In this document: positions 1-64,000 of the stretch, piece by piece | Layout: the number at the start of each line of letters is the position of its first letter | Position numbering within the stretch: position 1 is the stretch's first letter | Source: Escherichia phage ph0011 | Sequence record: OP557969.1 | Length of the DNA: 64,000 bases | Direction: 5' to 3' (one strand) | Position numbers and translations under genes: made by a program | The notes under the pieces: generated by a model | The model's database searches: none | What the model was told of the DNA's origin: nothing | What the model saw: the letters and a program-made list of their open reading frames with translations, nothing else

Positions 1-636
1 TGGTATAATCTCAGGTATTCCATTCTTATTAAAACCAACAAACTTTAACTCTAAGATTAAAGGTAAGTCCATGAATTTATGAAATCTAAGTTTGTTACTT
101 AAAGATACTAATTCGTCATATAGACTCATACTGTTATTCTCAGACATATTAAGAACTGCGGTATTAAAACAATAATTCGTTGTCATTCCTGGTGTGGATG
201 GTCCTGCTTGTGTCATTTGAACACTTGTTATATTATATTTTCCACTAACGCCACTTTCTGATATAACATAGCGTTGTACCTCTGCATCAGGGTAAAGCCA
301 AAAGTTTTTGAAATCATCTTTATCTAAAGCAAACAGACAAAAATGCCAAGTTGGGTTGTCATATTTTAATAACTTATTCTCATATGGTATTACAAACTGA
401 CTTAAATCCAAATCTTCATAAACTTGGTCCATTCCGGCACTTTGTGATGGTAATGACTCAACATTACTAACGTTTGCTTTATAATTATTTTTCGTGATAG
501 TTTTTACATCATTTTGTAATGTATTGGCGGTGGCTTTCAAATTATCAAGTGAATTATTTGCAGTTGTTTTTGTCTTACCAGTGATATTTGAAATATCATT
601 TTGAAAATTATCAACTGTACTTCGTAAATCTGCCAT
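1..636 (-). CDS. Hypothetical protein, partial (C-terminus lies beyond window start); possibly a virion structural protein
   Basis: Minus-strand frame open from ATG at 636..634 to the window edge, preceded by a GGAG ribosome-binding site; follows two co-oriented genes. No motif recognised. Confidence 0.3.
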   Translation of the reverse strand, partial: MADLRSTVDNFQNDISNITGKTKTTANNSLDNLKATANTLQNDVKTITKNNYKANVSNVESLPSQSAGMDQVYEDLDLSQFVIPYENKLLKYDNPTWHFCLFALDKDDFKNFWLYPDAEVQRYVISESGVSGKYNITSVQMTQAGPSTPGMTTNYCFNTAVLNMSENNSMSLYDELVSLSNKLRFHKFMDLPLILELKFVGFNKNGIPEIIP

Positions 637-648
637 GTGTTACTCCAT

Positions 649-963
649 TTAGCCTATATTTCGAGTACCATTAAGATAGTTTTGTACTCTTTGATTTGCT
701 GGTATTCTAATTGTTACCCCACTTTTAAAATTATATATTGGGTCTTCTCCTAATATGTCTGGATTTAATAATGCAAAGATATAATATAATCGTTCATTTC
801 CGTACATTTCGTATGCCAAACGCCATGGTTGGTATTCATATTTCAATGGTATCTCATAAAAATCATCAGTATCAGCCGGAATGATATCACGTGGTAAATT
901 ATACCCAAGATACCATGTTTGTTTCACCTTAGCATAAGGTGAGTATTGACTATAGTTGGACAT
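649..963 (-). CDS. Hypothetical protein (104 aa)
   Basis: ORF in track; its start overlaps the stop of the upstream gene (963), suggesting translational coupling. No motif recognised. Confidence 0.3.
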   Translation of the reverse strand: MSNYSQYSPYAKVKQTWYLGYNLPRDIIPADTDDFYEIPLKYEYQPWRLAYEMYGNERLYYIFALLNPDILGEDPIYNFKSGVTIRIPANQRVQNYLNGTRNIG

Positions 964-1709
964 TAAATAAATCCTCCGTTGCGTAATAGTTCACCTCGCT
1001 TAAAAGCATTTAGGTTGAAAGTTTTAGTCATATAATCGGAAGTGGGTTGTTCTTCAAGCTGTATCATAACCGATATTTTTTGTGGAACCCAAACCTCATC
1101 TTGTGGGTTCATATACCCAGTACTTCTAAGTTGTTCGAAGAATTTCCTACTATCCATATCGGATAAGTTAAATGTACTGTCACTACTATTCAAAGGAACT
1201 TGAATATAAGAAACATCATTTGGATATGTAAAATTATAAGATTTTAAAATAACAGGAATATCATTATATGTATATCTCCCATACCCACTTAAAAGTAAGA
1301 TTGGTGGTGGAGCACCTGCAATTGCAAGTTCTGGGTTATTCGCTGCCGCAGCTTGTCTACCAAAATCCATCAATGAAACTGAACGTATAAAATGGATACA
1401 TGCTAATGTGTACATAGCTTCTGCTGCGGTGTTAGCATAAAACTCACCCTGAATGGTGAAAACAGTATTAGATGTGTTCTTATAGTTGTTATAGTTACTG
1501 TTGGTATGTATCGGTGACTGTGTTTCATACTGAATTGACCTTTGTTCAGTAATTATTGGTGTTACAGTCCATACCAACCCATTAGTTGGACGCAGAAACG
1601 AAAGTAGTGTGGGTTCAGAACTATCTCCGAAATCTCCATATACATAGTTAGCACCTGCGGCTTTAGGTCGTAATCGAATTCTACGATCAATCATTTTTTG
1701 ATTCTCCAT
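963..1709 (-). CDS. Hypothetical protein (248 aa), possibly structural
   Basis: ORF in track, first of three co-oriented minus-strand genes. No motif recognised. Confidence 0.3.
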   Translation of the reverse strand: MENQKMIDRRIRLRPKAAGANYVYGDFGDSSEPTLLSFLRPTNGLVWTVTPIITEQRSIQYETQSPIHTNSNYNNYKNTSNTVFTIQGEFYANTAAEAMYTLACIHFIRSVSLMDFGRQAAAANNPELAIAGAPPPILLLSGYGRYTYNDIPVILKSYNFTYPNDVSYIQVPLNSSDSTFNLSDMDSRKFFEQLRSTGYMNPQDEVWVPQKISVMIQLEEQPTSDYMTKTFNLNAFKRGELLRNGGFI

Positions 1710-1739
1710 AATAAGGGAACATTTGATGTATTTATGGGT

Positions 1740-1767
1740 GGGACAAACTGGTTCTTAGTGCTATAAT
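1740..1767 (+). promoter_or_regulatory. Sigma70-type promoter: -35 GGGACA, 16-nt spacer, extended -10 TGc-TATAAT (1762..1767)
   Basis: Member of a six-copy conserved promoter family in this window; lies 58 nt upstream of the gp55 start. Confidence 0.55.
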
Positions 1768-1824
1768 AACATTGATGGTACAAGGATTGTACCTATTGGA
1801 TTAGAACATGGAGAGTGTAACACA

Positions 1825-2664
1825 ATGACAAGTAGACCAAAGCGTAAAAAGTATCTCAACAATGCAGATTTACTTCGTGAAATACAAAAAAGTAAGATTT
1901 CATACTGCTGGTTATTAGATAAATCATATAGTATGTATGATTATATTGTCTTTCATGAATCTGAAATCACGGCTGAGTTACTTGAAAAAGCTAAAGCAGC
2001 ACGAATTAAAAGACTCAACAATGAAATGCTTGAAAGTATTCGTGCAAAGGAAAACATGAGTGCAAAAAAAGCAAAGGAATATGCAGAAGAGAATAATTTA
2101 GTTATTACTGACGTTCCAATTGATGAAGTTGTTATTCGTGTTATTACTGATGAACACATTCCACCAGATACTAGAGTTAACTTTGAACCATTCAAGCATT
2201 ATATTGTGGATAATGAAGGTATCCTTTATGAAGTTTGTCGTTCTCACTGGAAAGGTGACCTAGAAACAGGTGAATTCTGCACTATTCACGGTAAAATTAC
2301 TAATGAATTGGGTAAAATGTTCATTAAACTTGCAGAGGAAATCTCACACAAATCTAATTATAGAAACTATACTTACTTAGATGAAATGATGGGCGATGCA
2401 AGAATTCAATTAGTTAAAAATGCACTACTCTTTAAAGAGAGTATTCTTTATAAAAAAGATAAACCAGCCGTACAATTAAATCCTTTCTCTTACTATACAT
2501 CGTTTGTTAACAATAGCTTTCGTTCTATTTTGAATAGTGAGAAAAATGTTCGAAATATACGTGATGATTTACTCGAAATGCATGGTTTTACACCATCACA
2601 CACACGTCAAATTGAAATTGAATTGAACATGATTGAAAGGAAAAATGAAGATGGCTCTATTTGA
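1825..2664 (+). CDS. 55: Late-transcription sigma factor gp55-like
   Basis: The N-terminus (KRKKYLNNADLLREIQ) resembles the T4 gp55 N-terminus as recalled from memory; it is followed by gp47 and gp46 as in T4. Confidence 0.65.
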   Translation: MTSRPKRKKYLNNADLLREIQKSKISYCWLLDKSYSMYDYIVFHESEITAELLEKAKAARIKRLNNEMLESIRAKENMSAKKAKEYAEENNLVITDVPIDEVVIRVITDEHIPPDTRVNFEPFKHYIVDNEGILYEVCRSHWKGDLETGEFCTIHGKITNELGKMFIKLAEEISHKSNYRNYTYLDEMMGDARIQLVKNALLFKESILYKKDKPAVQLNPFSYYTSFVNNSFRSILNSEKNVRNIRDDLLEMHGFTPSHTRQIEIELNMIERKNEDGSI

Positions 2665-3682
2665 TAAAGCAATTACATTCACTGATATTCACTTGGGATT
2701 AAAGAATAACAGTAAACAACACAATGAAGATTGTTTAAACTTCATTAAATTTATGATAGATGAAGCAAAAAAGAATAATATCAAAGTTTGTGTTTTTATG
2801 GGAGATTATTTTCATAATAGAAGTAATATCAACATTCAAACACTAAACTATGGTTTACAGATTCTTCAACTACTGAATGACAATTTTAAAAAAGTATATT
2901 TTCTTGTTGGGAATCATGATATGTACCATAAGAACAAACGTGATATCACAAGTATCAATATGGCTCAAGTATATGAAAATATCGAGTTCATCAATGAAAT
3001 CACAACATTTGACGATTGTACATTCATTCCATTTATGATTGAAGATGAATATAAACTATTACCTCAACTAAAAAGTAAGTATGTTTTCGGTCACTTAGAA
3101 TTACCAGGGTACTTACTTAATAAGATGGTAGAAATGCCAGACCATGGGAAAGAAACCGATGGTTCTTTTAGTGGTTGTGAATATGTTTTTAGTGGGCATT
3201 TTCATAAAAGGCAAGCAAAAACAACATCTAAAGGAACTCGTGTTGTTTATACTGGTAATTGCTTCCCACATAATTTTTCCGATACGTGGGATGATGCAAG
3301 AGGTGTAATGATTCTCGAACACGATAAAGAACCAATTTTTAAATCGTGGGATAGTGCACCAAAATATCGAACATTCACACTTTCCGAATTATTGACTGAC
3401 CCCAGTTATTATCTTCAAGATAATACAATTTCTAAAGTTCAAATTGATATATCAATAACAACGGATGAGATTAGTTTTATTCGTGATACTTTTACTAAAC
3501 TATACAACATTAGAGAGTTTAATGTTGTAACAAGTAAACAAAATGTATCAGAATTAATTGAAGATGGTGTCAATTTTGAAAGTACTGAATCAGTTGATGA
3601 GATTGTTTTACAACAAATCATGGAAATTGATTCACCAATGTTTGATAAAAATCTTCTAATCCAAATTTACAGATCATTATAA
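2633..3682 (+). CDS. 47: Recombination endonuclease subunit gp47 (Mre11/SbcD-like phosphoesterase)
   Basis: Calcineurin-like phosphoesterase motifs (FTDIHLG, GDYFH, GNHD); immediately upstream of the Rad50-like gene. Confidence 0.8.
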   Translation: MKGKMKMALFDKAITFTDIHLGLKNNSKQHNEDCLNFIKFMIDEAKKNNIKVCVFMGDYFHNRSNINIQTLNYGLQILQLLNDNFKKVYFLVGNHDMYHKNKRDITSINMAQVYENIEFINEITTFDDCTFIPFMIEDEYKLLPQLKSKYVFGHLELPGYLLNKMVEMPDHGKETDGSFSGCEYVFSGHFHKRQAKTTSKGTRVVYTGNCFPHNFSDTWDDARGVMILEHDKEPIFKSWDSAPKYRTFTLSELLTDPSYYLQDNTISKVQIDISITTDEISFIRDTFTKLYNIREFNVVTSKQNVSELIEDGVNFESTESVDEIVLQQIMEIDSPMFDKNLLIQIYRSL

Positions 3683-3690
3683 GGGACTAT

Positions 3691-5838
3691 ATGCTAAACA
3701 TTACACGTATATCTATGCGAAACTTCTTTTCATTCGGTAATGCACCACAAATTATTGAATTGAATAGTTCTGACATTTCATTAGTACTGGGTCAAAATAA
3801 TGATGCAGTTATTGAAGGTGGTGACAGTTCTGGACGACGAAATGGTGTAGGAAAAAGTGCAATTATTCAAGGATTAGTTTTTGGATTATTTGGAAAAAGT
3901 ATTGGGAATGATATTAAAATCCCTAACTTAGTTAATAAAACTAATGGGAAAAATTGCGAAGTTGTGGTAGAGTTTGAAAAAGACGGTGTGCAATATATTG
4001 TTGAGCGTGGGAGAAGTCCCACGTATTTCAATCTTGTTACTTTAGGTAAAGATGACAAAATTGAAGATGAATCAAGGGGTGAAAAGAAAGACACTCAAGA
4101 AGATTTGAATGAAATTCTTGGAATATCTCAATTATTATTTGAACATATTGTAGTACTGAATGCAAACGTTGAACCTTTCTTGGCGTTATCCACACAAAAA
4201 CAACGTGATATGATAGAAGAACTTCTAGGTATAACACAGTTAACAGAAAAAGCCGAAATATTAAAGGAGATGTACAAGGATACTAAACGCTTAGCAGAGC
4301 AAGAAAAGTTTAAAAATGAAACAGTTGCTGCAAGTAACGAACGTATTCAAAAAAGTATTGAGGTTCTTCAAGAACAGGCAAACCAATTTGAGATCGATAA
4401 AAGTAATAGAGTAGCGAAGTTAAATGAAGAGTTGAATATTTATAAAACGTTCGACTTCAATGAACTCTATAAAGCTGCTGAAGAGAAAGAGAAAGCTCTT
4501 ATTCATAACACAAAGCGTAATGAAATAGAACGCCGTGTACAAGATTTAGCTTTAAAATTTGATGCATATGACCGTGAGATTGAATCATCCAAACGTGCAC
4601 TAAAACTAAGCATTGATAAACTAAAAACTATTGATATTAGTGCTGAGTTGGAAAATCATAATGAACTAGAGATATGGAAACAGTTAGAAGACATTCTTAA
4701 AGAGAATAATAACCAAAAACGTTTCAAAGAGCAAAAGCTAAACTCACTAAAAGTTGCATTAAAAGGGTATGAATGTTCAATTAATGCTGAAATTGACAAA
4801 TTATCAACCGTTGAAAATAGTAAATGTCCACTTTGTATGTCAGAATTGGAACATAATGAACATACTTCTTCAATTAAAGATAAAATTCAAAGTACTATTG
4901 ACGATCTTCAAGCCAAAATTGACAGTTCTTCTTCTGAAATTGAGATTTTACTTAAAGAAATTGAGAGTATTGAGATTTTTGATATGCCACCTAAGCCTGT
5001 GACATATTATAATACACTTTCAGAAGCACAAATGCATGAACATAAGCTTCAAGAATTGATCAAAAAGAGTGAAGAAGAGCCAATAAACATCTATGCAAAT
5101 GAACTTATGTCATCATATGATGAACTTAACTCATATGAACTAATGGAAGTTCCAGATACATTAAACAAATATGAAGTTAAAGAGTTGGAAATGACCGTAA
5201 ATTCATTATCACAGCAATTAGATCGTGAATTGAAGACTACTAACACATTTATTAGTCAAATTAATACCCTGAAGACTGATTCTTTAGTACCAATCGATTA
5301 TAGTGACTATAATAATCTTGATAAAATGTCAAATCACCAAGATTTCTTGGTTAAATTACTTTTAAACAAGGATTCTTATGTCCGTAAACGTATTATTGAG
5401 CAAAATATCTCATATTTGAATACACGACTTCAGTACTATATCGATATGTGCGGTTCTGAGCATAATGTTGTGTTTTTGAATGATTTGAGTGTTGAAATTG
5501 AGAAGAGTGGGCAGTACTTTGACTATAAACAGCTTAGTCGTGGCGAGCGTACAAGGGTAAACATTGCTTTATCATGTGCTTTCCGTGATACATACGAGTC
5601 ATTATATCAAAGTATCAATCTAATAGCACTAGATGAAGCTTGTGATGTTGGTCTTGATTCAAGTGGTGTAGTTAAAGTGTGGTCAATCTTCAATGACATG
5701 GCTGCTATCAGAAATAAAAATGTATATATCATCTCTCATAGAGAAGAACTAGTTTCTAAGACTGAACATATACTTAAAGTAACTAAAGAAGATGGTTTTA
5801 GTACTATAAGTTACTGTACAATTGATGATATCTATTAA
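3691..5838 (+). CDS. 46: Recombination ATPase gp46 (Rad50/SbcC-like)
   Basis: N-terminal Walker A (RRNGVGKS), long coiled-coil middle, C-terminal signature/Walker B region (LSRGERTR, LIALDEA). Confidence 0.8.
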   Translation: MLNITRISMRNFFSFGNAPQIIELNSSDISLVLGQNNDAVIEGGDSSGRRNGVGKSAIIQGLVFGLFGKSIGNDIKIPNLVNKTNGKNCEVVVEFEKDGVQYIVERGRSPTYFNLVTLGKDDKIEDESRGEKKDTQEDLNEILGISQLLFEHIVVLNANVEPFLALSTQKQRDMIEELLGITQLTEKAEILKEMYKDTKRLAEQEKFKNETVAASNERIQKSIEVLQEQANQFEIDKSNRVAKLNEELNIYKTFDFNELYKAAEEKEKALIHNTKRNEIERRVQDLALKFDAYDREIESSKRALKLSIDKLKTIDISAELENHNELEIWKQLEDILKENNNQKRFKEQKLNSLKVALKGYECSINAEIDKLSTVENSKCPLCMSELEHNEHTSSIKDKIQSTIDDLQAKIDSSSSEIEILLKEIESIEIFDMPPKPVTYYNTLSEAQMHEHKLQELIKKSEEEPINIYANELMSSYDELNSYELMEVPDTLNKYEVKELEMTVNSLSQQLDRELKTTNTFISQINTLKTDSLVPIDYSDYNNLDKMSNHQDFLVKLLLNKDSYVRKRIIEQNISYLNTRLQYYIDMCGSEHNVVFLNDLSVEIEKSGQYFDYKQLSRGERTRVNIALSCAFRDTYESLYQSINLIALDEACDVGLDSSGVVKVWSIFNDMAAIRNKNVYIISHREELVSKTEHILKVTKEDGFSTISYCTIDDIY

Positions 5839-5845
5839 TAACAGA

Positions 5846-5872
5846 AAAGGGGGCTTATGCTCCCTTTTTTAT
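5846..5872 (+). terminator. Rho-independent terminator after gp46
   Basis: GC-rich hairpin (AGGGGGC-TTAT-GCTCCCT) followed by TTTTTT. Confidence 0.6.
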
Positions 5873-5947
5873 TATCATTATATCTATTGTTTCCATACAT
5901 CCTACATTGAACTAGATTTTGTAAGATATAGGATTGGTAATGTGTTT

Positions 5948-6442
5948 TTATTTTGTATCTCTTTTTACATCAACCATGTTTAATTTACCGTCCTTAATTA
6001 GCTTTCTAGCTTGTTTTACACGAGCAGTAGTGTTGCTACCAGGGACGACACCTAACCCTTCCAGAATTGCGTTTTGCTGCGTTGCTGGAAGCCTTTTAAA
6101 CTTATTCACATCTACTGTTAGTGCTGTGTGATGTATCACTTGCTCTTCTAGTGGGATGTTGTTGTTCTTTTCAAGATAATCTGCCAGATTTCTTAGAACT
6201 TCATGTAAAGGCATATCAGTTAAATGCTTTCCATATCGGTTCCATGCGTTGGAAACTTTACCTTCAAATGCGTTTATTTCATTCTGTAGAACTTCACGAC
6301 AGTGTTGGTTACCATAGTGGTAGTGATCCAGTACTGGTTTAGTTATTGGTTCCTTAATTATAGGATCAATTCCTTTTTGCTTCTTTAGTAATTCATTACG
6401 ATAGTTTGCAGCTTCTTTACTATCTTTTAATCTTTTCTTCAT
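5948..6442 (-). CDS. Free-standing HNH / endonuclease VII-like nuclease (putative homing endonuclease)
   Basis: Motif LDHYHYGNQHCREVLQNEINAFEG fits the DHxH...N...G pattern of EndoVII/HNH nucleases; lone minus-strand gene between conserved genes; late-promoter-like ATAAATAT upstream on the minus strand. Confidence 0.45.
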   Translation of the reverse strand: MKKRLKDSKEAANYRNELLKKQKGIDPIIKEPITKPVLDHYHYGNQHCREVLQNEINAFEGKVSNAWNRYGKHLTDMPLHEVLRNLADYLEKNNNIPLEEQVIHHTALTVDVNKFKRLPATQQNAILEGLGVVPGSNTTARVKQARKLIKDGKLNMVDVKRDTK

Positions 6443-6536
6443 AAATCCCCACCAAACTAATTTTTATAAAAATATTTATGAGTTACATTAGAGAACAATA
6501 ATTATGTGTTTTTTGATAAATAAATTTAAATTATTT

Positions 6537-6564
6537 GAGACAACTTTGAAGTTTGTGCTATAAT
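6537..6564 (+). promoter_or_regulatory. Sigma70-type promoter: GAGACA, 16-nt spacer, TGTGC-TATAAT (6559..6564); no annotated gene downstream
   Basis: Same conserved motif as the other five promoters; A/T-rich upstream region. Confidence 0.5.
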
Positions 6565-7015
6565 GTTTGATGTAGTAATGACAATCCTGTTGAATGCAGA
6601 AATGCATATAAATTAGAACCTGATCCTATCGAAAATGTAGATGGCAGATGAGCAGTTCAACAGTGCGATGAGCAGAAGAAACCCGTCAGAAGTGGGCATA
6701 GTTTGAACCCCTCACGGCAATGCGGCTCAATAAAGAACTCCGATAAGCACACAGAGAGTTCCTAGATAGACATATAAGGAATCACACCTTACCAGATTTG
6801 CTAAGGGAGTTTATTAATTGATTTTAATAAACAGCCTGAAGTTTGATTGTATAGACTTTCAGGTGAGTGCTGGGATGAAAAGACCAGTGACCGTTGCATA
6901 TGACCGTGATAGGGAGAAACAGAGCAACCCGCTTCCGTTTGTGATTGATCATTTTTACAATATAGATCCGTCCAAAATTCACGATACAATAAATGCTGAA
7001 ACCATCAGCGTCAAG

Positions 7016-7040
7016 AAGAGACTTAATTGTCTCTTTTTTA
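7016..7040 (+). terminator. Rho-independent terminator closing the orphan transcription unit
   Basis: Hairpin AGAGAC-TTAATT-GTCTCT followed by TTTTTT. Confidence 0.55.
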
Positions 7041-7255
7041 TTACTTTCATTCCCCTGTGGGGGGATGAAAATGTCCTCAACAAATCCCGTCAAGTTTTAA
7101 ATCTTTAAAAGTTCTTTCTAAATTAATTTAATGAAATGAATATGAGTTACGTAGTAACGAATATTCTTCAGGTAACGAATGAAATGAGTTAGCTGAATCC
7201 AATATATTAAAATTAATCTTTCATAATTCAATTCAAATAATTCTGTAGTTTAAAA

Positions 7256-7285
7256 ACAAAAAACCAGCAACAATGTGCTGGTAAT
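7256..7285 (-). terminator. Rho-independent terminator of the minus-strand operon 8339..7294
   Basis: On the minus strand: CCAGCA-CATTGT-TGCTGG followed by TTTTTT. Confidence 0.55.
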
Positions 7286-7293
7286 TATGTGAT

Positions 7294-7503
7294 TTAGTGC
7301 TTCTCGTTTTGTTTTTTAATTTTCTTATTAAAAGACTTAACTAATAAGTCTCTATCTATTAAAGGCATATTAAGAAGTGTTCCATAGTCAATATTATCCA
7401 TATAAACAGAACACTCCATTAGTGCTTGTTTGATTTCTGACTTATTCAGTTCTATCTCCCTTATGACTTCTTGTATTTCTTCAGGAGTTGACTGGAGAAG
7501 CAT
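7294..7503 (-). CDS. Hypothetical protein (69 aa)
   Basis: ORF in track; its start codon overlaps the stop of the upstream gene. Confidence 0.3.
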   Translation of the reverse strand: MLLQSTPEEIQEVIREIELNKSEIKQALMECSVYMDNIDYGTLLNMPLIDRDLLVKSFNKKIKKQNEKH

Positions 7504-8339
7504 TACTCGAAAAAATGACTAGGATCATATTTTAGTCCATCAATTTCCCATTGATGATTACAGTTACTACATTCAACTTCCATAGTATGGGAGACACCAA
7601 TCTCAAGTACTTCATCCATTTTTTCACGAATTAGTTTAAGAACTCCCTTCGATTGTTGACCGAGCCATTCATTAATAAATTCCTTTTCAACTACTTCATC
7701 ACCGTCTGGTGTTATAATTTTTGCAATAACTCCACCAATCATATCAAAATTAAGTTGAGCCATACTTTCAAAAACTTCTGAAAATATTTTTACTTTTTCA
7801 TCATTGTCAATATCAGCAGTTTCAAGAAACTTGGTTTTTTGTTGTTCGTTGAACATGCGTTCTGCAAAAGATGAATATTCTTTCCATGTAAGTGGTTTAA
7901 ATTCCAAACGTAGACCGTTATCCAAATCAACAGAAGGAATTTCACTAAATGATTTCGCAGTTTCAAGTAGATATGATAGATTACGCTCAAAGCGTCCCTC
8001 TTTTTCACATTCAGGACATACTACGTTAATGTCATATGTTTCTTCTTTCGAAGCAACTTTAATTGCAATAAGAAGCATTTCAACGTCATTTACATATAGT
8101 TCATCTGCATCAATTACATTCGGAACACAGTTCTCAATCACACGTGATACTGCATCACCATTTAGTAGCATATCTGGTGTATTCAGTGTCATTTCATCAC
8201 GTGCACTACGTGCACAAACTCCGCACTTGACACCTTTTGGTCCTAGTACTCCATCTTTATAAGGAATAACGCCGTTTGTAACCAACTTAGTACTGATCTC
8301 TTCAATTTTAGTGTACTTAGCAAGTGGATTCATAGCCAT
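7503..8339 (-). CDS. Zinc-ribbon protein (three CxxC pairs); possibly baseplate-hub related by position
   Basis: The track ORF extends to 8444, but the likely start is MAMNPL at 8339. CxxC motifs: CGVCARS, CPECEK, CSNCNH. Divergent from the tape-measure-like gene. Confidence 0.35.
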   Translation of the reverse strand: MAMNPLAKYTKIEEISTKLVTNGVIPYKDGVLGPKGVKCGVCARSARDEMTLNTPDMLLNGDAVSRVIENCVPNVIDADELYVNDVEMLLIAIKVASKEETYDINVVCPECEKEGRFERNLSYLLETAKSFSEIPSVDLDNGLRLEFKPLTWKEYSSFAERMFNEQQKTKFLETADIDNDEKVKIFSEVFESMAQLNFDMIGGVIAKIITPDGDEVVEKEFINEWLGQQSKGVLKLIREKMDEVLEIGVSHTMEVECSNCNHQWEIDGLKYDPSHFFE

Positions 8340-8462
8340 TTTGTTAAATCTCCATGTAATAAATGTGTTTGTAGTATTTATAATACTAAAAACAAACAAT
8401 TTTTTTATATTATATATAGTTTCATAAATATTTCTATAATACATCTATTAAAAGGGAATGTT

Positions 8463-10664
8463 ATGGCTGGAAATACAAGTGATTACCTACTACAACAGTT
8501 GGTTAATCAAACTAAAGATAACAATGATAGCTTGAGTGCTATACGTGAGTTATTGGCTGAAAATATAAAAAATGACAGAAAGAAATCCGGTTCTAAAAGT
8601 AGAAAACATAACGAAAGAACTTCATCTGGTTCTGGGAATCGTGGTTCTAAAGCTAATAATGTAGGTGGTGGTAAAGAATTTGGTAAAATATTCAAATCAT
8701 TATCATCTGAAGTATCAAATGTTGGAAAAACAATGATGAGTACATCTGCTAACGTCAGCAACGTTGTCAATTCACTGGGAATGAGTGCATCTTCATTTGC
8801 TGGTTCACTGGCAATGATTCCTGGGCCAGTTGGTGCAGCCGCTACTGCTTTTAAAATGGTCGCTGACGTTGGTATGGCAGTATATAATGTATTAAACGCA
8901 CAACTTGAAGTTTATAATAGAATAAACAGTGCTGGTGTTGCCCTATCTGAAGGTTATGGTTCCATATTAAAAGGTGCAGGTGCATCAATGATGAGTGTTG
9001 ATGCATTTGGTGAAGCATTACAAACACATAGTTCCGTTGTTGCACAATTGGATGGAGCATATGGTGATGGTGTTTCCACCTTTGGTAAATTATTGGGTAC
9101 TGTACAACAGGCACAAAATCAATTGGGTTTATATGGAGTTTCACAAAAAACACTAACTGATTTAACTGCACGTAATATTAAATTCCAAAAGCAATTTGGT
9201 GGAAGAGAAATGTTACGTAGTATGGATCAAGCAAAAAGTACTGAACAGTTTATCATGAGCATGACTAAGTTCAGTAAAAGTATGGGTGAGTCGGTTGATG
9301 CACTATTAAATAAAACACAAAACTTAGATAAATCATTAGATACACGTTCAATGCAAATAGCATTACAGAACTATTCTGGGCTATCAGGTAAAGCAGCAGT
9401 CGAAACGTCAAAAGCATTTAACGAAGCTGCTGCGAGTATGGGTGATGCTGGTGCAGATTTCCTACGTTTAATTTCACATCGTTTAACCATTGGTGGTGTA
9501 CCAGATGATTTATTGACTCCAGTACTTAATCAATTTGCTGACTTAGGTGAGAACTTGGTACGTAGTGGTGTTACTGATTCGCAAGAAATTCGCCGCCAGC
9601 AGATAGAATTTGTTAAAAAGAACAAAGAATTAATAAAGCAAGATTTATTACATCAGATTAATTTAGGAAACACTACTGCTGCAATCTTCAACCAACAACT
9701 ACTCGATATGGAAGCTGCGATAAACGATCCTAAGAGTCAACCAGCAGATAAATTAACACAATTCACTGATAGATTCAACAGATGGATTAGTAAAGAGTTT
9801 ACTGGACCATTTAATAAAATGTATGCAGATACACAAAATTCTATTGCGGATTACCTTACTGATATTGCTGATAGTACTGATGGTGCATGGGAATTCATCG
9901 GAAAGTTAGCACTTGATGGTTTTGGTTTGGTTCCTATTGCGAAAGATGCCGTTGTGTATTTGGATAGGATCGGTGGTGAGTTTGAGCAGTGGTTAGAAGG
10001 GTTAGGTACTGAAATTTTTGGTAGTGGATATAATAAAGTTTCAGAAGCATTCAATAGTTTTATGAATAACTTAATGGATTTACCTGGAAAACTATGGGAT
10101 TCTGTAAAAGGTTGGTTTGGTGGTTCGAAAGATAAACCAAAAGTTGATAATAATTCAGTCACCGATGGAGTAGAAAAAGTTAATAGCTACTTCGAAGATA
10201 AAATGAATTCATTTGGGGATTATATTTCCAATTCATTTGACCATTTTTTGAAATGGAATTCAAGTAGGAACTTTAAACAACCTAAACCACTTGATGGTTC
10301 AGTTGCAGAAAAACTTATTGGTACTGGTATTGATAGTAAACCCACAACAACTACTAGAATCGAAAAATCTGAACACGTTGCTCCGTATGTTACCATTACA
10401 CCAAAAACTTTTGATAAGTCAGCATGGGGACCGAATGAACCGCCAGTTCAAGCTCAACCGGACGATAATGAGGCTATGAAAGCGATGATAAATAATGGTA
10501 GTAGTATGGCAAATATTAATAATAATGCCACAATATCAGAAGATATGAAAGAGTTACTTAAAAAACTTGCTGATGTTAACGAGCAATCACTATCTGCTGT
10601 ACAACAGACAAATAACTATCTAAGAACTATCTCTGAAAACACTCAAGGTGAGAGAAACAGTTAA
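8463..10664 (+). CDS. Putative tail tape-measure / baseplate hub protein (gp29-like)
   Basis: 733 aa, Ala/Ser/Gly/Met-rich with low-complexity segments, typical of tape-measure proteins; call rests on composition and position only. Confidence 0.3.
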   Translation: MAGNTSDYLLQQLVNQTKDNNDSLSAIRELLAENIKNDRKKSGSKSRKHNERTSSGSGNRGSKANNVGGGKEFGKIFKSLSSEVSNVGKTMMSTSANVSNVVNSLGMSASSFAGSLAMIPGPVGAAATAFKMVADVGMAVYNVLNAQLEVYNRINSAGVALSEGYGSILKGAGASMMSVDAFGEALQTHSSVVAQLDGAYGDGVSTFGKLLGTVQQAQNQLGLYGVSQKTLTDLTARNIKFQKQFGGREMLRSMDQAKSTEQFIMSMTKFSKSMGESVDALLNKTQNLDKSLDTRSMQIALQNYSGLSGKAAVETSKAFNEAAASMGDAGADFLRLISHRLTIGGVPDDLLTPVLNQFADLGENLVRSGVTDSQEIRRQQIEFVKKNKELIKQDLLHQINLGNTTAAIFNQQLLDMEAAINDPKSQPADKLTQFTDRFNRWISKEFTGPFNKMYADTQNSIADYLTDIADSTDGAWEFIGKLALDGFGLVPIAKDAVVYLDRIGGEFEQWLEGLGTEIFGSGYNKVSEAFNSFMNNLMDLPGKLWDSVKGWFGGSKDKPKVDNNSVTDGVEKVNSYFEDKMNSFGDYISNSFDHFLKWNSSRNFKQPKPLDGSVAEKLIGTGIDSKPTTTTRIEKSEHVAPYVTITPKTFDKSAWGPNEPPVQAQPDDNEAMKAMINNGSSMANINNNATISEDMKELLKKLADVNEQSLSAVQQTNNYLRTISENTQGERNS

Positions 10665-10675
10665 GGACGAAAATA

Positions 10676-12415
10676 ATGAGTTGGAAACGACATATGACAA
10701 TGGGAAGGTCTAAATTATCGACCATCCCAAATCAGTCCAGTAATAGCAATAAATCAACGGGAACTAAAACAAATTTCGCTTCCTATCTACCAGTTGTATA
10801 TAATGGATTGGCAAATCGCACTGAACGTTATAGTCAGTACGAGCAAATGGACCAAGACCCTGAAATTAGAACTGCATTAAATATCATTGCTGACTTCTGT
10901 ACACAAAGTACTGAAGACTATGGTTTGCCATATAAAATTAAATACAAAGATGATATTGGTGATACAGAAGTAACTACAATTGAAGACCGTTTGGATGCTT
11001 GGACTGAACAAAATGATTTTAAAACACGAATGTATGAAATTGTACGTGGTCTTCTTAAATATGGCGACCAGTTTTTTATTCGTGACCCAGAAACATTTGA
11101 TTGGTATTGGGTGAGTCCAAAAAACGTTGAACAAGTGTTTGTTAACGAAGCTACTGGAAAAACACCAGTAATTTATTACATACGAGATGTGTCATTGAAC
11201 CTGAAAGATAAGGTTTTTAGTAACCTACAAGTAGGATTTGATAAAACAGCTTATCCTGGTGCGATCCCTACAACAATGGGTGGGGGTGGTTCAGTAGCTG
11301 CGGGTGGTGCGTCTGGATTTACCAGCCAAGGAAATACTGCTGACCCATTCAGTACTAATGGACAATTGGACGTTATTCCTGTTGGTGCAGAACACGTAAT
11401 TCATCTAACACTAAATACAGGACAAGATGGGGTATGGCCTTTTGGAACAAGTATACTTGAGGACGTATTTAAAGTCTATAAGCAAAAAGAACTTCTGGAA
11501 GATAGTATTATAATTTATCGTGTACAACGTGCACCGGAACGTCGTGTGTTTAAAATTGATGTTGGTGATATGCAAGCACACCAAGCAATGGCTTATGTGG
11601 AAAGATTTAAAAATGAAATCCACCAGCGTAGAATACCTTCGAACAAAGGTGGAAGCACTTCATTGATGGATGCTGCATATAATCCATTAAGCATTTTAGA
11701 AGATTACTTTTTTCCACAAACTTCCGAAGGTCGTGGTTCTGATGTCCAAACACTACCTGGTGGTGATAACTTGGGACAAATTGATGACTTACGTTATTTT
11801 AATAATAAATTGATTCGTGGTCTTCAAATACCAGCTTCATATCTACCACAAGGTCCAGATGATGGCGGTGTTTCGCTATTTGGTGATGGTGCTACACAAG
11901 CTATGGCAAGTGAATTGCGATTCAATAATCAATGTATGCGTTATCAGCGTTTGGTTGCAAAACACTTTGATGCTGAGTTTAAAAGATTTATGGTTAAAAA
12001 TGGTTATAATATTAGTACTTCATCTTTTGAGGTTATAATGAATCCACCTATTAACTTGGCTTCTTATCGTAAAGCAGAGTTGGATGCTAAATTGATTAAC
12101 ACCTATCTTCCTCTTAATGACTTGCCTTATATGGCTAAACAAACAATTCTTGAAAAAATGGGATTTTCTAAATCTGATATTGTCAAGAATGAACAATTGT
12201 GGTTACAAGAAAATCCACAAGATGGTTCCCAACCTACTGGTGATGAAGAAGAATCCGCAGGTTTGCAGTCTGTTGGTATTGACGCACCAAATGACCCTGG
12301 TATGGATCTTGGTATTGATGGCGATGGTAATTTGGAAAGTGCTGATGCAGAATATCAAGAACAACAAAGTGGAAGTGACGGTTTTGACCCGAATAATTTA
12401 GGCAATTCTTTTTAA
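10676..12415 (+). CDS. 20: Portal vertex protein gp20
   Basis: 579 aa; N-terminal motif YEQMDQDPEIRTALNIIADF resembles the conserved portal signature; immediately upstream of the head-morphogenesis genes. Confidence 0.65.
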   Translation: MSWKRHMTMGRSKLSTIPNQSSNSNKSTGTKTNFASYLPVVYNGLANRTERYSQYEQMDQDPEIRTALNIIADFCTQSTEDYGLPYKIKYKDDIGDTEVTTIEDRLDAWTEQNDFKTRMYEIVRGLLKYGDQFFIRDPETFDWYWVSPKNVEQVFVNEATGKTPVIYYIRDVSLNLKDKVFSNLQVGFDKTAYPGAIPTTMGGGGSVAAGGASGFTSQGNTADPFSTNGQLDVIPVGAEHVIHLTLNTGQDGVWPFGTSILEDVFKVYKQKELLEDSIIIYRVQRAPERRVFKIDVGDMQAHQAMAYVERFKNEIHQRRIPSNKGGSTSLMDAAYNPLSILEDYFFPQTSEGRGSDVQTLPGGDNLGQIDDLRYFNNKLIRGLQIPASYLPQGPDDGGVSLFGDGATQAMASELRFNNQCMRYQRLVAKHFDAEFKRFMVKNGYNISTSSFEVIMNPPINLASYRKAELDAKLINTYLPLNDLPYMAKQTILEKMGFSKSDIVKNEQLWLQENPQDGSQPTGDEEESAGLQSVGIDAPNDPGMDLGIDGDGNLESADAEYQEQQSGSDGFDPNNLGNSF

Positions 12416-12488
12416 ACATAAATAATATTGTATAAAAGTGAGGGTGAAATTAAACCCTCATTTATAATGCATATTTCAAGGAGATTGA

Positions 12489-12716
12489 ATGTTAAAGGAC
12501 ATCTTTGAATCTAGCAGTGATTCAATGTACGACCCTGAAGATGATCAGAACGTATATAAAATTACTGATTCCAGAAAACCGAAACTGACATTACAAGTAC
12601 TAAACAATTTAAGAAAGTATCGTGAATTTAAAGCACATGAAGAACAACGCCGCAAAAATGTGGTTGCAGTTGTTTATGCCGCTGCACCATCTGGTGACGG
12701 TTCTGGACTAATGTAA
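12489..12716 (+). CDS. Small head-module protein (gp67 position)
   Basis: 75 aa ORF between portal and protease; a hairpin and late-promoter-like motif lie upstream. Confidence 0.3.
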   Translation: MLKDIFESSSDSMYDPEDDQNVYKITDSRKPKLTLQVLNNLRKYREFKAHEEQRRKNVVAVVYAAAPSGDGSGLM

Positions 12717-12805
12717 GTTAAAAATCGCACTTTTTGAAGCTTTTAAAAAAGGCGATTTTATTCAGTACTAAATAATATCATACTTTATACGAATATAATA
12801 TATCT

Positions 12806-13654
12806 ATGGAGGATATAATGGCGAATTTAAAACTACTACAAGAAGCAATTGCGGCGTTTGCAAATGGCGAGCAAGATATTGCTGATAAAAAAATGCGTAA
12901 GTATTTTGTTGAACAAGCACAAGAAATTAACAAAAAGCTAGAAGAAAGCATGGAAGACGAAGAAAGCATTGAAGATGAAGACGTCGAAGATGAAGAAAAG
13001 CTTGATGAAGATTTTGACGTACAACCAGATGCAGGTCTTAATGCAGAAATCCAATACACCCTTGGTGAAGAAGATGAAAGTGCAGAAGACGAAGTTGAGA
13101 TTTCTGCTGATGCAGATGCCGATGGTGAAGATGATGTTGATGTTGATGTAAAAGCAGATGCTGAAGTTCCTTCTGAAGATCAATGGGAATCAATTCAAGA
13201 TGCTTTCCGTGGTCTACAGCAAATGTTTGATGAAATTGGTGATGGTGAAGTTGACCTAGACTCCGATGAAGAAGTCGAAGATAGTGAAGAAGAAGTTGGT
13301 GTTGATGGTGATGATGAATTCGCTGATATTGAATTTGGTGATGAAAAAATCGGTGAATCATTCAAACTAGAAAAAGTTGCACCAGTTGATAAGAAAGAAA
13401 AAGCAGGAACTCATACTAAATCACCAGTTGCACCAGAAGCTAAATCACCAGTAGATGGTGTAGAACCAGTTAAATTCGCTAAGAAAACTGATCAAGCACC
13501 ACTAGTTGATCTTGATGATAAATCTGTTCTACCAAAAGATAATCTAGATCTTGGTAAAAACGCTCGTGGTGAAATGAAAGATGTCAAAGAACCAAAAACT
13601 ACTGCATCTAAGTCCAAATCACCACTAAGCAAAGCACAACCTAAACTAAAATAA
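12806..13654 (+). CDS. Highly acidic prohead core / internal protein-like
   Basis: Long Glu/Asp-rich N-terminal half and Lys/Pro-rich C-terminus with repeated KSPV; position between portal and protease. Confidence 0.35.
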   Translation: MEDIMANLKLLQEAIAAFANGEQDIADKKMRKYFVEQAQEINKKLEESMEDEESIEDEDVEDEEKLDEDFDVQPDAGLNAEIQYTLGEEDESAEDEVEISADADADGEDDVDVDVKADAEVPSEDQWESIQDAFRGLQQMFDEIGDGEVDLDSDEEVEDSEEEVGVDGDDEFADIEFGDEKIGESFKLEKVAPVDKKEKAGTHTKSPVAPEAKSPVDGVEPVKFAKKTDQAPLVDLDDKSVLPKDNLDLGKNARGEMKDVKEPKTTASKSKSPLSKAQPKLK

Positions 13655-13674
13655 ATATCTGAAAGGAGATCATT

Positions 13675-14298
13675 ATGAGTAGTATGATTCGTGAATGGTC
13701 TTCATTCAATGATTCTAAAGTTGTTTTGGAACATCGTGATAATGGATTTGGTGGGCGTGATTGCTATCTTCGTGGCATTGCTATTCAAGCTGACCAACGA
13801 AATTTGAACGAGAGAATTTACCCTTTATCTGAAATTACAAGGGCAGTAAATAACATGAACCAGCGTTTAGCTAAAGGTGAAAGCATTCTTGTTGAATGTG
13901 ACCATCCAGAAACATTAACTATTAATCTGGACCGAGTAGCAGCAATGATTACTAAGGTTTGGATGGAAGGTGCTAATGGTATGGCAGAAATCAAATTACT
14001 TGATACTGCACATGGTCAAAATATCCGTAAAATGCTAGAGGCTGGTGTGAAACTTGGTGTAAGTTCTCGCGGTTCCGGTAACGTTGATTATAATGGAATA
14101 GTTTCTGATTTTGAAATTATCACTATTGATATTGTTGCTCAACCTAGTGCTCCAGAAGCATACCCAACAGCGGTATTTGAATCTCTGATGAGTAAGTACG
14201 GATCACCTTGTAAAAGTTCTAAAAAAATCACTGAATCTAAAAAGGTAAATAACTTAGATTCCGAAATATACGATTTTTTCAAGAAATTAAAAGGTTAA
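13675..14298 (+). CDS. Prohead protease gp21-like
   Basis: 207 aa (T4 gp21 is about 212 aa) immediately before the scaffold and major capsid genes; ATAAATATCT late motif upstream. Call rests on synteny. Confidence 0.45.
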   Translation: MSSMIREWSSFNDSKVVLEHRDNGFGGRDCYLRGIAIQADQRNLNERIYPLSEITRAVNNMNQRLAKGESILVECDHPETLTINLDRVAAMITKVWMEGANGMAEIKLLDTAHGQNIRKMLEAGVKLGVSSRGSGNVDYNGIVSDFEIITIDIVAQPSAPEAYPTAVFESLMSKYGSPCKSSKKITESKKVNNLDSEIYDFFKKLKG

Positions 14299-14309
14299 CA
14301 TTTTAAAAA

Positions 14310-14317
14310 TATAAATA
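14310..14317 (+). promoter_or_regulatory. T4-type late promoter motif TATAAATA upstream of the scaffold gene
   Basis: Exact TATAAATA 48 nt upstream of the ATG at 14365, followed by a hairpin (ATCTGTA...TACAGAT). Confidence 0.45.
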
Positions 14318-14364
14318 TCTGTATATTGAAGTACAGATATTTCAGTACTTAAAGGAGAGAACGA

Positions 14365-15480
14365 ATGTCTAAATTAGAAAAGCTTCTAAAAGAATCATCT
14401 CTTTCTGATGAGGCAAAACAGCTAATTCAGGAAGCATGGAATGAAGAAAAGAATACACTAGCCGCAGAGATGCGTGAAGAAATGAAAGGTCGTTACCAGC
14501 AGGATTTGGCTGAACTAACTGAAGGTTTGAACACTATGGTTACTCAAGTCATTGCTGAAGAAATGGGTGCTGTATATGAAGAGAAAAAACGTCTTGTTGA
14601 AGATCGTGTAACTCTACGTAAAACACTAAGCAATTTCTCTGCGTTTTCGAACTCTGTATTGGCAGAAGAAGTTAAACAAATGCGTAAAGAACGTAAGCAT
14701 CTTCATGAATGTATGGGTAAATTTGTTAATTTTTCTAACGGTATCCTAGCAGAAGAGCTAAAAGAATTCCACAATGAAAAACGTCAACTAGTTGAAACAC
14801 GTGTAAAACTACTTGCTGAAGGTTCACGTCAAATTGCTGAAGCTCGTAATAACTTCATCAAACGTACATCTGAAAGTGCTGCTAAATATATTGCAGAGAC
14901 AACTCAGAAGAATCTATATGCGTTGAAACAAGATCTAGTGGAAGCGAAACAAAATATGTTTGGTCGTAAAATCTTTGAAGCATTTGCTCAAGAATTTAAT
15001 GTCAAACAATTCAATGAAAATTCATTGCTACGTTCACTAACTGAAACAATTAAATCTAAAGAAGATGAAATTGATCAAGTTAAGCAAGAACTACATGAAA
15101 CTGTTAATGCGGTCAAAGCTGCTAAAACTAAACTACGTATTATGGAAGATGCACAAGCCCGTAATGCGATTATGTCTGAACTAGTAAAACCACTAACAGC
15201 ACAGCAAAAACAAATTATGGAATCCCTTCTAGCAACTTCACCTACTGAAAAGCTTAAAGAAGATTTCAATAAGTACCATAAGTCAGTACTTAACGGTACT
15301 AAAGTAAATGAATCTGCTACCACTCGTCAAGCAGTTCAGTCTTCCGCTAAGAAAACTCTTGCAGAAGGTAAAGTGATCACTGGCAACCGTCAGGCTATTG
15401 TTGAAAGCGAAGAAATGACCGCTGACGATATGGCATTCCTAAAAGAACTTGATGTTCTTTCTGGTATCAATAAAAAATAA
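14365..15480 (+). CDS. Prohead scaffold protein gp22-like
   Basis: 371 aa, highly charged and helical with heptad-like repeats; directly upstream of the major capsid gene. Confidence 0.5.
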   Translation: MSKLEKLLKESSLSDEAKQLIQEAWNEEKNTLAAEMREEMKGRYQQDLAELTEGLNTMVTQVIAEEMGAVYEEKKRLVEDRVTLRKTLSNFSAFSNSVLAEEVKQMRKERKHLHECMGKFVNFSNGILAEELKEFHNEKRQLVETRVKLLAEGSRQIAEARNNFIKRTSESAAKYIAETTQKNLYALKQDLVEAKQNMFGRKIFEAFAQEFNVKQFNENSLLRSLTETIKSKEDEIDQVKQELHETVNAVKAAKTKLRIMEDAQARNAIMSELVKPLTAQQKQIMESLLATSPTEKLKEDFNKYHKSVLNGTKVNESATTRQAVQSSAKKTLAEGKVITGNRQAIVESEEMTADDMAFLKELDVLSGINKK

Positions 15481-15518
15481 ATATTTTAAAGCATTTTAAT
15501 AATCAAATTTTTCAGTTC

Positions 15519-15526
15519 TATAAATA
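15519..15526 (+). promoter_or_regulatory. T4-type late promoter motif TATAAATA upstream of the major capsid gene
   Basis: Exact TATAAATA 46 nt upstream of the ATG at 15572. Confidence 0.45.
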
Positions 15527-15571
15527 ATAACATACTGAAAAACGAATATAACATCTTTAAGGAGATATATA

Positions 15572-16747
15572 ATGTCACAACTACTAAATGAATCCAAATG
15601 GGTAGCAGTAAAAGAGAAACTAGTTGAAGGTCTACAGGGTACTCGTAAGTCTGTAATGGAAACTGTTCTTGATAACCATCGTAAAGTTATGCTAACTGAA
15701 TCTGCAACTTCTGGTGCAACTACTGCTGGTAACATCGCTACTCTAAACAAAGTGATTCTACCAATTATGCGTCGTGTAATGCCAACTGTTATTGCGAACG
15801 AAATTATCGGTGTTCAACCAATGACTGGTCCAGTTGGTCAGATTCACACCCTACGTGTGCAATATGCTGATAATGCACCTGGTGTTATTGCTGGTGAAGA
15901 AATGCTTTCTCCATACAAAATTGCAAAATCCTACTCTGGTGAACTAAATTCTGATAATAGCAACCCACAAGCTGCTCCTACTAGTCAACTAGAAGGTACT
16001 ATGGGTCGTCGCGTAAATATCCGTATCCTACGTGAAACTGTTGAAGCGAAATCACGTCGTCTATCTGCACGTTGGACTGTTGAATCTGCACAAGATGCAC
16101 AATCTCAACATGGTGTTGATGTTGAAGCTGAACTAATGGCAGCAATTGCACAAGAAGTTACTGTAGAAATCGACCAAGAACTACTAAGCCGTCTACGTGC
16201 ACTACCAGGTGCTGCTGCTGTAACTTATGACCAATCTAAAGTTACCGGTGTTGCAACTTTCGTAGGTGATGAACACGCTGCTCTAGCTACCCTAATCAAC
16301 CGTCAAGCTAACGAAGTTGCTCGTCGTACCAAGCGTGGTGCAGCAAACTGGGCCGTTGTTTCCCCAACTGCTCTAACCATTCTACAGTCTGCAACTACTT
16401 CTAGCTTTGCACGTACCACTGAAGGTACTTTTGAAGCACCAACTAACGTTAAGTTTGTAGGTACTCTAAACAGCACCATGCGTATCTTTGTTGATACCTA
16501 TGCAAGTGATTCTGAAGATATCCTAATTGGTTATAAAGGTAATGCTGAAACTGATGCTGGTGTATTCTATTGCCCATACATCCCACTAATGGCATCCGGT
16601 ACTGTTATGGACCCTAACACTGGTGAATTGGTTACAACTTTCCTAACTCGTTATGGTTACGTACAATTGACCGACAGCACTTCCTCTCTTGGTAACGCTG
16701 CTGACTACTATAGCAAAATCGCTATCAAAAACGTTACTTTCATGTAA
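15572..16747 (+). CDS. 23: Major capsid protein gp23-like
   Basis: Conserved blocks IANEIIGVQPMTGPVGQ, VEAKSRRLSARW and IGYKGNAETDAGVFYCPY match the T4 gp23/gp24 family as recalled from memory. Confidence 0.85.
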   Translation: MSQLLNESKWVAVKEKLVEGLQGTRKSVMETVLDNHRKVMLTESATSGATTAGNIATLNKVILPIMRRVMPTVIANEIIGVQPMTGPVGQIHTLRVQYADNAPGVIAGEEMLSPYKIAKSYSGELNSDNSNPQAAPTSQLEGTMGRRVNIRILRETVEAKSRRLSARWTVESAQDAQSQHGVDVEAELMAAIAQEVTVEIDQELLSRLRALPGAAAVTYDQSKVTGVATFVGDEHAALATLINRQANEVARRTKRGAANWAVVSPTALTILQSATTSSFARTTEGTFEAPTNVKFVGTLNSTMRIFVDTYASDSEDILIGYKGNAETDAGVFYCPYIPLMASGTVMDPNTGELVTTFLTRYGYVQLTDSTSSLGNAADYYSKIAIKNVTFM

Positions 16748-16790
16748 TTATAATCGATTTAAAAAAATAATCAAGAAATTAAAAACAAAA

Positions 16791-16819
16791 AGGGACTCTG
16801 ATGAGTCCCTTTTCTTTTA
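16791..16819 (+). terminator. Rho-independent terminator after the capsid gene
   Basis: AGGGACTC-TGAT-GAGTCCCT followed by a T-tract. Confidence 0.65.
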
Positions 16820-16889
16820 TCTAAATATTGACAAACAGTACTGAAACATGTTATGCTTATGTAAATATAGTAACTATAGAGGAATTTAA

Positions 16890-18488
16890 ATGCTTGGTGA
16901 AATCAAACAGTTTTTGAAGACGAAAAAGTTAAGAGGTGTAAAATCTGCACTTCAAGCAAAACCATTATATGTTGATTACTTAAAAGAAATTTATGGTGAT
17001 ATCGAACTGAATGTTATCATTTACATGGTATTGAATGATATTAAAGAAATTCCAAAAGCAAAATGTGGTAACGATGTAAAGTTTGTTAATTTAATTGAGG
17101 GATTCAGTGACAGATGTAATCTACCGTTTCAGGGAAAAAATAAATGTAAAGTTTGTTCTGTAATGATTTCTGAAAAAAGAAAAAGTACATACAAGAATAA
17201 AACTGGGTATGATAATCCCGGACAGAATCCAGACGTTCGTGACAAGATGTCAAGAACTAATATTAATCGTTACGGAACTACTGTTCCCCAGCAGACCGAT
17301 GTTGTCAAAAAACGTTCAATTGAGACAAATCTTCTTAAGTACGGAGTTGAACATCCCTCAATGTTGGAAGAAAACAAAGAGAAACGCCAAAAAACTGTTT
17401 TTGAAAAGTATGGTGTAGATAATGTACTTAAAACTACACATAAACGCCTTGAAGAACGTTATATGAATTTCAAGAAAAAATATGAATATTCTGGAAAATA
17501 TACATTACTTAGTTCAATTGAAGAGTATGATTCTTCTGTTAATGGTGTTAAAAGTATTCTTTTATGGAAATGTAATACTTGCAACAATACTTTCAATAAA
17601 GTTGCACCGTGTTTAAGATGTCCTAAATGTGAACCATACTCTTCCAGTACTGAAGAAGTTGAATTATATGAATATATTTCATCAATCTATGACGGTGTAA
17701 TTATCCAGAATAGTAGGAATATTATCACAGGTAATGAGATTGATATTTTCATTCCAGAACTGAAACTTGGTATTGAGTTCAATGGTGAGTACTGGCACAG
17801 AGACGAAGTGCGTGGTAATAATTATCATCAGAGCAAATATATTCGTATGAAGGAAAATGGCAACAAACTTATTACTATATATAGTAATGAATGGCGTAAT
17901 AAAACTGACATCGTTAAGCGTAGATTAAAAAGCATTTTAAATACTGATAATAGAGTGTACGCTCGTAAGTGTACTATCGGTTTAGTTCAGAATGATGTAT
18001 GTGATGAGTTTTTGAATACATATCATATACAGGGTAAGTGTAGTTCTTCGATTCGCGTAGGTCTGTATTTGGAAACAGAACTTGTTGCAGTAATGACATT
18101 CGGTAAACCAAGATTTAACAAAGAATATGAATATGAACTACTCCGTTATTGTTCCAAAGATACAGTGGTTGGTGGTGCTTCAAAACTGTTAAAATATTTC
18201 GAAATTACACATGTTCCAAAATCTTTGATATCTTATGCTGATATGAATTGGAGTTCTGGTAATCTATATGAAGCAATTGGATTTCAATTTGTTGAAATGA
18301 CGAAACCTGGATATTTCTATTATGATAAAAAAACAGAAACCACATATTCCAGATACCAATGTCAAAAGCAAAAACTAATATCAAAGTTTGGATTTCCTAA
18401 CACAATGACAGAGAATGAAATGACACGATCACTTGGTTATTACAAAATATATGATTGTGGTAATTTAGTATATAAAAAAGAATACTAA
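16890..18488 (+). CDS. Large free-standing nuclease-like protein, paralog 1 (putative homing endonuclease)
   Basis: N-terminal Cys cluster, repeated (R/K)YGV(E/D) module, central DIFIPELKLGIEFNGEYWH motif resembling Vsr/DUF559 PD-(D/E)xK cores, conserved C-terminal domain; paralog of 51760..53508. Confidence 0.45.
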   Translation: MLGEIKQFLKTKKLRGVKSALQAKPLYVDYLKEIYGDIELNVIIYMVLNDIKEIPKAKCGNDVKFVNLIEGFSDRCNLPFQGKNKCKVCSVMISEKRKSTYKNKTGYDNPGQNPDVRDKMSRTNINRYGTTVPQQTDVVKKRSIETNLLKYGVEHPSMLEENKEKRQKTVFEKYGVDNVLKTTHKRLEERYMNFKKKYEYSGKYTLLSSIEEYDSSVNGVKSILLWKCNTCNNTFNKVAPCLRCPKCEPYSSSTEEVELYEYISSIYDGVIIQNSRNIITGNEIDIFIPELKLGIEFNGEYWHRDEVRGNNYHQSKYIRMKENGNKLITIYSNEWRNKTDIVKRRLKSILNTDNRVYARKCTIGLVQNDVCDEFLNTYHIQGKCSSSIRVGLYLETELVAVMTFGKPRFNKEYEYELLRYCSKDTVVGGASKLLKYFEITHVPKSLISYADMNWSSGNLYEAIGFQFVEMTKPGYFYYDKKTETTYSRYQCQKQKLISKFGFPNTMTENEMTRSLGYYKIYDCGNLVYKKEY

Positions 18489-18516
18489 AATACATTATTG
18501 AAACAAGGAGGTTTCG

Positions 18517-18867
18517 GTGTTAACTGTATATATTTTTAAGAAAGAAGAGTACTTAAAGAGTCAGTACTCTAAAATTGAGATTAACGTTCCCTATGGAACA
18601 TTGGTTGGTTATGACGAATCTAGCGAAACCTTGTTTTATAATGATGATAAACTTGACTATAGCATTGATTCATTTATTGAAGATATACTTGATAGTAATA
18701 CAGAAGATATGTTGTATGAAGAATACTTAGATGCGTACAGAGAACGTATGTCAAAGTTACATGCTGATGCTCCAGTACTAAACATTACGCAAAAACCTTC
18801 TGAATTTGAACCACATAATCCGTTTCAACGTTTAATTGATATTGGTTTAAAATTCACTATTAATTGA
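18517..18867 (+). CDS. Hypothetical protein (116 aa)
   Basis: GTG start preceded by a strong AAGGAGG ribosome-binding site. Confidence 0.35.
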   Translation: MLTVYIFKKEEYLKSQYSKIEINVPYGTLVGYDESSETLFYNDDKLDYSIDSFIEDILDSNTEDMLYEEYLDAYRERMSKLHADAPVLNITQKPSEFEPHNPFQRLIDIGLKFTIN

Positions 18868-18906
18868 TAGATAAATATCTCCATATTAATGATGGAGATT
18901 GAATCT

Positions 18907-19215
18907 ATGTCACAAATATGTTATGTTATCATAAATTCTGCGTGGCCTGATTATGTTAAGATTGGGTTCACATCAAAATCCGAAATGACTGAGCGTTTGA
19001 GAACATATCAGACAGCTACACCTTTCAGAGATTTTGAGGTATACCATGAGGTGTATTTTGATGATGCACGTTTGGCTGAAAAAGAAATTCATAAAAGACT
19101 AAAGCAAATGAATGCAATTAGACAACCGAACACTGAGTGGTTTAAAATGTCTAAAAAGATCGCCGCAAACATTATTGACTCCATAAGGGATGATATGGAT
19201 AATGATATGTTATAG
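18907..19215 (+). CDS. T5orf172 / GIY-YIG-like domain protein
   Basis: Pattern CYVIIN...YVKIGFTS...RL..YQT...EWFK fits the T5orf172 domain consensus; GGAG precedes the ATG at 18907 (the track ORF starts at 18889). Confidence 0.45.
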   Translation: MSQICYVIINSAWPDYVKIGFTSKSEMTERLRTYQTATPFRDFEVYHEVYFDDARLAEKEIHKRLKQMNAIRQPNTEWFKMSKKIAANIIDSIRDDMDNDML

Positions 19216-19255
19216 GAATAAATATAGTATATATTAATCATAAAGGGATTTATAC

Positions 19256-20869
19256 ATGAGCATAAGTTTTAATAACCCACTGGATACAATGACCAGTACT
19301 GGTGCTAATGGTTCTTTGGAACTAATAGTGCTTGGTGGTACACCAACTAACCCAAGACCTATTCGTTTTAATTCATCATCAGTTATTATGCCAGTAAAAA
19401 CATTACCGACTGGTGAACAAGGTGCAATGGTTTTTGATAGAAACGAATTAGTGTTAAAGTATCATAATGGTACTAGTTGGATTGCAATATACGACAATGA
19501 TACTATTTTAGAACCAATTAGGGTTTCGTTGGATGAAGTAAACAGAAAATTAAACTTAAAGGTTGAAAGTGTAACATACAGTAGTAGTTCTGTTCCAAGT
19601 GCAAGTATCAGTGGAACAAACTTAAACATCGTATTCCCTACTGTTTCTAGTGGTGGTGGTTCAGGGCCAACTGGCCTTTATACTTCACTTAAACCTGGTG
19701 TTATCACACAGTACGCATTGACTTCTGGTCAAAACGTTGCTAGTATACGTGAACAAATGTCTGGACAAACCAATGGTCAAAATGGACGAAATGGTTCGCA
19801 AGCTGCTCCATGGAAAACATCAGATGGATGGTGCTTTGCTGATGGTATGTGGTGGCAATGGGAAGGTGAAAATGGCACAGTTACTAAACAAGTACCAAAT
19901 CTTAACAGAAACGCGTATTTAAAAGGGATATCCACATCAGGGGTAACCAAAACGGATAGTGTTATTGGGAGCAGTGGTAACATTAGCGGAACTGTTTTGA
20001 GTGTAGCACAATTGCCTTCACATTCATTTAGTTTTAGCGGAAGAACTGATGCTGCTGGTCGCCACAGCCATAGTCAAGCACTAAAAGGTATGGACCGAAG
20101 TGGTCTAAATGCGTTAACATCAAGTAATGATAACGGTATACCAACAGTAATTAGTAACATTAATGAAGCACCAGACCATGTTCACTCATTTAGTGGAAAC
20201 ACAAACACACTTGGTGGGAATCAGCCACATTATCATGGTATCAGTAATGTTGATGTTGAGCACTTTAACGTGGCATATTTATATAACATTGCAGAATCAA
20301 ACGTAGCACTGAGTGAAAAAGTAGCAAATACGCGTTATGTACTGAAATCAGGTGATACAATGACTGGTTCTTTAACTATTGCCAACAGTGCATCTATTAA
20401 GTCTAATGATACATCATTAGTTCTATATTTCCGTAACGCAAGCGGCGGTGAACGTGCGGCTGTTTACCATAATTCATCAAACAACACGTTGCGATTACGT
20501 TCCGGTGGTGCTGAAGTAGCAGTAAACTCTTCAGGTAACTTGTCTGCTCCTTCATTAACTGTTTCTAATAATTCAGCTACTGTTGGTGGTAAAAATATTG
20601 TTCGCACTATCAATGGTACAGCGGCTGATGGTAATGGTAATGTTTCATTGCAAATTAATTCGAATAACGTACAAAGTATTCGTTTGAGTGCAAGAATTGA
20701 AACAAGTAAAATTCCAGATTCTTCATGGACATACGCACCTGAAGGTGCACTCATGGATGGTGTATGGATTTCAGTGAACGGTAGTTCAGGAACTCATTTG
20801 GAACGTATTAGCTATCGTTATATTCAAATGCAGGTAAATGGCAATTGGGAAACGGTACGACAACAATAA
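19256..20869 (+). CDS. Tail fiber protein with HxH metal-binding motifs
   Basis: Ser/Gly/Thr/Asn-rich 537-aa protein; three HxH motifs (RHSHS, DHVHS, PHYHG at 20058..20238); followed by a tail fiber assembly gene. Confidence 0.5.
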   Translation: MSISFNNPLDTMTSTGANGSLELIVLGGTPTNPRPIRFNSSSVIMPVKTLPTGEQGAMVFDRNELVLKYHNGTSWIAIYDNDTILEPIRVSLDEVNRKLNLKVESVTYSSSSVPSASISGTNLNIVFPTVSSGGGSGPTGLYTSLKPGVITQYALTSGQNVASIREQMSGQTNGQNGRNGSQAAPWKTSDGWCFADGMWWQWEGENGTVTKQVPNLNRNAYLKGISTSGVTKTDSVIGSSGNISGTVLSVAQLPSHSFSFSGRTDAAGRHSHSQALKGMDRSGLNALTSSNDNGIPTVISNINEAPDHVHSFSGNTNTLGGNQPHYHGISNVDVEHFNVAYLYNIAESNVALSEKVANTRYVLKSGDTMTGSLTIANSASIKSNDTSLVLYFRNASGGERAAVYHNSSNNTLRLRSGGAEVAVNSSGNLSAPSLTVSNNSATVGGKNIVRTINGTAADGNGNVSLQINSNNVQSIRLSARIETSKIPDSSWTYAPEGALMDGVWISVNGSSGTHLERISYRYIQMQVNGNWETVRQQ

Positions 20870-20875
20870 GGAAAT

Positions 20876-21391
20876 GTGCAAATGCAACTAACTAATTTTA
20901 AGATGTACGATAAAGAAGATGGAAATCCAAATTCTTTGTATATGATGTCCGATGAAGGCATGGATTGGTATGAATCTCGTGGTCTGTTTGACATTAACAA
21001 AGCCAAATTTATGTATGATGCCAATGGATTGATAGTTTCTGCATCATATGACATTTATGATCTAGTACCTTTGGGGTTTAGTGTTTCTGAAATTGAGTAC
21101 GATGGTGACGTTAACAAACTTTATGGTATGATTTATGATGGTAAAACTATCAAGGAGTATGTAGAAACCAAAGAAGAAAAGATTGAACGTCTTAAGATTG
21201 AATTGGAAAAATTAAAATACTCTGCAATTCAACAGCTTGGGCATTTGAAAACAGCTATGGATCTTGAGTTAGCATCAGATGAAGAAGCTGTATTGTTTGC
21301 AAAATTAAAAGAGTATGTAACACAATTGTCGTCAATTAAACCAGTAGATATGGTCAAAAAAACATTTTCATTTCCAGTCAAACCTGAATAA
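20876..21391 (+). CDS. Tail fiber assembly chaperone (Tfa / gp38-like)
   Basis: 171 aa immediately downstream of the fiber gene; composition and C-terminal helical region typical of Tfa proteins. Confidence 0.45.
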   Translation: MQMQLTNFKMYDKEDGNPNSLYMMSDEGMDWYESRGLFDINKAKFMYDANGLIVSASYDIYDLVPLGFSVSEIEYDGDVNKLYGMIYDGKTIKEYVETKEEKIERLKIELEKLKYSAIQQLGHLKTAMDLELASDEEAVLFAKLKEYVTQLSSIKPVDMVKKTFSFPVKPE

Positions 21392-21427
21392 AAATTGAGA
21401 CAGCACTGAAATGTATGATACAATTTA

Positions 21428-21464
21428 GTCATCTCACCAGCGGTGGTGAGGTGACATTTTTTTT
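21428..21464 (+). terminator. Rho-independent terminator after the tail fiber module
   Basis: 11-bp stem (GTCATCTCACC / GGTGAGGTGAC, one G-U pair), 5-nt loop, then A-TTTTTTTT. Confidence 0.65.
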
Positions 21465-21474
21465 CAAAACAAAC

Positions 21475-21792
21475 ATGGAGAAATACAAAATGGCTAAATC
21501 CAAAAAAGAAGTTAAAGTTGAAATTCGTGATCTAAACGATGAACAGCGTAAACGTCTCGGTGATGCACTTAACAACATCGTAGTCCAACTAACTTTTATC
21601 GATGATACTAAAGCATCTTTATCTGATTTTGTTTCTAGTGTTTCAGACGAACTTGGTATTGATGCATCCGATATCAAACAAGCGGCACAACGTATGTACA
21701 AAGGTGATTACTTTGACAAACAAAGTAAACTAGATAATATTGAAACTATTCTAAGTGTTACCAACAATCTTCCACAAGCAGACGATTACTAA
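21475..21792 (+). CDS. Hypothetical protein
   Basis: The track ORF starts at 21415 inside the terminator hairpin; the likely true start is MEKYKMAKSKK at 21475. Confidence 0.35.
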   Translation: MEKYKMAKSKKEVKVEIRDLNDEQRKRLGDALNNIVVQLTFIDDTKASLSDFVSSVSDELGIDASDIKQAAQRMYKGDYFDKQSKLDNIETILSVTNNLPQADDY

Positions 21793-21871
21793 TTTGTAAT
21801 AAAATATATTAAATTGCCTCCATGGACGGAGGCATTATTTTTAACTTAATAAACGTAAGGGAATACTAACG

Positions 21872-24800
21872 ATGTATATCGATGCTTATATGGAACGTAA
21901 ACGTACTGGTGATATTCTTCATGTTGTTGAACGTAAAAATGGTAAACGTATTCTACGTGAATTAGATCCAGTATATGAATATTACGTTGAATCTCCCCAA
22001 GGTACACACAAAACTGTGTATGGTACAATGGCTAAACATTTTGAGTTTCAAACACAAGCTCAAATGAATAAAAGTGTAGAGCAGCACAAAAGTGAAGGTC
22101 TACGTATTTTTGAAAGTGATTGTAACATTACATTTAAAACACTAGCAAAAGAATATATGGGGAAAGGCTCACCGGACTTGAATATTGTTTTCTTCGATAT
22201 CGAGACTGATTTCCATAAGAAATTTGGCTATGCCCCGCCATCAGACCCATTCAACCGTGTAACAGCCATTTCCCTATATCAATCATGGACCGGAAAAGAT
22301 TATGTACTTACTTTACCACCTGATGATATGGAAATTTATGAAGCACAGGACATTGTTCGCAAACTAAATGAAGAAACAAACGATCCTAACAGTACTGTAA
22401 TTCTATATACAGACGAAAAGGAAATGTTTATGGAATTCTTTAGTTTAATTGATGATTCTGATATTATTTCAGGATGGAATAGTGAATTCTTTGATATTCC
22501 ATATATGATCAATAGAACTAAAAAAATCTTCAATGAAGCAACAACTGCACGTTGGTGTTTGTGGAATAAAAAACCAACTTCGCGTGAAGCCGATAACTTT
22601 GGAAAAATAGTTCAAACTTATGATCTGATTGGTCGTGTTCATCTTGACTACTTGGCATTGTATAAAAAACATGCTGGTCAGGTTGAACAATCTTATAAAC
22701 TGGATTATATTGCAGAAAAAGTAACTAAAGAAAATAAAGTATCATATGAAGGTTCACTAGATAAACTTTACAGAGAAGATTATATTACTTTCTTACGATA
22801 TTCCAAACAAGATAGCATTCTACTTAAAAAGATTGATGCAAAGTGTGACTACATCAACCTGCACAATCGCCTGGCACATAAAGAATGCGTTCTTATTAGT
22901 ACAACAATGGGTTCTGTTGCACTTATTGACACAGCTATTATTAACTTAGCACATGCACGTGGTGAAGTTGTTTTTAACAAAGCACCCAAAGATGATGTTG
23001 AGTTTGATCCTGAAATGGAATATTATGGTGAAGATGGAATTGATGGAGAAGAGAAAATCAGTGCAAAAGCAGCAGGGGCATGGGTACAAGATCCAGTACT
23101 AGGACTTGTGAGTGACCTTGGGTGTACTGACTTTAACTCACTTTATCCTACTGTCCTACGTACTTTAGGTATGAGTACTGAATGTATTCTTGGACAACTA
23201 CGACAAGATTACACAGATGCGTATCTTGCAGATAAAATCCAGGAACAGAAGAGCAAATCTAAATCAAAATCATTTGAACCTGATTGGACTGCTGCATGGC
23301 ATGGTTTGTTTGCCGCAGTAGAGTTTACAATGGTCCATGAAAAGTCAGAAGAAACATTGATTGTGGACTTAGAAGATGGTAGTTCCTTCAAAGCAACTGG
23401 TAAGGAACTATATGATATTATTTTTGCAGAAGATAGCACGATTGTTCTTAGTGCAAACGGAACATTGTTTGATAAATCTAAATCAGGTGTAATTCCAGAT
23501 ATTCTTACACAATGGTATTCTGAACGTAAAGCCCAGCAAAAAATGGTTATTGATTACAAACATATGTGTACGGATGGCTGGGAGTTTAATGGTCATGAAA
23601 AAGTTGAACCATTGCTATCCAACTATACACATGGAACTATGTTTAGAACCAATATCCATGATAACGATCCAGTATACTTACTTCGTAAAGAAATTGGTAA
23701 AGGACAATGGGATGAAGTTGCTAAGTTGATTGTTGAAAACGGCTTAATCCTAAAAGAAGGTCGCATTTTTTGTCCAAACGAAGAAAAAGAGTACTTTAAA
23801 CAGCGTAGTGCTTTCTGGAAACAGAACCAACAGATTCGTAAAATTCTTCTAAACAGTCTATATGGTGCACTATTGAACAAAGGTTCTCGTTTCTTTGATA
23901 AACGTTTAGGTCAATCTGTTACATTAACTGGTCGTTCAATGACTAAGCACATGGCAAGTCGTATCAATGAAATCACAACTGGTGAATATATCCACCACGG
24001 TGGTTCTGTAATTTACGGTGATACTGACTCCGTTTACTTTAGTGTGACACATTATCTGAAAGAACAAGGCATCCCATATAATTTATCAAAAGAAGAAATT
24101 GTTGATATGTATATTAAAATTGGTGAAGAAGTTGGTGAATCTTTCCCAACATTTATGCATGAAATGTTCAACACTGGTATTGAAAAAGGTAAGATTGTCG
24201 GTGCAGACCTTGAGATGGTTGGTTCCCGTGGATTATTCTTGAAGAAAAAACGTTATGCAATCTTGAAGTACTGGGAAGATGGCTTCCGTAAAGATATTGA
24301 TGGTAAACCCGGTGAAATCAAAGCAATGGGTCTTGAGATTAAACGTTCAGATACACCAAAATACATCCAGAACTTCCTAGAAGAGACACTAATTGCACTA
24401 CTGGTAGGTGAGAGTGAACAGCAATTAAAACAGCGTGTACGTGCTTTTAAAGATGTATTTAAGGACATGCCAGTATACGAAAAAGGATCACCAAAAACCG
24501 TAAAAAATTACACTAATTTAGAGGCAGAATATCAACTAACTGGTAAGTGTAAGGTTGGTCATGTTCTTGCTGGTATTCAATGGAATCGTCTTCGTGAAAT
24601 TTATGATGATAAAACAGTACCAGAAGTAACTGATGGAACAAAAGTGATTGTCTGTAACTTAAAAGATAACCCTATGGGAATTAAAGCTGTTGGTTATCCA
24701 ATTGACTGTGTTGAGTATCTTCCAGAATGGTTCTTGGAATTACCATTTGATACTGAAAAAATGGAAGAGATTGTCCTGACTAAAAAATTAGAGAATATTT

Positions 24801-24877
24801 TTGGTATTTTAGATATGGATATTGGTATTCATGAAAAAAGTACTGCATCAGTAAACAATGGATTCTTCACTTGGTAA
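21872..24877 (+). CDS. 43: DNA polymerase gp43 (family B)
   Basis: Exo I motif FFDIETD, KILLNSLYGAL, YGDTDS polymerase motif; 1001 aa. Confidence 0.9.
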   Translation: MYIDAYMERKRTGDILHVVERKNGKRILRELDPVYEYYVESPQGTHKTVYGTMAKHFEFQTQAQMNKSVEQHKSEGLRIFESDCNITFKTLAKEYMGKGSPDLNIVFFDIETDFHKKFGYAPPSDPFNRVTAISLYQSWTGKDYVLTLPPDDMEIYEAQDIVRKLNEETNDPNSTVILYTDEKEMFMEFFSLIDDSDIISGWNSEFFDIPYMINRTKKIFNEATTARWCLWNKKPTSREADNFGKIVQTYDLIGRVHLDYLALYKKHAGQVEQSYKLDYIAEKVTKENKVSYEGSLDKLYREDYITFLRYSKQDSILLKKIDAKCDYINLHNRLAHKECVLISTTMGSVALIDTAIINLAHARGEVVFNKAPKDDVEFDPEMEYYGEDGIDGEEKISAKAAGAWVQDPVLGLVSDLGCTDFNSLYPTVLRTLGMSTECILGQLRQDYTDAYLADKIQEQKSKSKSKSFEPDWTAAWHGLFAAVEFTMVHEKSEETLIVDLEDGSSFKATGKELYDIIFAEDSTIVLSANGTLFDKSKSGVIPDILTQWYSERKAQQKMVIDYKHMCTDGWEFNGHEKVEPLLSNYTHGTMFRTNIHDNDPVYLLRKEIGKGQWDEVAKLIVENGLILKEGRIFCPNEEKEYFKQRSAFWKQNQQIRKILLNSLYGALLNKGSRFFDKRLGQSVTLTGRSMTKHMASRINEITTGEYIHHGGSVIYGDTDSVYFSVTHYLKEQGIPYNLSKEEIVDMYIKIGEEVGESFPTFMHEMFNTGIEKGKIVGADLEMVGSRGLFLKKKRYAILKYWEDGFRKDIDGKPGEIKAMGLEIKRSDTPKYIQNFLEETLIALLVGESEQQLKQRVRAFKDVFKDMPVYEKGSPKTVKNYTNLEAEYQLTGKCKVGHVLAGIQWNRLREIYDDKTVPEVTDGTKVIVCNLKDNPMGIKAVGYPIDCVEYLPEWFLELPFDTEKMEEIVLTKKLENIFGILDMDIGIHEKSTASVNNGFFTW

Positions 24878-25027
24878 GGAGTAATATTATGGTTATTGTA
24901 AATGAAATTGAGCTAAACTATGACGAAGTAAATGATACTTTCACTAATGCAATGTTGAATATTACTGAAGAAAGTGTAAATGAGGCATGGGAAAAATATG
25001 TAGAATGGACTTCATTACAAGGTAAAA

Positions 25028-25327
25028 ATGATGAGTAATATATATAAGCGTATTGGTGAAGTACTAGAAGGCAATGGTATCATCAATTCTGTACTAGCAT
25101 ACGATAATGATGAAGAAGTAGTTCTAATTGGTGCGGGTTTTACCCGTACTGGTTCTGTTGAAGTTGATGGCGAGATTGTTGATGTTTATACTCTTGTGAA
25201 AAAGCGTAAAGTTGTTTTTGTAGACGATGTGCATACATTAAAAGACTTAGAAAAATTACGCAATAAAATTGGCATGAGTTCTACAATTGATAAGCCTTAT
25301 CTTAAACGTTGGAACACAAAATTCTGA
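25028..25327 (+). CDS. Hypothetical protein (99 aa)
   Basis: ORF in track between polymerase and clamp. Confidence 0.3.
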   Translation: MMSNIYKRIGEVLEGNGIINSVLAYDNDEEVVLIGAGFTRTGSVEVDGEIVDVYTLVKKRKVVFVDDVHTLKDLEKLRNKIGMSSTIDKPYLKRWNTKF

Positions 25328-25425
25328 TAAAAATGAGACAAGCACCATTTTTGAGATATAATGGTGCTTGTAGTAATCTGACATAAACACATTTTTGATT
25401 AACAAATAAAACGGAGAATTATATA

Positions 25426-26157
25426 ATGGATCTACGCAACGTACTACGTGACCTAGTTAACACCACCAGCAGCATCGATTTTTCTTGTATCGCAGTGAGT
25501 AGTGAAGACCGTGGTGAAGGACAACGTGTATATATGGAAGCGTATACAGATGACCGAACTCTTGTTATGCGTGCATATACAAAAGAAGATGTTCCTGAAG
25601 TTCAGGGTCGTTTTGGTCTAGGAAACCTAGGTCTTCTTCAGGGTCTAATGTCCCTTAAAACGTACAGTACTGAAGGAACTACCATTACATCTAATGTTAA
25701 AGATGGTTCAGTTAAAAGTTTAGGATTTAAATCAGAAGATGCAAGTACTACATTTATGGTACAAGCAGAAAAACTTATTCCAGTTCAACCACGTTTCCAT
25801 GAACAACCATATGACGTACAGGTTATTCCTAGTGCTGCTAAAGTTCAAGAACTAAAAAGTTTTTCTGGTGTATTCAAATCATTTAGTTCTCTCGTAACAC
25901 CATACACTGAAGGAGACACTCTATACTTTCATGTTGGTGAGAAAAACAAAAGCAATCACGTTGGGTCATTAGCTTTTTCTAAAACTGAAGGTGAATTGGG
26001 TCTTGGATTTGGATACAATATTGATCGTGTACTTCAAGCACTGTCCCGTGTATCTAATGCTGAATCTGTATCACTCGGAATTACCAAAACTGGTATGCTA
26101 AATGTAACGCTTGATACTGGTATTGCAGTATACAAATTTTACGTAACAGGTTGCTAA
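25426..26157 (+). CDS. 45: Sliding clamp gp45-like
   Basis: 243 aa; local similarity to T4 gp45 as recalled from memory (GLGNLGLLQGLMSL vs LNGFLGILSL); adjacent to the polymerase. Confidence 0.5.
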   Translation: MDLRNVLRDLVNTTSSIDFSCIAVSSEDRGEGQRVYMEAYTDDRTLVMRAYTKEDVPEVQGRFGLGNLGLLQGLMSLKTYSTEGTTITSNVKDGSVKSLGFKSEDASTTFMVQAEKLIPVQPRFHEQPYDVQVIPSAAKVQELKSFSGVFKSFSSLVTPYTEGDTLYFHVGEKNKSNHVGSLAFSKTEGELGLGFGYNIDRVLQALSRVSNAESVSLGITKTGMLNVTLDTGIAVYKFYVTGC

Positions 26158-26224
26158 TATATATAACGGGGAATGTAATATTCCCCACTACTTAGTTTTA
26201 TTTAAAAGTAAAGGAATACAAAAA

Positions 26225-26431
26225 ATGCCATTATATACATATCGTTGTGAAAAAGAAGAATGCAAGCATAGCATTGAAAAAATTGTTAAAATTGCAAATC
26301 GTGATGAACCTCATGATTGTCCTAAATGTAATGGTGAAAAAACTATGAAGTTGGAAGTGTTCACTCCAGGTGATAAAGGTGCTAATCTTTATTTTCGTGG
26401 AAAATGGTTTGCAAATACTGGGGGCTACTAA
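26225..26431 (+). CDS. Small zinc-ribbon protein
   Basis: 68 aa with C-x5-C ... C-x2-C arrangement (CEKEECK ... CPKCNG). Confidence 0.4.
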   Translation: MPLYTYRCEKEECKHSIEKIVKIANRDEPHDCPKCNGEKTMKLEVFTPGDKGANLYFRGKWFANTGGY

Positions 26432-26432
26432 T

Positions 26433-26732
26433 ATGAAAATTAAAATGATTAATGATTATGTACTTGTTCGCCAAATTGAAGCACAGAATAAAAGTTCTGG
26501 TGGTATTATTCTTGGTAATGTTGAACCACCTTGCATTGGTATGGTAATTTCAGTTGGGCCTGGTAAAATCTTACCTAATGGACAATTAGCAGAGCACAAT
26601 ATTAAAGAAGGTGATATGGTTGTATTTGGACGCTCTTCATTGAACACCCCACTCACTGAAGATCTTGGTGGTGGTGAAGATACATATTATGTAATGAAAA
26701 TTGAAGAGATTTTTGGTAAGAAAAATGGCTAA
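26433..26732 (+). CDS. GroES-like co-chaperonin (functional analog of T4 gp31)
   Basis: MKIKMINDYVLVRQIEAQNKSSGGIILG...VISVGPG...EGDMVVF aligns with the canonical GroES pattern; the track ORF starts earlier at 26370. Confidence 0.7.
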   Translation: MKIKMINDYVLVRQIEAQNKSSGGIILGNVEPPCIGMVISVGPGKILPNGQLAEHNIKEGDMVVFGRSSLNTPLTEDLGGGEDTYYVMKIEEIFGKKNG

Positions 26733-27450
26733 AAAGAAATTCATACCATTTTGGCTTGTCCCTGCACATTGGGGACTTTCTGGAAAAGCAAAAGAGATTG
26801 CCAAAGCATACTACTACAATGATGATTATGAAGCTGATATGAAAGTTGCAGAATTGACATATTTAACTCCATATGAAGTAGAAGTAGCACATTTAGATAT
26901 TAAAAAGAAATATAATGTAATTGGAGAACTTGAATATCTAATCGCAGTACTTGATGTGGACCTTAAATATTCTAAAATTACACGTGAACAGTATGACGTT
27001 AAAGTTCTTGATGCAAAATTAAGTACTGGAACTATTACTGAAAAAGAATATGACATGGAAATTATCGAGTTAATGCCAGACGGTGATGAAAAAAGGCTGA
27101 AGGCAATTGAATATGCATATCGATATGATGAAATCACACAAAGTGAATATTCTAAGGAAATATACACACTTCGTAAAGAGCCGTGGATTGATTTAGACGT
27201 GGTTCTTGACCCTGATACGAATGAAGTTGAGTTTGTGTTTGATTATAATGAGTATTTCTGGAAAAAGTTGAAGGCTGAAGGCCATCCAGGTAATGACGAA
27301 GAAGAGATTATTGATAATTTTGTTAGAGACTTAGGTCGTAAACTTGCCACGGATGATTTCAGTGATGATTATGACACAAAGTTGGTGAGTGCGAACGAAG
27401 GATTAGACAAGCTACCTGGTTTGCCTGAAGGTTTTCGTTCATATAGATGA
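26725..27450 (+). CDS. Hypothetical protein with internal repeats
   Basis: Likely start MAKKKF at 26725 (track ORF starts at 26701); repeated EYD/EYS-containing segments. Confidence 0.3.
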   Translation: MAKKKFIPFWLVPAHWGLSGKAKEIAKAYYYNDDYEADMKVAELTYLTPYEVEVAHLDIKKKYNVIGELEYLIAVLDVDLKYSKITREQYDVKVLDAKLSTGTITEKEYDMEIIELMPDGDEKRLKAIEYAYRYDEITQSEYSKEIYTLRKEPWIDLDVVLDPDTNEVEFVFDYNEYFWKKLKAEGHPGNDEEEIIDNFVRDLGRKLATDDFSDDYDTKLVSANEGLDKLPGLPEGFRSYR

Positions 27451-27455
27451 AATAT

Positions 27456-27487
27456 AAAAAGGAGAGCATATGCTCTCCTTTTCTTTT
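27456..27487. terminator. Bidirectional rho-independent terminator between convergent genes
   Basis: Perfect 18-nt palindrome GGAGAGCATATGCTCTCC flanked by an A-tract and a T-tract. Confidence 0.65.
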
Positions 27488-27493
27488 GATATA

Positions 27494-28183
27494 TTAAACC
27501 AATGCTGGGAGGTATTTGAATAGTTTAATACCGAAATCACCTGCTGCATCAGCGGCCTGTGAACGAAGATACACTTCAGTGACACCATCTTTTGCCAATA
27601 GCGGAACACCAGTTAGGTCATCGATTAGTAGGCGACCTTCTTCATATTCAGTACTTGGAACACCTTGTGGTGATTTGAGATCTTTATTAAAGACACTAGC
27701 ACGTTCAACAAGGAATGTGATAACAGAAGCATCATCAATGCTAACGCTACCAGCACTCATAACACCATCAGGTGCGTTGGAGAAACCAGTAACCGGAAAC
27801 GCTTCAGCACCACTTCCTGCAATGTTGGATGTGGCAATAACAACTGCACGCTGTTGCACAACGTCTACGATGCGTTTGACGTTGGTTTGTGCTGCATAGG
27901 ATGCATTGTAATCTGATTCTAGTGATTCTAGAACGAAAGCAGAACCATCAACACGCTTGATACCTTTATCATTTAGGTATGCTAGAATTTCTTCTGGGAT
28001 ATCAGTGTTTAGAAAACGTTGTAAACCTACATAAGAGGAAACTGCTCCTGTTACAAGAACGTTCACGTCACCAAGTTTACTAATAGCAATAGATGCTAGG
28101 GCGTTAGTACCACAAAAGTAACCTAGAATACGCTCAAATGAATACCCATTGATACGTTCAAAAGAAGTATTAGTATTTGACAT
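27494..28183 (-). CDS. Putative late/structural protein, paralog B
   Basis: Shares blocks with 28199..28798 (QQRAVVIATS vs QQRAVLVTTS; ERASVFNK vs ERQDVFNK). Confidence 0.4.
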   Translation of the reverse strand: MSNTNTSFERINGYSFERILGYFCGTNALASIAISKLGDVNVLVTGAVSSYVGLQRFLNTDIPEEILAYLNDKGIKRVDGSAFVLESLESDYNASYAAQTNVKRIVDVVQQRAVVIATSNIAGSGAEAFPVTGFSNAPDGVMSAGSVSIDDASVITFLVERASVFNKDLKSPQGVPSTEYEEGRLLIDDLTGVPLLAKDGVTEVYLRSQAADAAGDFGIKLFKYLPALV

Positions 28184-28198
28184 AATATTACCTCTCTA

Positions 28199-28798
28199 TT
28201 ATAGTTGAACTGGAAGAGCAGCACGTACTTTAATAGCTACAGCAGTAGATGCACCTGCATCACCAACACCATCAGTTCCTTGACTTACGAAAGTTTTAGT
28301 ACGAAAAACTTTAGCTTGTGCAATAGATTTAGCTAGGTCAACAGTTGGATCAACTGGAGCAGGACATGCAGAACCTGGACGAACTTCTTGTTTATTAAAT
28401 ACGTCTTGACGTTCACAGATGAAAGTCAATGCAACAGAGTTAGCACCACCTTTAACATCAGTACCGCTAGTACCAAATGCAACTACGTTTGGGTTAGCAT
28501 TTTTAAAATCTTCAGGAATAACAACTTCTGCATCAAGAGCAAGTAGTGAAGTCGTTACAAGAACAGCACGTTGCTGTAGTAGTTGAGTAACCATGAATAG
28601 GTTATATTGTGCATTGCTTAGTGCAGTTTGATATGCATCAGCTTGAGCATCAGAACCATCGGACACAACTTTAGTAGTACCGATTTCAACATCGGCTGGT
28701 AGATCGATTACGATGGTTACAAAACCGTTGTTACCACCCCACCATTCGCGTGCAACACCAGACATACCATAGTTACGGTTAAAAGAATTAAGACTCAT
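28199..28798 (-). CDS. Putative late/structural protein, paralog A
   Basis: Paralog of 27494..28183; the minus strand upstream of its start carries GATAAATA late-promoter-like motifs. Confidence 0.4.
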   Translation of the reverse strand: MSLNSFNRNYGMSGVAREWWGGNNGFVTIVIDLPADVEIGTTKVVSDGSDAQADAYQTALSNAQYNLFMVTQLLQQRAVLVTTSLLALDAEVVIPEDFKNANPNVVAFGTSGTDVKGGANSVALTFICERQDVFNKQEVRPGSACPAPVDPTVDLAKSIAQAKVFRTKTFVSQGTDGVGDAGASTAVAIKVRAALPVQL

Positions 28799-28921
28799 GA
28801 AAATCTCCTTGTCAAATTTTGTGCAGGAACATCCTGCTTAAAGTTATTTATCAAAAAATATCATCAGCATTTAAATTTACTGAAATAATTAATGAATTTC
28901 TATGATATTATTTATCAAAAT

Positions 28922-28949
28922 TGGGAAAGTGCTTAATGATGTGCTATAA
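28922..28949 (+). promoter_or_regulatory. Sigma70-type promoter: GGGAAA, 16-nt spacer, TGTGC-TATAAT (28944..28949), upstream of rnh
   Basis: Conserved promoter family member in a divergent intergenic region. Confidence 0.5.
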
Positions 28950-28959
28950 TTTTCAATGA

Positions 28960-35278
<6,319 letters not shown>

Positions 35279-35366
35279 GTAAACCGTCAAAGGAACAATG
35301 AAGTTTCTAAGACAATTGAAGCCAATTAACAAATAACAAAGAAACCCAAAATCAAGGAAGAAATAT

Positions 35367-36425
35367 ATGAAATCTCTAGCTGAAATTCGTGCACACCTAA
35401 AAGCAGAACAAGAAAAAGCAGAAGCACAAAAGAATGGTACATTCACTGGTGAGCGTAAAGCTGATTCGTTTCTAGCTTTCTGGAACGTACCTTACAATGA
35501 ACCACTAAATCTACGTTTTCTACCAGATGCTGATGAGTCCAACCCATTCTTCTGGCGTGAACGTGACATGATTAACCTAACATTCAATGGTGTAGTCGGT
35601 ATGCACACTGATAAAGTAACCGTACAAGTACCTTGTAATGAAATGTGGGTTCCTAAATCTTGTCCGGTACTGAAAGAAGTACGTCAATGGTTCCAAAGTG
35701 CGAATGAAACAGGGAATGAAGAACTAAAAGCAATGGCAGGTCGTTACTGGAAGAAAAAAACCTATCTAATGCAATGCTTTATTGCACCAGATAGTGTTGC
35801 AGTAAAAGACGACATTGCACCAGAAAATCCAATTCGCCGTATTCTAGCTAACAAAGATATCTTTGATAAAGTTAAATCTATCCTACTAAACCCAGGTATC
35901 AAAGAATCCCCAACTCACTACGTTCAAGGTCGTGATTTTGGTATTGTTAAAACTAAGAACGGTGGTGGATATAATAGCTACGACATGTCACAATTCTCCA
36001 TGTCAGAACGTCCACTAAACGAAGAAGAACTAGCAGCAATCGAAAAATATGGTCTATTCAATCTAAATGATTTTATGCCAAAACAACCAACTCCAGAAGA
36101 GTTGAAAGCAATCGAAGAAATGTTCGAAGCATCAGTAAATGGTGAAGCATATGATCCAGCACGTTGGGCATTTGCATATCGTCCAGCGGGTGTACCAAAG
36201 CCTAACACTGGAACTACCACTGTCACTGAATCAAAACCAACTCCTGCTCCAGTACAACAAGAGTCAACACCTGCACCAGTAGCACCTACTGCTCCAGTTA
36301 CACCAGCACCACAAGCTGCTCCTGTAACCCCAGTAGCTACACCAGCAGCATCTACGACTGAAGCACCAAAAGAACAACTATCTGCATCTGCACTAGTTGC
36401 TCGTTTGAAACAACAAGGTAAGTAA
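35367..36425 (+). CDS. 32: Single-stranded DNA-binding protein gp32
   Basis: N-terminal region with LRFLPDADE and Cys/His zinc-site residues resembles T4 gp32 as recalled from memory; Pro/Ala/Thr-rich C-terminal tail. Confidence 0.75.
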   Translation: MKSLAEIRAHLKAEQEKAEAQKNGTFTGERKADSFLAFWNVPYNEPLNLRFLPDADESNPFFWRERDMINLTFNGVVGMHTDKVTVQVPCNEMWVPKSCPVLKEVRQWFQSANETGNEELKAMAGRYWKKKTYLMQCFIAPDSVAVKDDIAPENPIRRILANKDIFDKVKSILLNPGIKESPTHYVQGRDFGIVKTKNGGGYNSYDMSQFSMSERPLNEEELAAIEKYGLFNLNDFMPKQPTPEELKAIEEMFEASVNGEAYDPARWAFAYRPAGVPKPNTGTTTVTESKPTPAPVQQESTPAPVAPTAPVTPAPQAAPVTPVATPAASTTEAPKEQLSASALVARLKQQGK

Positions 36426-36444
36426 TAGTTTTTTGAAAAGTTAA

Positions 36445-36474
36445 GGGGCAACGGAGTTTGCCCCGTTTTATTTC
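36445..36474 (+). terminator. Rho-independent terminator after gp32
   Basis: GGGGCAA-CGGAGT-TTGCCCC followed by a T-rich tract. Confidence 0.6.
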
Positions 36475-36495
36475 ATAAAATTCAAGGAGAGAATT

Positions 36496-37614
36496 ATGAA
36501 AATGACAAGTGGTTTTGCAAACATTCTTAAAAACAGTACTGGTAGTGTTAAAAAGAATACTGGTGTTAGTGTTGGATTTCATGATCCAGATACATGGGTT
36601 AGTACTGGTAACTATGCACTAAATTACCGTATTAGTGGTTATTTTGACCGTGGTATCCCACTGGGTAAAGTAACTATGTTTGCTGGTGAATCAGGTAGTG
36701 GTAAATCTTTTATTGTATCCGGTAACATCGCACGTGAAGCTCAACAACAAGGTATTTTTGTTGTAATGATTGACACAGAGAATGCTTTGGATTCAGATTG
36801 GCTACAAGCTCTTGGTGTTGACACTTCTGAAGAAAAACTTCTTAAAGTTAATATGGGTATGATTGGTGATGTAGCCAAATTCACTTATGAATTTATTGAA
36901 GGATATCGCAAAGAGTACGAAAATACACCTAAAGATGAACGCCAAAAAGTATTGTTCATTATCGATTCGATTGGTATGCTTAATACTGAAGTATCTAATG
37001 ATCAAATGAAAGCTGGTAATCTTAAAGGTGATATGGGTCATAAACCTAAGCAGCTAAAAGCATATATTACTAACTGTGTGAATTCTATTGGTTCACTAAA
37101 TATCGGAATGGTTTGTGTGAACCATTCGTATGAATCACAGGATATGTTTAATCCAGATCCTAAAGTGTCTGGTGGTAGTGGTTTGATTTATGCATCATCA
37201 ATGGTGATTGCAATGGGTAAACTAAAACTAAAAGAAGATGAGGATGGTAATAAAACATCCGATGTGAGTGGTATTCGCTCCAAATGTAAAGTTATGAAAA
37301 CTCGTTATAATAAACCATTCGAGGAAGTTGAGATTAAGATTCCTTGGGATAAAGGTATGGACCCACGTAGTGGTCTACTAGATATGTTTGAAAAATACGG
37401 TCTAATCACTAAATCAGGTAACCGTCTATTGTATGTTGATATTGTAACTGGCGAACAGATTCTAAAATATCGCAAAGAGTGGATGCGTAATGAAGATTCA
37501 TGTCTTGATTTGGTAATGCATCAATTTAAAAATCATCCTTTGATTGAAGAAGTTAAAGAAGAAGAAAAAGGTGATGAAACTTTTGGTACTGATGTTGATA
37601 TTAGTGAGGAATAA
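36496..37614 (+). CDS. uvsX: RecA-like recombinase UvsX
   Basis: Walker A GESGSGKS; C-terminal GMDPRSGLLDMFEKYGLITK matches T4 UvsX GIDPYSGLLDMALELGFVVK as recalled from memory. Confidence 0.8.
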   Translation: MKMTSGFANILKNSTGSVKKNTGVSVGFHDPDTWVSTGNYALNYRISGYFDRGIPLGKVTMFAGESGSGKSFIVSGNIAREAQQQGIFVVMIDTENALDSDWLQALGVDTSEEKLLKVNMGMIGDVAKFTYEFIEGYRKEYENTPKDERQKVLFIIDSIGMLNTEVSNDQMKAGNLKGDMGHKPKQLKAYITNCVNSIGSLNIGMVCVNHSYESQDMFNPDPKVSGGSGLIYASSMVIAMGKLKLKEDEDGNKTSDVSGIRSKCKVMKTRYNKPFEEVEIKIPWDKGMDPRSGLLDMFEKYGLITKSGNRLLYVDIVTGEQILKYRKEWMRNEDSCLDLVMHQFKNHPLIEEVKEEEKGDETFGTDVDISEE

Positions 37615-38075
37615 TGAAACCTTGGCATTGGATTATCAAAGATGATAAATCTAAAATTATTGAAATGATTGAGTTCTTTAACAAAGAAATTGAAGAGGCT
37701 CGTCGTGAAGTAAAGAAGATTGGCATCATTGAAAAAATTGCTCAAGAGATTCCTGGCTGGCATGAGACGCGTCTAAGCCAGCTTCAAGAACTTGAAGCAG
37801 TATTGGAAATGTTAGAAATTGAAATGCGTCAGATACAAGCCGAGAAGTTCAAATACTTTCTCGAAGGATACCGCCGTGCACTATCTTCATCTGACTGTAA
37901 AAAGTATGTTGAAGGTGATAAAGATGTTTGTGAGTTAGCAGAACTTATAAACGAGGTATCTTATATAAGAAATACATATTCCAGTATTGTTAAATCCTTA
38001 GAGATGAAAGCTTTTCAGTTAAACAATATTGTGAGACTACGTGCCGCTGGTATCGAGGATGCACGTTTAGAATAA
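37614..38075 (+). CDS. UvsY-like recombination mediator
   Basis: 153 aa; start overlaps the UvsX stop (TAATG); weak C-terminal similarity to T4 UvsY. Confidence 0.4.
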   Translation: MKPWHWIIKDDKSKIIEMIEFFNKEIEEARREVKKIGIIEKIAQEIPGWHETRLSQLQELEAVLEMLEIEMRQIQAEKFKYFLEGYRRALSSSDCKKYVEGDKDVCELAELINEVSYIRNTYSSIVKSLEMKAFQLNNIVRLRAAGIEDARLE

Positions 38076-38083
38076 TTATCATT

Positions 38084-38108
38084 AAGGACGCATATCGCGT
38101 CCTTTTTC
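38084..38108 (+). terminator. Rho-independent terminator
   Basis: GGACGC-ATATC-GCGTCC followed by TTTTT. Confidence 0.6.
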
Positions 38109-38125
38109 TATGTGAGATTAAAAAA

Positions 38126-38944
38126 ATGACAAAATTAAATGAATTCTTATCAAATATAGCAGTTCTTGATACTGAAACCACTGGCGTTGAAAGTGATGAT
38201 GATATTATTGAATTTAGTATCTCATATCCATATACTTCACATGAAAACATTGATACTATTGATAACTATACATTGCGATATAAACCACTGAAAGATATTC
38301 CACCAGAAGCATCGGCTGTTCACTTTATCAGTACTGAGGATGTAGCTAATTGTGTTGGGTATAAAGATGATTTAGATAACATAGATGCACTTATGGGATG
38401 CCGTAAGTATTTTGTTGGTCATAATGTACAATTTGACCGTAGAATGATGGTAGATAATGAATATAAATATCGTAACTCAGTTTCACAGTACTTACTCGAT
38501 GAAGATAAATGGATTTGTACTCTTCGTTTGGCTAAGAAAATGTTTGCAGAAGATACCGAATATAAAAACTTAACTCTAAGTTATTTGTGGTATAAGTTTG
38601 GATGCCATCGAGATGTTCACAGACCTATTAATGCTCACGCGGCAAAAGATGATGTATTCATGTGTTATCAGGTTCTAATCAAATTGGTTGAAATTGCCAT
38701 CGAACGTGGTCATATTGATTCCAATGGGGATATTGGTGAACAAATAGTAGCTTTTTGTAACACCCCAATGCGTTATCAATTCATGCCATTTGGTAAACAT
38801 AAAGGTGAGCCAATGAATACAGTACCATTGAATTACATTGAATGGATGATCACTAATAGTGACATTTTAGATGCAAGTAACCCTAACTGTGATAAAGATT
38901 TAGTATATACATTTGAGTACGAATATAATACTCGAACTAATTAA
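38126..38944 (+). CDS. DnaQ-like DEDDh 3'-5' exonuclease (DexA-like)
   Basis: Exo motifs LDTETTG, VGHNVQFD and H-x4-D (AHAAKDD). Confidence 0.6.
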   Translation: MTKLNEFLSNIAVLDTETTGVESDDDIIEFSISYPYTSHENIDTIDNYTLRYKPLKDIPPEASAVHFISTEDVANCVGYKDDLDNIDALMGCRKYFVGHNVQFDRRMMVDNEYKYRNSVSQYLLDEDKWICTLRLAKKMFAEDTEYKNLTLSYLWYKFGCHRDVHRPINAHAAKDDVFMCYQVLIKLVEIAIERGHIDSNGDIGEQIVAFCNTPMRYQFMPFGKHKGEPMNTVPLNYIEWMITNSDILDASNPNCDKDLVYTFEYEYNTRTN

Positions 38945-38959
38945 CAAAGGTAATCATGG

Positions 38960-41539
38960 ATGAAAATTTGTAAGTTAACTTTATTGGATGAGGTGAATTG
39001 TAAATTTGAGGGACTAGATCCCTCAATTCGACAAAAGATGATTCGTGCAACTGAATATGTGCTACCATATGCAAAGTTTACACCAGCAGGTCGTATTGGG
39101 CGTTGGGATGGTAAAGTACAATTCATGAACTTAGGTGGAAGCACATACTTTCATATGCTTGATAAACTTTTACCTATTCTTGACGAAGCTAATATTGATA
39201 TTGAATTAGAAGATCATAGACTAAATTACGGTTTCGAATTTGAACCAATTGATGAAAATATTTTTAGCGATGTTGTTTTTGGTCCTGGACACCACATGGA
39301 AGGTAAAAGTATTATCCTACGTGAACATCAGGTAAATGCAGTAAATTCGTGTTTAGCTAACCCACATGGGTTGGTTCTGGCAGCAACTGGTGCAGGAAAA
39401 GCCCAGCCACTTGATGAACCAGTTCTTACCATTAATGGATGGAAACGAATGGGTGACATAAAAGTTGGCGATATAGTAAAATGTCCTGATGGAACAAATG
39501 CTCCCGTCCTTGGTGTATATCCACAGGGAATTAAACCAACAGTACGAATGACATTCTCGGATGGACGAAGTGTCGAATGTTGTGATGAACATTTATGGAA
39601 TATATATAGTATTGCTGGTGAAAAAAACCCTGAAAAACGATGGAGAAACCTTTCTGTTAAAGAAATCATTGAATTACAAAATAAACAAAAACGTCCAGTA
39701 TATATTAAAACAATCACTGGTGATATTTTTGAAGAAAAAGAATTACCAATACATCCATATATTTTAGGTGTATTACTCGGTGATGGATGTTTAAGAAATG
39801 GTAATATAATGTTATCAAGTTCAGATGAATTTGTTATTGATAAGGTATCTTCATTATTACCTGATGGTTATATTATCAAGAAAAAACAATCATCAAAATA
39901 TGATTATAGTATTGTCATGGATGATACAAAAAAGAAAGAATATTTATGTAAAAATAATAAAGAAAGATATAACGAACTTAGGGTTATTTTGGAAGAACTT
40001 GGAATTTATAATAAGTATTCATATGAAAAGTTTATCCCTGAAATTTACAAAATGTCATCAATTGAACAACGTCTGCAACTCATTCAAGGATTAATTGACA
40101 CGGATGGTTATGTTGATAAAAGATTAAAAAACGGAAAGTCCCGAAATGTGGTGGAATTTTGTAGTACATCAGAAAAATTGGTTGATGATTTGAAAGATAT
40201 AATGAATAGTTTAGGTGGTTACGGTATTAAAAAATCTAAACAAACTTATTATACCTATGCAGGGGTAAAACAAAAAGGTCGCCCAAGTTTTAAAATGAGA
40301 ATTGATTATAATAATCTTAATGCCTTGGCTAGTTTACCTCGCAAAAAAGACTTTTTATATTCAGAAAGAAATCGTGTTGAAAATAAACTAAAAATTGAAA
40401 AAATTGAATATATTGAAGATAAAGAATGTCAATGTATCTATATTGATCATCCAGAACATCTATATATTACCAGAGATTATATCGTAACACACAATACAAT
40501 TATTTGTGCTGCTTTGGCGAAATCGGTACAAAAATATGGACGTTCTGTTATCATTGTCCCCAGCACTGACCTAGTACAACAAACATATGATGATTACATT
40601 ATGTGTGGATTAGATGCTGGTATGTTCTATGGTGCACAGAAAGATTTTGGTCATCAACATACTATTACTACTTGGCAATCATTTAACTCTCTATGGAAGA
40701 AAACCAAAAAAGGTGAAATTGAATTAACAGAACAAGACGTAAATGATTTTATTGATGGGGTAGTTTGTGTTATAGTTGATGAGTGTCAAGGTGCTGGTGG
40801 TGATGCATTAGTTCAAGTACTATCTAAAGTTATGAACAACGTACCATTGCGTTGGGGTCTTACTGGTACAATTCCGAAAGATCCGGTTGTTGCAGCGAAA
40901 ATCAAATGTAATGTTGGTGATGTTATATATAAAATCACTGCAAAGGAATTACAAGATAAAAAGATACTAAGTACATGTAATGTGAATTGCATTAAACTAA
41001 AAAGTAGTATGAAGTTTGCATCATATGCTGAAGAGTTGAAATACTTAGTAACTGACAGAGATAGAATGGCATATGTAGCGTCATTGATATCTGCGTTATC
41101 TGAATCAGGAAACACTTTAGTTTTAGTAGATAGACTTGAAGCAGGTGAGTTGCTATGTGAATTTTTAGGCATTCCCAAATCAGAATTCGTTCGTGGAGAA
41201 ACTAAAAAGAAAGATCGAGAATCATCTTATGGTGAAATTCGTTGGGCTGATAATAAAATACTTATTGCGACATACGGCGTTGCCAGTACTGGTATCAGTA
41301 TTTCAAGGCTATACAATGTAGTATTGATTGAACCTGGAAAAAGTTTCGTAAGAACTATACAATCAATCGGACGTGGATTACGCCGTGCTGAAGACAAAGA
41401 CCATGTTGAAATATATGACATTAGTGGTTCTAATAAGTATAGTGCAAAGCATTTACGTGAGCGTCTCGCTTACTATAAGGAAGCACAATATCCTCATACA
41501 GTAATAGACGTTAAAGATTGGGAAAACACAGCGGGATAA
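38960..41539 (+). CDS. uvsW: UvsW helicase containing an intein
   Basis: Exteins resemble T4 UvsW as recalled from memory (RIGRWDGKV; LAATGAGK | TIICAALAKS...IIVPSTDL; ATYGVASTGISI); 859 aa including a 365-aa insertion. Confidence 0.8.
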   Translation: MKICKLTLLDEVNCKFEGLDPSIRQKMIRATEYVLPYAKFTPAGRIGRWDGKVQFMNLGGSTYFHMLDKLLPILDEANIDIELEDHRLNYGFEFEPIDENIFSDVVFGPGHHMEGKSIILREHQVNAVNSCLANPHGLVLAATGAGKAQPLDEPVLTINGWKRMGDIKVGDIVKCPDGTNAPVLGVYPQGIKPTVRMTFSDGRSVECCDEHLWNIYSIAGEKNPEKRWRNLSVKEIIELQNKQKRPVYIKTITGDIFEEKELPIHPYILGVLLGDGCLRNGNIMLSSSDEFVIDKVSSLLPDGYIIKKKQSSKYDYSIVMDDTKKKEYLCKNNKERYNELRVILEELGIYNKYSYEKFIPEIYKMSSIEQRLQLIQGLIDTDGYVDKRLKNGKSRNVVEFCSTSEKLVDDLKDIMNSLGGYGIKKSKQTYYTYAGVKQKGRPSFKMRIDYNNLNALASLPRKKDFLYSERNRVENKLKIEKIEYIEDKECQCIYIDHPEHLYITRDYIVTHNTIICAALAKSVQKYGRSVIIVPSTDLVQQTYDDYIMCGLDAGMFYGAQKDFGHQHTITTWQSFNSLWKKTKKGEIELTEQDVNDFIDGVVCVIVDECQGAGGDALVQVLSKVMNNVPLRWGLTGTIPKDPVVAAKIKCNVGDVIYKITAKELQDKKILSTCNVNCIKLKSSMKFASYAEELKYLVTDRDRMAYVASLISALSESGNTLVLVDRLEAGELLCEFLGIPKSEFVRGETKKKDRESSYGEIRWADNKILIATYGVASTGISISRLYNVVLIEPGKSFVRTIQSIGRGLRRAEDKDHVEIYDISGSNKYSAKHLRERLAYYKEAQYPHTVIDVKDWENTAG
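39401..40495 (+). mobile_element. Intein (365 aa) with LAGLIDADG homing-endonuclease domain in the UvsW Walker A
   Basis: Begins AQPLDEPVLT directly after GAGK and ends YIVTHN before Thr+1; LAGLIDADG motifs ILGVLLGDG and LIQGLIDTDGY; homologous to the terminase intein. Confidence 0.75.
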
Positions 41540-41567
41540 TCCCGCTGTTTATGATATAATATGACAT

Positions 41568-42020
41568 ATGACAACAACAAGGATGTATAATAAAATGGAA
41601 TTAAGATCTAGTATTGCTTTTATCTGTGACCAAGAAACGTTAGATGTTATTGATGTATTGTTGAATGATGATGGTATCATGGATGATATGGTGTCTTCTC
41701 TTGACTATATCCCTGAACTAGAAACTGATGATACTAATGTATGGAGGTGTAACATTGATAGTGATTCTTGGATTAATATCTATGAATTGCAATCACGAAT
41801 TGATTCTAAAGTCGAATCATTAAAATATGATATAATCTATGCCAGTACTGACACGAAAACTTTCATCGATGTTGTAAGTCTAAGTGGTAATTTTGATTCA
41901 TATCTGGATACTGATGTTGATAAAATTCAAGAGATGTGTGAAACTTATGGACTTGAATTTTATGGACAAGAAGAACTGGATGATGAAGATTATTATGATG
42001 ATGAAGATTCGCAGTATTAA
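41568..42020 (+). CDS. Acidic hypothetical protein (150 aa)
   Basis: ORF in track; strongly acidic C-terminal tail (EELDDEDYYDDEDSQY). Confidence 0.35.
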   Translation: MTTTRMYNKMELRSSIAFICDQETLDVIDVLLNDDGIMDDMVSSLDYIPELETDDTNVWRCNIDSDSWINIYELQSRIDSKVESLKYDIIYASTDTKTFIDVVSLSGNFDSYLDTDVDKIQEMCETYGLEFYGQEELDDEDYYDDEDSQY

Positions 42021-42029
42021 GGAGATAAC

Positions 42030-42527
42030 ATGAACGTACTAACACCCGAAAATGTTTCGTTTGATATGGATTTAGTGACAGAACATATCCCCGAAGAAAT
42101 GTATTGTGTTTTGGACCTAAGTCCCAATGGTGAATCTGATTTTTATTTTAGACATATTTTAAACACGGTGTCATTTAATAGTATCAGTGCTGACCTCCAG
42201 ATTGGTGAAAAAGTTATTCAAGTCCCGTTAGGTTGGCAAATTATGTTAGGTGATGAAGATACTGGTATGGTTGAGATGTGTACAATTGAAAACATTCTTA
42301 ACATGAAAGAACCAAAAGCTTTTGTTTACAATCCTATCCGTTCAATGTATCCTAAGTTTGAACCAGTAAAAGTTCTACGTGTATTTGCATTAACTACAAA
42401 GTGGCAAATTCCAATGTTACCTAAGAAGAATTTATTATGTGTACCATTGAATGGTGGTGAAAATCCACCATGTGTGTACTTTGCTGATGAAAATGAAAAA
42501 ATTCAAGATTTATATCTAGGAGTATAA
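42030..42527 (+). CDS. Hypothetical protein
   Basis: ORF in track. Confidence 0.3.
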   Translation: MNVLTPENVSFDMDLVTEHIPEEMYCVLDLSPNGESDFYFRHILNTVSFNSISADLQIGEKVIQVPLGWQIMLGDEDTGMVEMCTIENILNMKEPKAFVYNPIRSMYPKFEPVKVLRVFALTTKWQIPMLPKKNLLCVPLNGGENPPCVYFADENEKIQDLYLGV

Positions 42528-42531
42528 AATA

Positions 42532-43377
42532 GTGTTTGATTTCAGTGATATTAAAAATAAGTCAGTCGATGATGATAATAAACCAACCCAGCATTCTTTT
42601 TCTATTGCTGAATTTCTAAAACACATTGACCGTGCAGATTATAAGTTCTATAATGAACTGACGGAAAAAGAACAAAAAGAGTTTACGCCATATACTGTAT
42701 TACGTTGGGTAAGCTCTTTGGATGATTCACTACAAGTCACATATCCCAGTAGTAAAGTTGAAAGTGTATTTGGTAAATGGAAAGCTGGTGGTAAAGAAGC
42801 ACTAACTGAACTAGTAACTGAATTAAAGGCTTCTGGGACTAAGGTTTCATCAGTGACGAAGTACTGTCATGGTGATTATGATTGGCGTATTAAATTTGCA
42901 GTCCAATCAAAAGATGATGCACATAAATTAATATCATCAATGATGGAATTTGGTGTCTCTGGTTCTGAAATTATTTCATTAGTAGATACTGAAGTAGTGA
43001 AATACCAACTTATTATGCTAAATGATATGGTTAATGATGGTTTCTGGGATATGAAAGAACATCCAGAATTAGTATATCAGCTTATGTGTTCTGTACATGA
43101 TATGATTGGTGCACAAGAAATGCCACGTAATTGGTTGAATTTTTCTAAAAATTTCAAAAAGGCAAATAATGAATTATTTGATTTGATTAAAAATTCACAG
43201 CCTGATACTATCGCTACTCAAATGAATGAAGATGAGTACAAGATTGTTTTATTACAGTATGATAAAAAAACATTTGAAACATTTCTTGACAATAATGGTT
43301 TTCAAGATAATGAAAAGAAATCTATGATGAAATTATTTAAAGAAGAATGTAAAAAATATGGCAAAGAAATCAAATAA
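42532..43377 (+). CDS. Hypothetical protein (281 aa)
   Basis: ORF in track with GTG start. Confidence 0.3.
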   Translation: MFDFSDIKNKSVDDDNKPTQHSFSIAEFLKHIDRADYKFYNELTEKEQKEFTPYTVLRWVSSLDDSLQVTYPSSKVESVFGKWKAGGKEALTELVTELKASGTKVSSVTKYCHGDYDWRIKFAVQSKDDAHKLISSMMEFGVSGSEIISLVDTEVVKYQLIMLNDMVNDGFWDMKEHPELVYQLMCSVHDMIGAQEMPRNWLNFSKNFKKANNELFDLIKNSQPDTIATQMNEDEYKIVLLQYDKKTFETFLDNNGFQDNEKKSMMKLFKEECKKYGKEIK

Positions 43378-44068
43378 ACAAGTATATACGTGTAAATTTT
43401 GTGATCGTGAATTTAAGCGAGAAGAAACAGTACAGACACATAAATGCATAAAACGTGACAGATACGAAAATAGACAAAGCCGCCAGATGATGGAGGCGTT
43501 TCGTATCTATATGCAATTTATGGAATTGAACAAATTTACATTTAAAAAAGGCGTAGAGCCTTTTATTGCTTTTATAAAGTCAAAGTACTTTAACGATTTT
43601 TATAGTTTTGCTGAATACTATTTGAATAATAGAGATATTATTAATGTTGACGAGTTTGTAAAGTACTTAATTATTAATAACAGACCAATTACAGAATGGA
43701 GTACTTACAAAGCAAAAGATGAATGGATATTAAAAACGATTCGTTCTGAGCATCCAAAAGAAGCGATTGCAAGAAGTGTGATATCGTTGGTTGAATGGGC
43801 TGAAAAATTGAATGTACAATGGAATACTTTCTTTGAAAATGTGAGTTCTGCCCGTGCAATTGCATGGATTGAGAGTGGGAAAATATCACCATGGATCATT
43901 TGGTTATCTCCAAAACAAAGTACTAATACATTTTTTAAAAAGCTATCAAACTCAGAAATTGAATACATACTTAAATACATTGATCCAAGTTATTTTGAAA
44001 TTAAAACGATCAAATATAAAACGGATTGCGATGAAATTAAGAGTATGCTACGTGAGGCAGGATTATGA
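43358..44068 (+). CDS. Hypothetical protein with N-terminal C2H2-like zinc finger
   Basis: CKFCDREFKREETVQTHKC. Confidence 0.3.
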   Translation: MAKKSNKQVYTCKFCDREFKREETVQTHKCIKRDRYENRQSRQMMEAFRIYMQFMELNKFTFKKGVEPFIAFIKSKYFNDFYSFAEYYLNNRDIINVDEFVKYLIINNRPITEWSTYKAKDEWILKTIRSEHPKEAIARSVISLVEWAEKLNVQWNTFFENVSSARAIAWIESGKISPWIIWLSPKQSTNTFFKKLSNSEIEYILKYIDPSYFEIKTIKYKTDCDEIKSMLREAGL

Positions 44069-44394
44069 ATGGAAAAAGTATATATAATAAAATACCAGAA
44101 GGGTATGTACCTGTACCAAAAGAACAAAAAACAAAACAAATATCTCTTCTTAGACAAGGATCTATTACTGAAATAACTTTGGATGGTAAAACATTTCAAG
44201 TTCATGATCCCGCTCGTGTTGAAAAAATAATTTCTTTAGTAGAACGACATGAAGAACGTTTTTTTAGTTTAAGTCAGGAGTTAGCAAAGACGAAACAAAA
44301 TTATAAAATATTAGAGAATCAAATAACCACCTTGACTAATACCGTTAAACAGTTACAGGAGCAAGTAAAAAATGCAGGATTCGACAGATTCTAA
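44065..44394 (+). CDS. Hypothetical protein
   Basis: ORF in track overlapping the upstream stop. Confidence 0.3.
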   Translation: MNGKSIYNKIPEGYVPVPKEQKTKQISLLRQGSITEITLDGKTFQVHDPARVEKIISLVERHEERFFSLSQELAKTKQNYKILENQITTLTNTVKQLQEQVKNAGFDRF

Positions 44395-45010
44395 ACATTA
44401 CAGAAAAGCCAGAACTGATATTGATATTGACTTCAAGGATAGTAAAAGCGTCATCGCTAAACTTCCATGCGTGCGAAGTACTGAGAAAATTACTGAGGAT
44501 GGTTTAATCCCACACAATAGTGGTGTTCATTTTGATAATATACCAATTGACCCAATCACTGGATTGGCGAGTATACAATATAAAGAAGCTGAAAGGTTAG
44601 GGTATCAAAAAGTTGATATTCTTTCACAGTCAGCTTACATGTATGTTCGCGATAGAGAGCATTTAAAAGAACTAATGAATCAGGAACCGAATTGGGATCT
44701 TTTACTAGAACCCGAAATTGTAGAGCATCTTTCGCAAATTAAAAAACACGTAACTTTATTAAATGTATGGAAGCCTAAATCAATTGACGAACTTGCAATG
44801 TTTATTGCTATGATTCGACCAGGAAAAAGGCAGTGCCAAAGTATGAACACATGGGACGAAGTAAAAGCCACCATATGGGATTATAGTACTATTGGCACTG
44901 ACCAATCAGGAAATAAATTGCGATATTTCAAAAAGCCACATGCTTATGCATATAGCTTAATGATTGTAGTCCAACTAAATGCTTTAGTTGAACACCTTAC
45001 TTCTTCTTAA
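44372..45010 (+). CDS. Hypothetical protein
   Basis: ORF in track. Confidence 0.3.
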   Translation: MQDSTDSKHYRKARTDIDIDFKDSKSVIAKLPCVRSTEKITEDGLIPHNSGVHFDNIPIDPITGLASIQYKEAERLGYQKVDILSQSAYMYVRDREHLKELMNQEPNWDLLLEPEIVEHLSQIKKHVTLLNVWKPKSIDELAMFIAMIRPGKRQCQSMNTWDEVKATIWDYSTIGTDQSGNKLRYFKKPHAYAYSLMIVVQLNALVEHLTSS

Positions 45011-45350
45011 GTGCCACATTACGACGCTTGATGCGTTTCTGTGGTAAATTGCTTAAAGAAACTTCTGGACCACATACGAAATTCACCGATGGTGTATCAA
45101 ATCTATGTGTATACGGTTCAAATTTCTCCATCTCTTCTTGAAAGAATAGACACACTGGAATGGTTCTATTGCTTTGCCACCACCAATCGTGTGCTATACC
45201 TAACAATTCGTCTTGCATTGACTCATTCATGTCATCGAAACAGTACATAGTAGTATACTGTTTACTTTTGATTTTGATGATACCAATGAACGTTTTACCA
45301 TCATACTGGATTACAGTAATAAATGGTGGAATAGTGTTATATTGATTCAT
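44997..45350 (-). CDS. Hypothetical protein on the opposite strand
   Basis: Only minus-strand ORF in this block; Trp-rich segment HDWWWQ. Confidence 0.3.
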   Translation of the reverse strand: MNQYNTIPPFITVIQYDGKTFIGIIKIKSKQYTTMYCFDDMNESMQDELLGIAHDWWWQSNRTIPVCLFFQEEMEKFEPYTHRFDTPSVNFVCGPEVSLSNLPQKRIKRRNVALKKK

Positions 45351-45407
45351 ATTAGTTCCATAAATATTAGTATAAATTTATACCTATTATTTATGGAAGG
45401 AAAAACT

Positions 45408-46385
45408 ATGGCTCATCACGGCGTGTTTATGTACCCTTATAATCAGGAAGTATCATTGGGCAATTTTAATATGCCATATAGCAATGAAAAACTAACTATA
45501 TATAAAGGGGCAAATAATAATTTATCTTTTACTGTTCACAACGCTGATGGAAAGTATACTTTATTGAAAGAAAATGAATATCTTACATTTATGATTTTTG
45601 ATGTACGAAATAATACTAAACTATTTGATGTTGTTTTGGAAAAACAAGAACCAAGTTGGCTATCCGAAAGCGGTCAGGCCCGACAAACATTGGGAAATAA
45701 AAAGAAAGTATATTATGGATGTATTGTTCCAGCAGGTGTTATCCAAGATACCAGTCCTGGTTCCAAATATAGATGGAGTATCACTAAAGTAACAATGGAC
45801 GGTTCACTTGTAGAACCAACGCAATATCTATATACAGGTATGAACTATGAAGCATCAGCAGAGTTAATTATTTCAGACCAAGCTGTACCTGTATTTGTCC
45901 CTAGTACTGAAATATCTGTCAACCAAAATTCTGCATGGACGACTATTAAGCGTTTATATCATGAGCCTATTGGTAATGGTATGATTGGGGAATATGATAT
46001 TCTTGCATCAACACCCCTCCCTGCACAAATGCAGTTTGGATTGGTTGATGGATTGAGTAGTATAGCAATCTATTTTGATAAATTTATTGGTAGGATACAG
46101 CTTCAAGGGTGTTTGTGTAATGACGTACCAAATGATAATGAAAACTATAAATGGTTTATTATTAAATTAGATGGAAAGGATTATATTGAAAATGGGGTGG
46201 ATGTGGAAGGATTTCCAGAAGAACTCGATGGAATTGAAGCATTTAATTTTAAAGGAAATTATATGTGGTTAAGAATTGTAGTAGCTATTCATCCTAAAAC
46301 TGTTCCAGTACCATATGACTATGCTGCTGTGAGAAAAGTGTATGACCCTTTCTTAACTGTACCTAAAATTTTGATTCGCAGGTGA
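45408..46385 (+). CDS. Hypothetical protein (possibly structural)
   Basis: Likely start MAHHGVF at 45408 (track ORF starts at 45342); late-promoter-like CATAAATA upstream. Confidence 0.3.
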   Translation: MAHHGVFMYPYNQEVSLGNFNMPYSNEKLTIYKGANNNLSFTVHNADGKYTLLKENEYLTFMIFDVRNNTKLFDVVLEKQEPSWLSESGQARQTLGNKKKVYYGCIVPAGVIQDTSPGSKYRWSITKVTMDGSLVEPTQYLYTGMNYEASAELIISDQAVPVFVPSTEISVNQNSAWTTIKRLYHEPIGNGMIGEYDILASTPLPAQMQFGLVDGLSSIAIYFDKFIGRIQLQGCLCNDVPNDNENYKWFIIKLDGKDYIENGVDVEGFPEELDGIEAFNFKGNYMWLRIVVAIHPKTVPVPYDYAAVRKVYDPFLTVPKILIRR

Positions 46386-46411
46386 GACAAAACCCGAAGT
46401 TGTGCTATAAT
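46384..46411 (+). promoter_or_regulatory. Sigma70-type promoter: GAGACA, 16-nt spacer, TGTGC-TATAAT (46406..46411), upstream of the primase
   Basis: Conserved promoter family member. Confidence 0.55.
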
Positions 46412-46440
46412 CATTTGTAAGAAAAGACAAGGATTAACTT

Positions 46441-47496
46441 ATGAACGCTGTACAAAACATAATGGCACAAATAATGAATGACCCAGTACCTGCAATTGGC
46501 ACATGGACACATCACAACTGTCCCGCGTGTGTGTTCAGAGGACATTCGAGGCCGGACATAAAGAACCGTGGTAATCATATGTTCAATGCCGATGGTTCCG
46601 TTTCATATAACTGCTTTAACTGTAGTTTGAAAACTGGCTGGCAACCAGGAAAATATATGAGCAAAGATATGGAGTCTTTGCTCATTTCTTTTGGTGCACA
46701 AGATAAAGAAATTGAATTAGTTAAGTTTTATATTAAAGAAATGGTTGATAGTGGTGAATATGCTACACAAGAAACCGTTGTAACAAAACTATATGACCGA
46801 ATAACGGTACGTGATTTACCATCAAATGCTAAAACATTTTGGGATTGGGCTTCACTACCAGAAGATAAAATTCCGCAAGAATTTTTGAGTGTTTTACATC
46901 ATGTAAATGAAAGAAATCCATATTTGTTGGATTTGGAATTATATTGGTCACCTAATAAAGAACATAAAATGTATGATAGATTTATGATTCCTTATTACAT
47001 GAATGGTAAAATAATTGGTTATGCTGCTAGACATAAATTAAAAGATCCGGGAAGCACATACAGATTTATAAATCAGGTAAGTACTAATATATTGTATAAT
47101 TATGATTTATTGAAAGATGACAGAATAAAAACGATTTTAGTATGTGAAGGGCCGTTGGATGCAGCATTGATGGGCGGTGTATCTGCTAATAACTTTAAAT
47201 TATCAAACTTGCAGATTGACGTATTAAAAGATGCCCAGAAAAAAGGGAAAAGGATAGTTATTGTTCCAGATAGAGACAAAGATGGATTAATAACAATAGA
47301 CCAAGCACTTGAAAATGGATTCAGTGTGTCTTTCCCTGATTTTGGTACAGTAAGAGAAGGTAGTACGATACGTCATATCAAAGATTTTGAAGAGGCGTGT
47401 TCGCGATTTGGTAGGTTATTTTGCTTACAATTAATACATGATAGTATAGTAGATGAGCCATTTTATATTAAAGCTCAAACTGATAAATGGATGTAA
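46441..47496 (+). CDS. 61: DNA primase gp61
   Basis: N-terminal zinc ribbon (HHNCPACVF...NCFNCS) and Toprim motifs (VCEGPLDA, VPDRDKDG). Confidence 0.8.
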   Translation: MNAVQNIMAQIMNDPVPAIGTWTHHNCPACVFRGHSRPDIKNRGNHMFNADGSVSYNCFNCSLKTGWQPGKYMSKDMESLLISFGAQDKEIELVKFYIKEMVDSGEYATQETVVTKLYDRITVRDLPSNAKTFWDWASLPEDKIPQEFLSVLHHVNERNPYLLDLELYWSPNKEHKMYDRFMIPYYMNGKIIGYAARHKLKDPGSTYRFINQVSTNILYNYDLLKDDRIKTILVCEGPLDAALMGGVSANNFKLSNLQIDVLKDAQKKGKRIVIVPDRDKDGLITIDQALENGFSVSFPDFGTVREGSTIRHIKDFEEACSRFGRLFCLQLIHDSIVDEPFYIKAQTDKWM

Positions 47497-47518
47497 TACA
47501 TATAATGAGGGAACATAG

Positions 47519-49039
47519 ATGATTCAAAGCACAGTGGATGTGAAACAATATGGGATTAATGCACAACAATACTTATTATCTCAGATTTTCAGTAATCCTG
47601 ATTTGTATGTACGTTGTAAAAATATCCTTAAACCTGAATATTTTGATAAAACATTTCATGAAAGTATTCAATTCGTACATGATTACGCCGCAAAATATAG
47701 TTCTTCTCCAACGTTGAAAGATATTGAAGTTAAAGGTGGTTATCAATACGATCATTATGAAGTACAAGAATTACATAAACAATCAGTACTTGATACCTGT
47801 GGTGAGTTTTGTCGCCATAAAGCATTAGCATTGGCAGTTGAAAAAGGAATGGAACTTGTTCATCAGAAAAAATATGGTGGAATCGAAGAGCTAATCCGAG
47901 AAGCGATGTTGGTAACTGTACAGAATGAGTTAGGTTTGGACATTTTTGAAAATCCAGAAGATACCATTCGCTCACTAAGTTCAATGCAAGGGTCATTTAA
48001 AAGTGGATGGGAAACTCTTGATTATAAACTTTTCGGTGGTTTTGGGCGTAGAGAGTTAGAGATCTTTGCTGCTGCATCAGGTGGTGGTAAATCAGTAGTG
48101 TTGCAAAATTTAGCAGTAAACTTTGCTAAAGCTGGTATGAATGGTGCATACATCTCACTAGAACTAGCTGAAGAGTTGGTTGCAGTTCGTATCTATGGTA
48201 TGATGACAGAATCGAAGCTCAGTAATGTAAAAAATGAAGCTGAAAAGATTGGATTTGCCGTTAAGGTAGAAGGTAAAAATAGTGGCATCTTGCGTATTAA
48301 ACGTTTACCTGAATCTGTAACAACAACAGATGATATTGAAAGCTATTTGCGTGAATTACAAATTAAGTTGGAAATAAAACTTGATTATGTATGCGTGGAC
48401 TATTTGGATCTATTAACTTCTAATCGTCTTGGTCCAAATGATAAATCCAACACATTTACAAAAGACAAATTTGTATCAGAAGAATTACGTGCTCTTGCGT
48501 CCAAAATGGATCTAACAGTTTTCACTGCATCACAGTTTAACCGTAGTGGGATGGATGAAGATAAGAAAAGTCAAAGTCAGATTGCTGGTGGTATTTCTAA
48601 AATTTATACTGCGGATAACGTAATTTATATTGAAGCAAAAAAAGACACTGGTGAATTATGGTTTGATTTTCAAAAAACACGTAACAGTAGTGCTGTTGGT
48701 TCACGTTTGCGTATGTCATATGATATTGATTCATTGCGTGTTCTTGATCATGCAACTACAGTACAACAAATGGAAACTGAAGGTAATGGTTTTCGACACA
48801 GTGGACTCTCTAAGATTGGTGGGGGTAATATGGTGTTACCACCTAGTACAATGCAAACATTGCGTCATACGCTCTCTGGTGCTGCCAAAACACCATCTAC
48901 ACAACCAAACAATCAGATAACACTAAATACTGATAGTGCTCCTAACACCGCAACACAAAATGACTCACAGTCACCGCCACAACACGCGGCTTCTGACCGT
49001 GTTCATGCGATGAAGCAATGGTTAAATCAAAGGAAATGA
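47519..49039 (+). CDS. 41: Replicative helicase gp41 (DnaB-like)
   Basis: Walker A AAASGGGKS, Walker B-like VCVDYLDLL; directly follows the primase. Confidence 0.8.
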   Translation: MIQSTVDVKQYGINAQQYLLSQIFSNPDLYVRCKNILKPEYFDKTFHESIQFVHDYAAKYSSSPTLKDIEVKGGYQYDHYEVQELHKQSVLDTCGEFCRHKALALAVEKGMELVHQKKYGGIEELIREAMLVTVQNELGLDIFENPEDTIRSLSSMQGSFKSGWETLDYKLFGGFGRRELEIFAAASGGGKSVVLQNLAVNFAKAGMNGAYISLELAEELVAVRIYGMMTESKLSNVKNEAEKIGFAVKVEGKNSGILRIKRLPESVTTTDDIESYLRELQIKLEIKLDYVCVDYLDLLTSNRLGPNDKSNTFTKDKFVSEELRALASKMDLTVFTASQFNRSGMDEDKKSQSQIAGGISKIYTADNVIYIEAKKDTGELWFDFQKTRNSSAVGSRLRMSYDIDSLRVLDHATTVQQMETEGNGFRHSGLSKIGGGNMVLPPSTMQTLRHTLSGAAKTPSTQPNNQITLNTDSAPNTATQNDSQSPPQHAASDRVHAMKQWLNQRK

Positions 49040-49042
49040 TAA

Positions 49043-49315
49043 ATGTCTAGTAAATCCAATAAAAAGAATCTACTTGATAGTATAGTTGACTATACACCAG
49101 AGAAAGACACACTACAAAGTTTTAGTAATCGTGCAGACCACGCGATAAACTCTGTGATTCATTTATTGGAGAGCATTGAAGATGAGTTTAACCAAACTGA
49201 TGCCGAAGATTTAAAAAAACGTTTATTTCTAAGTATAAAAAACCGAGATTATAAAAAGTTTCAAAAAGGGTTAGAAAACATAGCACTTGATGAAAAACGT
49301 AATAAGGGAAATTGA
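49043..49315 (+). CDS. Hypothetical protein (90 aa)
   Basis: ORF in track. Confidence 0.3.
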   Translation: MSSKSNKKNLLDSIVDYTPEKDTLQSFSNRADHAINSVIHLLESIEDEFNQTDAEDLKKRLFLSIKNRDYKKFQKGLENIALDEKRNKGN

Positions 49316-49477
49316 TATGAAGAAAAAGAATATTAAAGAGAATGCATCATCCGGTGCTACTTCAGCAGGTGCTATTGCATCAGTCAGTACTGGTTTGCAT
49401 TATCCATTACATCGTCGATTGCCTCCAACAGACTTCTTTGGATATAAAGTAGTAGAGACAAAAGATAAGGACACAGA

Positions 49478-49870
49478 ATGAAACCATATACTTTCTACAC
49501 TATACATACTGTAGTAGATATCGGTGATGGTAAAACTCCAACAATAATAGATTCAAAGTTTACTGGTGCAATGAATTTATCTAGATTGTTGGAGGCAATT
49601 ATGGTATATGATTATCCTATGATGGTAAGTGTTGTTAAAAATGAAGTTGATTTATATAAAGATAATAATTCATCTTTTTATAATATACCAATTTCATGGG
49701 GTAAATGTACAATAAGCACATTTAAATTTGCACTACCAATGGATGTTGAACTTAGATTGAATGGTATTCCATTAGTTCTACCAACTGAATTAAATGGTAA
49801 ACGAATAACTAAATTTATCACATCTGGTGATGATATCAACATTAGCATCAGTAAACAGACCTTTTCTTAA
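49478..49870 (+). CDS. Hypothetical protein (130 aa)
   Basis: ORF in track. Confidence 0.3.
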   Translation: MKPYTFYTIHTVVDIGDGKTPTIIDSKFTGAMNLSRLLEAIMVYDYPMMVSVVKNEVDLYKDNNSSFYNIPISWGKCTISTFKFALPMDVELRLNGIPLVLPTELNGKRITKFITSGDDINISISKQTFS

Positions 49871-49926
49871 TTGTGATAAATATCATAAAGTGAGACAAAG
49901 GTCTTTTTTATTTTTATGGAGAAAAT

Positions 49927-50871
49927 ATGGATATAAACCAAACAGCAACCGAGCTTCAAAAGTTCGCAGATGCACATAATTTAAATGTTGATGTTTCTGT
50001 AATTCTTGATAATATGGATGCAGGTGATTTCATCACCTTAAATTCTGCGATTGATAATTCTGACAATCGTGAAATATTCCAAATTTTACAAAAATACAAA
50101 GCACAGATGAGTGAATGTTATGAATACTTCAGTACTAAAAATGTTAGTAAACATATAAACGAAAGTACTGAACTTTATAGTATTATTGATGCAATGTCAC
50201 TAAAACAATTAGAAGAAATGTATAATAAAAAATATACTTATTCTGATACAACAAAATTAACCACACAGGAATTAAAAGCGATTGTATTTGAGGATTTTCA
50301 AAATCAAACAACACAAATGCAAGCTAAACAAATTGCTAAAATGAATGTTTCTCAAGACCAACAGCAAGTTAATCCACAAACACAAGCTAAAATGAAACAA
50401 GCTGAGCTACAAAGAAATGCTAATAATATAAAGGTTAGTGTTCCTGGTACACAAGACGGTACTGATGCAGTTGAGCCAGTTGTGGGTATTGATCCAGGTC
50501 AAACACCAGAACAATCACTAGTAGTGACAAAGAGTGGTACTAAACCGAATGAATTGAATGTTTTCCCATTAAATGATGTCAATCCTATAGACAATCAAAA
50601 CACGCCAATCCGTGAGGAAAAATCCCCACAAGAAATCAATAGTGAACTAATGGGTAATTCAAGTTTAGAGTCTGATAGTAACCCTGATACACAATCACCA
50701 CTATCACATCACGCCCCTGGTATGGGTGAAATGATTCATGCTATTTCTGATATCGAAAAAGAAGATGATATTTATGGTGATGAAAGTGTAATGGCAAACC
50801 AGTCCCAATCTGAGAATGATGACATGGTGGATCAAATTATTGATTATTGTCATCGTATGCGAGGTCGTTGA
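49927..50871 (+). CDS. Hypothetical protein (314 aa)
   Basis: ORF in track; Gln-rich middle segment. Confidence 0.3.
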   Translation: MDINQTATELQKFADAHNLNVDVSVILDNMDAGDFITLNSAIDNSDNREIFQILQKYKAQMSECYEYFSTKNVSKHINESTELYSIIDAMSLKQLEEMYNKKYTYSDTTKLTTQELKAIVFEDFQNQTTQMQAKQIAKMNVSQDQQQVNPQTQAKMKQAELQRNANNIKVSVPGTQDGTDAVEPVVGIDPGQTPEQSLVVTKSGTKPNELNVFPLNDVNPIDNQNTPIREEKSPQEINSELMGNSSLESDSNPDTQSPLSHHAPGMGEMIHAISDIEKEDDIYGDESVMANQSQSENDDMVDQIIDYCHRMRGR

Positions 50872-51085
50872 TGAGAACAGTACTGAATGTGCATGGTCAC
50901 AATACGATAGTTTCCAATGAAGAATATAAACTGTTACAAAAGATAAAAGCACGCGGTACTGTTCCAGTTGAAAAAGTAAATGAATATTATCAGGAACTAG
51001 CTAATAAAATGGTATCGCGTGGTGTTCTACATAAAATAGAAAATGATGATGGTACTGAATCATACCAAACTGTTAGGAGTAGTAA

Positions 51086-51760
51086 ATGAATTACGAATAT
51101 GATCAACAATCCGTTAATCAGATGGCAGATTTATTAAGTGGTCTTAATGATATTGAAGCTGGTGAAACACATAATGCCGCAGGTGTTCCATATAAAGCAA
51201 GTGGTGATATTGGTGCAATGACTGCAATTTTAACTTCATTAAATGAAGCTGGAATGGATTACGGTACTGATCCAGAGAAGATTCATCCGAACGTTGTGCC
51301 ATACAATGCACCATTCAATGAACACATGAATGGACAACAATCTACCATTCAGCCATATAGTCAACCATCTAAGCCGAAAACTAATTGGAGCTTAGTAGAA
51401 GAAAAAGTTCAAGGAACTAAATCTACCAAAGTGTATAGTATCAAGTGTAATCATAGTTCACAGATTATTATGAATAATATTATGATGTATGAAGCTGCAC
51501 TTACATTAGTTAATCTTTTGAATGAAGGACGAATGTTGACAGATGCAAAACTCCTTGGTATAATTAGTTCTGGATTACAATACACAAATGTAATCAGTGA
51601 GGCATTAAAAGCTGCTCAAAGGCGACAACGTGTTCTTAATGAATCAAAGTATGATGAAGCAAAAGAATTAGATATAATTATTGCAGAAAAGAAAGCAGAA
51701 GCTTATAAATTGAAAGAGCGTGTATTGAACTTTCTTAAAAATGAAGGGTATATTACCTGA
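51086..51760 (+). CDS. Hypothetical protein (224 aa)
   Basis: ORF in track. Confidence 0.3.
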   Translation: MNYEYDQQSVNQMADLLSGLNDIEAGETHNAAGVPYKASGDIGAMTAILTSLNEAGMDYGTDPEKIHPNVVPYNAPFNEHMNGQQSTIQPYSQPSKPKTNWSLVEEKVQGTKSTKVYSIKCNHSSQIIMNNIMMYEAALTLVNLLNEGRMLTDAKLLGIISSGLQYTNVISEALKAAQRRQRVLNESKYDEAKELDIIIAEKKAEAYKLKERVLNFLKNEGYIT

Positions 51761-53508
51761 TGTTAGATGAATTGAAGAAATTCTTAAAAAGCAAAAACAA
51801 AAAAACATGGGTTAAGTTGGTAAACAATAATGAATTATATTTTAAATATGTTCGTGAATTGTTCCCAACTAAACCAATGAATGAAGCATTGTATCTTATC
51901 ATGAATGACATGGTGCGTGCACCATCTGCCCCATGTGGTTCTGAATGTAAATTTATTAATGGTTCATATGATAAGTATTGTTCTAAGCCTACAAAACCAA
52001 ACAAAAATCGTGATAATGGGTTTTGTGTAGTATGTAATGAGCATTGGAAGCAAAACAAACTCAAAAATACTAAACAAAAATGTCTTGATGTTTATGGTGT
52101 CGAACATCATTGGCAAAGAAATGATGTAAAAGATAAAATAAAAAGTACTAATATGAAACGATATGGTGTTGAACACAATTCACACGTCGAACATGTACTT
52201 GAAAAAAGAAAGGAAACTTTCATTGAAAGATATGGTGTTGAATCACCGTTATCATCTGTTGAAATTCGTGATAAGATAAAAGCAACAAACATTGCAAAAT
52301 ATGGTGTTGAAAATTATGGAAGTACATGTGAATGTATCGAAAAACGAAATAAAACAATGCAAGAATTATATGGTTTTAGTAATGCACAACATGTAAAGAA
52401 GTTTTCAAATGAATCAAAGATTACTAAATCTAAAATAAGATATGATAAAATTTTATCTATTATTAACCCTTCATATAAAGAACTGTTTGAATATGATGAC
52501 TTGATAGATTCAACCAATGAAAGTAAACTTCCGTACTATTGTGAAATACACAAAGGACTGTTTTATAGTAATTATAAATATGGTATAGTTTGTGATGTTT
52601 GCAACCCACCTGTATATAGTTCAATACAAAATGAAATAAAAAACTTTGTATCAACATTGACTGAATGTAACATTATCATGAATGATAGAAGTAATGGGTA
52701 TGAGTATGATATATACATCCCTGAACTTCAGATAGCAATAGAAGTCAATGGAATGTATTGGCATAAAAGTGATATGGTTGATAAGTATTACCATAGAACA
52801 AAAACAATAAATTCGATAGAACGTGGGATTAGATTGATACATATCTTTGAAGATGAATGGTACTGTAAACAGGAAATTATTAAAAATAGATTAATGAATG
52901 TTTTTCAGTGTTCTAGAAAGATTTATGCCAGAAAATGTATTGTTAAAAAAATTAACACTAATATTTGTTATGATTTCTTAAACACTAATCATATACAAGG
53001 ATATACTAAATCTGGAATAAACTATGGTTTGTTTTATAATCAAGAATTGATTGCAGTAATGACGTTCGGAAAAAGTCGATATGATAAAAAATTTGAATAT
53101 GAACTAATACGATACTGCTCACGTGGAACTGTTGTTGGTGGTGCTAGTAAATTATTGTCTGCATTTGAGCGTGAATACAAACCATTGTCGTTGATGAGTT
53201 ACGCTGACTTGAATTGGGGGTCAGGACAGTTATACATATCTCTTAACTTTGAAAATTTAGGATACACAGAACCCAAATATTTTTATTATGATCCAAAAAC
53301 AAAACAGCGTTTTTCTAGACATAAATTTAGAAAACATAAATTAATTGAAATGGGCTACGACTCATCTAAAACTGAAGAAGATATATGCTTAGGTGAAATT
53401 GGATTGTATAAAATATACGATTCTGGTAATTGCAAATTTGCTAAATATTATTACAACACAAACATTACAGGAGATATTGAAAAATGTCCAAATCGTACAA
53501 AAAACTAA
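51760..53508 (+). CDS. Large free-standing nuclease-like protein, paralog 2 (putative homing endonuclease)
   Basis: Same architecture as 16890..18488: N-terminal Cys cluster, YGV repeats, YDIYIPELQIAIEVNGMYWH motif, conserved C-terminal YELIRYCS...VVGGASKLL. Confidence 0.45.
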   Translation: MLDELKKFLKSKNKKTWVKLVNNNELYFKYVRELFPTKPMNEALYLIMNDMVRAPSAPCGSECKFINGSYDKYCSKPTKPNKNRDNGFCVVCNEHWKQNKLKNTKQKCLDVYGVEHHWQRNDVKDKIKSTNMKRYGVEHNSHVEHVLEKRKETFIERYGVESPLSSVEIRDKIKATNIAKYGVENYGSTCECIEKRNKTMQELYGFSNAQHVKKFSNESKITKSKIRYDKILSIINPSYKELFEYDDLIDSTNESKLPYYCEIHKGLFYSNYKYGIVCDVCNPPVYSSIQNEIKNFVSTLTECNIIMNDRSNGYEYDIYIPELQIAIEVNGMYWHKSDMVDKYYHRTKTINSIERGIRLIHIFEDEWYCKQEIIKNRLMNVFQCSRKIYARKCIVKKINTNICYDFLNTNHIQGYTKSGINYGLFYNQELIAVMTFGKSRYDKKFEYELIRYCSRGTVVGGASKLLSAFEREYKPLSLMSYADLNWGSGQLYISLNFENLGYTEPKYFYYDPKTKQRFSRHKFRKHKLIEMGYDSSKTEEDICLGEIGLYKIYDSGNCKFAKYYYNTNITGDIEKCPNRTKN

Positions 53509-54119
53509 TGGAAACTGCTTCTCGTGCTGAAGCAATGAAATTTATTAAATTGAATGAATCTAATATTGAAAAGGCAGAAATCGTCCTTTCAGTTAAAGGT
53601 GAAATTGTTGATAAATTACAACGTCAATCAGAGGTTATTAATAACATGGGTGTTGACGTACTAGGCCCACTACTGGATCGTATTAAAGCTGAACAGGGTT
53701 TGGATGCCGCACAAAATTTTAGTGATAATGTTCGTCATCTTCTACAACATGCTGTAGCTACTTTAATGGACGTGAAAGACAAAATCAGTACTGAAACACT
53801 AAAACTAACTGGTGATATTACTGATGGTCCTGATGTTTCTGATATTGGTAGTGAAGATGTTGATATTGACATTGCCAGTGACACCCCAACTTTTGATATG
53901 GATGCTGATGCAGATTTTGAAGATGATATTATTTCTGAGCCTGTTCCAACTGAGCGTGAGATGAAAGAATCGGTTAAGCCACGTAAAGTTGGTGTAAAAA
54001 TGGAAAGTATTCGCGGTACTGTAGGAACTAAATATTTTAGTTCAAAAGACGAAATGAAAACATGGCTATCTGAGAATGAAAAGAAAGTTAAACGAGTTCT
54101 AGGGTATGTTAAAAAATAA
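53484..54119 (+). CDS. Acidic hypothetical protein
   Basis: ORF in track; Asp/Glu-rich central region. Confidence 0.3.
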   Translation: MSKSYKKLMETASRAEAMKFIKLNESNIEKAEIVLSVKGEIVDKLQRQSEVINNMGVDVLGPLLDRIKAEQGLDAAQNFSDNVRHLLQHAVATLMDVKDKISTETLKLTGDITDGPDVSDIGSEDVDIDIASDTPTFDMDADADFEDDIISEPVPTEREMKESVKPRKVGVKMESIRGTVGTKYFSSKDEMKTWLSENEKKVKRVLGYVKK

Positions 54120-54135
54120 TAAAGGGTGAATCTAC

Positions 54136-54471
54136 ATGAGGTTTAGTGATCTTACTGAAGAGGCTCCTGGAAAAGATATACGCAATATGATCACGACTAT
54201 TGCGTTGTCTTTAATGTCCACTGGTAGAGAAGATGTGAATGTTCAATCTTTAATTTCTGAAATTAAAAAGAGAACCAACATCGATGTTCCATACAATGTG
54301 ATGATGGATATTTTGAATTCCCTACCTTTTGTACAGGATGCTAATTCAGATATTGTAACTTTTGTTGGTAATTCAGCAGAAGGTTCAGGTGAATCTGAAC
54401 AAAATTCGGAAGAGCAAGTTGAAGATTGGGCAACAAAAGCTGCTGTGTCAGCAAATAAACAAAAAAACTGA
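54136..54471 (+). CDS. Hypothetical protein (111 aa)
   Basis: ORF in track. Confidence 0.3.
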   Translation: MRFSDLTEEAPGKDIRNMITTIALSLMSTGREDVNVQSLISEIKKRTNIDVPYNVMMDILNSLPFVQDANSDIVTFVGNSAEGSGESEQNSEEQVEDWATKAAVSANKQKN

Positions 54472-54510
54472 AACAAATAAAAATATAATGCTATAATTAG
54501 GAGTACACGG

Positions 54511-55230
54511 ATGTACACACCACCAATTGTTAGCAGATATACATACGTTGGTTATAATAGAATTGAAGGCGGCCCAGAAGGTCGCCTTTATTCAACTCCA
54601 ACAGGTAATCTGCCATCAGTAACAACAATTCTTAGTGCGACCTCAAATGATGAGGGTTTAAAGAAGTGGAGAGAATTCGTTGGTGAAGAAAAAGCTAATG
54701 AAATCACATTAGAAGCATGTACAATTGGTACTTTTATGCATGAGAACTTAGAATTTAGATTAGAAGGCAAACCAGACCATGAAGGTGGTATGCCAGTTAG
54801 AGTTCTAGCACGAAGGATGGCTGATAAGATTCAGGAAGAAGCATGGCCTCGAATCAATGAAGTGTGGGGACAGGAAGTCCCCTTGTATTATGAAGGTTTG
54901 TGGGCAGGTACAACAGACTTAGTAGGTGTTCATGATGGAATTCCAACCATTATGGATTATAAAAATTCTCGTAAGGTTAAGAAGTGGTCACAAATTGAAA
55001 ATTATCGTATGCAAATCGCTGCGTATGCATTAGCTCACAATCAAATGTTTGGTACTAATATAGAACGTGGTGTTATTTTCATCTGTGTAAGAAAAGACCC
55101 TAATAATCTACAATATCAAGAGTTTATTATTGAAGGACAAGACTTCAAAGATGCTGTTAATATGTGGATTGAACGTGTAGAACAATACTATATTTTACGT
55201 GGAGAAATTGAATCAAATGGAGCAGCATAA
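54511..55230 (+). CDS. PD-(D/E)xK nuclease of the RecB/Cas4/lambda-exonuclease type
   Basis: Motifs D...IMDYK (D-x-K core) and QIAAYALA (QxxxY); no Cys cluster. Confidence 0.5.
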   Translation: MYTPPIVSRYTYVGYNRIEGGPEGRLYSTPTGNLPSVTTILSATSNDEGLKKWREFVGEEKANEITLEACTIGTFMHENLEFRLEGKPDHEGGMPVRVLARRMADKIQEEAWPRINEVWGQEVPLYYEGLWAGTTDLVGVHDGIPTIMDYKNSRKVKKWSQIENYRMQIAAYALAHNQMFGTNIERGVIFICVRKDPNNLQYQEFIIEGQDFKDAVNMWIERVEQYYILRGEIESNGAA

Positions 55231-55771
55231 AAAAATGAAACAAGATCTATATACAATTCGTGCTTTAGAAAGTAAAGGGTATGATTTAGAAGAAGTTATC
55301 AAACTAAGTGATGAAGAAATTGACAATCTTGATTTATCACATAAACTGATTCTAAATATTAAAGATTATAAACAGCGTGGTGCTAAACCTGTAGAAGTAA
55401 TTAAAGAACAAATTGCACAAGATATTAGTATCGATGAGGTATCACGTAATGTGCCACCAGAAGTAATCCAAGAGTATGCTGTCAATAGTGAAGAACAGGT
55501 AAAAGTTTCTAAAGAAGTCGAAAGTATGGCAGAAGAACTAGTTCCTGAAGTCAAAGAAGATGAAATTGTTATTGAGCGAGTGGTTTCTTCTAAAGAAGAT
55601 TTGGATATTATCAAAGAAGCACTACAAACTAAAGAGCTTAAAAGTGTATCTAGTTATGTAAAACATTTAAAATCTATCGTCCCAGAACAGATTCTATCTT
55701 CTGTCGATAGTTCAGTAGTATCTCAGTTGATCAATGAGCGTATTACTGAAGTTAAAGAAAAAGCTAAATAA
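55199..55771 (+). CDS. Acidic hypothetical protein
   Basis: ORF in track; Glu-rich. Confidence 0.3.
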   Translation: MEKLNQMEQHKKMKQDLYTIRALESKGYDLEEVIKLSDEEIDNLDLSHKLILNIKDYKQRGAKPVEVIKEQIAQDISIDEVSRNVPPEVIQEYAVNSEEQVKVSKEVESMAEELVPEVKEDEIVIERVVSSKEDLDIIKEALQTKELKSVSSYVKHLKSIVPEQILSSVDSSVVSQLINERITEVKEKAK

Positions 55772-55798
55772 TCCTATGATACTATAGGAGATAGTTTT

Positions 55799-56380
55799 AT
55801 GGCACAACAACAAATTGCATTACAACAAGTACGAACTGGTAAACAACGAGATTTACCAGATGCATTAGAAAAAGGTCAGATAGGATTTAGTACTGATGTG
55901 GGTCGTGTATTCATTGGTCTACCATCATCATCTGACCCAGCTAGTCTAGTTGCAGGAAGAACATGGACAACTGATCCAAATTCAGGAAAAGAAAACGTAG
56001 AAATAATTACAGAATTTTCACCGTGGAGAACGGTTTCCAAAATAGTCAATAGGCCATTTAAAGTGGATCTCCCACAAAATCAAGATAAAATTGAAGTTAT
56101 TCTTGATAGTGAGAGTCGAGTCTTTATTGATTATATTGCATATGATGATACTGAAGAGGTTTTAGAATCTGGAACAGTCCAAATTGTGGCGATTGGCTCA
56201 AAGGCGATGTTTGCACAGTCTAATAACACAAATCGAAATGATGCGATTATATCTATTACATTTGAAGATCCTGCATATGATCCAACAACTGGAAATATGC
56301 AATTCAATATAGTTAACTCGGATTATTTAAATGCAGGATATCATATAGAATTTGTATATCGTGGGTGGGACAAACCTTAA
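55799..56380 (+). CDS. Hypothetical protein (193 aa)
   Basis: ORF in track, followed by a terminator. Confidence 0.3.
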   Translation: MAQQQIALQQVRTGKQRDLPDALEKGQIGFSTDVGRVFIGLPSSSDPASLVAGRTWTTDPNSGKENVEIITEFSPWRTVSKIVNRPFKVDLPQNQDKIEVILDSESRVFIDYIAYDDTEEVLESGTVQIVAIGSKAMFAQSNNTNRNDAIISITFEDPAYDPTTGNMQFNIVNSDYLNAGYHIEFVYRGWDKP

Positions 56381-56400
56381 AAGGCGTCCCGCCTTTTTCT
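56378..56400 (+). terminator. Rho-independent terminator
   Basis: AAGGCG-TCC-CGCCTT followed by a T-tract. Confidence 0.55.
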
Positions 56401-56443
56401 TCCACTAAAAAAGTAATTTACATCAAAAAAACAAGGATGACAT

Positions 56444-58762
56444 ATGATTAACGTAACCAAGCGTAATGGAATGAAAGAACCGTTATCATTGGATAAGATC
56501 CATCAGATTTTATTTTTCGCTGCTGAAGGTCTAAGTGGTATTTCAGTTTCTGAAATTGAACTTCGTGCACAACTTCAGTTTTATGAAGGTATTGAAACCA
56601 GTACTATTCATGATATTCTGATTAAAGCAGCCGCAGAACTTATTTCAGAAGATACACCAAATTACCAATATGTTGCTGGTAGATTATTAAACTATAGTAT
56701 TCGTAAGCAAGTATATGGGCAGTATGACCCGATTAAATATGCTGCTCATCTTCAAGAAATGGTTGATATCAAAATATATGATCCTGAAATTCTTGAAAAA
56801 TATACTCTTCAAGAAATAGAAGAGCTTGGGCGTTATATCAAACATAAACGTGACGATAAATTTACTTATGTTGCAATGCGACAATGGGAAGGAAAATACC
56901 TTTACAAAAACCGCGTTACTAAGAAAATTTATGAAACTCCACAAATGGCATATATGACTATTGCCGCAATCATTTTTATGGAGTATGATCGTTCCGTTCG
57001 TATGTCATATGTTAAAAAGTTTTATGATGCAGTAAGTAACTTTGACATTAGTCTTCCTACACCTATTATGGCTGGTCTACGTACAAACACACGTCAGTTT
57101 AGCTCTTGTGTAGTTCTAAATGTTGGTGACAGCTTGGATAGTATTGGTTCATCTAACCACGCCATTCTACGTTATATTTCACGTAAAGCTGGTCTTGGTA
57201 TTAATATGGGCCGCATTCGTGCCCTAGACTCCGAGATTCGTTCAGGTGATGCAGTACATACTGGATTGATTCCGTTCATTGCAGCTACTGCTAAAACTGT
57301 TAAAAGCTGTTCACAAGGTGGTGTTCGTGGTGGAGCAGCAACTGTTCACTTCCCATTGTGGCATTTGGAATTTGATAACTTGGTAGTTCTTAAAAACAAC
57401 AAAGGAACTGAGTTTAACCGTGTACGTCAACTGGACTATTGTTTCCAAGTAAACAAAACTTTGTATCAACGTTTGGTTGATGGAAAGAATATCACGTTCT
57501 TTAGTCCTAATGAAGTTCCTGGGTTATATGATGCATTTTGCTCTGATCAAAAAGAATTTGAAAAGCTATATAAAAAATACGAATCTGACCAAAGCATCCG
57601 TAAAAAATCCGTACCTGCTGTTGAAGTATTCAGTACTCTAATGACTGAGCGTGCAGAAACTGGTCGCATTTATATTCAAAATATTGACCATGCAAACACA
57701 CACTCAACCTTTATTGAATCAATTGCACCAATTGAACAATCCAACTTGTGCCAAGAAATTGCACTACCATCTGTACCATTTGATGATATTAATACAGGTG
57801 AAGGTTTGATTAGTCTATGTACTTTGAGTGCAATCAACTGGGGTAACTTTGATCGCCCAGAAGATATGGAAACTGCATGTGATCTTTCTGTACGTGCACT
57901 TGATTCTCTATTGGACTATCAAGACTATCCAGTGGTTCATGCGGATCGTGCAACAAAAATGTACCGCCCGTTGGGTGTTGGTATCATTAACTTTGCATAC
58001 TTCCTAGCCAAACGTGGGTTACGTTATAATGAGGAAGCATTAGAAACAGTTAACGAGTGGGCTGAAGCATGGTCTTATTATCTAATTAAATCTTCTGTAC
58101 AGCTTGCCAAAGAAAAAGGTAAGTGTGAAGGTTTTGACACATTAAAATATGCTAAAGGTATCCTTCCAATTGATACTTATAAATCTGATATGGATGAATT
58201 AGTAACTAAAGAGCTAAAACAAGATTGGAAATCTTTGCGTGAAGATATCAAACAATATGGTATTCGTAATGCTACAACTATGGCTCTAATGCCAGCAGAA
58301 ACAAGTGCACAAATCAGTAACAGTACTAACGGTATTGAAAAACCTCGTTCTCTTGTAACAAAGAAACTATCAAAAGATGGTATTCTGAAACAAGTAGTTC
58401 CTGAAATCAATAAGTTGAAAAACAAATATGATTTACTATGGGAACAAAAAGATAACATTGGCTATCTACAAATTTGTGGTGTTCTACAAAAATACATTGA
58501 TCAAAGTATCAGCGTTAATACCAGTTACAATCCAGTACATTTCCCTGATGGAAAGTTACCAATGTCAACTCTCCTAACTGAGCTTATGTATGCATATAAA
58601 GTAGGGCTTAAGAACCTGTACTATCATAATACCAATGACGGTTCGGATGAAGTAGATGTTGAAAAAGTACTCAAAGAAGCATCTAAACCAGAATCAGGGC
58701 AGTTTGTGTTACCTACATTACCTGACTTGGATGAAGGTGATTGTGATAGTTGTAAAATCTAA
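56444..58762 (+). CDS. nrdA: Ribonucleotide reductase class Ia alpha subunit NrdA
   Basis: Extensive identity to E. coli/T4 NrdA as recalled from memory (VTKRNG...LDKIH ATP cone; PTPIMAGLRT; CSQGGVRGGAAT; C-terminal Cys pair). Confidence 0.95.
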   Translation: MINVTKRNGMKEPLSLDKIHQILFFAAEGLSGISVSEIELRAQLQFYEGIETSTIHDILIKAAAELISEDTPNYQYVAGRLLNYSIRKQVYGQYDPIKYAAHLQEMVDIKIYDPEILEKYTLQEIEELGRYIKHKRDDKFTYVAMRQWEGKYLYKNRVTKKIYETPQMAYMTIAAIIFMEYDRSVRMSYVKKFYDAVSNFDISLPTPIMAGLRTNTRQFSSCVVLNVGDSLDSIGSSNHAILRYISRKAGLGINMGRIRALDSEIRSGDAVHTGLIPFIAATAKTVKSCSQGGVRGGAATVHFPLWHLEFDNLVVLKNNKGTEFNRVRQLDYCFQVNKTLYQRLVDGKNITFFSPNEVPGLYDAFCSDQKEFEKLYKKYESDQSIRKKSVPAVEVFSTLMTERAETGRIYIQNIDHANTHSTFIESIAPIEQSNLCQEIALPSVPFDDINTGEGLISLCTLSAINWGNFDRPEDMETACDLSVRALDSLLDYQDYPVVHADRATKMYRPLGVGIINFAYFLAKRGLRYNEEALETVNEWAEAWSYYLIKSSVQLAKEKGKCEGFDTLKYAKGILPIDTYKSDMDELVTKELKQDWKSLREDIKQYGIRNATTMALMPAETSAQISNSTNGIEKPRSLVTKKLSKDGILKQVVPEINKLKNKYDLLWEQKDNIGYLQICGVLQKYIDQSISVNTSYNPVHFPDGKLPMSTLLTELMYAYKVGLKNLYYHNTNDGSDEVDVEKVLKEASKPESGQFVLPTLPDLDEGDCDSCKI

Positions 58763-58767
58763 ATAAA

Positions 58768-58787
58768 AATCCCGCTTCGGCGGGATT
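58768..58787 (+). promoter_or_regulatory. Stem-loop in the nrdA-nrdB intergenic spacer
   Basis: AATCCCGC-TTCG-GCGGGATT with no following T-tract; possibly an RNA stability or processing element. Confidence 0.3.
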
Positions 58788-58816
58788 AATCTTTCCGAAT
58801 ATTTAAAGGAATATAT

Positions 58817-59941
58817 ATGTCAGTTTTTAAAATTAATGAGAAATCTCACCTAGAAAAAAATATGTTTTTTGATGAAAGTGTTGACATTCAACGATTTGAA
58901 AGTGTGAAATATTCAGCACTAGAGAAACTAACTGAACAACAGAAAAGTTTCTTCTGGACCCCTGGTGAAGTTGATGTATCCAAGGATAAAATTGATTTTG
59001 CCAACCTTAATGATTCAGAGAAGCACATTTTTACCTCTAACTTGAAACGTCAAATTCTTCTTGATTCTGTACAAGGTCGTGGTCCAAACCTAATGCTACT
59101 ACCATATGCATCACTACCTGAATTAGAGAACTTTATTGAGACATGGGCATTCTTTGAAGGTGCTATTCATAGTAAATCATATACTCATATTATTCGTAAC
59201 ATTTACCCTAATCCATCTGAAGTGTTTGATACTATGTTGGACATTCCAGAAATCACAGATTGTGCGGCTGATGTGTCTAAGTATTATGATGAACTGGATG
59301 AGCTAGGTACATGGTATAAAGTACTGGGTGAAGGAACTCACAATGTCAATGGTAAAACTATTGTTGTTGATATGTACGAACTTAAAAAGAAAATGTGGTT
59401 GTGTCTGAATAGTATTAACATCCTTGAGGGTGTGCGTTTTTACGCTAGTTTTGCCTGTTCGTGGGCCTACGCCGAAAACAAGCTTATGGAAGGTAATGCC
59501 AAAATTATTCGTCTAATTTGTCGTGATGAAAATTTACACTTAGCGGCAACACAAATGATTCTTCGCCTACTTAAGAAAGAAGATCTAGACTTTGCAAAAA
59601 TTGCAGAAGAGTGTTATGATGAAGTACTGGAAATGTTTATGTCTGCTATTCGCCAAGAAGAAGCTTGGGCAGATTTCCTCTTTAAAGATGGTTCTATTAT
59701 TGGATTGAACTCTGAAATTCTTAAACAGTATGTTCGCTGGATTGGATCTAAGCGTATGACGGCACTTGGTATCAAATGTCCATATACTGTATCCAAGAGT
59801 AACCCACTACCGTGGACTGAACACTGGGTAAGTGGTAGTTCTGTACAGGTAGCACCACAAGAAACTGAAATCAGTTCTTATATCATTGGTGGTATTGTGA
59901 ATGATATTCAAGAAGATACATTCACACCATTCAAACTATAA
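58817..59941 (+). CDS. nrdB: Ribonucleotide reductase beta subunit NrdB
   Basis: Strong identity to E. coli NrdB as recalled from memory (FFWTPGEVDVSKD; WAFFEGAIHSKSYTHIIRN; NAKIIRLICRDENLH). Confidence 0.95.
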   Translation: MSVFKINEKSHLEKNMFFDESVDIQRFESVKYSALEKLTEQQKSFFWTPGEVDVSKDKIDFANLNDSEKHIFTSNLKRQILLDSVQGRGPNLMLLPYASLPELENFIETWAFFEGAIHSKSYTHIIRNIYPNPSEVFDTMLDIPEITDCAADVSKYYDELDELGTWYKVLGEGTHNVNGKTIVVDMYELKKKMWLCLNSINILEGVRFYASFACSWAYAENKLMEGNAKIIRLICRDENLHLAATQMILRLLKKEDLDFAKIAEECYDEVLEMFMSAIRQEEAWADFLFKDGSIIGLNSEILKQYVRWIGSKRMTALGIKCPYTVSKSNPLPWTEHWVSGSSVQVAPQETEISSYIIGGIVNDIQEDTFTPFKL

Positions 59942-59953
59942 AATAAAACTAAC

Positions 59954-59978
59954 AGGGATTCATAGAATCCCTTTTCTT
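59954..59978 (+). terminator. Rho-independent terminator after nrdB
   Basis: AGGGATTC-ATA-GAATCCCT followed by TTTCTT. Confidence 0.6.
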
Positions 59979-60163
59979 ATGGAATTTTTATGAGTGATAT
60001 TTTTACAATTGAGCGTAATGTTATCTATGACTTCTACCTAACTGGTGGATTTAAGGTAACTGGTGCGGTATCTGATGTTTGTCCAAATGGACTTGTACTG
60101 GTCGATGGTACTAGAGTTGTTCAGGCACATATTGTTATGTTTGTACCAACCAAATAAAAATTT

Positions 60164-61593
<1,430 letters not shown>

Positions 61594-61594
61594 T

Positions 61595-61625
61595 AAAAAA
61601 GGAGCAACATATTGTTGCTCCTTTA
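61595..61625. terminator. Bidirectional terminator between convergent genes
   Basis: GGAGCAACA-TAT-TGTTGCTCC flanked by an A-tract and T-rich sequence. Confidence 0.6.
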
Positions 61626-61627
61626 AC

Positions 61628-63030
<1,403 letters not shown>

Positions 63031-63098
63031 TGTTAATCTCCAATTGTATTGTTATTTTTATAAAGTATTTACCCGATTTTACGTTTTATATAGTTTAT

Positions 63099-63994
<896 letters not shown>

Positions 63995-64000
63995 AAATAG

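Follow-up and report, generated by a model that had tools for sequence, protein, structure and literature searches.

An inverted, conserved gene cassette of RaK2-like jumbo phages encoding two paralogs of abundant virion proteins

The gene pair in described phages and in the window

RaK2-like phages (121Q, PBECO4, phAPEC6, RaK2, K64-1, and CBB), which are candidates for phage therapy, belong to the largest coliphages and Klebsiella phages. Two of their virion proteins were described in 2013 for phage RaK2, where ORF106w (24.6 kDa) and ORF107w (21.1 kDa) were introduced as "two distantly related proteins," detected in virions by mass spectrometry, and cited as abundant on SDS-PAGE (PMC3622015). 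Hence, both the pair and its paralogy are already published. The gel mobility of these two proteins equals their predicted mass, so there is no detectable proteolytic processing; the loss of a short targeting peptide (~1 kDa) is possibly compatible with this mobility. With sequence coverage taken as a crude proxy for copy number, CBB_270 reached 91.3%—the top value of that study—and CBB_271 56.4%, next to 68% for the major capsid protein (MCP) (PMC5259590), while phAPEC6 gp210 and gp211 reached 69.8% and 69.9%, where the MCP had 74.9% and the sheath protein 68% (PMC7247149).

The locus described here lies in a 64,000-nucleotide stretch of Escherichia phage ph0011 (record OP557969.1), which we refer to as the window. 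The 2.2 kb around the gene pair are 94.5% identical to Escherichia phage UE-S1 and ~89% identical to PBECO4, 121Q-like phages, phAPEC6, and G17. Judged by its sequence, the window is that of an Asteriusvirus-like jumbo coliphage, whose relatives are the ~350-kb RaK2-like jumbo myoviruses of the genus Asteriusvirus. Two open reading frames of 229 and 199 aa had been proposed on its minus strand, and both are found exactly at the positions and on the strand given:

28199–28798, minus strand: short paralog, first gene of the operon; 199 aa, 20.9 kDa, pI 4.78; phrog_9326
27494–28183, minus strand: long paralog, second gene of the operon; 229 aa, 24.4 kDa, pI 4.55; phrog_9326

Direct orthologs of the pair are ORF106w/107w of RaK2, CBB_270/271, GAP32_264/265, gp211/gp210 of phAPEC6, and UES1_565/566 of UE-S1. 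Hereby, ORF107w, CBB_271, and gp210 correspond to the short and ORF106w, CBB_270, and gp211 to the long paralog. The identity of the short protein to its counterparts falls from 99.5% (UE-S1) over 95% (PBECO4/121Q) and 67% (RaK2) to ~52% (CBB/GAP32). The evidence for presence in the virion is that of the orthologs in RaK2, CBB, and phAPEC6, the present isolate being known from its sequence. The initial annotation of the window had pointed to a duplicated virion or late-function gene pair, and this reading is supported by three independent virion proteomes, in which the orthologs were verified by mass spectrometry at a coverage similar to or higher than that of the MCP.

The two proteins are clearly paralogous, as had been proposed. 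BLASTP aligns them with E = 1e-8 and 34% identity over 80 aa, a stretch that contains VQQRAVVIATS/LQQRAVLVTTS and ERASVFNK/ERQDVFNK, and a full-length alignment extends from an N-terminal M..F.R..G motif through a C-terminal IK.F..LP motif. Both match phrog_9326—the RaK2-like "virion structural protein" family—along their entire sequence: the 229-aa protein with residues 4–229 on profile positions 2–195 of 195 (E 2.3e-83) and the 199-aa protein with residues 1–199 on positions 1–195 (E 3.5e-86). The shared blocks noted before hold for QQRAV..(A/T)TS and ER..VFNK; of a third block, AxxNxxRI, the A and the N are invariant in the family, whereas the RI is not. The long paralog consists of the core common to both and a helical insertion of ~30 aa, and both proteins are acidic and slightly hydrophobic.

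Searches beyond the family returned little. Neither protein matched Pfam, even at E up to 1, and the label "hemagglutinin repeat" on phAPEC6 gp211 is hence unsupported. Searching the PDB with each sequence and with a profile of 42 sequences gave only noise (E at least 0.2). The family comprises 38 clusters by a word-indexed search and 39 by an exhaustive HMMER profile search; with only 39 clusters among 1.84 billion representative proteins, there are no annotated distant relatives.

The family has two subfamilies, one short (199-like) and one long (229-like). Thirteen phage genomes and four of the five metagenomic contigs show them in tandem, short before long; on the fifth contig, of 1.5 kb, a 213-aa gene lies upstream. 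As nearly every genome or contig examined carries at least one short and at least one long member in the same order, the duplication is older than the RaK2-like supergroup as a whole, and neither copy has been lost. In the marine jumbo Vibrio phage 2.275.O, three family members (227, 184, and 234 aa) stand in tandem at 1135–3206, and each of the first two has its own ATAAATA core and hairpin.

The pair forms an inverted island, whose position between an RNase H/terminase block and a GroES/249-aa block is conserved. The closest other minus-strand genes are found at 7503–8444 (~20 kb away) and 44997–45350 (~17 kb away), which bears out the earlier observation that the pair runs opposite to all its neighbors. 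Its placement inside the replication module holds in part: genes for DNA polymerase, a clamp-like protein, and RNase H are nearby, but terminase is intermixed with these, and the portal, protease, and MCP genes are 11–17 kb from the pair, which itself is located between the MCP and terminase genes. On the other side of the terminator, a convergent gene faces the pair:

26701–27450, plus strand: 249-aa acidic protein, pI 4.8, very hydrophilic; phrog_13349, "virion structural protein"

In almost every phage genome and longer contig that we examined, this gene separates the pair from the phage GroES gene. The 249-aa protein is absent from the phAPEC6 virion protein list, and its "structural" label may hence not hold everywhere.

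Two further neighbors deserve mention in their own right. The plus-strand gene at 25426–26157 encodes a 243-aa protein without a Pfam match, whose ortholog in phage fEgEco12 is labeled a sliding clamp; the phAPEC6 ortholog, gp215c, is present in purified virions with 26% coverage, which one would not expect of a clamp for replication or late transcription. The large terminase gene (31193–33854, plus strand) carries an intein in its Walker-A loop, with a junction near 31454: ARQMGK precedes the intein, which ends with LIPTHN and is followed by TTVAAAF. This intein is missing from PBECO4, while terminase genes of intein-containing length (~2.66 kb) are found in UE-S1, RaK2, and JNE01, with the junction aligned for UE-S1 only. 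In the window, the N-extein lies in a different reading frame than the intein and C-extein because of one extra C relative to UE-S1 (CAAATG[C]GGAAAA)—an error of sequencing, or else a true frameshift in this essential gene.

Putative promoters, leader, and terminator of the cassette

The regulatory elements around the pair were compared with the orthologous regions of 12 further phages, covering Asteriusvirus, Alcyoneusvirus (RaK2), Mimasvirus (CBB, GAP32), and Eneladusvirus (Serratia BF, Yersinia Yen9-04) as well as Salmonella phage Munch, Erwinia phage Kaldavass, and a Vibrio jumbo phage. Across these 13 phages, the same order is kept—promoter core(s), 5′ hairpin, short gene, long gene, bidirectional terminator. 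In the window, the elements are:

28909–28916, minus strand: distal late-promoter-like core GATAAATA, 117 nt upstream of the short-gene ATG
28845–28852, minus strand: proximal late-promoter-like core GATAAATA, 53 nt upstream of the short-gene ATG
28823–28837, minus strand: 5′-UTR hairpin GCAGGAUGUUCCUGC, beginning ~7 nt after the proximal core
28805–28810, minus strand: Shine–Dalgarno AAGGAG of the short paralog, with AAGGAGAUUUU(U/C)AUG conserved
28184–28198, minus strand: intercistronic spacer of 15 nt with the Shine–Dalgarno TAGAGAGGTAATATT (contains GAGAGG)
27457–27482, both strands: perfect 26-nt palindrome AAAAGGAGAGCATATGCTCTCCTTTT, a bidirectional intrinsic terminator common to the pair and the convergent 249-aa gene
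1825–2664, plus strand, outside the locus: gp55-like late sigma factor; phrog_12791 (E 5e-154) and phrog_234, "late sigma transcription factor" (E 3e-17)

The GATAAATA cores agree at 7 of 8 positions with the T4-type late promoter core TATAAATA. As an 8-mer, GATAAATA is not enriched over the whole window (8 found vs. 7.1 expected), and hence the case for a motif had to draw on conservation and orientation. In the 12 enterobacterial phages, the proximal core is positioned at −53 to −60 and the distal core, with divergent flanks, at −116 to −128; in the Vibrio phage, two genes are each preceded by one core, at −63. These ATAAATA cores are conserved across ~5 genera, also in places where the intergenic DNA around them can no longer be aligned. 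Of the 26 copies of ATAAATA in the window, 12 are intergenic, although intergenic DNA makes up only 6.5% of the sequence, and all 12 are directed at the downstream gene, including the MCP gene at 15572. Matches to sigma-70-like promoters occur in the window at chance level (13 found vs. 11.3 expected). Buttimer et al. (PMC5259590) likewise put ATAAATA forward as the late promoter in CBB and GAP32. The late-type motifs that the initial annotation had placed upstream of the pair are thus conserved in position, co-oriented, and match a motif proposed for relatives, and a fitting sigma factor gene is found in the same window.

This gp55-like protein, of 279 aa, is ~100 residues longer than T4 gp55, and its similarity to the general late-sigma family is limited to residues 125–262. 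From its family matches, it is expected to be the trans-acting factor that reads the ATAAATA promoters. A literature search returned no transcriptome for an Asteriusvirus or RaK2, and the term "late" hence rests on motifs; RNA-seq exists for PA5oct, but the tblastn matches include no Pseudomonas phage. Nevertheless, we infer late expression of the pair with good support from the conserved cores, their co-orientation, the sigma factor gene, the published CBB/GAP32 motif, and the strong codon bias of the 199-aa gene (GC3 0.16).

The leader hairpin shows a clear signature of covariation: in an alignment of 11 sequences, 3 of its 5 pairs carry compensatory double changes and none is broken. Its stem GCAGG/CCTGC changes to GUAAG/CUUAC in RaK2 and to GCCAG/CUGGC in the Vibrio phage. 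It is probably situated at or near the mRNA 5′ end, where it would stabilize a highly expressed late mRNA. The spacer between the two genes is 13–19 nt long in the 13 phages and always contains GGAG/GAGG; such a short spacer with a Shine–Dalgarno sequence implies cotranscription and coupled translation.

At the end of the pair, AAAAGGAGAGCATATGCTCTCCTTTT is scored as a terminator on both strands and folds with −18.7 kcal/mol (z = −5.2), in agreement with the perfect-palindrome bidirectional terminator proposed initially. At the equivalent site in 13 phages—likewise between convergent genes—an A-run, a GC-rich stem, and a T-run are found, whereby the stem varies (GGAGAGC, GGAGAAC, GGACGC, GTCCGC) and the structure is kept. 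Another terminator-like site, within the 229-aa gene (28060–28044), was dismissed as a weak chance match.

Elsewhere in the window, at 45360–45394, two ATAAATA cores on opposite strands face each other within 35 nt around the palindromic TATAAATTTATA. They sit at the divergent junction of the genes 44997–45350 (minus strand) and 45342–46385 (plus strand) and may, by their arrangement, be a pair of back-to-back late promoters.

Predicted folds and role in the particle

Structures of both proteins were predicted by AlphaFold2 from the family alignment, with pLDDT 78.7 and pTM 0.74 for the 199-aa protein, whose conserved N-terminal 21 residues are disordered, and with pLDDT 87.1 and pTM 0.82 for the 229-aa protein. 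Both models are alpha/beta sandwiches with a generic ferredoxin-like core and one long helix, to which the long paralog adds two short helices. Neither model matched any of the solved virion proteins in a structural comparison, and Foldseek against BFVD returned only family members and uncharacterized jumbo-phage proteins. A check for tail tube-like or capsid-decoration folds had been suggested at the outset; the models are not tube-like and resemble no solved decoration protein.

What the pair does in the particle can be approached from the architecture of related capsids. Cryo-EM maps of 121Q and phAPEC6 at ~10 Å show a T=28 shell with an HK97-sized MCP, a fiber anchor at the hexon center, a penton that is not MCP, and an inner body, besides an unassigned protein layer on the surface (phAPEC6: PMC7247149). 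Particles of 121Q are known to be sensitive to CsCl. The phAPEC6 authors could not assign the surface layer from their mass spectrometry and noted that it might be an MCP domain (PMC7247149). Our literature search found no RaK2-like capsid or tail solved at high resolution in which either protein is assigned; the phiKp24 structure comes from an unrelated lineage.

Several circumstantial observations favor a role in the capsid lattice: the high coverage of the orthologs, as would be expected of a lattice component with hundreds to over a thousand copies; the lack of detectable processing in RaK2, which suits an addition from the outside; the location of the genes between MCP and terminase; the short MCP; and the occupation of the tail-tube role by other genes. 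In the proposed course of events, the phage gp55-like sigma factor would read the two tandem T4-type cores, (G)ATAAATA, and a bicistronic mRNA would start near the stabilizing hairpin, carry the short and then the long paralog, and end at the bidirectional terminator. Its products—acidic, built on a ferredoxin-like alpha/beta core, and with a flexible N-terminal arm that is conserved—would enter the virion in high copy and, together and in roughly equal amounts, serve the capsid lattice as accessory proteins of the decoration or cement kind. The pair might then account for the unassigned second protein layer that bridges neighboring capsomers on the T=28 capsids of phAPEC6 and 121Q; this layer would reinforce the short, HK97-sized MCP, which has only 391 aa. 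Taken as a whole, the statement that the locus is a self-contained late operon whose two paralogs jointly serve as a capsid-lattice accessory pair is, in our view, about evenly poised between right and wrong. Tentatively, and with somewhat less than even confidence, it can be sharpened: the paralogs might be a hetero-oligomeric cement, with a fold new to virion proteins, that builds the hexagonal ridge network bridging the local two-fold axes of the T=28 capsids. If the cement reading is true, it would explain how a short, HK97-sized capsid protein of the gp23 type holds a 350-kb genome, and the inverted, insulated dual-promoter late cassette would deliver the subunits in matched, near-MCP amounts. 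For the decoration role, further small phAPEC6 proteins with high coverage compete, namely gp347, gp306c, gp315c, and gp037c.

The abundance of the pair would also be accounted for if it were placed inside the head. Bubblegrams of 121Q and phAPEC6 heads reveal a radiation-sensitive inner body of ~91 × 18 nm, which would need hundreds of copies of a ~22-kDa protein, and a pair that builds or lines this body might organize the 350-kb genome for packaging and ejection. The inner-body proteins of phiKZ also form paralogous sets. However, internal proteins of the T4 and phiKZ type are normally trimmed by the prohead protease; this phage encodes such a protease, yet the RaK2 orthologs run at their predicted mass. 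A pI of 4.5–4.8 combined with slight hydrophobicity does not suggest DNA binding either, and the phAPEC6 authors found no sequence similarity between the phiKZ inner-body proteins and any phAPEC6 protein (PMC7247149). We therefore consider an internal role unlikely. Slightly more doubtful still is an assignment to another external part of the virion—an anchor or subunit of the hair-like fibers on head and sheath, a decoration ring of sheath or neck, or the non-MCP dome at the vertices. Such parts do await genes, as phAPEC6, 121Q, and CBB bear hairs, sheath decorations, a hexon-center fiber anchor, and a globular penton without gene assignment, and the conserved N-terminal arm hints at attachment to a partner. 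Against this, RaK2 and GAP32, for which hairs are not reported, equally carry the pair; the copy numbers of penton or ring (12–60) are a poor fit to an MCP-like coverage; and the paralogs are without fibrous or repeat features, the "hemagglutinin repeat" label of gp211 having no backing in Pfam.

An earlier proposal places one paralog in the inner tube of the contractile tail. Simoliunas et al. arrived at this idea for RaK2 from the size of 21–25 kDa, the abundance, and the predicted beta content (PMC3622015). In phAPEC6, however, three other proteins—gp275c, gp274c, and gp273c—match the "tail tube protein" families phrog_4542/phrog_13438, with weak links to phrog_45; their genes lie just downstream of the sheath gene gp277c, with only the small ORF gp276c in between, and all three proteins were detected in phAPEC6 virions (PMC7247149). 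Neither paralog matches any of these three tube families, neither model displays the beta-sandwich fold of tube or Hcp-type proteins, and the phAPEC6 pair gp210/211 is located ~80 kb from the sheath gene. With tube genes found beside the sheath gene, and the pair bearing neither tube family nor tube fold at such a distance, a tail-tube role is very unlikely.

A role for the pair in the capsid lattice thus remains the reading that we prefer. The pair ranks with the best-covered virion proteins of three proteomes; setting the tube aside narrows the search for its place. Given the deep conservation of the late cassette, it would be the first-choice candidate once a high-resolution capsid map is built. 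For annotation, both genes can be labeled "virion structural protein (phrog_9326), late."

Comparison with late genes and head proteins of other phages

With respect to its orthologs, the locus is alike in tandem order, inverted orientation, promoters, and terminator, and nothing of substance is different. What is new here is the in-silico rejection of the tail-tube role, the description of a conserved late cassette, and a fold that matches no solved virion protein.

The late genes of T4 are the closest regulatory parallel. Their promoters, with the core TATAAATA read by gp55, likewise consist of a single −10-like AT-rich core without a −35 element and precede structural genes, and the present phage likewise encodes a gp55-like sigma factor. 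In contrast to T4, the core here is ATAAATA, usually after G or another base than T, so that TATAAATA occurs in only 7 of the 26 copies. Also, two tandem cores and a conserved 5′ hairpin serve this one operon, by which it differs from the T4 late genes.

If the pair belongs to the head, abundant paralogous head components in a jumbo phage with an inner body would be a likeness to phiKZ, whose inner-body proteins differ from the pair in that the RaK2 orthologs show no evident proteolytic maturation. Among the decoration and cement proteins, T4 Soc, lambda gpD, Dec of phage L, pb10 of T5, and gp1 of GP4 are small, abundant additions to an HK97 lattice, to which the pair would be comparable by inference; the lack of detectable proteolytic processing in the RaK2 orthologs can be counted as a further likeness. 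No homology or common fold with characterized decoration proteins (Soc, gpD, Hoc, Dec, pb10, and others) was found. The pair stands apart from them by its ferredoxin-like alpha/beta sandwich and by its composition of two diverged paralogs that are always kept together.

Follow-up and report, generated by a model that had tools for sequence, protein, structure and literature searches.

The helicase gene and its intein

The 64,000-nucleotide stretch of Escherichia phage ph0011 DNA that was analysed (the window) belongs to a PBECO4/121Q-like (Asteriusvirus) jumbo coliphage. On its plus strand, the open reading frame at 38960..41539 was listed with 859 uninterrupted codons and encodes the precursor of a UvsW-like SF2 helicase, arranged as ...LVLAATGAGK↓AQPLDEPVLTINGW...ECCDEHLWNI...ECQCIYIDHPEHLYITRDYIVTHN↓TIICAALAKSVQKYG (arrows mark the splice junctions). 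From the reading-frame listing and a gap-free alignment with the PBECO4 helicase, the N-extein (38960..39400, plus strand) is 147 aa long and ends within the first half of the Walker A motif (...LAATGAGK). The C-extein (TIICAALA... to the stop codon, 40496..41539, plus strand), delimited by the same two sources together with Pfam, holds what remains of motif I together with the ResIII/DEAD motifs and the Helicase_C domain. Between them lies an intein of exactly 365 codons, in frame from Ala to Asn (39401..40495, plus strand), which splits the Walker A motif as GAGK↓T. Its ends are set by the empty alleles, and Pfam, AlphaFold2 and Foldseek describe it as a HINT domain (Ala1...Asn365) that is itself split by a LAGLIDADG homing-endonuclease domain; the free intein would be about 42 kDa, as estimated from its length. 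Its GC content is 0.24–0.28, against 0.33–0.38 in the flanks.

The identity of the host protein is clear once the intein is removed in silico. The spliced helicase matches T4 UvsW (2oca) over residues 39–458 with an E value of 3e-24 and PHROG 16, 'DNA helicase', with 2e-80, and contains the Pfam domains ResIII and Helicase_C, so that full-length homology, motifs I and II and the C-terminal helicase domain expected of a T4 UvsW-type SF2 helicase are all present. Homologues occur in 2,299 phage records, many of them annotated as UvsW, and UvsW homologues are kept in all relatives. The gene lies downstream of UvsX and UvsY homologues, with an exonuclease gene between UvsY and the helicase.

Empty alleles and the first residue of the intein

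The intein is absent from all 43 related phage records that have the helicase, as checked by megablast, where the matches fall into two pieces and cover at most 56% of the query. The empty site of the PBECO4/121Q type reads ...GCTACTGGTGCAGGTAAA↓ACTCTCATTACTGCTGCA.... When 60 nt from each flank were joined and aligned to the PBECO4 helicase (GAGK↓TLITAALS), the alignment ran without a gap, leaving an inserted block whose first codon is GCC (Ala) and last codon AAT (Asn), followed by ACA (Thr+1). This boundary cannot be shifted, since neither Lys-1 and Asn365 nor Ala1 and Thr+1 are identical residues. The sequence-only reading had placed the insertion at 39401–40495 and argued that it starts with Ala and has no nucleophile at position 1; the coordinates agree exactly with the 365 codons from Ala to Asn, and the alanine start is borne out both by the empty alleles and by the homologues described below.

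Splicing blocks and class 3 assignment

A profile built from the intein family was aligned onto two biochemically proven class 3 inteins of solved structure, MchDnaB1 of M. chimaera (6rix) and Msm DnaBi1 of M. smegmatis (6bs8), which were also compared using phmmer. Block A (AQPLDEPVLTINGW, 39401..39442, plus strand) opens with Ala1, encoded by GCC at 39401–39403 and placed by the PBECO4 alignment and the homologues. Block B (GRSVECCDEHLWNI, 39563..39604, plus strand), which lines up with AAHQW in 6rix and AQHQW in 6bs8, contains Cys60 (B:6), Cys61 (B:7), His64 (B:10) and Trp66 (B:12; TGG at 39596–39598), with the DEHLW motif at residues 62–66. Block F (ECQCIYIDHPEHLYI, 40424..40468, plus strand), aligned to the same two structures, carries CQC at residues 343–345, where Cys343 is F:2 and Cys345 (TGT at 40433–40435) is F:4, the predicted initiating nucleophile. 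Block G (IVTHN↓T, 40481..40498, plus strand), placed by the profile alignment and the homologues, ends in THN at residues 363–365, with Thr363 at G:5, His364, Asn365 and then Thr+1 (ACA at 40496–40498). His64/Trp66, Cys345 and Thr363 thus fall on His65/Trp67, Cys124 and Thr143 of MchDnaB1 and on His65/Trp67, Cys118 and Thr137 of Msm DnaBi1.

The sequence features that define class 3 have been set out previously (Tori et al. 2010, PMC2807308; Kelley et al. 2016, PMC5050341), and the Trp, Cys and Thr of the so-called WCT triplet have been shown to be catalytic in 6bs8 and 6rix (PMC2807308, PMC6195587, PMC7664689, PMC5222942). In the UvsW intein residue 1 is the non-nucleophilic Ala1, Trp66 occupies B:12 two residues past the block B His, Cys345 occupies F:4, Thr363 at G:5 is followed by His364-Asn365, and the +1 residue is the Walker A Thr. 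Every defining sequence criterion therefore supports its assignment to class 3, and the WCT pattern, which had been proposed from the sequence, holds in a proper alignment to the proven class 3 inteins 6bs8 and 6rix. The Cys pair near block F that had been counted in the signature is indeed present (CQC here, CRC in the terminase intein of the same window), but only its second Cys is F:4; the pair is not diagnostic, as the 120 homologues have Ala at F:2 in 62 cases and Cys in 48.

A family with an alanine start

Conservation was counted in the 120 nearest homologues of the intein. The block B His, Cys F:4 and each of Thr G:5, His and Asn are found in all 120, Trp B:12 in 119, and Ala1 as well as Gln2/Pro3 in 115; the +1 residue is Thr in 113 and Ser in the other 7. 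Position B:7 is Cys in 105/120 and Ser, Thr, Gly or Asp in the remaining 15, while B:6 is Cys in 99/120. The UvsW intein retains all columns that are invariant across the family alignment.

The nearest relatives are uncharacterized 'AQPL...' inteins in PhoH-family ATPases of phages and metagenome contigs, 35–44% identical across the full 365 aa. Like the UvsW intein, they start with AQPLD, have ECC(D/E)EHLW in block B and (A/C)QC in block F, end in VTHN↓T, contain a LAGLIDADG domain and are inserted at GK↓T. Their hosts are unrelated to UvsW, being PhoH and less often DnaB, AAA or DnaA-like proteins, and precomputed Pfam annotation gave no ResIII/DEAD helicase domain in the host among the 120 closest matches. 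Three large collections were searched for a donor or close relative of the intein: none exceeded 44% identity in 5.8 billion proteins, the best was 40% among phage records (tblastn), and the best in IMG/VR was 41%. Proteus phage 10 and Salmonella phage SA002 gave the best phage matches; the Proteus phage 10 helicase was considered as an orthologous intein host and rejected, its exteins showing no similarity and its intein starting with Leu1.

A second intein in the terminase gene

The large terminase subunit encoded in the same window carries a 340-aa intein (31461..32480, plus strand), recognized from its sequence and from orthologues, at the Walker A position GK↓TT and reading SLALDTP...CEDHLW(67)...CRC(319)...PTHN↓TT; beyond these two, no further intein of the UvsW or terminase type was found within the window. 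As the sequence-only reading had it, both inteins have His-Leu-Trp in block B (DEHLW in UvsW, EDHLW in the terminase) and Thr-His-Asn at the C-terminus. The claim of a common signature stands for EDHLW, CRC and THN at 31461..32480, but it does not extend to the first residue: the Trp/Cys/Thr triplet is present, yet the terminase intein starts with Ser1 rather than Ala. Ser1 or Cys1 has been recorded in 3 of 37 WCT inteins, and the orthologous terminase inteins of phages UE-S1 (95.8% nucleotide identity) and JNE01 start with Ala1.

The terminase N-extein lies in another reading frame owing to one extra base, a c at 31454, which is probably a base-call or indel problem. Programmed +1 frameshifting was considered and is unlikely, since CAA-AUG-C-GGA is not a slippery sequence and the orthologues lack the extra base. 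Terminase inteins of Asteriusvirus/Rak2-like jumbo phages (UE-S1 and JNE01; Rak2 and K64-1 in the literature) resemble the UvsW intein in phage group, GK↓T site, WCT triplet and LAGLIDADG domain, but the terminase intein of the window is only 28% identical to it and sits in a different host gene. Moreover, two deposited genomes already contain the terminase intein, but none contains the UvsW intein.

Comparison with characterized inteins

Msm DnaBi1 (6bs8) and MchDnaB1 (6rix/6riy) have Ala1, His B:10, Trp B:12, Cys F:4, the C-terminal Thr-His-Asn and a Ser or Thr at +1 in common with the UvsW intein, and, like the class prototype, they are also inserted in a P-loop NTPase. Their N-terminal splicing halves are 32–35% identical to that of the UvsW intein and superpose at 1.3–1.5 Å. 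The two DnaB inteins differ in being mini-inteins of 139–145 aa without an endonuclease, whereas the UvsW intein has 365 aa and an intact LAGLIDADG domain; they start with ALAL instead of AQPL, reside in DnaB instead of a UvsW-type SF2 helicase, and have Ala-Asp instead of Cys-Cys at B:6/B:7. Since characterized class 3 inteins have Ser, Asp or Ala at these two positions, the details of activation could differ in the Cys-Cys subfamily.

The class 3 prototype, the DnaB intein of mycobacteriophage Bethlehem, agrees with the two mycobacterial inteins in the residues shared with the UvsW intein, except that it has Pro1 in place of Ala1. In this MP-Be DnaB intein the B:7 residue (Ser62) is dispensable and the F:4 Cys obligatory: without the F:4 Cys there is no N-terminal cleavage or splicing, while a +1 Ala mutant still cleaves the N-junction. 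A tblastn search of the 30–52 kb part of the Mycobacterium phage Bethlehem record AY500153 gave no relative of our intein; in that record the annotated DnaB-like gp62 has no intein, and the gp52 intein is a different one that starts with Ser, a position-1 nucleophile.

The best single-sequence matches in the PDB are gp41-1 (6qaz), a cyanophage-like class 1 split intein, and its WCT variant (6riz), with E values of 7e-8 and 1.6e-10. Both agree with the UvsW intein in the block B EEHL motif and in ending with THN, but natural gp41-1, which follows the class 1 splicing route, starts with Cys1 and has Phe and Asp at B:12 and F:4, respectively. Grafting W, C and T onto gp41-1 did not produce a splicing-competent class 3 intein (PMC7664689), so the WCT triplet by itself does not suffice for the mechanism.

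Fold and endonuclease domain

The AlphaFold2 model of the intein is confident throughout (pLDDT 93.4, pTM 0.91) and shows the HINT splicing fold, a horseshoe of beta strands to which both terminal segments contribute, with Foldseek matches to intein, Hedgehog and BIL structures. At full length, Foldseek matched the intein-endonucleases PI-SceI and VMA; with the splicing domain, the closest structures were 6bs8, 6rix and 6qaz, the Msm DnaB intein superposing at 1.3 Å over 69 columns. The endonuclease was detected by Pfam as LAGLIDADG_3 (3.7e-12) and by the family profile against PI-SceI (2e-12). It has the two motifs typical of intein-borne enzymes, both intact and each with its acidic residue: YILGVLLGDG (39758..39787, plus strand) with Asp128, which is nearly invariant and followed by the invariant Gly129, and LIQGLIDTDG (40079..40108, plus strand) with Asp235, where Asp233, Asp235 and Gly236 are invariant.

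Identity of the exteins to PBECO4 is 74–85% within about 300 nt of the junction and 95–100% beyond, and no phage record matches the divergent tract at more than 81.5% identity. This tract is suggestive of a co-conversion trace left by homing, and no stronger reading is warranted because the genome is mosaic, with other 100-nt windows down to 82% identity with PBECO4.

Proposed mechanism and alternatives

Taken together, these data make it very probable that we are dealing with a complete and mobile class 3 intein, which encodes a LAGLIDADG homing endonuclease and lies between the invariant Lys and the Thr of the P-loop in a UvsW-type recombination/repair helicase. In the 859-aa precursor the ATP-binding loop is split, so the helicase should be inactive before the intein is removed. 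The usual acyl shift onto residue 1 is impossible because that residue is Ala. From homology to the proven class 3 inteins we infer a class 3 route, in which Cys345 (F:4), aided by His64, Trp66 and Thr363, would attack the Lys-1/Ala1 bond to give a thioester branched intermediate; the N-extein would then move to the Thr+1 side chain, cyclization of Asn365 would free the intein, and an O-to-N shift would restore GAGKT in a 494-aa helicase. As the motifs are intact and the extein tract is divergent, endonuclease activity and homing may also be predicted from the sequence: when phages co-infect a cell, the enzyme (Asp128/Asp235) would cleave helicase alleles that lack the intein, and the intein would be copied into them.

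An ordinary class 1 intein would need Cys, Ser or Thr at position 1, usually with Thr at B:7 and Asp at F:4, where the UvsW intein has Ala1, Cys61 and Cys345. Its alanine start could be a boundary or sequencing artefact, given that at least one base-call or indel fault is probably present in the window (the surplus c at 31454, within the terminase gene) and that a single G-to-A or G-to-T change in GCC would yield Thr or Ser. However, the gap-free empty-site alignment fixes the boundary, 115 of 120 independent homologues begin with the same Ala-Gln-Pro-Leu, and F:4 is Cys instead of the class 1-typical Asp, with Thr at G:5, which leaves this explanation with hardly any credibility. A class 2 (KlbA-like) intein is very unlikely, although KlbA inteins also have Ala1: every known member is an orthologue of KlbA that has Cys+1 but lacks a WCT triplet and carries Ser, Thr and Asp at G:6, B:7 and F:4, respectively (PMC4031507), whereas Ala1 is the sole feature that the UvsW intein shares with them, its corresponding residues being Thr+1, His364, Cys61 and Cys345. 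The triplet that it carries defines class 3 and is missing from class 2, and a Thr is poorly suited to attacking an amide directly.

That the intein has decayed, leaving the helicase gene effectively a pseudogene or its precursor capable of cleavage only, is somewhat less improbable but still quite unlikely. The triplet is no guarantee of activity, for gp41-1_WCT was mostly cleaved unproductively and formed a trace of spliced product at best; a class-3-like Arthrobacter intein is a documented pseudogene (PMC3196547), and the neighbouring terminase intein gene is frameshifted. Against decay stand the unbroken 859-codon frame, the retention of all family-invariant columns, both intact LAGLIDADG motifs, the confident structural model and the presence of UvsW homologues in all relatives. 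Finally, one may ask whether the first attack in a class-3-like intein could come from the block B Cys61 instead of Cys345, since B:7 lies beside the scissile bond, is Thr in class 1, and is conserved as Cys, along with B:6, in most of the family. Yet B:7 varies in 15 of the 120 homologues and the F:4 Cys in none, and in characterized class 3 inteins the former is dispensable (Ser62, MP-Be) and the latter obligatory; initiation by Cys61 is therefore extremely unlikely, and the class 3 route through Cys345 is preferred.

Implications

The Lys↓Thr P-loop position has been called a 'classic' intein insertion site (PMC5050341), and class 3 inteins at this position of phage helicases and terminases are well known, with more than 1,700 catalogued by 2020. 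The UvsW intein adds one more case to these well-documented P-loop inteins; the find is correct and fairly ordinary, and the current view of intein mechanisms is unaffected. For annotation, the 859-aa "helicase" is to be regarded as a precursor, and the mature UvsW-like enzyme as a 494-aa protein with a restored GAGKT P-loop. With no match above 44% identity in the three collections, the very divergent sequence could also serve as a new orthogonal class 3 splicing domain for protein engineering.

A bolder proposal, which we consider rather unlikely, is that the 'AQPL / ECC-x-EHLW' inteins, comprising the UvsW intein and hundreds from phage PhoH proteins, make up a class 3 sub-lineage of their own, where the B:6/B:7 Cys-Cys pair, plus Cys F:2 in the present case, acts as a redox or metal switch, and that, separately, the UvsW intein arrived recently from an unsampled Asteriusvirus-like donor and is maybe still homing. 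The Cys-Cys pair adjoins the catalytic Cys345, and if the proposal is true, a reversible disulfide with Cys345 would tie UvsW maturation to redox conditions inside the infected cell. A parallel would be the Cys48-Cys118 trap of M. smegmatis DnaBi1, except that the proposed switch would be conserved family-wide.

The Asteriusvirus UvsW-type helicase thus joins the list of class 3 intein hosts, and two unrelated ATPases of one genome are seen to harbour class 3-type inteins, each at the Lys↓Thr position of the P-loop. This pairing, and the fact that the UvsW intein has its nearest relatives in PhoH, are in line with a published proposal in which phages carry class 3 inteins from one P-loop gene to another.

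A split UvsW-like helicase gene

The window belongs to a jumbo coliphage of the PBECO4/121Q type (genus Asteriusvirus), and at the nucleotide level its genes share ~90-96% identity with those of phages JP4, slurp01, PBECO4, 121Q and UE-S1. Downstream of gp32-like, UvsX and UvsY homologues and a DnaQ-like exonuclease lies an 859-aa precursor ORF (38960..41539, + strand), with ResIII/DEAD and Helicase_C domains in its outer parts and a LAGLIDADG domain in the middle. Once the middle is removed, the 494-aa helicase matches T4 UvsW (PDB 2oca) over nearly its whole length (E 3e-24), as well as PHROG 16 'DNA helicase'; since the UvsW annotation is also common among its homologues (2,299 phage records), 'UvsW-like' is a fair name. 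Further downstream (41600..62000, 20.4 kb), related Asteriusvirus genomes cover only 92% in two pieces, at ~90.6% identity, and therefore ~1.6 kb is absent from the relatives or diverged beyond megablast.

The middle element (39401..40495, + strand) was found to be exactly 365 codons long, from AQPLDE... to ...IVTHN, just as the sequence-only reading had delimited it. It splits the P-loop GAGK/T of the helicase, and its HINT splicing domain and LAGLIDADG domain are both intact. Megablast matches the helicase gene to 43 phage records, each time in two pieces that add up to only 56% of its length; the insertion is therefore absent from all 43, and 60 records spread across the 2,299 homologue records showed no insertion either. 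When the 60 nt on either side were joined and aligned to PBECO4, no gap was needed (LAATGAGK/TIICAALAKSVQKYG in the window versus LAATGAGK/TLITAALSKKVQEYG in PBECO4); thus the first codon of the insert is GCC (Ala), its last is AAT (Asn) and the next one is ACA (Thr), and this boundary cannot slide because the flanking residues differ.

Class 3 hallmarks of the UvsW intein

Class 3 inteins are defined by a non-nucleophilic residue 1, Trp B:12, Cys F:4, Thr G:5 and a Thr/Ser at +1 (PMC2807308, PMC5050341, PMC7891396). The best phmmer matches of the UvsW intein in the PDB were 6riz (the engineered gp41-1_WCT), 6qaz (natural gp41-1, class 1), 6bs8 (M. smegmatis DnaB intein 1) and 6rix/6riy (M. 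chimaera DnaB1 intein), and a profile built from the intein together with 41 homologues returned the same list with stronger scores. In the profile alignment, His64-Leu-Trp66 falls on His65-Gln-Trp67 of the class 3 references, Cys345 on Cys118 (6bs8) and Cys124 (6rix), and Thr363-His-Asn365 on their terminal Thr-His-Asn. The residues aligned to His64/Trp66, Cys345 and Thr363 are the experimentally established class 3 catalytic set (PMC7664689, PMC6195587, PMC5222942), and the block numbering follows directly: Cys60 and Cys61 are B:6 and B:7, His64 B:10, Trp66 B:12, Cys343 F:2, Cys345 F:4 and Thr363 G:5.

The motifs singled out earlier, DEHLW (62-66), CQC (343-345) and THN (363-365), are all present, and the class 3 assignment then made holds up in substance now that a proper alignment to class 1/2/3 references places Trp66, Cys345 and Thr363 on class 3 residues; by its sequence hallmarks, the UvsW intein appears to be class 3. 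Only half of the 'Cys pair' noted near block F survives, in that the second Cys is F:4 while the first, F:2, lies outside the signature, because just 48 of 120 homologues have Cys in that column and 62 have Ala.

These 120 are the best of 857 relatives (E <= 1e-10) retrieved from 5.8 billion proteins; they share only 35-44% identity with the UvsW intein. Nearly all of them interrupt the P-loop of a PhoH-family ATPase; the hosts of the few others are DnaB, AAA or DnaA-like proteins. Among them, His B:10, Cys F:4 and Thr-His-Asn at G:5-7 are invariant (120/120), and Trp B:12 is kept in 119. Position -1 is Lys in 118, position 1 is Ala in 115 (Ser in 2, Glu in 1), and +1 is Thr in 113 and Ser in 7. 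The Cys-Cys at B:6/B:7 (ECCDEHLW, window 39578..39583), with Cys in 99 and 105 of the 120 (P0001-P0120), is typical of this subfamily but absent from characterised class 3 inteins, which have Ser or Asp at B:7; class 1 inteins have Thr there. A related intein (39% identical) in Salmonella phage SA002 (MN445183.1, 217442..220032) spans two adjacent CDS annotated 'RAD2/SF2 helicase 1' and 'helicase 2', and its gene may have been split in two by annotators.

The AlphaFold2 model, built with the homologue alignment, has a mean pLDDT of 93.4 and a pTM of 0.91. Over its full length, Foldseek matched it in the PDB to PI-SceI, PI-PfuI and the Tli/Pho VMA inteins. For the splicing half the matches were the Msm DnaB intein of class 3, with an rmsd of 1.3 A at 35% identity, MchDnaB1 and gp41-1. 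Both LAGLIDADG motifs carry their acidic residues (YILGVLLGD128G and LIQGLIDTD235G), in columns that vary little or not at all within the family.

Proposed splicing route and alternatives

On the model of the homologous inteins MP-Be DnaB, Msm DnaBi1 and MchDnaB1, Cys345 would attack the Lys-1/Ala1 peptide bond, the N-extein would pass from Cys345 to Thr+1, Asn365 would cyclise, and the ester would rearrange to a peptide bond, restoring GAGKT. The endonuclease would cut empty alleles, allowing the intein to home into them.

Were it a class 1 intein whose start had been misplaced, residue 1 would have to be a nucleophile; on sequence grounds the empty-site alignment rules this out, as does the AQPL start conserved in the homologues, and the two together also bear out the earlier claim of an Ala start lacking Cys, Ser or Thr. 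Class 2 (KlbA) is most improbable, since Cys+1, Ser G:6 and Asp F:4, all obligatory for that class (PMC4031507), are lacking in the UvsW intein. Cys61 also seems unlikely to initiate splicing in place of Cys345, as 15 of the 120 homologues differ at B:7 and none at F:4. The element might also be a dead, splicing-defective intein, and the WCT triplet alone is insufficient for splicing (PMC7664689); yet the reading frame is intact, all invariant columns are kept and the structure model is confident, which makes such decay improbable.

Composition and the divergent extein tract

The UvsW intein is compositionally foreign, with a GC content of 0.24-0.28 over most of its length versus 0.33-0.38 in the flanks. 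Its first ~200 nt (blocks A-B) and the adjacent extein (39300..39599) reach 0.42, which exceeds the remainder of the intein as well as the genomic background (about 0.33-0.36). Across the junction, extein identity to PBECO4 drops from 96% through 85%, 81% and 82% to 74%, returning downstream to 87%, 95% and 98-100%; the low-identity DNA (39060..39400 and 40496..40650) is 74-85% identical, the rest of the gene 92-100%. This roughly 450-nt tract is <=81.5% identical to any phage record. It might reflect co-conversion with an intein from an unsampled donor, fitting recent homing, a reading that is only suggestive because the genome is mosaic elsewhere too.

The terminase intein

A 340-aa intein interrupts the terminase large subunit at Walker A GK/TT (31461..32480, + strand). 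It shares 28% identity with the UvsW intein, and the Trp, block F Cys and C-terminal Thr it was thought to share are indeed there, as Trp67, Cys319 (F:4) and Thr338. Orthologues occur in phages UE-S1 (95.8% nucleotide identity) and JNE01 (80.7%); in most other Asteriusviruses the site is empty.

The intein starts with ALANNTP (Ala1) in UE-S1 and JNE01 and with SLALDTP (Ser1) in the window. Its first seven codons (31461..31481) hold 9 differences from UE-S1 in 21 nt, in a gene otherwise 95.8% identical; these dense substitutions convert ALANN into SLALD, giving an intein with Ser1 plus WCT, and look like a short gene-conversion patch. Within Walker A (31451..31463), one extra base relative to UE-S1, JNE01 and 121Q (c at 31454, ATG-c-GGA-AAA-TCA) breaks the frame between the N-extein (ORF 31193..31495) and the ORF that encodes the intein and C-extein (31470..33854). 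This frameshift is probably a sequence error, since the terminase is presumably indispensable, but could be a real lesion. LAGLIDADG motif 1 (31836..31862) reads LVGLWLGDE versus LVGLWLGDG in UE-S1 and JNE01, and this Gly-to-Glu change at its last position may impair the endonuclease.

Relation to known inteins

Class 3 was defined in 2010 and by 2020 counted 1,701 catalogued inteins (PMC7891396); its members are described as monophyletic, probably phage-derived and concentrated in helicases and terminases (PMC2807308, PMC4031507). The Lys/Thr P-loop position is a 'classic' intein site (PMC5050341), and terminase inteins of Rak2-like jumbo phages have been noted in the literature. A limited search, covering the most relevant work that mentions both inteins and UvsW, found no published description of an intein in UvsW. 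Taken together with the 43 records and the 60-record sample that lack the insertion, this makes the host gene new; the mechanism is not, and what is new in the UvsW intein is its host gene and its very divergent sequence.

Follow-up and report, generated by a model that had tools for sequence, protein, structure and literature searches.

The gene at 54511..55230 (plus strand) in the window, which is a stretch of 64,000 nucleotides from Escherichia phage ph0011 (OP557969.1), encodes a protein of 239 aa that is, judged by its motifs and its predicted fold, a RecB/RecE-type PD-(D/E)xK nuclease without an iron-sulfur (Fe-S) cluster, belonging to the MGME1/Ddk1 branch. It probably works as a stand-alone metal-dependent exonuclease on intermediates of phage replication and recombination, the D/E-rich proteins encoded on its flanks not being part of a nuclease-specific module. 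The finding has little weight as a discovery: the gene is not new, exonuclease annotation existing in phages 121Q, PBECO4, RaK2 and CBB, and the resemblance of MGME1 to Caudovirales exonucleases from phages of cyanobacteria and proteobacteria has been in print since 2013 (PMC3597694). It does correct the record, in that the nuclease is of the MGME1 type rather than the Cas4 of some database entries, that the "three-gene module" of a sequence-only reading is an artefact of conserved synteny, and that the acidic protein encoded upstream is in its CBB orthologue a virion component. Biochemistry of the phage nuclease would be of modest value for understanding how labour is split among FEN, Mre11/Rad50 and MGME1-type nucleases in large phages, and also for the proposed phage origin of mitochondrial MGME1.

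The nuclease matches PHROG 298 'exonuclease' (E 1e-64) and, with a score above the gathering threshold, Pfam PDDEXK_1 (E 1.4e-5). Its sequence shows D136...I-M-D149-Y-K151 followed by Q168-I-A-A-Y172-A-L, and the five motifs, catalytic and supporting, are all kept (H77, E122, D136, D149-x-K151 and Q168-xxx-Y172), each of the named residues being invariant among 29 homologues down to 44% identity. There are just two cysteines, neither of which lies in an invariant or near-invariant column of these homologues. In a phmmer alignment to human MGME1, which spans nuclease residues 34–226, H77, E122, D136, D149 and K151 pair with H180, E223, D238, D251 and K253, and Q168 and Y172 correspond to Q271 and Y275 of MGME1 motif IV. 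These MGME1 residues have been defined as motifs I–V (PMC3597694) and borne out by mutagenesis (PMC6237815). The sequence-only reading had proposed a RecB/Cas4/lambda-exo-type nuclease with D..IMDYK and QIAAYAL motifs and without Fe-S cysteines, to be given up if the motifs failed formal alignment; they do align, and the assignment is borne out by Pfam, PHROGs and the non-conserved cysteines and can be sharpened to MGME1/Ddk1-like.

The predicted fold superposes best on human MGME1 (PDB 5ZYU, 5ZYT, 8XA9) and has two long helices that match the single-strand-selective arch of that enzyme. The catalytic domains are of equal size, whereas sequence identity is just 21–22%. The presequence and the disordered N-terminus of MGME1 are missing from the phage protein, which has a short N-terminal beta-sheet (residues 16–36) instead. 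The pin residue W152 of MGME1 pairs in the phmmer alignment with the invariant W53, whereas F173 aligns with the variable C70. Among the other RecB-type nucleases, RecE and Dna2 are nearer in fold than Cas4. The Fe-S cysteines of Cas4 (four, which ligate the cluster), Dna2 and AddB are missing, and, in contrast to the AddA and RecB nuclease domains, no helicase is fused to the nuclease. RecE and lambda Exo systems pair with an annealase (RecT/Red-beta), whereas Pfam, PHROG and NCBIfam searches of the flanking ORFs revealed no annealase of the Red-beta, RecT or Erf type.

Within PHROG 298, 121Q gp29, RaK2 ORF137 ('recB') and CBB gp300 are direct orthologues of the nuclease, and S-PM2 p196 (T4-like cyanophage gene cluster 325) and the Ackermannviridae exonuclease (e.g., Marshall_72) are homologues. 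Identity is 98% to 121Q/PBECO4, 78–82% to CBB/RaK2, 43% to Ettore and 30–36% to the Ackermannviridae and cyanophage homologues, with matches over the full length. There is no material difference in the nuclease between the PHROG 298 phages and the window; the gene neighbours vary by phage family. The exonuclease is not mentioned in the main text of the omics paper on phage PA5oct.

By sequence, the phage is a Rak2/121Q-like jumbo phage: the window shares its gene order with Asteriusvirus UE-S1 (DNA identity 91%) and with 121Q/PBECO4 (88–89%). It encodes a DnaB-like helicase, a primase, a second helicase, SSB, UvsX, UvsY and DNA polymerase, further a FEN-type 5'-3' exonuclease, a DnaQ-like exonuclease, Mre11/Rad50-like proteins and NrdA/NrdB, and also a Peptidase_S77 protease. 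UvsX/UvsY are encoded 17 kb upstream of the nuclease region, and NrdA/NrdB within 1.2 kb downstream, followed by a MazG-like pyrophosphohydrolase. As the sequence-only reading had it, a homing-endonuclease-like gene lies just upstream: it is of the Hef type (51760..53508, plus strand; phrog_3339, E 1e-136; Pfam DUF7487) and is a mobile insertion, with boundaries at about 51754–53481, in the spacer between the orthologues of 121Q gp26 and gp27. It is missing from 121Q, phAPEC6 and CBB, and the same site is occupied in UE-S1 and RaK2.

Downstream of this insertion, all on the plus strand, are encoded a virion-associated protein of 211 aa (53484..54119; 121Q gp27, CBB_298, RaK2 ORF135; phrog_14154 'virion structural protein', E 4e-72), a small acidic protein of 111 aa (54136..54471; 121Q gp28, CBB_299, phAPEC6 gp182c; phrog_15050, E 5e-64), the nuclease, a D/E-rich protein of 178 aa (55235..55771; 121Q gp30; phrog_15452, of unknown function, E 4e-78) and a virion-associated protein of 193 aa (55799..56380; 121Q gp31, phAPEC6 gp179c; phrog_15647, E 4e-107). 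The three ORFs on which the earlier reading was built are thus present. They are not a trio, however, because the 111-aa ORF, which the earlier reading overlooked, separates the nuclease from the acidic ORF upstream. The nuclease and flanking genes are co-directional and tightly spaced. A scan of the intergenic gaps of the locus found no terminator-like site, the single terminator-like hairpin (54866–54882) being inside the nuclease ORF. The promoter scan gave no excess (49 sites versus 55.6 expected from shuffled sequence), and the RNA fold at the junction of the nuclease and the 178-aa ORF is unremarkable (z +0.99).

That two Glu/Asp-rich ORFs flank the nuclease is correct in composition: D+E content is 19.4% in the 211-aa ORF and 21.6% in the downstream acidic ORF, whereas the ORFs of the window have a median of 13.7%, with the 90th percentile at 18.5%. 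It is not distinctive, since 31% of the ORFs in the window have a pI below 5, every neighbour of the nuclease is acidic, and both proteins also contain about 15% K+R, which leaves a net charge of just −9 and −13. In the 211-aa protein the acidity is focused in one linker (residues 111–160, with 19 D/E and one K/R); an AlphaFold2 model (pLDDT 68) predicts a helical hairpin in residues 3–113, disorder in 114–167 and a small C-terminal beta-beta-alpha-beta domain in 169–210. Mass spectrometry of CBB virions has identified the orthologue CBB_298 by 10 peptides that cover 35.8% of it (PMC5259590); the phAPEC6 orthologue is missing from the virion proteome list of that phage. Via its CBB orthologue the 211-aa protein is thus virion-associated, and it is a neighbour rather than a demonstrated partner of the nuclease. 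Orthologues of the 111-aa protein have likewise been detected in virions (CBB_299 with two peptides, phAPEC6 gp182c with one), as has that of the 193-aa protein (phAPEC6 gp179c, two peptides). The 211-aa and 111-aa proteins are counted here among the small particle-associated proteins of the phage lineage. The nuclease and the 178-aa protein are missing from both the CBB and the phAPEC6 lists.

The 211-aa protein is homologous to the C-terminal half of the Ettore virion protein 0034 (hhalign 96%). The idea that the ORF at 51086–51760 together with the 211-aa ORF equals this 395-aa Ettore protein was dropped, as the N-terminal half did not match. The orthologue in fEgEco12 is labelled 'prohead core scaffold protein', for which the text of the fEgEco12 paper gives no basis; we do not adopt the label, since hhalign yielded no significant match (probabilities of 1.9% for T4 gp22, 0.1% for T4 gp68, 0.3% for the ORF at the gp22 position of the window and 0.2% for an acidic ORF in the window's own head module). 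Searching the PDB with profiles of the two acidic proteins returned nothing usable, and in BFVD the model of the 211-aa protein, which is of moderate confidence, matched in fold only uncharacterized phage proteins.

For the downstream acidic ORF, the maximal reading frame begins at GTG 55199, which had been taken as its start. This is probably wrong: orthologues start at an ATG that corresponds to position 55217, for 184 aa, or to 55235, for 178 aa, the methionine at 55235 being invariant across orthologues and the start used in RaK2 and UE-S1. The phrog_15452 alignment begins at residue 11. Depending on the start chosen, the ORF begins 4 nt past the nuclease stop or overlaps the nuclease gene. 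The gene is rapidly evolving and restricted to the Rak2-like clade, its product having 44–46% identity to the CBB/RaK2 orthologues (versus 78–82% for the nuclease), and all 71 phage records with the family being Rak2-like, with 33 representatives among 1.84 billion proteins. For this ORF (178 or, in its maximal form, 190 aa) the earlier verdict that function is not assignable from sequence was fair; for the nuclease it was too pessimistic.

The distribution of the genes bears on whether they belong together. The nuclease family is found in 981 phage records and the 211-aa and 178-aa families in 73 and 71, so that the nuclease is about 13 times more widespread than its acidic neighbours. Beyond the Rak2-like lineage, in the Ackermannviridae and the cyanophages, it occurs without both of them: in the former its homologue lies between UvsY and DNA helicase, beside clamp and clamp-loader genes, and in the latter among td, nrdC and phoH, adjoining phoH/gp33. 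Of 78 related metagenomic loci, only two have the 178-aa ORF adjoining the nuclease, and this ORF is missing beside the nuclease in PA5oct-like phages including Ettore, where a longer homologue of the 193-aa protein is directly 3' of the nuclease (BLASTP to ETTORE_0038, E 1e-5). In 63 of these 78 viral loci, or 13 of 17 clusters when the nucleases are grouped at 70% identity, a 211-aa-like gene is present 2–4 genes upstream; NrdA follows 2–3 genes downstream in 42 of the loci. The adjacency of the nuclease and the acidic ORFs reflects conserved synteny of a helicase-to-NrdAB block in Rak2/PA5oct-like jumbo phages. Given the 63 loci, a functional link between the 211-aa-like gene and the nuclease may nevertheless exist.

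By analogy with MGME1, a free single-stranded DNA end would be threaded under the arch and cut by two-metal catalysis, and from such threading it would follow that the enzyme trims single-stranded tails or flaps and not intact duplex or circular DNA. From the gene context, its substrates could be the tails and flaps that phage helicases and the Mre11/Rad50-like nuclease generate in recombination-dependent replication, and an added task might be to degrade unwound host DNA and so feed the adjacent NrdAB pathway. It should be noted that substrate and direction are extrapolated here from a human enzyme of 21–22% identity. Counted against the proposed role are the FEN, the DnaQ-like exonuclease and the Mre11/Rad50-like proteins that the phage already encodes, and also the pin residue F173 of MGME1, which is not kept (C70).

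Nucleotide salvage as the main function, in which helicase-unwound host DNA or surplus linear DNA is converted to mono- or short oligonucleotides for the adjacent ribonucleotide reductase and dNTP pathway, is compatible with the role preferred here and by itself rather unlikely. It would parallel the action of MGME1 with Twinkle and POLG on linear mtDNA, in whose degradation MGME1 is described as participating (PMC6584726), and it draws on the nearness of NrdA/NrdB and the MazG-like gene, on the recurrence of NrdA in the related loci and on the td, nrdC and phoH neighbourhood in cyanophages. However, the Ackermannviridae neighbours (UvsY, helicase, clamp loader) do not include nucleotide-metabolism genes, and no endonuclease for host DNA was found beside the nuclease. 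Much less can be said for a complex in which the two acidic proteins join the nuclease to assist in recombination or to regulate it (e.g., as DNA-mimic inhibitors); we regard this as very improbable. The close, co-directional genes with terminator-free gaps, the 178-aa ORF abutting or overlapping the nuclease gene and the frequent 211-aa-like gene upstream would all fit such a complex, but a fourth ORF stands between, the 211-aa orthologue is found in virions whose protein lists contain neither the nuclease nor the 178-aa protein, the 178-aa family does not occur around the nuclease in PA5oct-like phages, Ackermannviridae or cyanophages, the searches matched neither an SSAP or annealase nor any other known partner family, and MGME1 acts as a monomer (PMC6237815). 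From the earlier proposal of a recombination/repair exonuclease with partner proteins, the role is thus plausible from context and the partners are unsupported.

The other earlier proposal, an anti-defence module in which a Cas4-like nuclease disturbs host CRISPR adaptation or other defences and an acidic neighbour serves as DNA mimic, is hardly credible. It could appeal to the 'Cas4' label on some database records of 100%-cluster members, to weak PADLOC and NCBIfam Cas4 matches across the catalytic core and to the fast evolution of the 178-aa protein. The Cas4 label itself does not stand: the score against TIGR00372 is 27.6 bits (cut-off 65) with only residues 122–204 aligned, the four-cysteine cluster is missing, and naming after MGME1, to which the fold is nearer, is more precise. 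Moreover, PADLOC and NCBIfam scans of five proteins left the Cas4 similarity of the nuclease below threshold and the matches of the others at chance level; no defence or anti-defence family is matched beyond superfamily-level similarity to Cas4. Annotation of the neighbours with Pfam, PHROGs and PADLOC turned up neither cas nor other defence genes, and the strong conservation of the nuclease resembles that of a core replication gene.

There is also the idea that the small particle-associated proteins encoded around the nuclease (49927–51089, 53484–54119, 54136–54471 and 55799–56380) form an island, that the 211-aa protein is a protease-processed internal head, 'inner body' or ejected protein, and that its linkage to the nuclease is functional, for example in the handling of genome ends at ejection; we consider this doubtful. 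The inner-body components of Rak2-like jumbo phages are not known (PMC7247149). In T4-type internal head proteins, an N-terminal targeting propeptide that ends in (L/I)-x-E is cleaved by a gp21-type protease, and the Peptidase_S77 protease of the window would be a candidate for such processing. The N-terminus of the 211-aa protein, MSKSYKKLME/T, resembles the capsid-targeting sequence of T4, which is suggestive but statistically weak: [LIM]xE at residues 8–10 occurs in 2 of 67 ORFs of the window, with about 1.2 expected by chance, and the other of the two is the ORF at the gp22 position.

The nuclease encoded at 54511–55230 (+; 239 aa) belongs to the MGME1/Ddk1-like PD-(D/E)xK enzymes. Its ORF has a good Shine-Dalgarno sequence and holds the D...IMDYK and QIAAYAL strings to which the sequence-only reading had drawn attention. 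The protein is recognized by Pfam PDDEXK_1 with E 1.4e-5, a match that exceeds the gathering score, and by PHROG 298 "exonuclease" with E 1e-64. It shares 98% identity with a cluster of proteins that carry the exonuclease annotation in phages 121Q and PBECO4, and has an orthologue in phage RaK2 that is named "recB". The only solved structures retrieved by sequence are those of human MGME1, with an alignment spanning residues 34–226. The catalytic residues hold up under formal alignment: H77, E122, D136, D149, K151 and Q168/Y172 pair with H180, E223, D238, D251, K253 and Q271/Y275 of MGME1, which is the same set as motifs V, I, II, III and IV defined for Ddk1/MGME1 and RecE (PMC3597694). MGME1 activity was shown by mutagenesis to need H180, E223, D238 and D251 (PMC6237815). 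In 29 homologues, with identities down to 44%, the motif residues of the nuclease are invariant. The AlphaFold2 model built from the alignment of these homologues has a pLDDT of 94.9, and a Foldseek search with it returned the MGME1 entries all on top (E 6e-11 to 2e-9, TM up to 0.83).

Of the two cysteines of the nuclease neither is conserved, so that the protein lacks an Fe-S cluster. Because of this, and because the score against the Cas4 equivalog model is only 27.6 bits (cut-off 65), the "Cas4" labels in some records are over-annotations. It should be noted that the gene, its family name and even the kinship of MGME1 with phage proteins were known before from literature and databases. The sequence-only reading had correctly recognized a known nuclease and added to it an unsupported module hypothesis.

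MGME1 acts as a monomer and forms a rigid clamp on ssDNA, with a helical arch that lets through single strands only; starting at free ends and proceeding in either direction, it digests ssDNA, and it also trims 5' flaps (PMC6237815; PMC11040146). Conservation of the active site, of W53 (equivalent to the pin residue W152) and of the arch helices makes it our best guess that the phage nuclease would likewise degrade ssDNA from free ends, the arch selecting single strands. A second pin residue of MGME1, F173, is not conserved in the phage enzyme. The 64 kb encode at least five nucleases, this enzyme included, since four further nuclease genes, Mre11/SbcD-like, Rad50/SbcC-like, for a FEN-type 5'-3' exonuclease (PF02739) and for a DnaQ/RNase_T-type exonuclease, are present at 2633–5838, 29017–30003 and 38126–38944. 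Also encoded are a DNA polymerase, SSB, UvsX, UvsY, two helicases and a primase, and NrdA, NrdB and a MazG-like enzyme follow just downstream of the nuclease. Among Ackermannviridae, the genes flanking the homologue are those of UvsY and a DNA helicase, with clamp and clamp-loader genes adjoining, and in T4-like cyanophages it adjoins phoH/gp33, near td/nrdC. On the basis of these neighbourhoods we favour a role in which the nuclease would process ssDNA tails or flaps in recombination-dependent replication. The main alternative, that it breaks down unwound host DNA and so serves nucleotide salvage, is compatible with tail or flap processing.

The region 51000–56500 is 91% identical over its full length to Escherichia phage UE-S1, and 88–89% identical over 69% to 121Q, PBECO4, phAPEC6 and other Asteriusvirus genomes; the third without match is a homing-endonuclease gene. 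The gene order is that of 121Q genes 24–33, CBB gp295–303 and RaK2 ORF133–140. Identity and common gene order thus identify the DNA as that of a Rak2/121Q-type jumbo myovirus. The homing-endonuclease-like gene seen upstream (51760–53508) was confirmed by Pfam and PHROG matches. It is of the Hef type and resides in a 1.73-kb insertion (51754–53481) that takes the place of the 38-nt spacer separating the orthologues of 121Q gp26 and gp27; its 3' end runs into the beginning of the gene that follows. The site is likewise filled in UE-S1 and the distant RaK2, but empty in 121Q, PBECO4, phAPEC6 and CBB. A perfect sigma-70 consensus with extended -10 (TTGACA, 17 nt, TG-TATAAT) is found at 51536–51564 (+) within ORF 51086–51760, about 200 nt before the homing-endonuclease gene begins; every base is conserved in 121Q, where the site precedes gp27 by about as much.

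All three ORFs of the proposed "trio" of a nuclease bracketed by two acidic proteins exist. The bracketing itself does not, because an overlooked 111-aa ORF (54136–54471; 121Q gp28) separates the first acidic ORF (53484–54119, 211 aa) from the nuclease. The second acidic ORF is open from a GTG at 55199 to 55771 (178 aa when counted from 55235). This GTG is probably not the start in use, since orthologues begin at an ATG equivalent to 55217 or 55235, the Met at 55235 being invariant. Both ORFs are indeed D/E-rich (19.4% and 21.6%; window median 13.7%, 90th percentile 18.5%), and both have K+R at about 15% as well. Their pI of about 4.9 does not stand out: 31% of the window ORFs have a pI below 5, and all neighbours are acidic. 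In the 211-aa protein the acidity is concentrated in one linker, residues 111–160, with 19 D/E and 1 K/R.

That the acidic proteins are partners of the nuclease is argued against by their phylogenetic distribution. A tblastn search places the nuclease in 981 phage records, from Rak2-like and PA5oct-like phages, Ackermannviridae, cyanophages and phages of Rhizobium, Vibrio and Pelagibacter. For the 211-aa protein there are 73 such records and for the 178-aa protein 71, essentially all of them from Rak2-like phages. Run against 1.84 billion proteins, a profile of the 178-aa family retrieves just 33 representatives, and the 178-aa gene is the least conserved of the block (44–46% identity to CBB/RaK2 versus 78–82% for the nuclease). 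In the PA5oct-like Pseudomonas phage Ettore, the nuclease gene is followed by a counterpart homologous to the 193-aa ORF (55799–56380), and no 178-aa homologue is found. We also compared 78 related metagenomic viral loci (nuclease 43–81% identical), which fall into 17 clusters when the nucleases are grouped at 70% identity. They provide the one observation that speaks for a link: in 63 of them, representing 13 of the 17 clusters, the nuclease is preceded at a distance of 2–4 genes by a gene like that for the 211-aa protein. However, NrdA is 2–3 genes downstream in 42 of these loci, and in 10 the nuclease is followed by a 193-aa-like gene; the block as a whole is syntenic in this viral lineage. 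The neighbours directly beside the nuclease in these loci are not D/E-rich (median D+E 12.9% at -1, 10.2% at +1).

The 211-aa orthologue CBB_298 was found in purified virions (10 peptides, 35.8% coverage), as was the CBB orthologue of the 111-aa ORF (2 peptides) (PMC5259590). Orthologues of the 111-aa and 193-aa ORFs were detected in phAPEC6 virions; the nuclease and the 178-aa protein are absent from the virion protein lists of both phages. The AlphaFold2 model of the 211-aa protein (pLDDT 68) consists of a long helical hairpin (3–113), the acidic disordered linker and a small beta-beta-alpha-beta domain. The conserved part of the protein shares homology with the C-terminal half of a 395-aa Ettore virion protein (hhalign 96%). 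In PA5oct-like phages (Ettore locus L006, 2097–3281) and possibly in Atu_ph07-like phages (BFVD match A0A2L0UZ88, Agrobacterium phage Atu_ph07, 771 aa), larger virion proteins end in this conserved helical domain and linker; that the domain also ends larger virion proteins is why the PHROG 14154 profile has 771 positions. In the UE-S1 record (L002, 5488–6122 corresponding to about 53484–54119) an 8.3-kb left terminal repeat ends inside the 211-aa orthologue, which is annotated as two CDS, probably a frameshift or an assembly artefact at the repeat boundary.

A T4-type head module at 10676–16747 encodes a Portal_T4 portal, a 282-aa ORF (31% D+E, pI 4.05), a Peptidase_S77 prohead protease, a 371-aa ORF in the position of gp22 (scaffold) and a Gp23-type major capsid protein. 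In T4, the sequence that targets proteins to the capsid, MKTYQEFIAE, has the format [LIM]-x-E at residues 8–10. This format occurs in only 2 of 67 ORFs (about 1.2 expected by chance), namely the gp22-position ORF (MSKLEKLLKE) and the 211-aa ORF (MSKSYKKLME). With hhalign no homology of the 211-aa protein to T4 gp22/gp68 or the window's head-core ORFs was detectable, and the N-terminal resemblance may be taken as a lead only. An inner body is present in phAPEC6 (PMC7247149). After the head module, directly behind the major capsid gene, comes a second homing endonuclease of the same family (16890–18488; phrog_3339, E 5e-136).

The large terminase (794 aa, 31470–33854) and a DNA helicase (859 aa, 38960–41539) match identical unrelated PHROGs (terminase, DnaC-like loader, primase), which suggests that they share an inserted element, e.g., an intein or a common ATPase insert.

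Follow-up and report, generated by a model that had tools for sequence, protein, structure and literature searches.

The nrdA–nrdB junction

The DNA analysed here, called the window in the following, is a stretch of 64,000 nucleotides from Escherichia phage ph0011 (sequence record OP557969.1) with a G+C content of 34%. The genes of the two RNR subunits follow each other on its + strand, and their spacer, which measures 54 nt from the nrdA stop codon to the nrdB ATG, holds an inverted repeat (Table 1). The repeat begins 5 nt 3' of the nrdA stop codon, in the same (+) orientation as nrdA, and ends 18 nt before the Shine-Dalgarno (SD) sequence and 29 nt before the ATG of nrdB. It forms a stem of 8 bp with five G-C and three A-U pairs, and the UUCG loop on top is closed by a C-G pair (GC-TTCG-GC at 58774-58781), which places the cap in the C(UUCG)G class of tetraloops. 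The linker between the stop codon and the stem makes up an A-run together with the initial AA of the stem, and this run becomes a T-tract when read on the minus strand.

The 34-nt segment that contains the hairpin folds with -13.6 kcal/mol (z = -3.4), and one of 200 shuffled sequences folds equally well. The energy of the stem on the + strand ranges from -12.6 to -13.6 kcal/mol, and its arms are paired with a probability of 0.98 in a context of 180 nt. Thus a stable G+C-rich stem-loop, as expected of an intrinsic terminator, is present on the transcribed strand. The first-pass annotation had described an 8-bp GC-rich stem with a TTCG loop in a 54-nt spacer between nrdA and nrdB, and both the anatomy and the coordinates prove exact, with the identities of the two genes borne out by Pfam.

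Table 1. Features at and around the nrdA–nrdB junction of the window
Feature	Position	Strand	Basis
Hairpin AAAAGGCG-tcc-CGCCTTTT followed by TCTTCC, just 5' of nrdA	56379..56397	+	hairpin scan
nrdA, 772 aa, class Ia RNR large subunit	56444..58762	+	ORF list; Pfam ATP-cone, Ribonuc_red_lgN, Ribonuc_red_lgC, E = 2e-121
nrdA stop codon TAA	58760-58762	+	sequence
A-rich linker ATAAA, nrdA stop to stem	58763..58767	+	sequence
Post-nrdA hairpin AATCCCGC-TTCG-GCGGGATT	58768..58787	+	sequence, folding, covariation
5' arm of the hairpin, AATCCCGC	58768-58775
Loop of the hairpin, TTCG	58776-58779
3' arm of the hairpin, GCGGGATT	58780-58787
Degenerate U-rich tail AAUCUUUCC, remnant of the terminator U-tract of relatives	58788..58796	+	tail scoring; same variant in vB_Ec-M-J and CMSTMSU
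nrdB Shine-Dalgarno sequence AAGGA, 6 nt before ATG	58806..58810	+	sequence; unpaired probability ~0.5
nrdB, 374 aa, RNR small subunit	58817..59941	+	ORF list; Pfam Ribonuc_red_sm, E = 9e-47
Canonical terminator after nrdB, AGGGATTC-ata-GAATCCCT followed by TTTCTTAT	59954..59972	+	terminator scan

Conservation and covariation of the hairpin

The nrdA–nrdB junction matches the Asteriusvirus jumbo coliphages 121Q, PBECO4, G17 and UE-S1 at 90-92%, and more distantly the Eneladusvirus and Alcyoneusvirus (RaK2-like) phages. Judged by this similarity, the window belongs to a jumbo coliphage of the Asteriusvirus type, in the 121Q/PBECO4 group. For comparison, the post-nrdA region was collected from eight relatives in GenBank and from IMG/VR contigs found via the C-terminus of NrdA. 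A hairpin follows nrdA in all relatives in which the NrdA C-terminus is at least 66% identical, which are genomes of 340-380 kb or fragments thereof, and its distance from the stop codon is 3-11 nt in these relatives and 97 nt in RaK2. All of them share a TCCC...GGGA core except EJP2, in which an unrelated, also terminator-shaped, hairpin stands after nrdA. The hairpin was not found in the more distant phage contigs, with an identity of the NrdA C-terminus of 61% or less.

Base pairs were counted in an alignment of the arms only, with the loops excised and the arms set in the register of the conserved TCCC/GGGA, a choice that favours the structure; in this alignment 96% of the cells are paired. 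The same hairpins were recovered by an independent energy search on each sequence. MAFFT alignments of the whole spacer were out of structural register and were not used for the counts. Both sides change in three of the eight pairs (A-U/G-C; G-C/A-U/C-G; U-A/C-G), the covariation score is reached by none of 500 shuffles, and a shift of the partner by 1-3 columns brings pairing down to 25-56%. Compensated variants of the stem include CCCGC/GCGGG, CCCAC/GTGGG, CCCGT/ACGGG and CCCCT/AGGGG, as well as ATCCC/GGGAT versus GTCCC/GGGAC. The G-U pairs, found at the outer pair in four distinct sequences and also in homologue L016, are compatible with RNA of the + strand only. The post-nrdA stem-loop is real and conserved.

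The loop behaves differently from the stem. TTCG, CACG, GAAA, ACT, TAT, TGA, CTAGT, CAAGT, CATGT, CACGT, TATAT and AATTAA are all found among the homologues, and with three triloops, five pentaloops and one hexaloop besides the tetraloops, the identity of the loop is not kept by selection among them. Since the loop is not conserved, the UUCG tetraloop would be a stabilising cap rather than a recognition element. Nor is there an excess of CTTCGG in the window (7 found versus 7.7 expected). A permissive Rfam scan of 58600-58950 gave best hits of 12-26 bits, with gathering thresholds of 41-65. A repeat of the REP type was also considered and rejected, as a search of the 64-kb window with a covariance model of six homologues recovers no further copy, with E > 4 for the best of the remaining hits; the alignment of this model mixed both strands and was left out of the pair counts.

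The tail of the hairpin

The terminator scan required at least five T in the 8 nt after a stem. The post-nrdA hairpin on the + strand is not called terminator-like at this threshold, with four T among the 8 nt 3' of the stem (AATCTTTC) and no unbroken U-run. Taken from the last G-C pair onward, the RNA sequence is UUAAUCUUUC, with 6 U in 10 and A or U at eight of the first nine positions. The statement of the first-pass annotation that no U-tract follows the stem is thus right as to an uninterrupted run and goes too far as to the U-richness of the RNA 3' of the last G-C pair. The minus strand of the same palindrome does score as terminator-like, since its tail TTTATTTAGA (TTTATTT) has 6 T of 8.

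Most of the homologues are better equipped. Twelve of the 18 distinct ones have 5-7 T among the first 8 nt past the stem, for example TTTTTATC (BF), TTTTTTGT, GTTTTT and TTATTTT, and in four further ones a T-run starts within the 3' arm. As far as sequence tells, these tails have the anatomy of intrinsic terminators. The near-identical hairpin of G17 and 121Q, with the tail ATTATTTC, passes the T threshold. The window tail has the lowest weighted T-score among all homologues, the score being a formula of the d'Aubenton-Carafa type that serves for ranking only. Its variant AATCTTTCC is common to vB_Ec-M-J and CMSTMSU, and is probably also present in TH47, which has the same identity; being common to several phages, the weak tail appears to be a stable feature of a small subclade. 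The homologues L020 and L024 have likewise poor tails. With so poor a U-tract, the hairpin could not be an efficient terminator in this genome. In CMSTMSU (MH494197), the homologue of 58770-58785 has one C fewer in the 5' arm and one G fewer in the 3' arm, a symmetric shortening that leaves the stem paired (T-CCGC...GC-GGA); the record is flagged UNVERIFIED, and a homopolymer sequencing error is possible.

The homologous hairpin is labelled as a terminator in three independent GenBank records, those of vB_EcoM_G17 (MK327931), UE-S1 (ON568341) and Salmonella phage Munch (MK268344), although these labels are computational predictions; that of G17 comes from ARNold with a value of -14.4 (method in PMC6563267). 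In all three the hairpin occupies the same spot a few nucleotides past the nrdA stop codon and has the same TCCC..GGGA core, and the stem-loop of G17 differs from that of the window by one base, at the outermost pair. Their tails are ATTATTTC in G17, GTTTTT in UE-S1 and TTTTCTTTC in Munch, versus AATCTTTCC in the window. Going by this orthology, the hairpin is an already known element, of which the window appears to hold an ordinary, weak-tailed copy. The first-pass annotation preferred an mRNA stabiliser, a processing site or a coupling element to a terminator; this preference is disfavoured by the comparison with relatives, since most orthologues bear TTTTT-type tracts and three records annotate a terminator, of which the window would hold a weakened copy.

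Hairpins and promoters elsewhere in the window

Hairpins of at least this strength occur at 16 loci on the + strand of the window, versus 1.1 ± 0.9 in dinucleotide shuffles, and a hairpin lies at most 40 nt past the stop codon in 19 of 61 + strand genes, where about three are expected from the background density. Short distances between stop codon and hairpin are general in this compact genome. Because post-gene hairpins are many and the stronger ones have T-rich tails in most cases, the phage would seem to use such terminators routinely. The hairpin just 5' of nrdA overlaps the stop codon of the preceding gene. As in the window, a terminator-shaped hairpin stands after nrdB in those relatives whose locus extends that far, and the post-nrdB motif GGGATTC...GAATCCC is retained in the close relatives UE-S1, G17 and JNE01. 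The hairpins after nrdA and nrdB contain the same hexamers in swapped order (AATCCC...GGGATT versus GGGATT...AATCCC), and their 5' arms are mutually complementary across nrdB; the swap is probably a coincidence.

Two other hairpins on the + strand deserve mention. That at 35204-35234, which has a 13-bp stem of -18.4 kcal/mol and is among the strongest in the window, lies 12 nt past a gene end; the sequence after it, AAATTAAAAAAA, lacks any T-tract, and this hairpin is a better case of the T-tract-less kind than the post-nrdA one. That at 21428-21455, with ATTTTTTTT after it, is very stable (-19.3 kcal/mol), has a 12-bp stem and a GCGG loop, and falls just within the start of a crude ORF call (21415-21792); possible explanations are a wrongly called start and a terminator within the 5' end of the gene, as in T4 mobE.

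No sigma70-like promoter was found on the + strand between 58500 and 58816. A near-consensus sigma70-like site lies inside nrdA at 57042-57069 (+), 1.7 kb 5' of nrdB, with TTGACA and TATTAT 16 nt apart and 11 of 12 matches; promoter-like matches in the window number 19 versus 22.8 by shuffle expectation and show no excess. A promoter motif 'TGAAACG...TATA' has been described at genes of DNA metabolism in the relatives CBB and GAP32 (PMC5259590). The window has one copy of this motif, a number expected by chance; the copy lies on the minus strand and not before nrdB.

An intervening ORF in related phages

In about half of the relatives, an ORF of 257 aa (~770 bp) lies between the post-nrdA hairpin and nrdB. 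It is found at 2009-2782 of the UE-S1 locus (L001), and at the same position in the relatives L007, L008, L011, L013, L017, L018, L021, L023, L024 and L025, whereas the window, unlike UE-S1, lacks it (58788 to 58816). In L016, another insert of about this size takes its place. The product of the ORF is internally repetitive, with units of ~35 aa such as ..DFI.EKW...D......YQ.LS., has no match in Pfam or PDB, and falls in PHROG 3532 (function unknown). Its divergence follows that of NrdA and NrdB, with 80% identity where these have 85% and 63-67% where they have 70-72%. The ORF was considered as a homing endonuclease like MobE, an identity that was rejected on the missing Pfam and PDB matches and on this parallel divergence. 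As its divergence tracks NrdA and NrdB, the ORF looks ancestral and lost in the lineage of the window, and not mobile. Its presence in about half of the relatives also implies that conservation ties the hairpin to the end of nrdA rather than to the start of nrdB.

Alternative readings of the hairpin

A leaky intrinsic terminator, as argued below, is not the sole function that could be assigned to the hairpin. It could be a purely post-transcriptional element without any termination, which blocks 3'-5' exonucleases once an endonuclease (e.g. RNase E) has cut in the AU-rich spacer; such an element would either make the nrdA segment more stable than nrdB or mark a site of processing. The extraordinary stability of UUCG hairpins was first noticed in T4 mRNA (PMC4371310), and the C(UUCG)G hairpin of the window is very stable, has the weakest U-tail of its clade, is flanked on both sides by AU-rich single-stranded sequence, and is kept even where the tail is poor, as in the subclade of the window, L020 and L024. 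However, a canonical T-tract right after the stem, which most orthologues retain, is needless for a pure exonuclease barrier; the loop sequence varies, and no cleavage signal is identifiable from the sequence. This reading is on balance rather unlikely. Very unlikely is a terminator of the minus strand, or a bidirectional one, that stops antisense transcription into nrdA. The upstream A-run is TTTATTT on that strand, which is the only one to score as terminator-like (6 T of 8) and folds with -12.2 kcal/mol (z = -3.5), but no minus-strand gene lies upstream in that direction before a bidirectional terminator at 61598-61624. In addition, the G-U pairs of the homologues (four distinct outer-pair sequences and L016) become C-A mismatches on the minus strand, and the TAA stop codon and AT-rich sequence confound the A-run, in whose place the relatives do not always have an A-rich stretch.

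It is more improbable still that the hairpin sets the translation of nrdB as a coupling or RBS-control element, although the short spacer that holds it separates two subunits of one enzyme, and although the minimum free energy fold of the window pairs UUCC (58793-58796) with GGAA of the SD sequence. Neither the SD sequence nor the start codon of nrdB is contained in the stem, which ends 18 and 29 nt short of them, and the nrdA stop and the nrdB start do not overlap. The weak UUCC/GGAA pairing is missing in G17, and about half of the relatives have ~770 bp between the hairpin and nrdB. Sequestration of the SD sequence was rejected on these grounds, as the hairpin is clear of the ribosome binding site of nrdB and the weak pairing is not conserved, and a coupling element, as envisaged in the first-pass annotation, is not supported. 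A chance inverted repeat without function has a negligible probability. Perfect inverted repeats of 8 bp with a short loop arise about once per 64 kb of random sequence, but a G+C-rich stem stands out in a genome of 34% G+C, loci of such strength are 16 where 1.1 are expected, and the position is conserved; covariation of the stem in homologues across genera refutes this reading.

A probable leaky terminator after nrdA

The hairpin is best read as a leaky intrinsic (Rho-independent) terminator or attenuator, the local copy of the post-nrdA terminator hairpin of RaK2/121Q-like jumbo phages, effective in RNA of the + strand, with a probability of roughly 0.65. A fraction of the RNA polymerases that finish nrdA would be released at the U-rich UUAAUCUUU, yielding transcripts that end after nrdA. 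The very stable C(UUCG)G hairpin would then cap these transcripts and shield them from 3' exonucleases; a terminator hairpin is a 3' protective cap, so that the 'stabiliser' of the first-pass annotation is compatible with a terminator, and would be a consequence of it. The other polymerases would read through into nrdB. Leakiness may have two sources. One is the eroded U-tract, and the other is the distance of 5 nt between the nrdA stop codon and the stem, at which a ribosome that finishes nrdA and trails the polymerase closely would sit on the 5' arm and keep it from folding. Since a ribosome near the stop codon would block folding, relatives with good U-tracts could still express nrdB. With 29 nt from the stem to the ATG and no sigma70-like promoter there, nrdB probably relies on read-through of the hairpin. 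Against termination speaks the tail on the + strand, which fails the simple scan and ranks lowest in weighted T-score among the homologues. As at least three other phages stably keep the weak tail, termination may be negligible here and selection may act on the hairpin only. The literature searched yielded no RNA-end or RNA-seq data for any Asteriusvirus.

There are some reports on comparable elements. T4 has a weak terminator just past nrdA, in the 5' end of mobE, which terminates 30-50% of transcripts (Wilson & Edgell 2009, PMC2790892; PMC2988022). Its stem of 9 bp carries a loop of 4 nt and is followed by a short poly(U), and the terminator has been proposed to modulate the level of nrdB transcripts (PMC2790892, PMC2988022). 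By analogy, this terminator seems to be the closest characterised counterpart of the window hairpin, which likewise follows nrdA directly and has a loop of 4 nt and a short or poor U-tract. The two phages belong to unrelated lineages, and the likeness is one of position and shape. T4 has a middle promoter for nrdB downstream, whereas the window has no room for one, and the terminator of T-even phages goes with mobE, whereas the hairpin of the jumbo phages is present with or without an intervening ORF. The C(UUCG)G hairpins of T4 mRNA (PMC4371310) resemble that of the window in having a UUCG loop closed by C-G between cistrons of a phage mRNA; the loop varies among the homologues of the window hairpin, however, and CTTCGG is not enriched, so that the tetraloop would not define the element. 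In the related jumbo phage PA5oct, transcription depends on the host RNA polymerase, and stem-loop terminators are found at transcript stops (PMC7318152).

The effect of a nearby stop codon has been shown for lambda tR2 in E. coli, where termination fell from ~90% to <10% when the stop codon was moved from 28 to 5 bp before the terminator (Li et al. 2016, PMC4824070). This effect depends on the ribosome and needs translation of the upstream gene (PMC4824070). The distance of 5 nt in the window equals that in the W28p construct of lambda tR2 (PMC4824070), although these constructs were engineered in E. coli. The conserved spacing of 3-11 nt might accordingly make the leaky terminator a translation-gated attenuator, in which polymerases followed by a ribosome read through and uncoupled, untranslated transcripts are terminated. 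This extension is tentative, and the odds are against it.

Implications

For annotation, the hairpin should be labelled as a post-nrdA terminator hairpin that is conserved and probably leaky, rather than as a new regulatory RNA; its significance beyond annotation is slight. In one clade of jumbo phages, the genes for both subunits of an enzyme have retained a terminator-shaped hairpin between them, and many members of the clade have no room for a downstream promoter. The locus offers a natural series, from strong to eroded U-tracts and with or without an intervening ORF, for the effects of leakiness and of ribosome proximity on the ratio of the two subunits. If translation gating were true, the eroded U-tract would be a retuning that came once the ancestral ORF in front of nrdB, which had kept the hairpin apart from it, was lost, and the synthesis of NrdB would be tied to productive translation of NrdA without any protein or small-molecule sensor.
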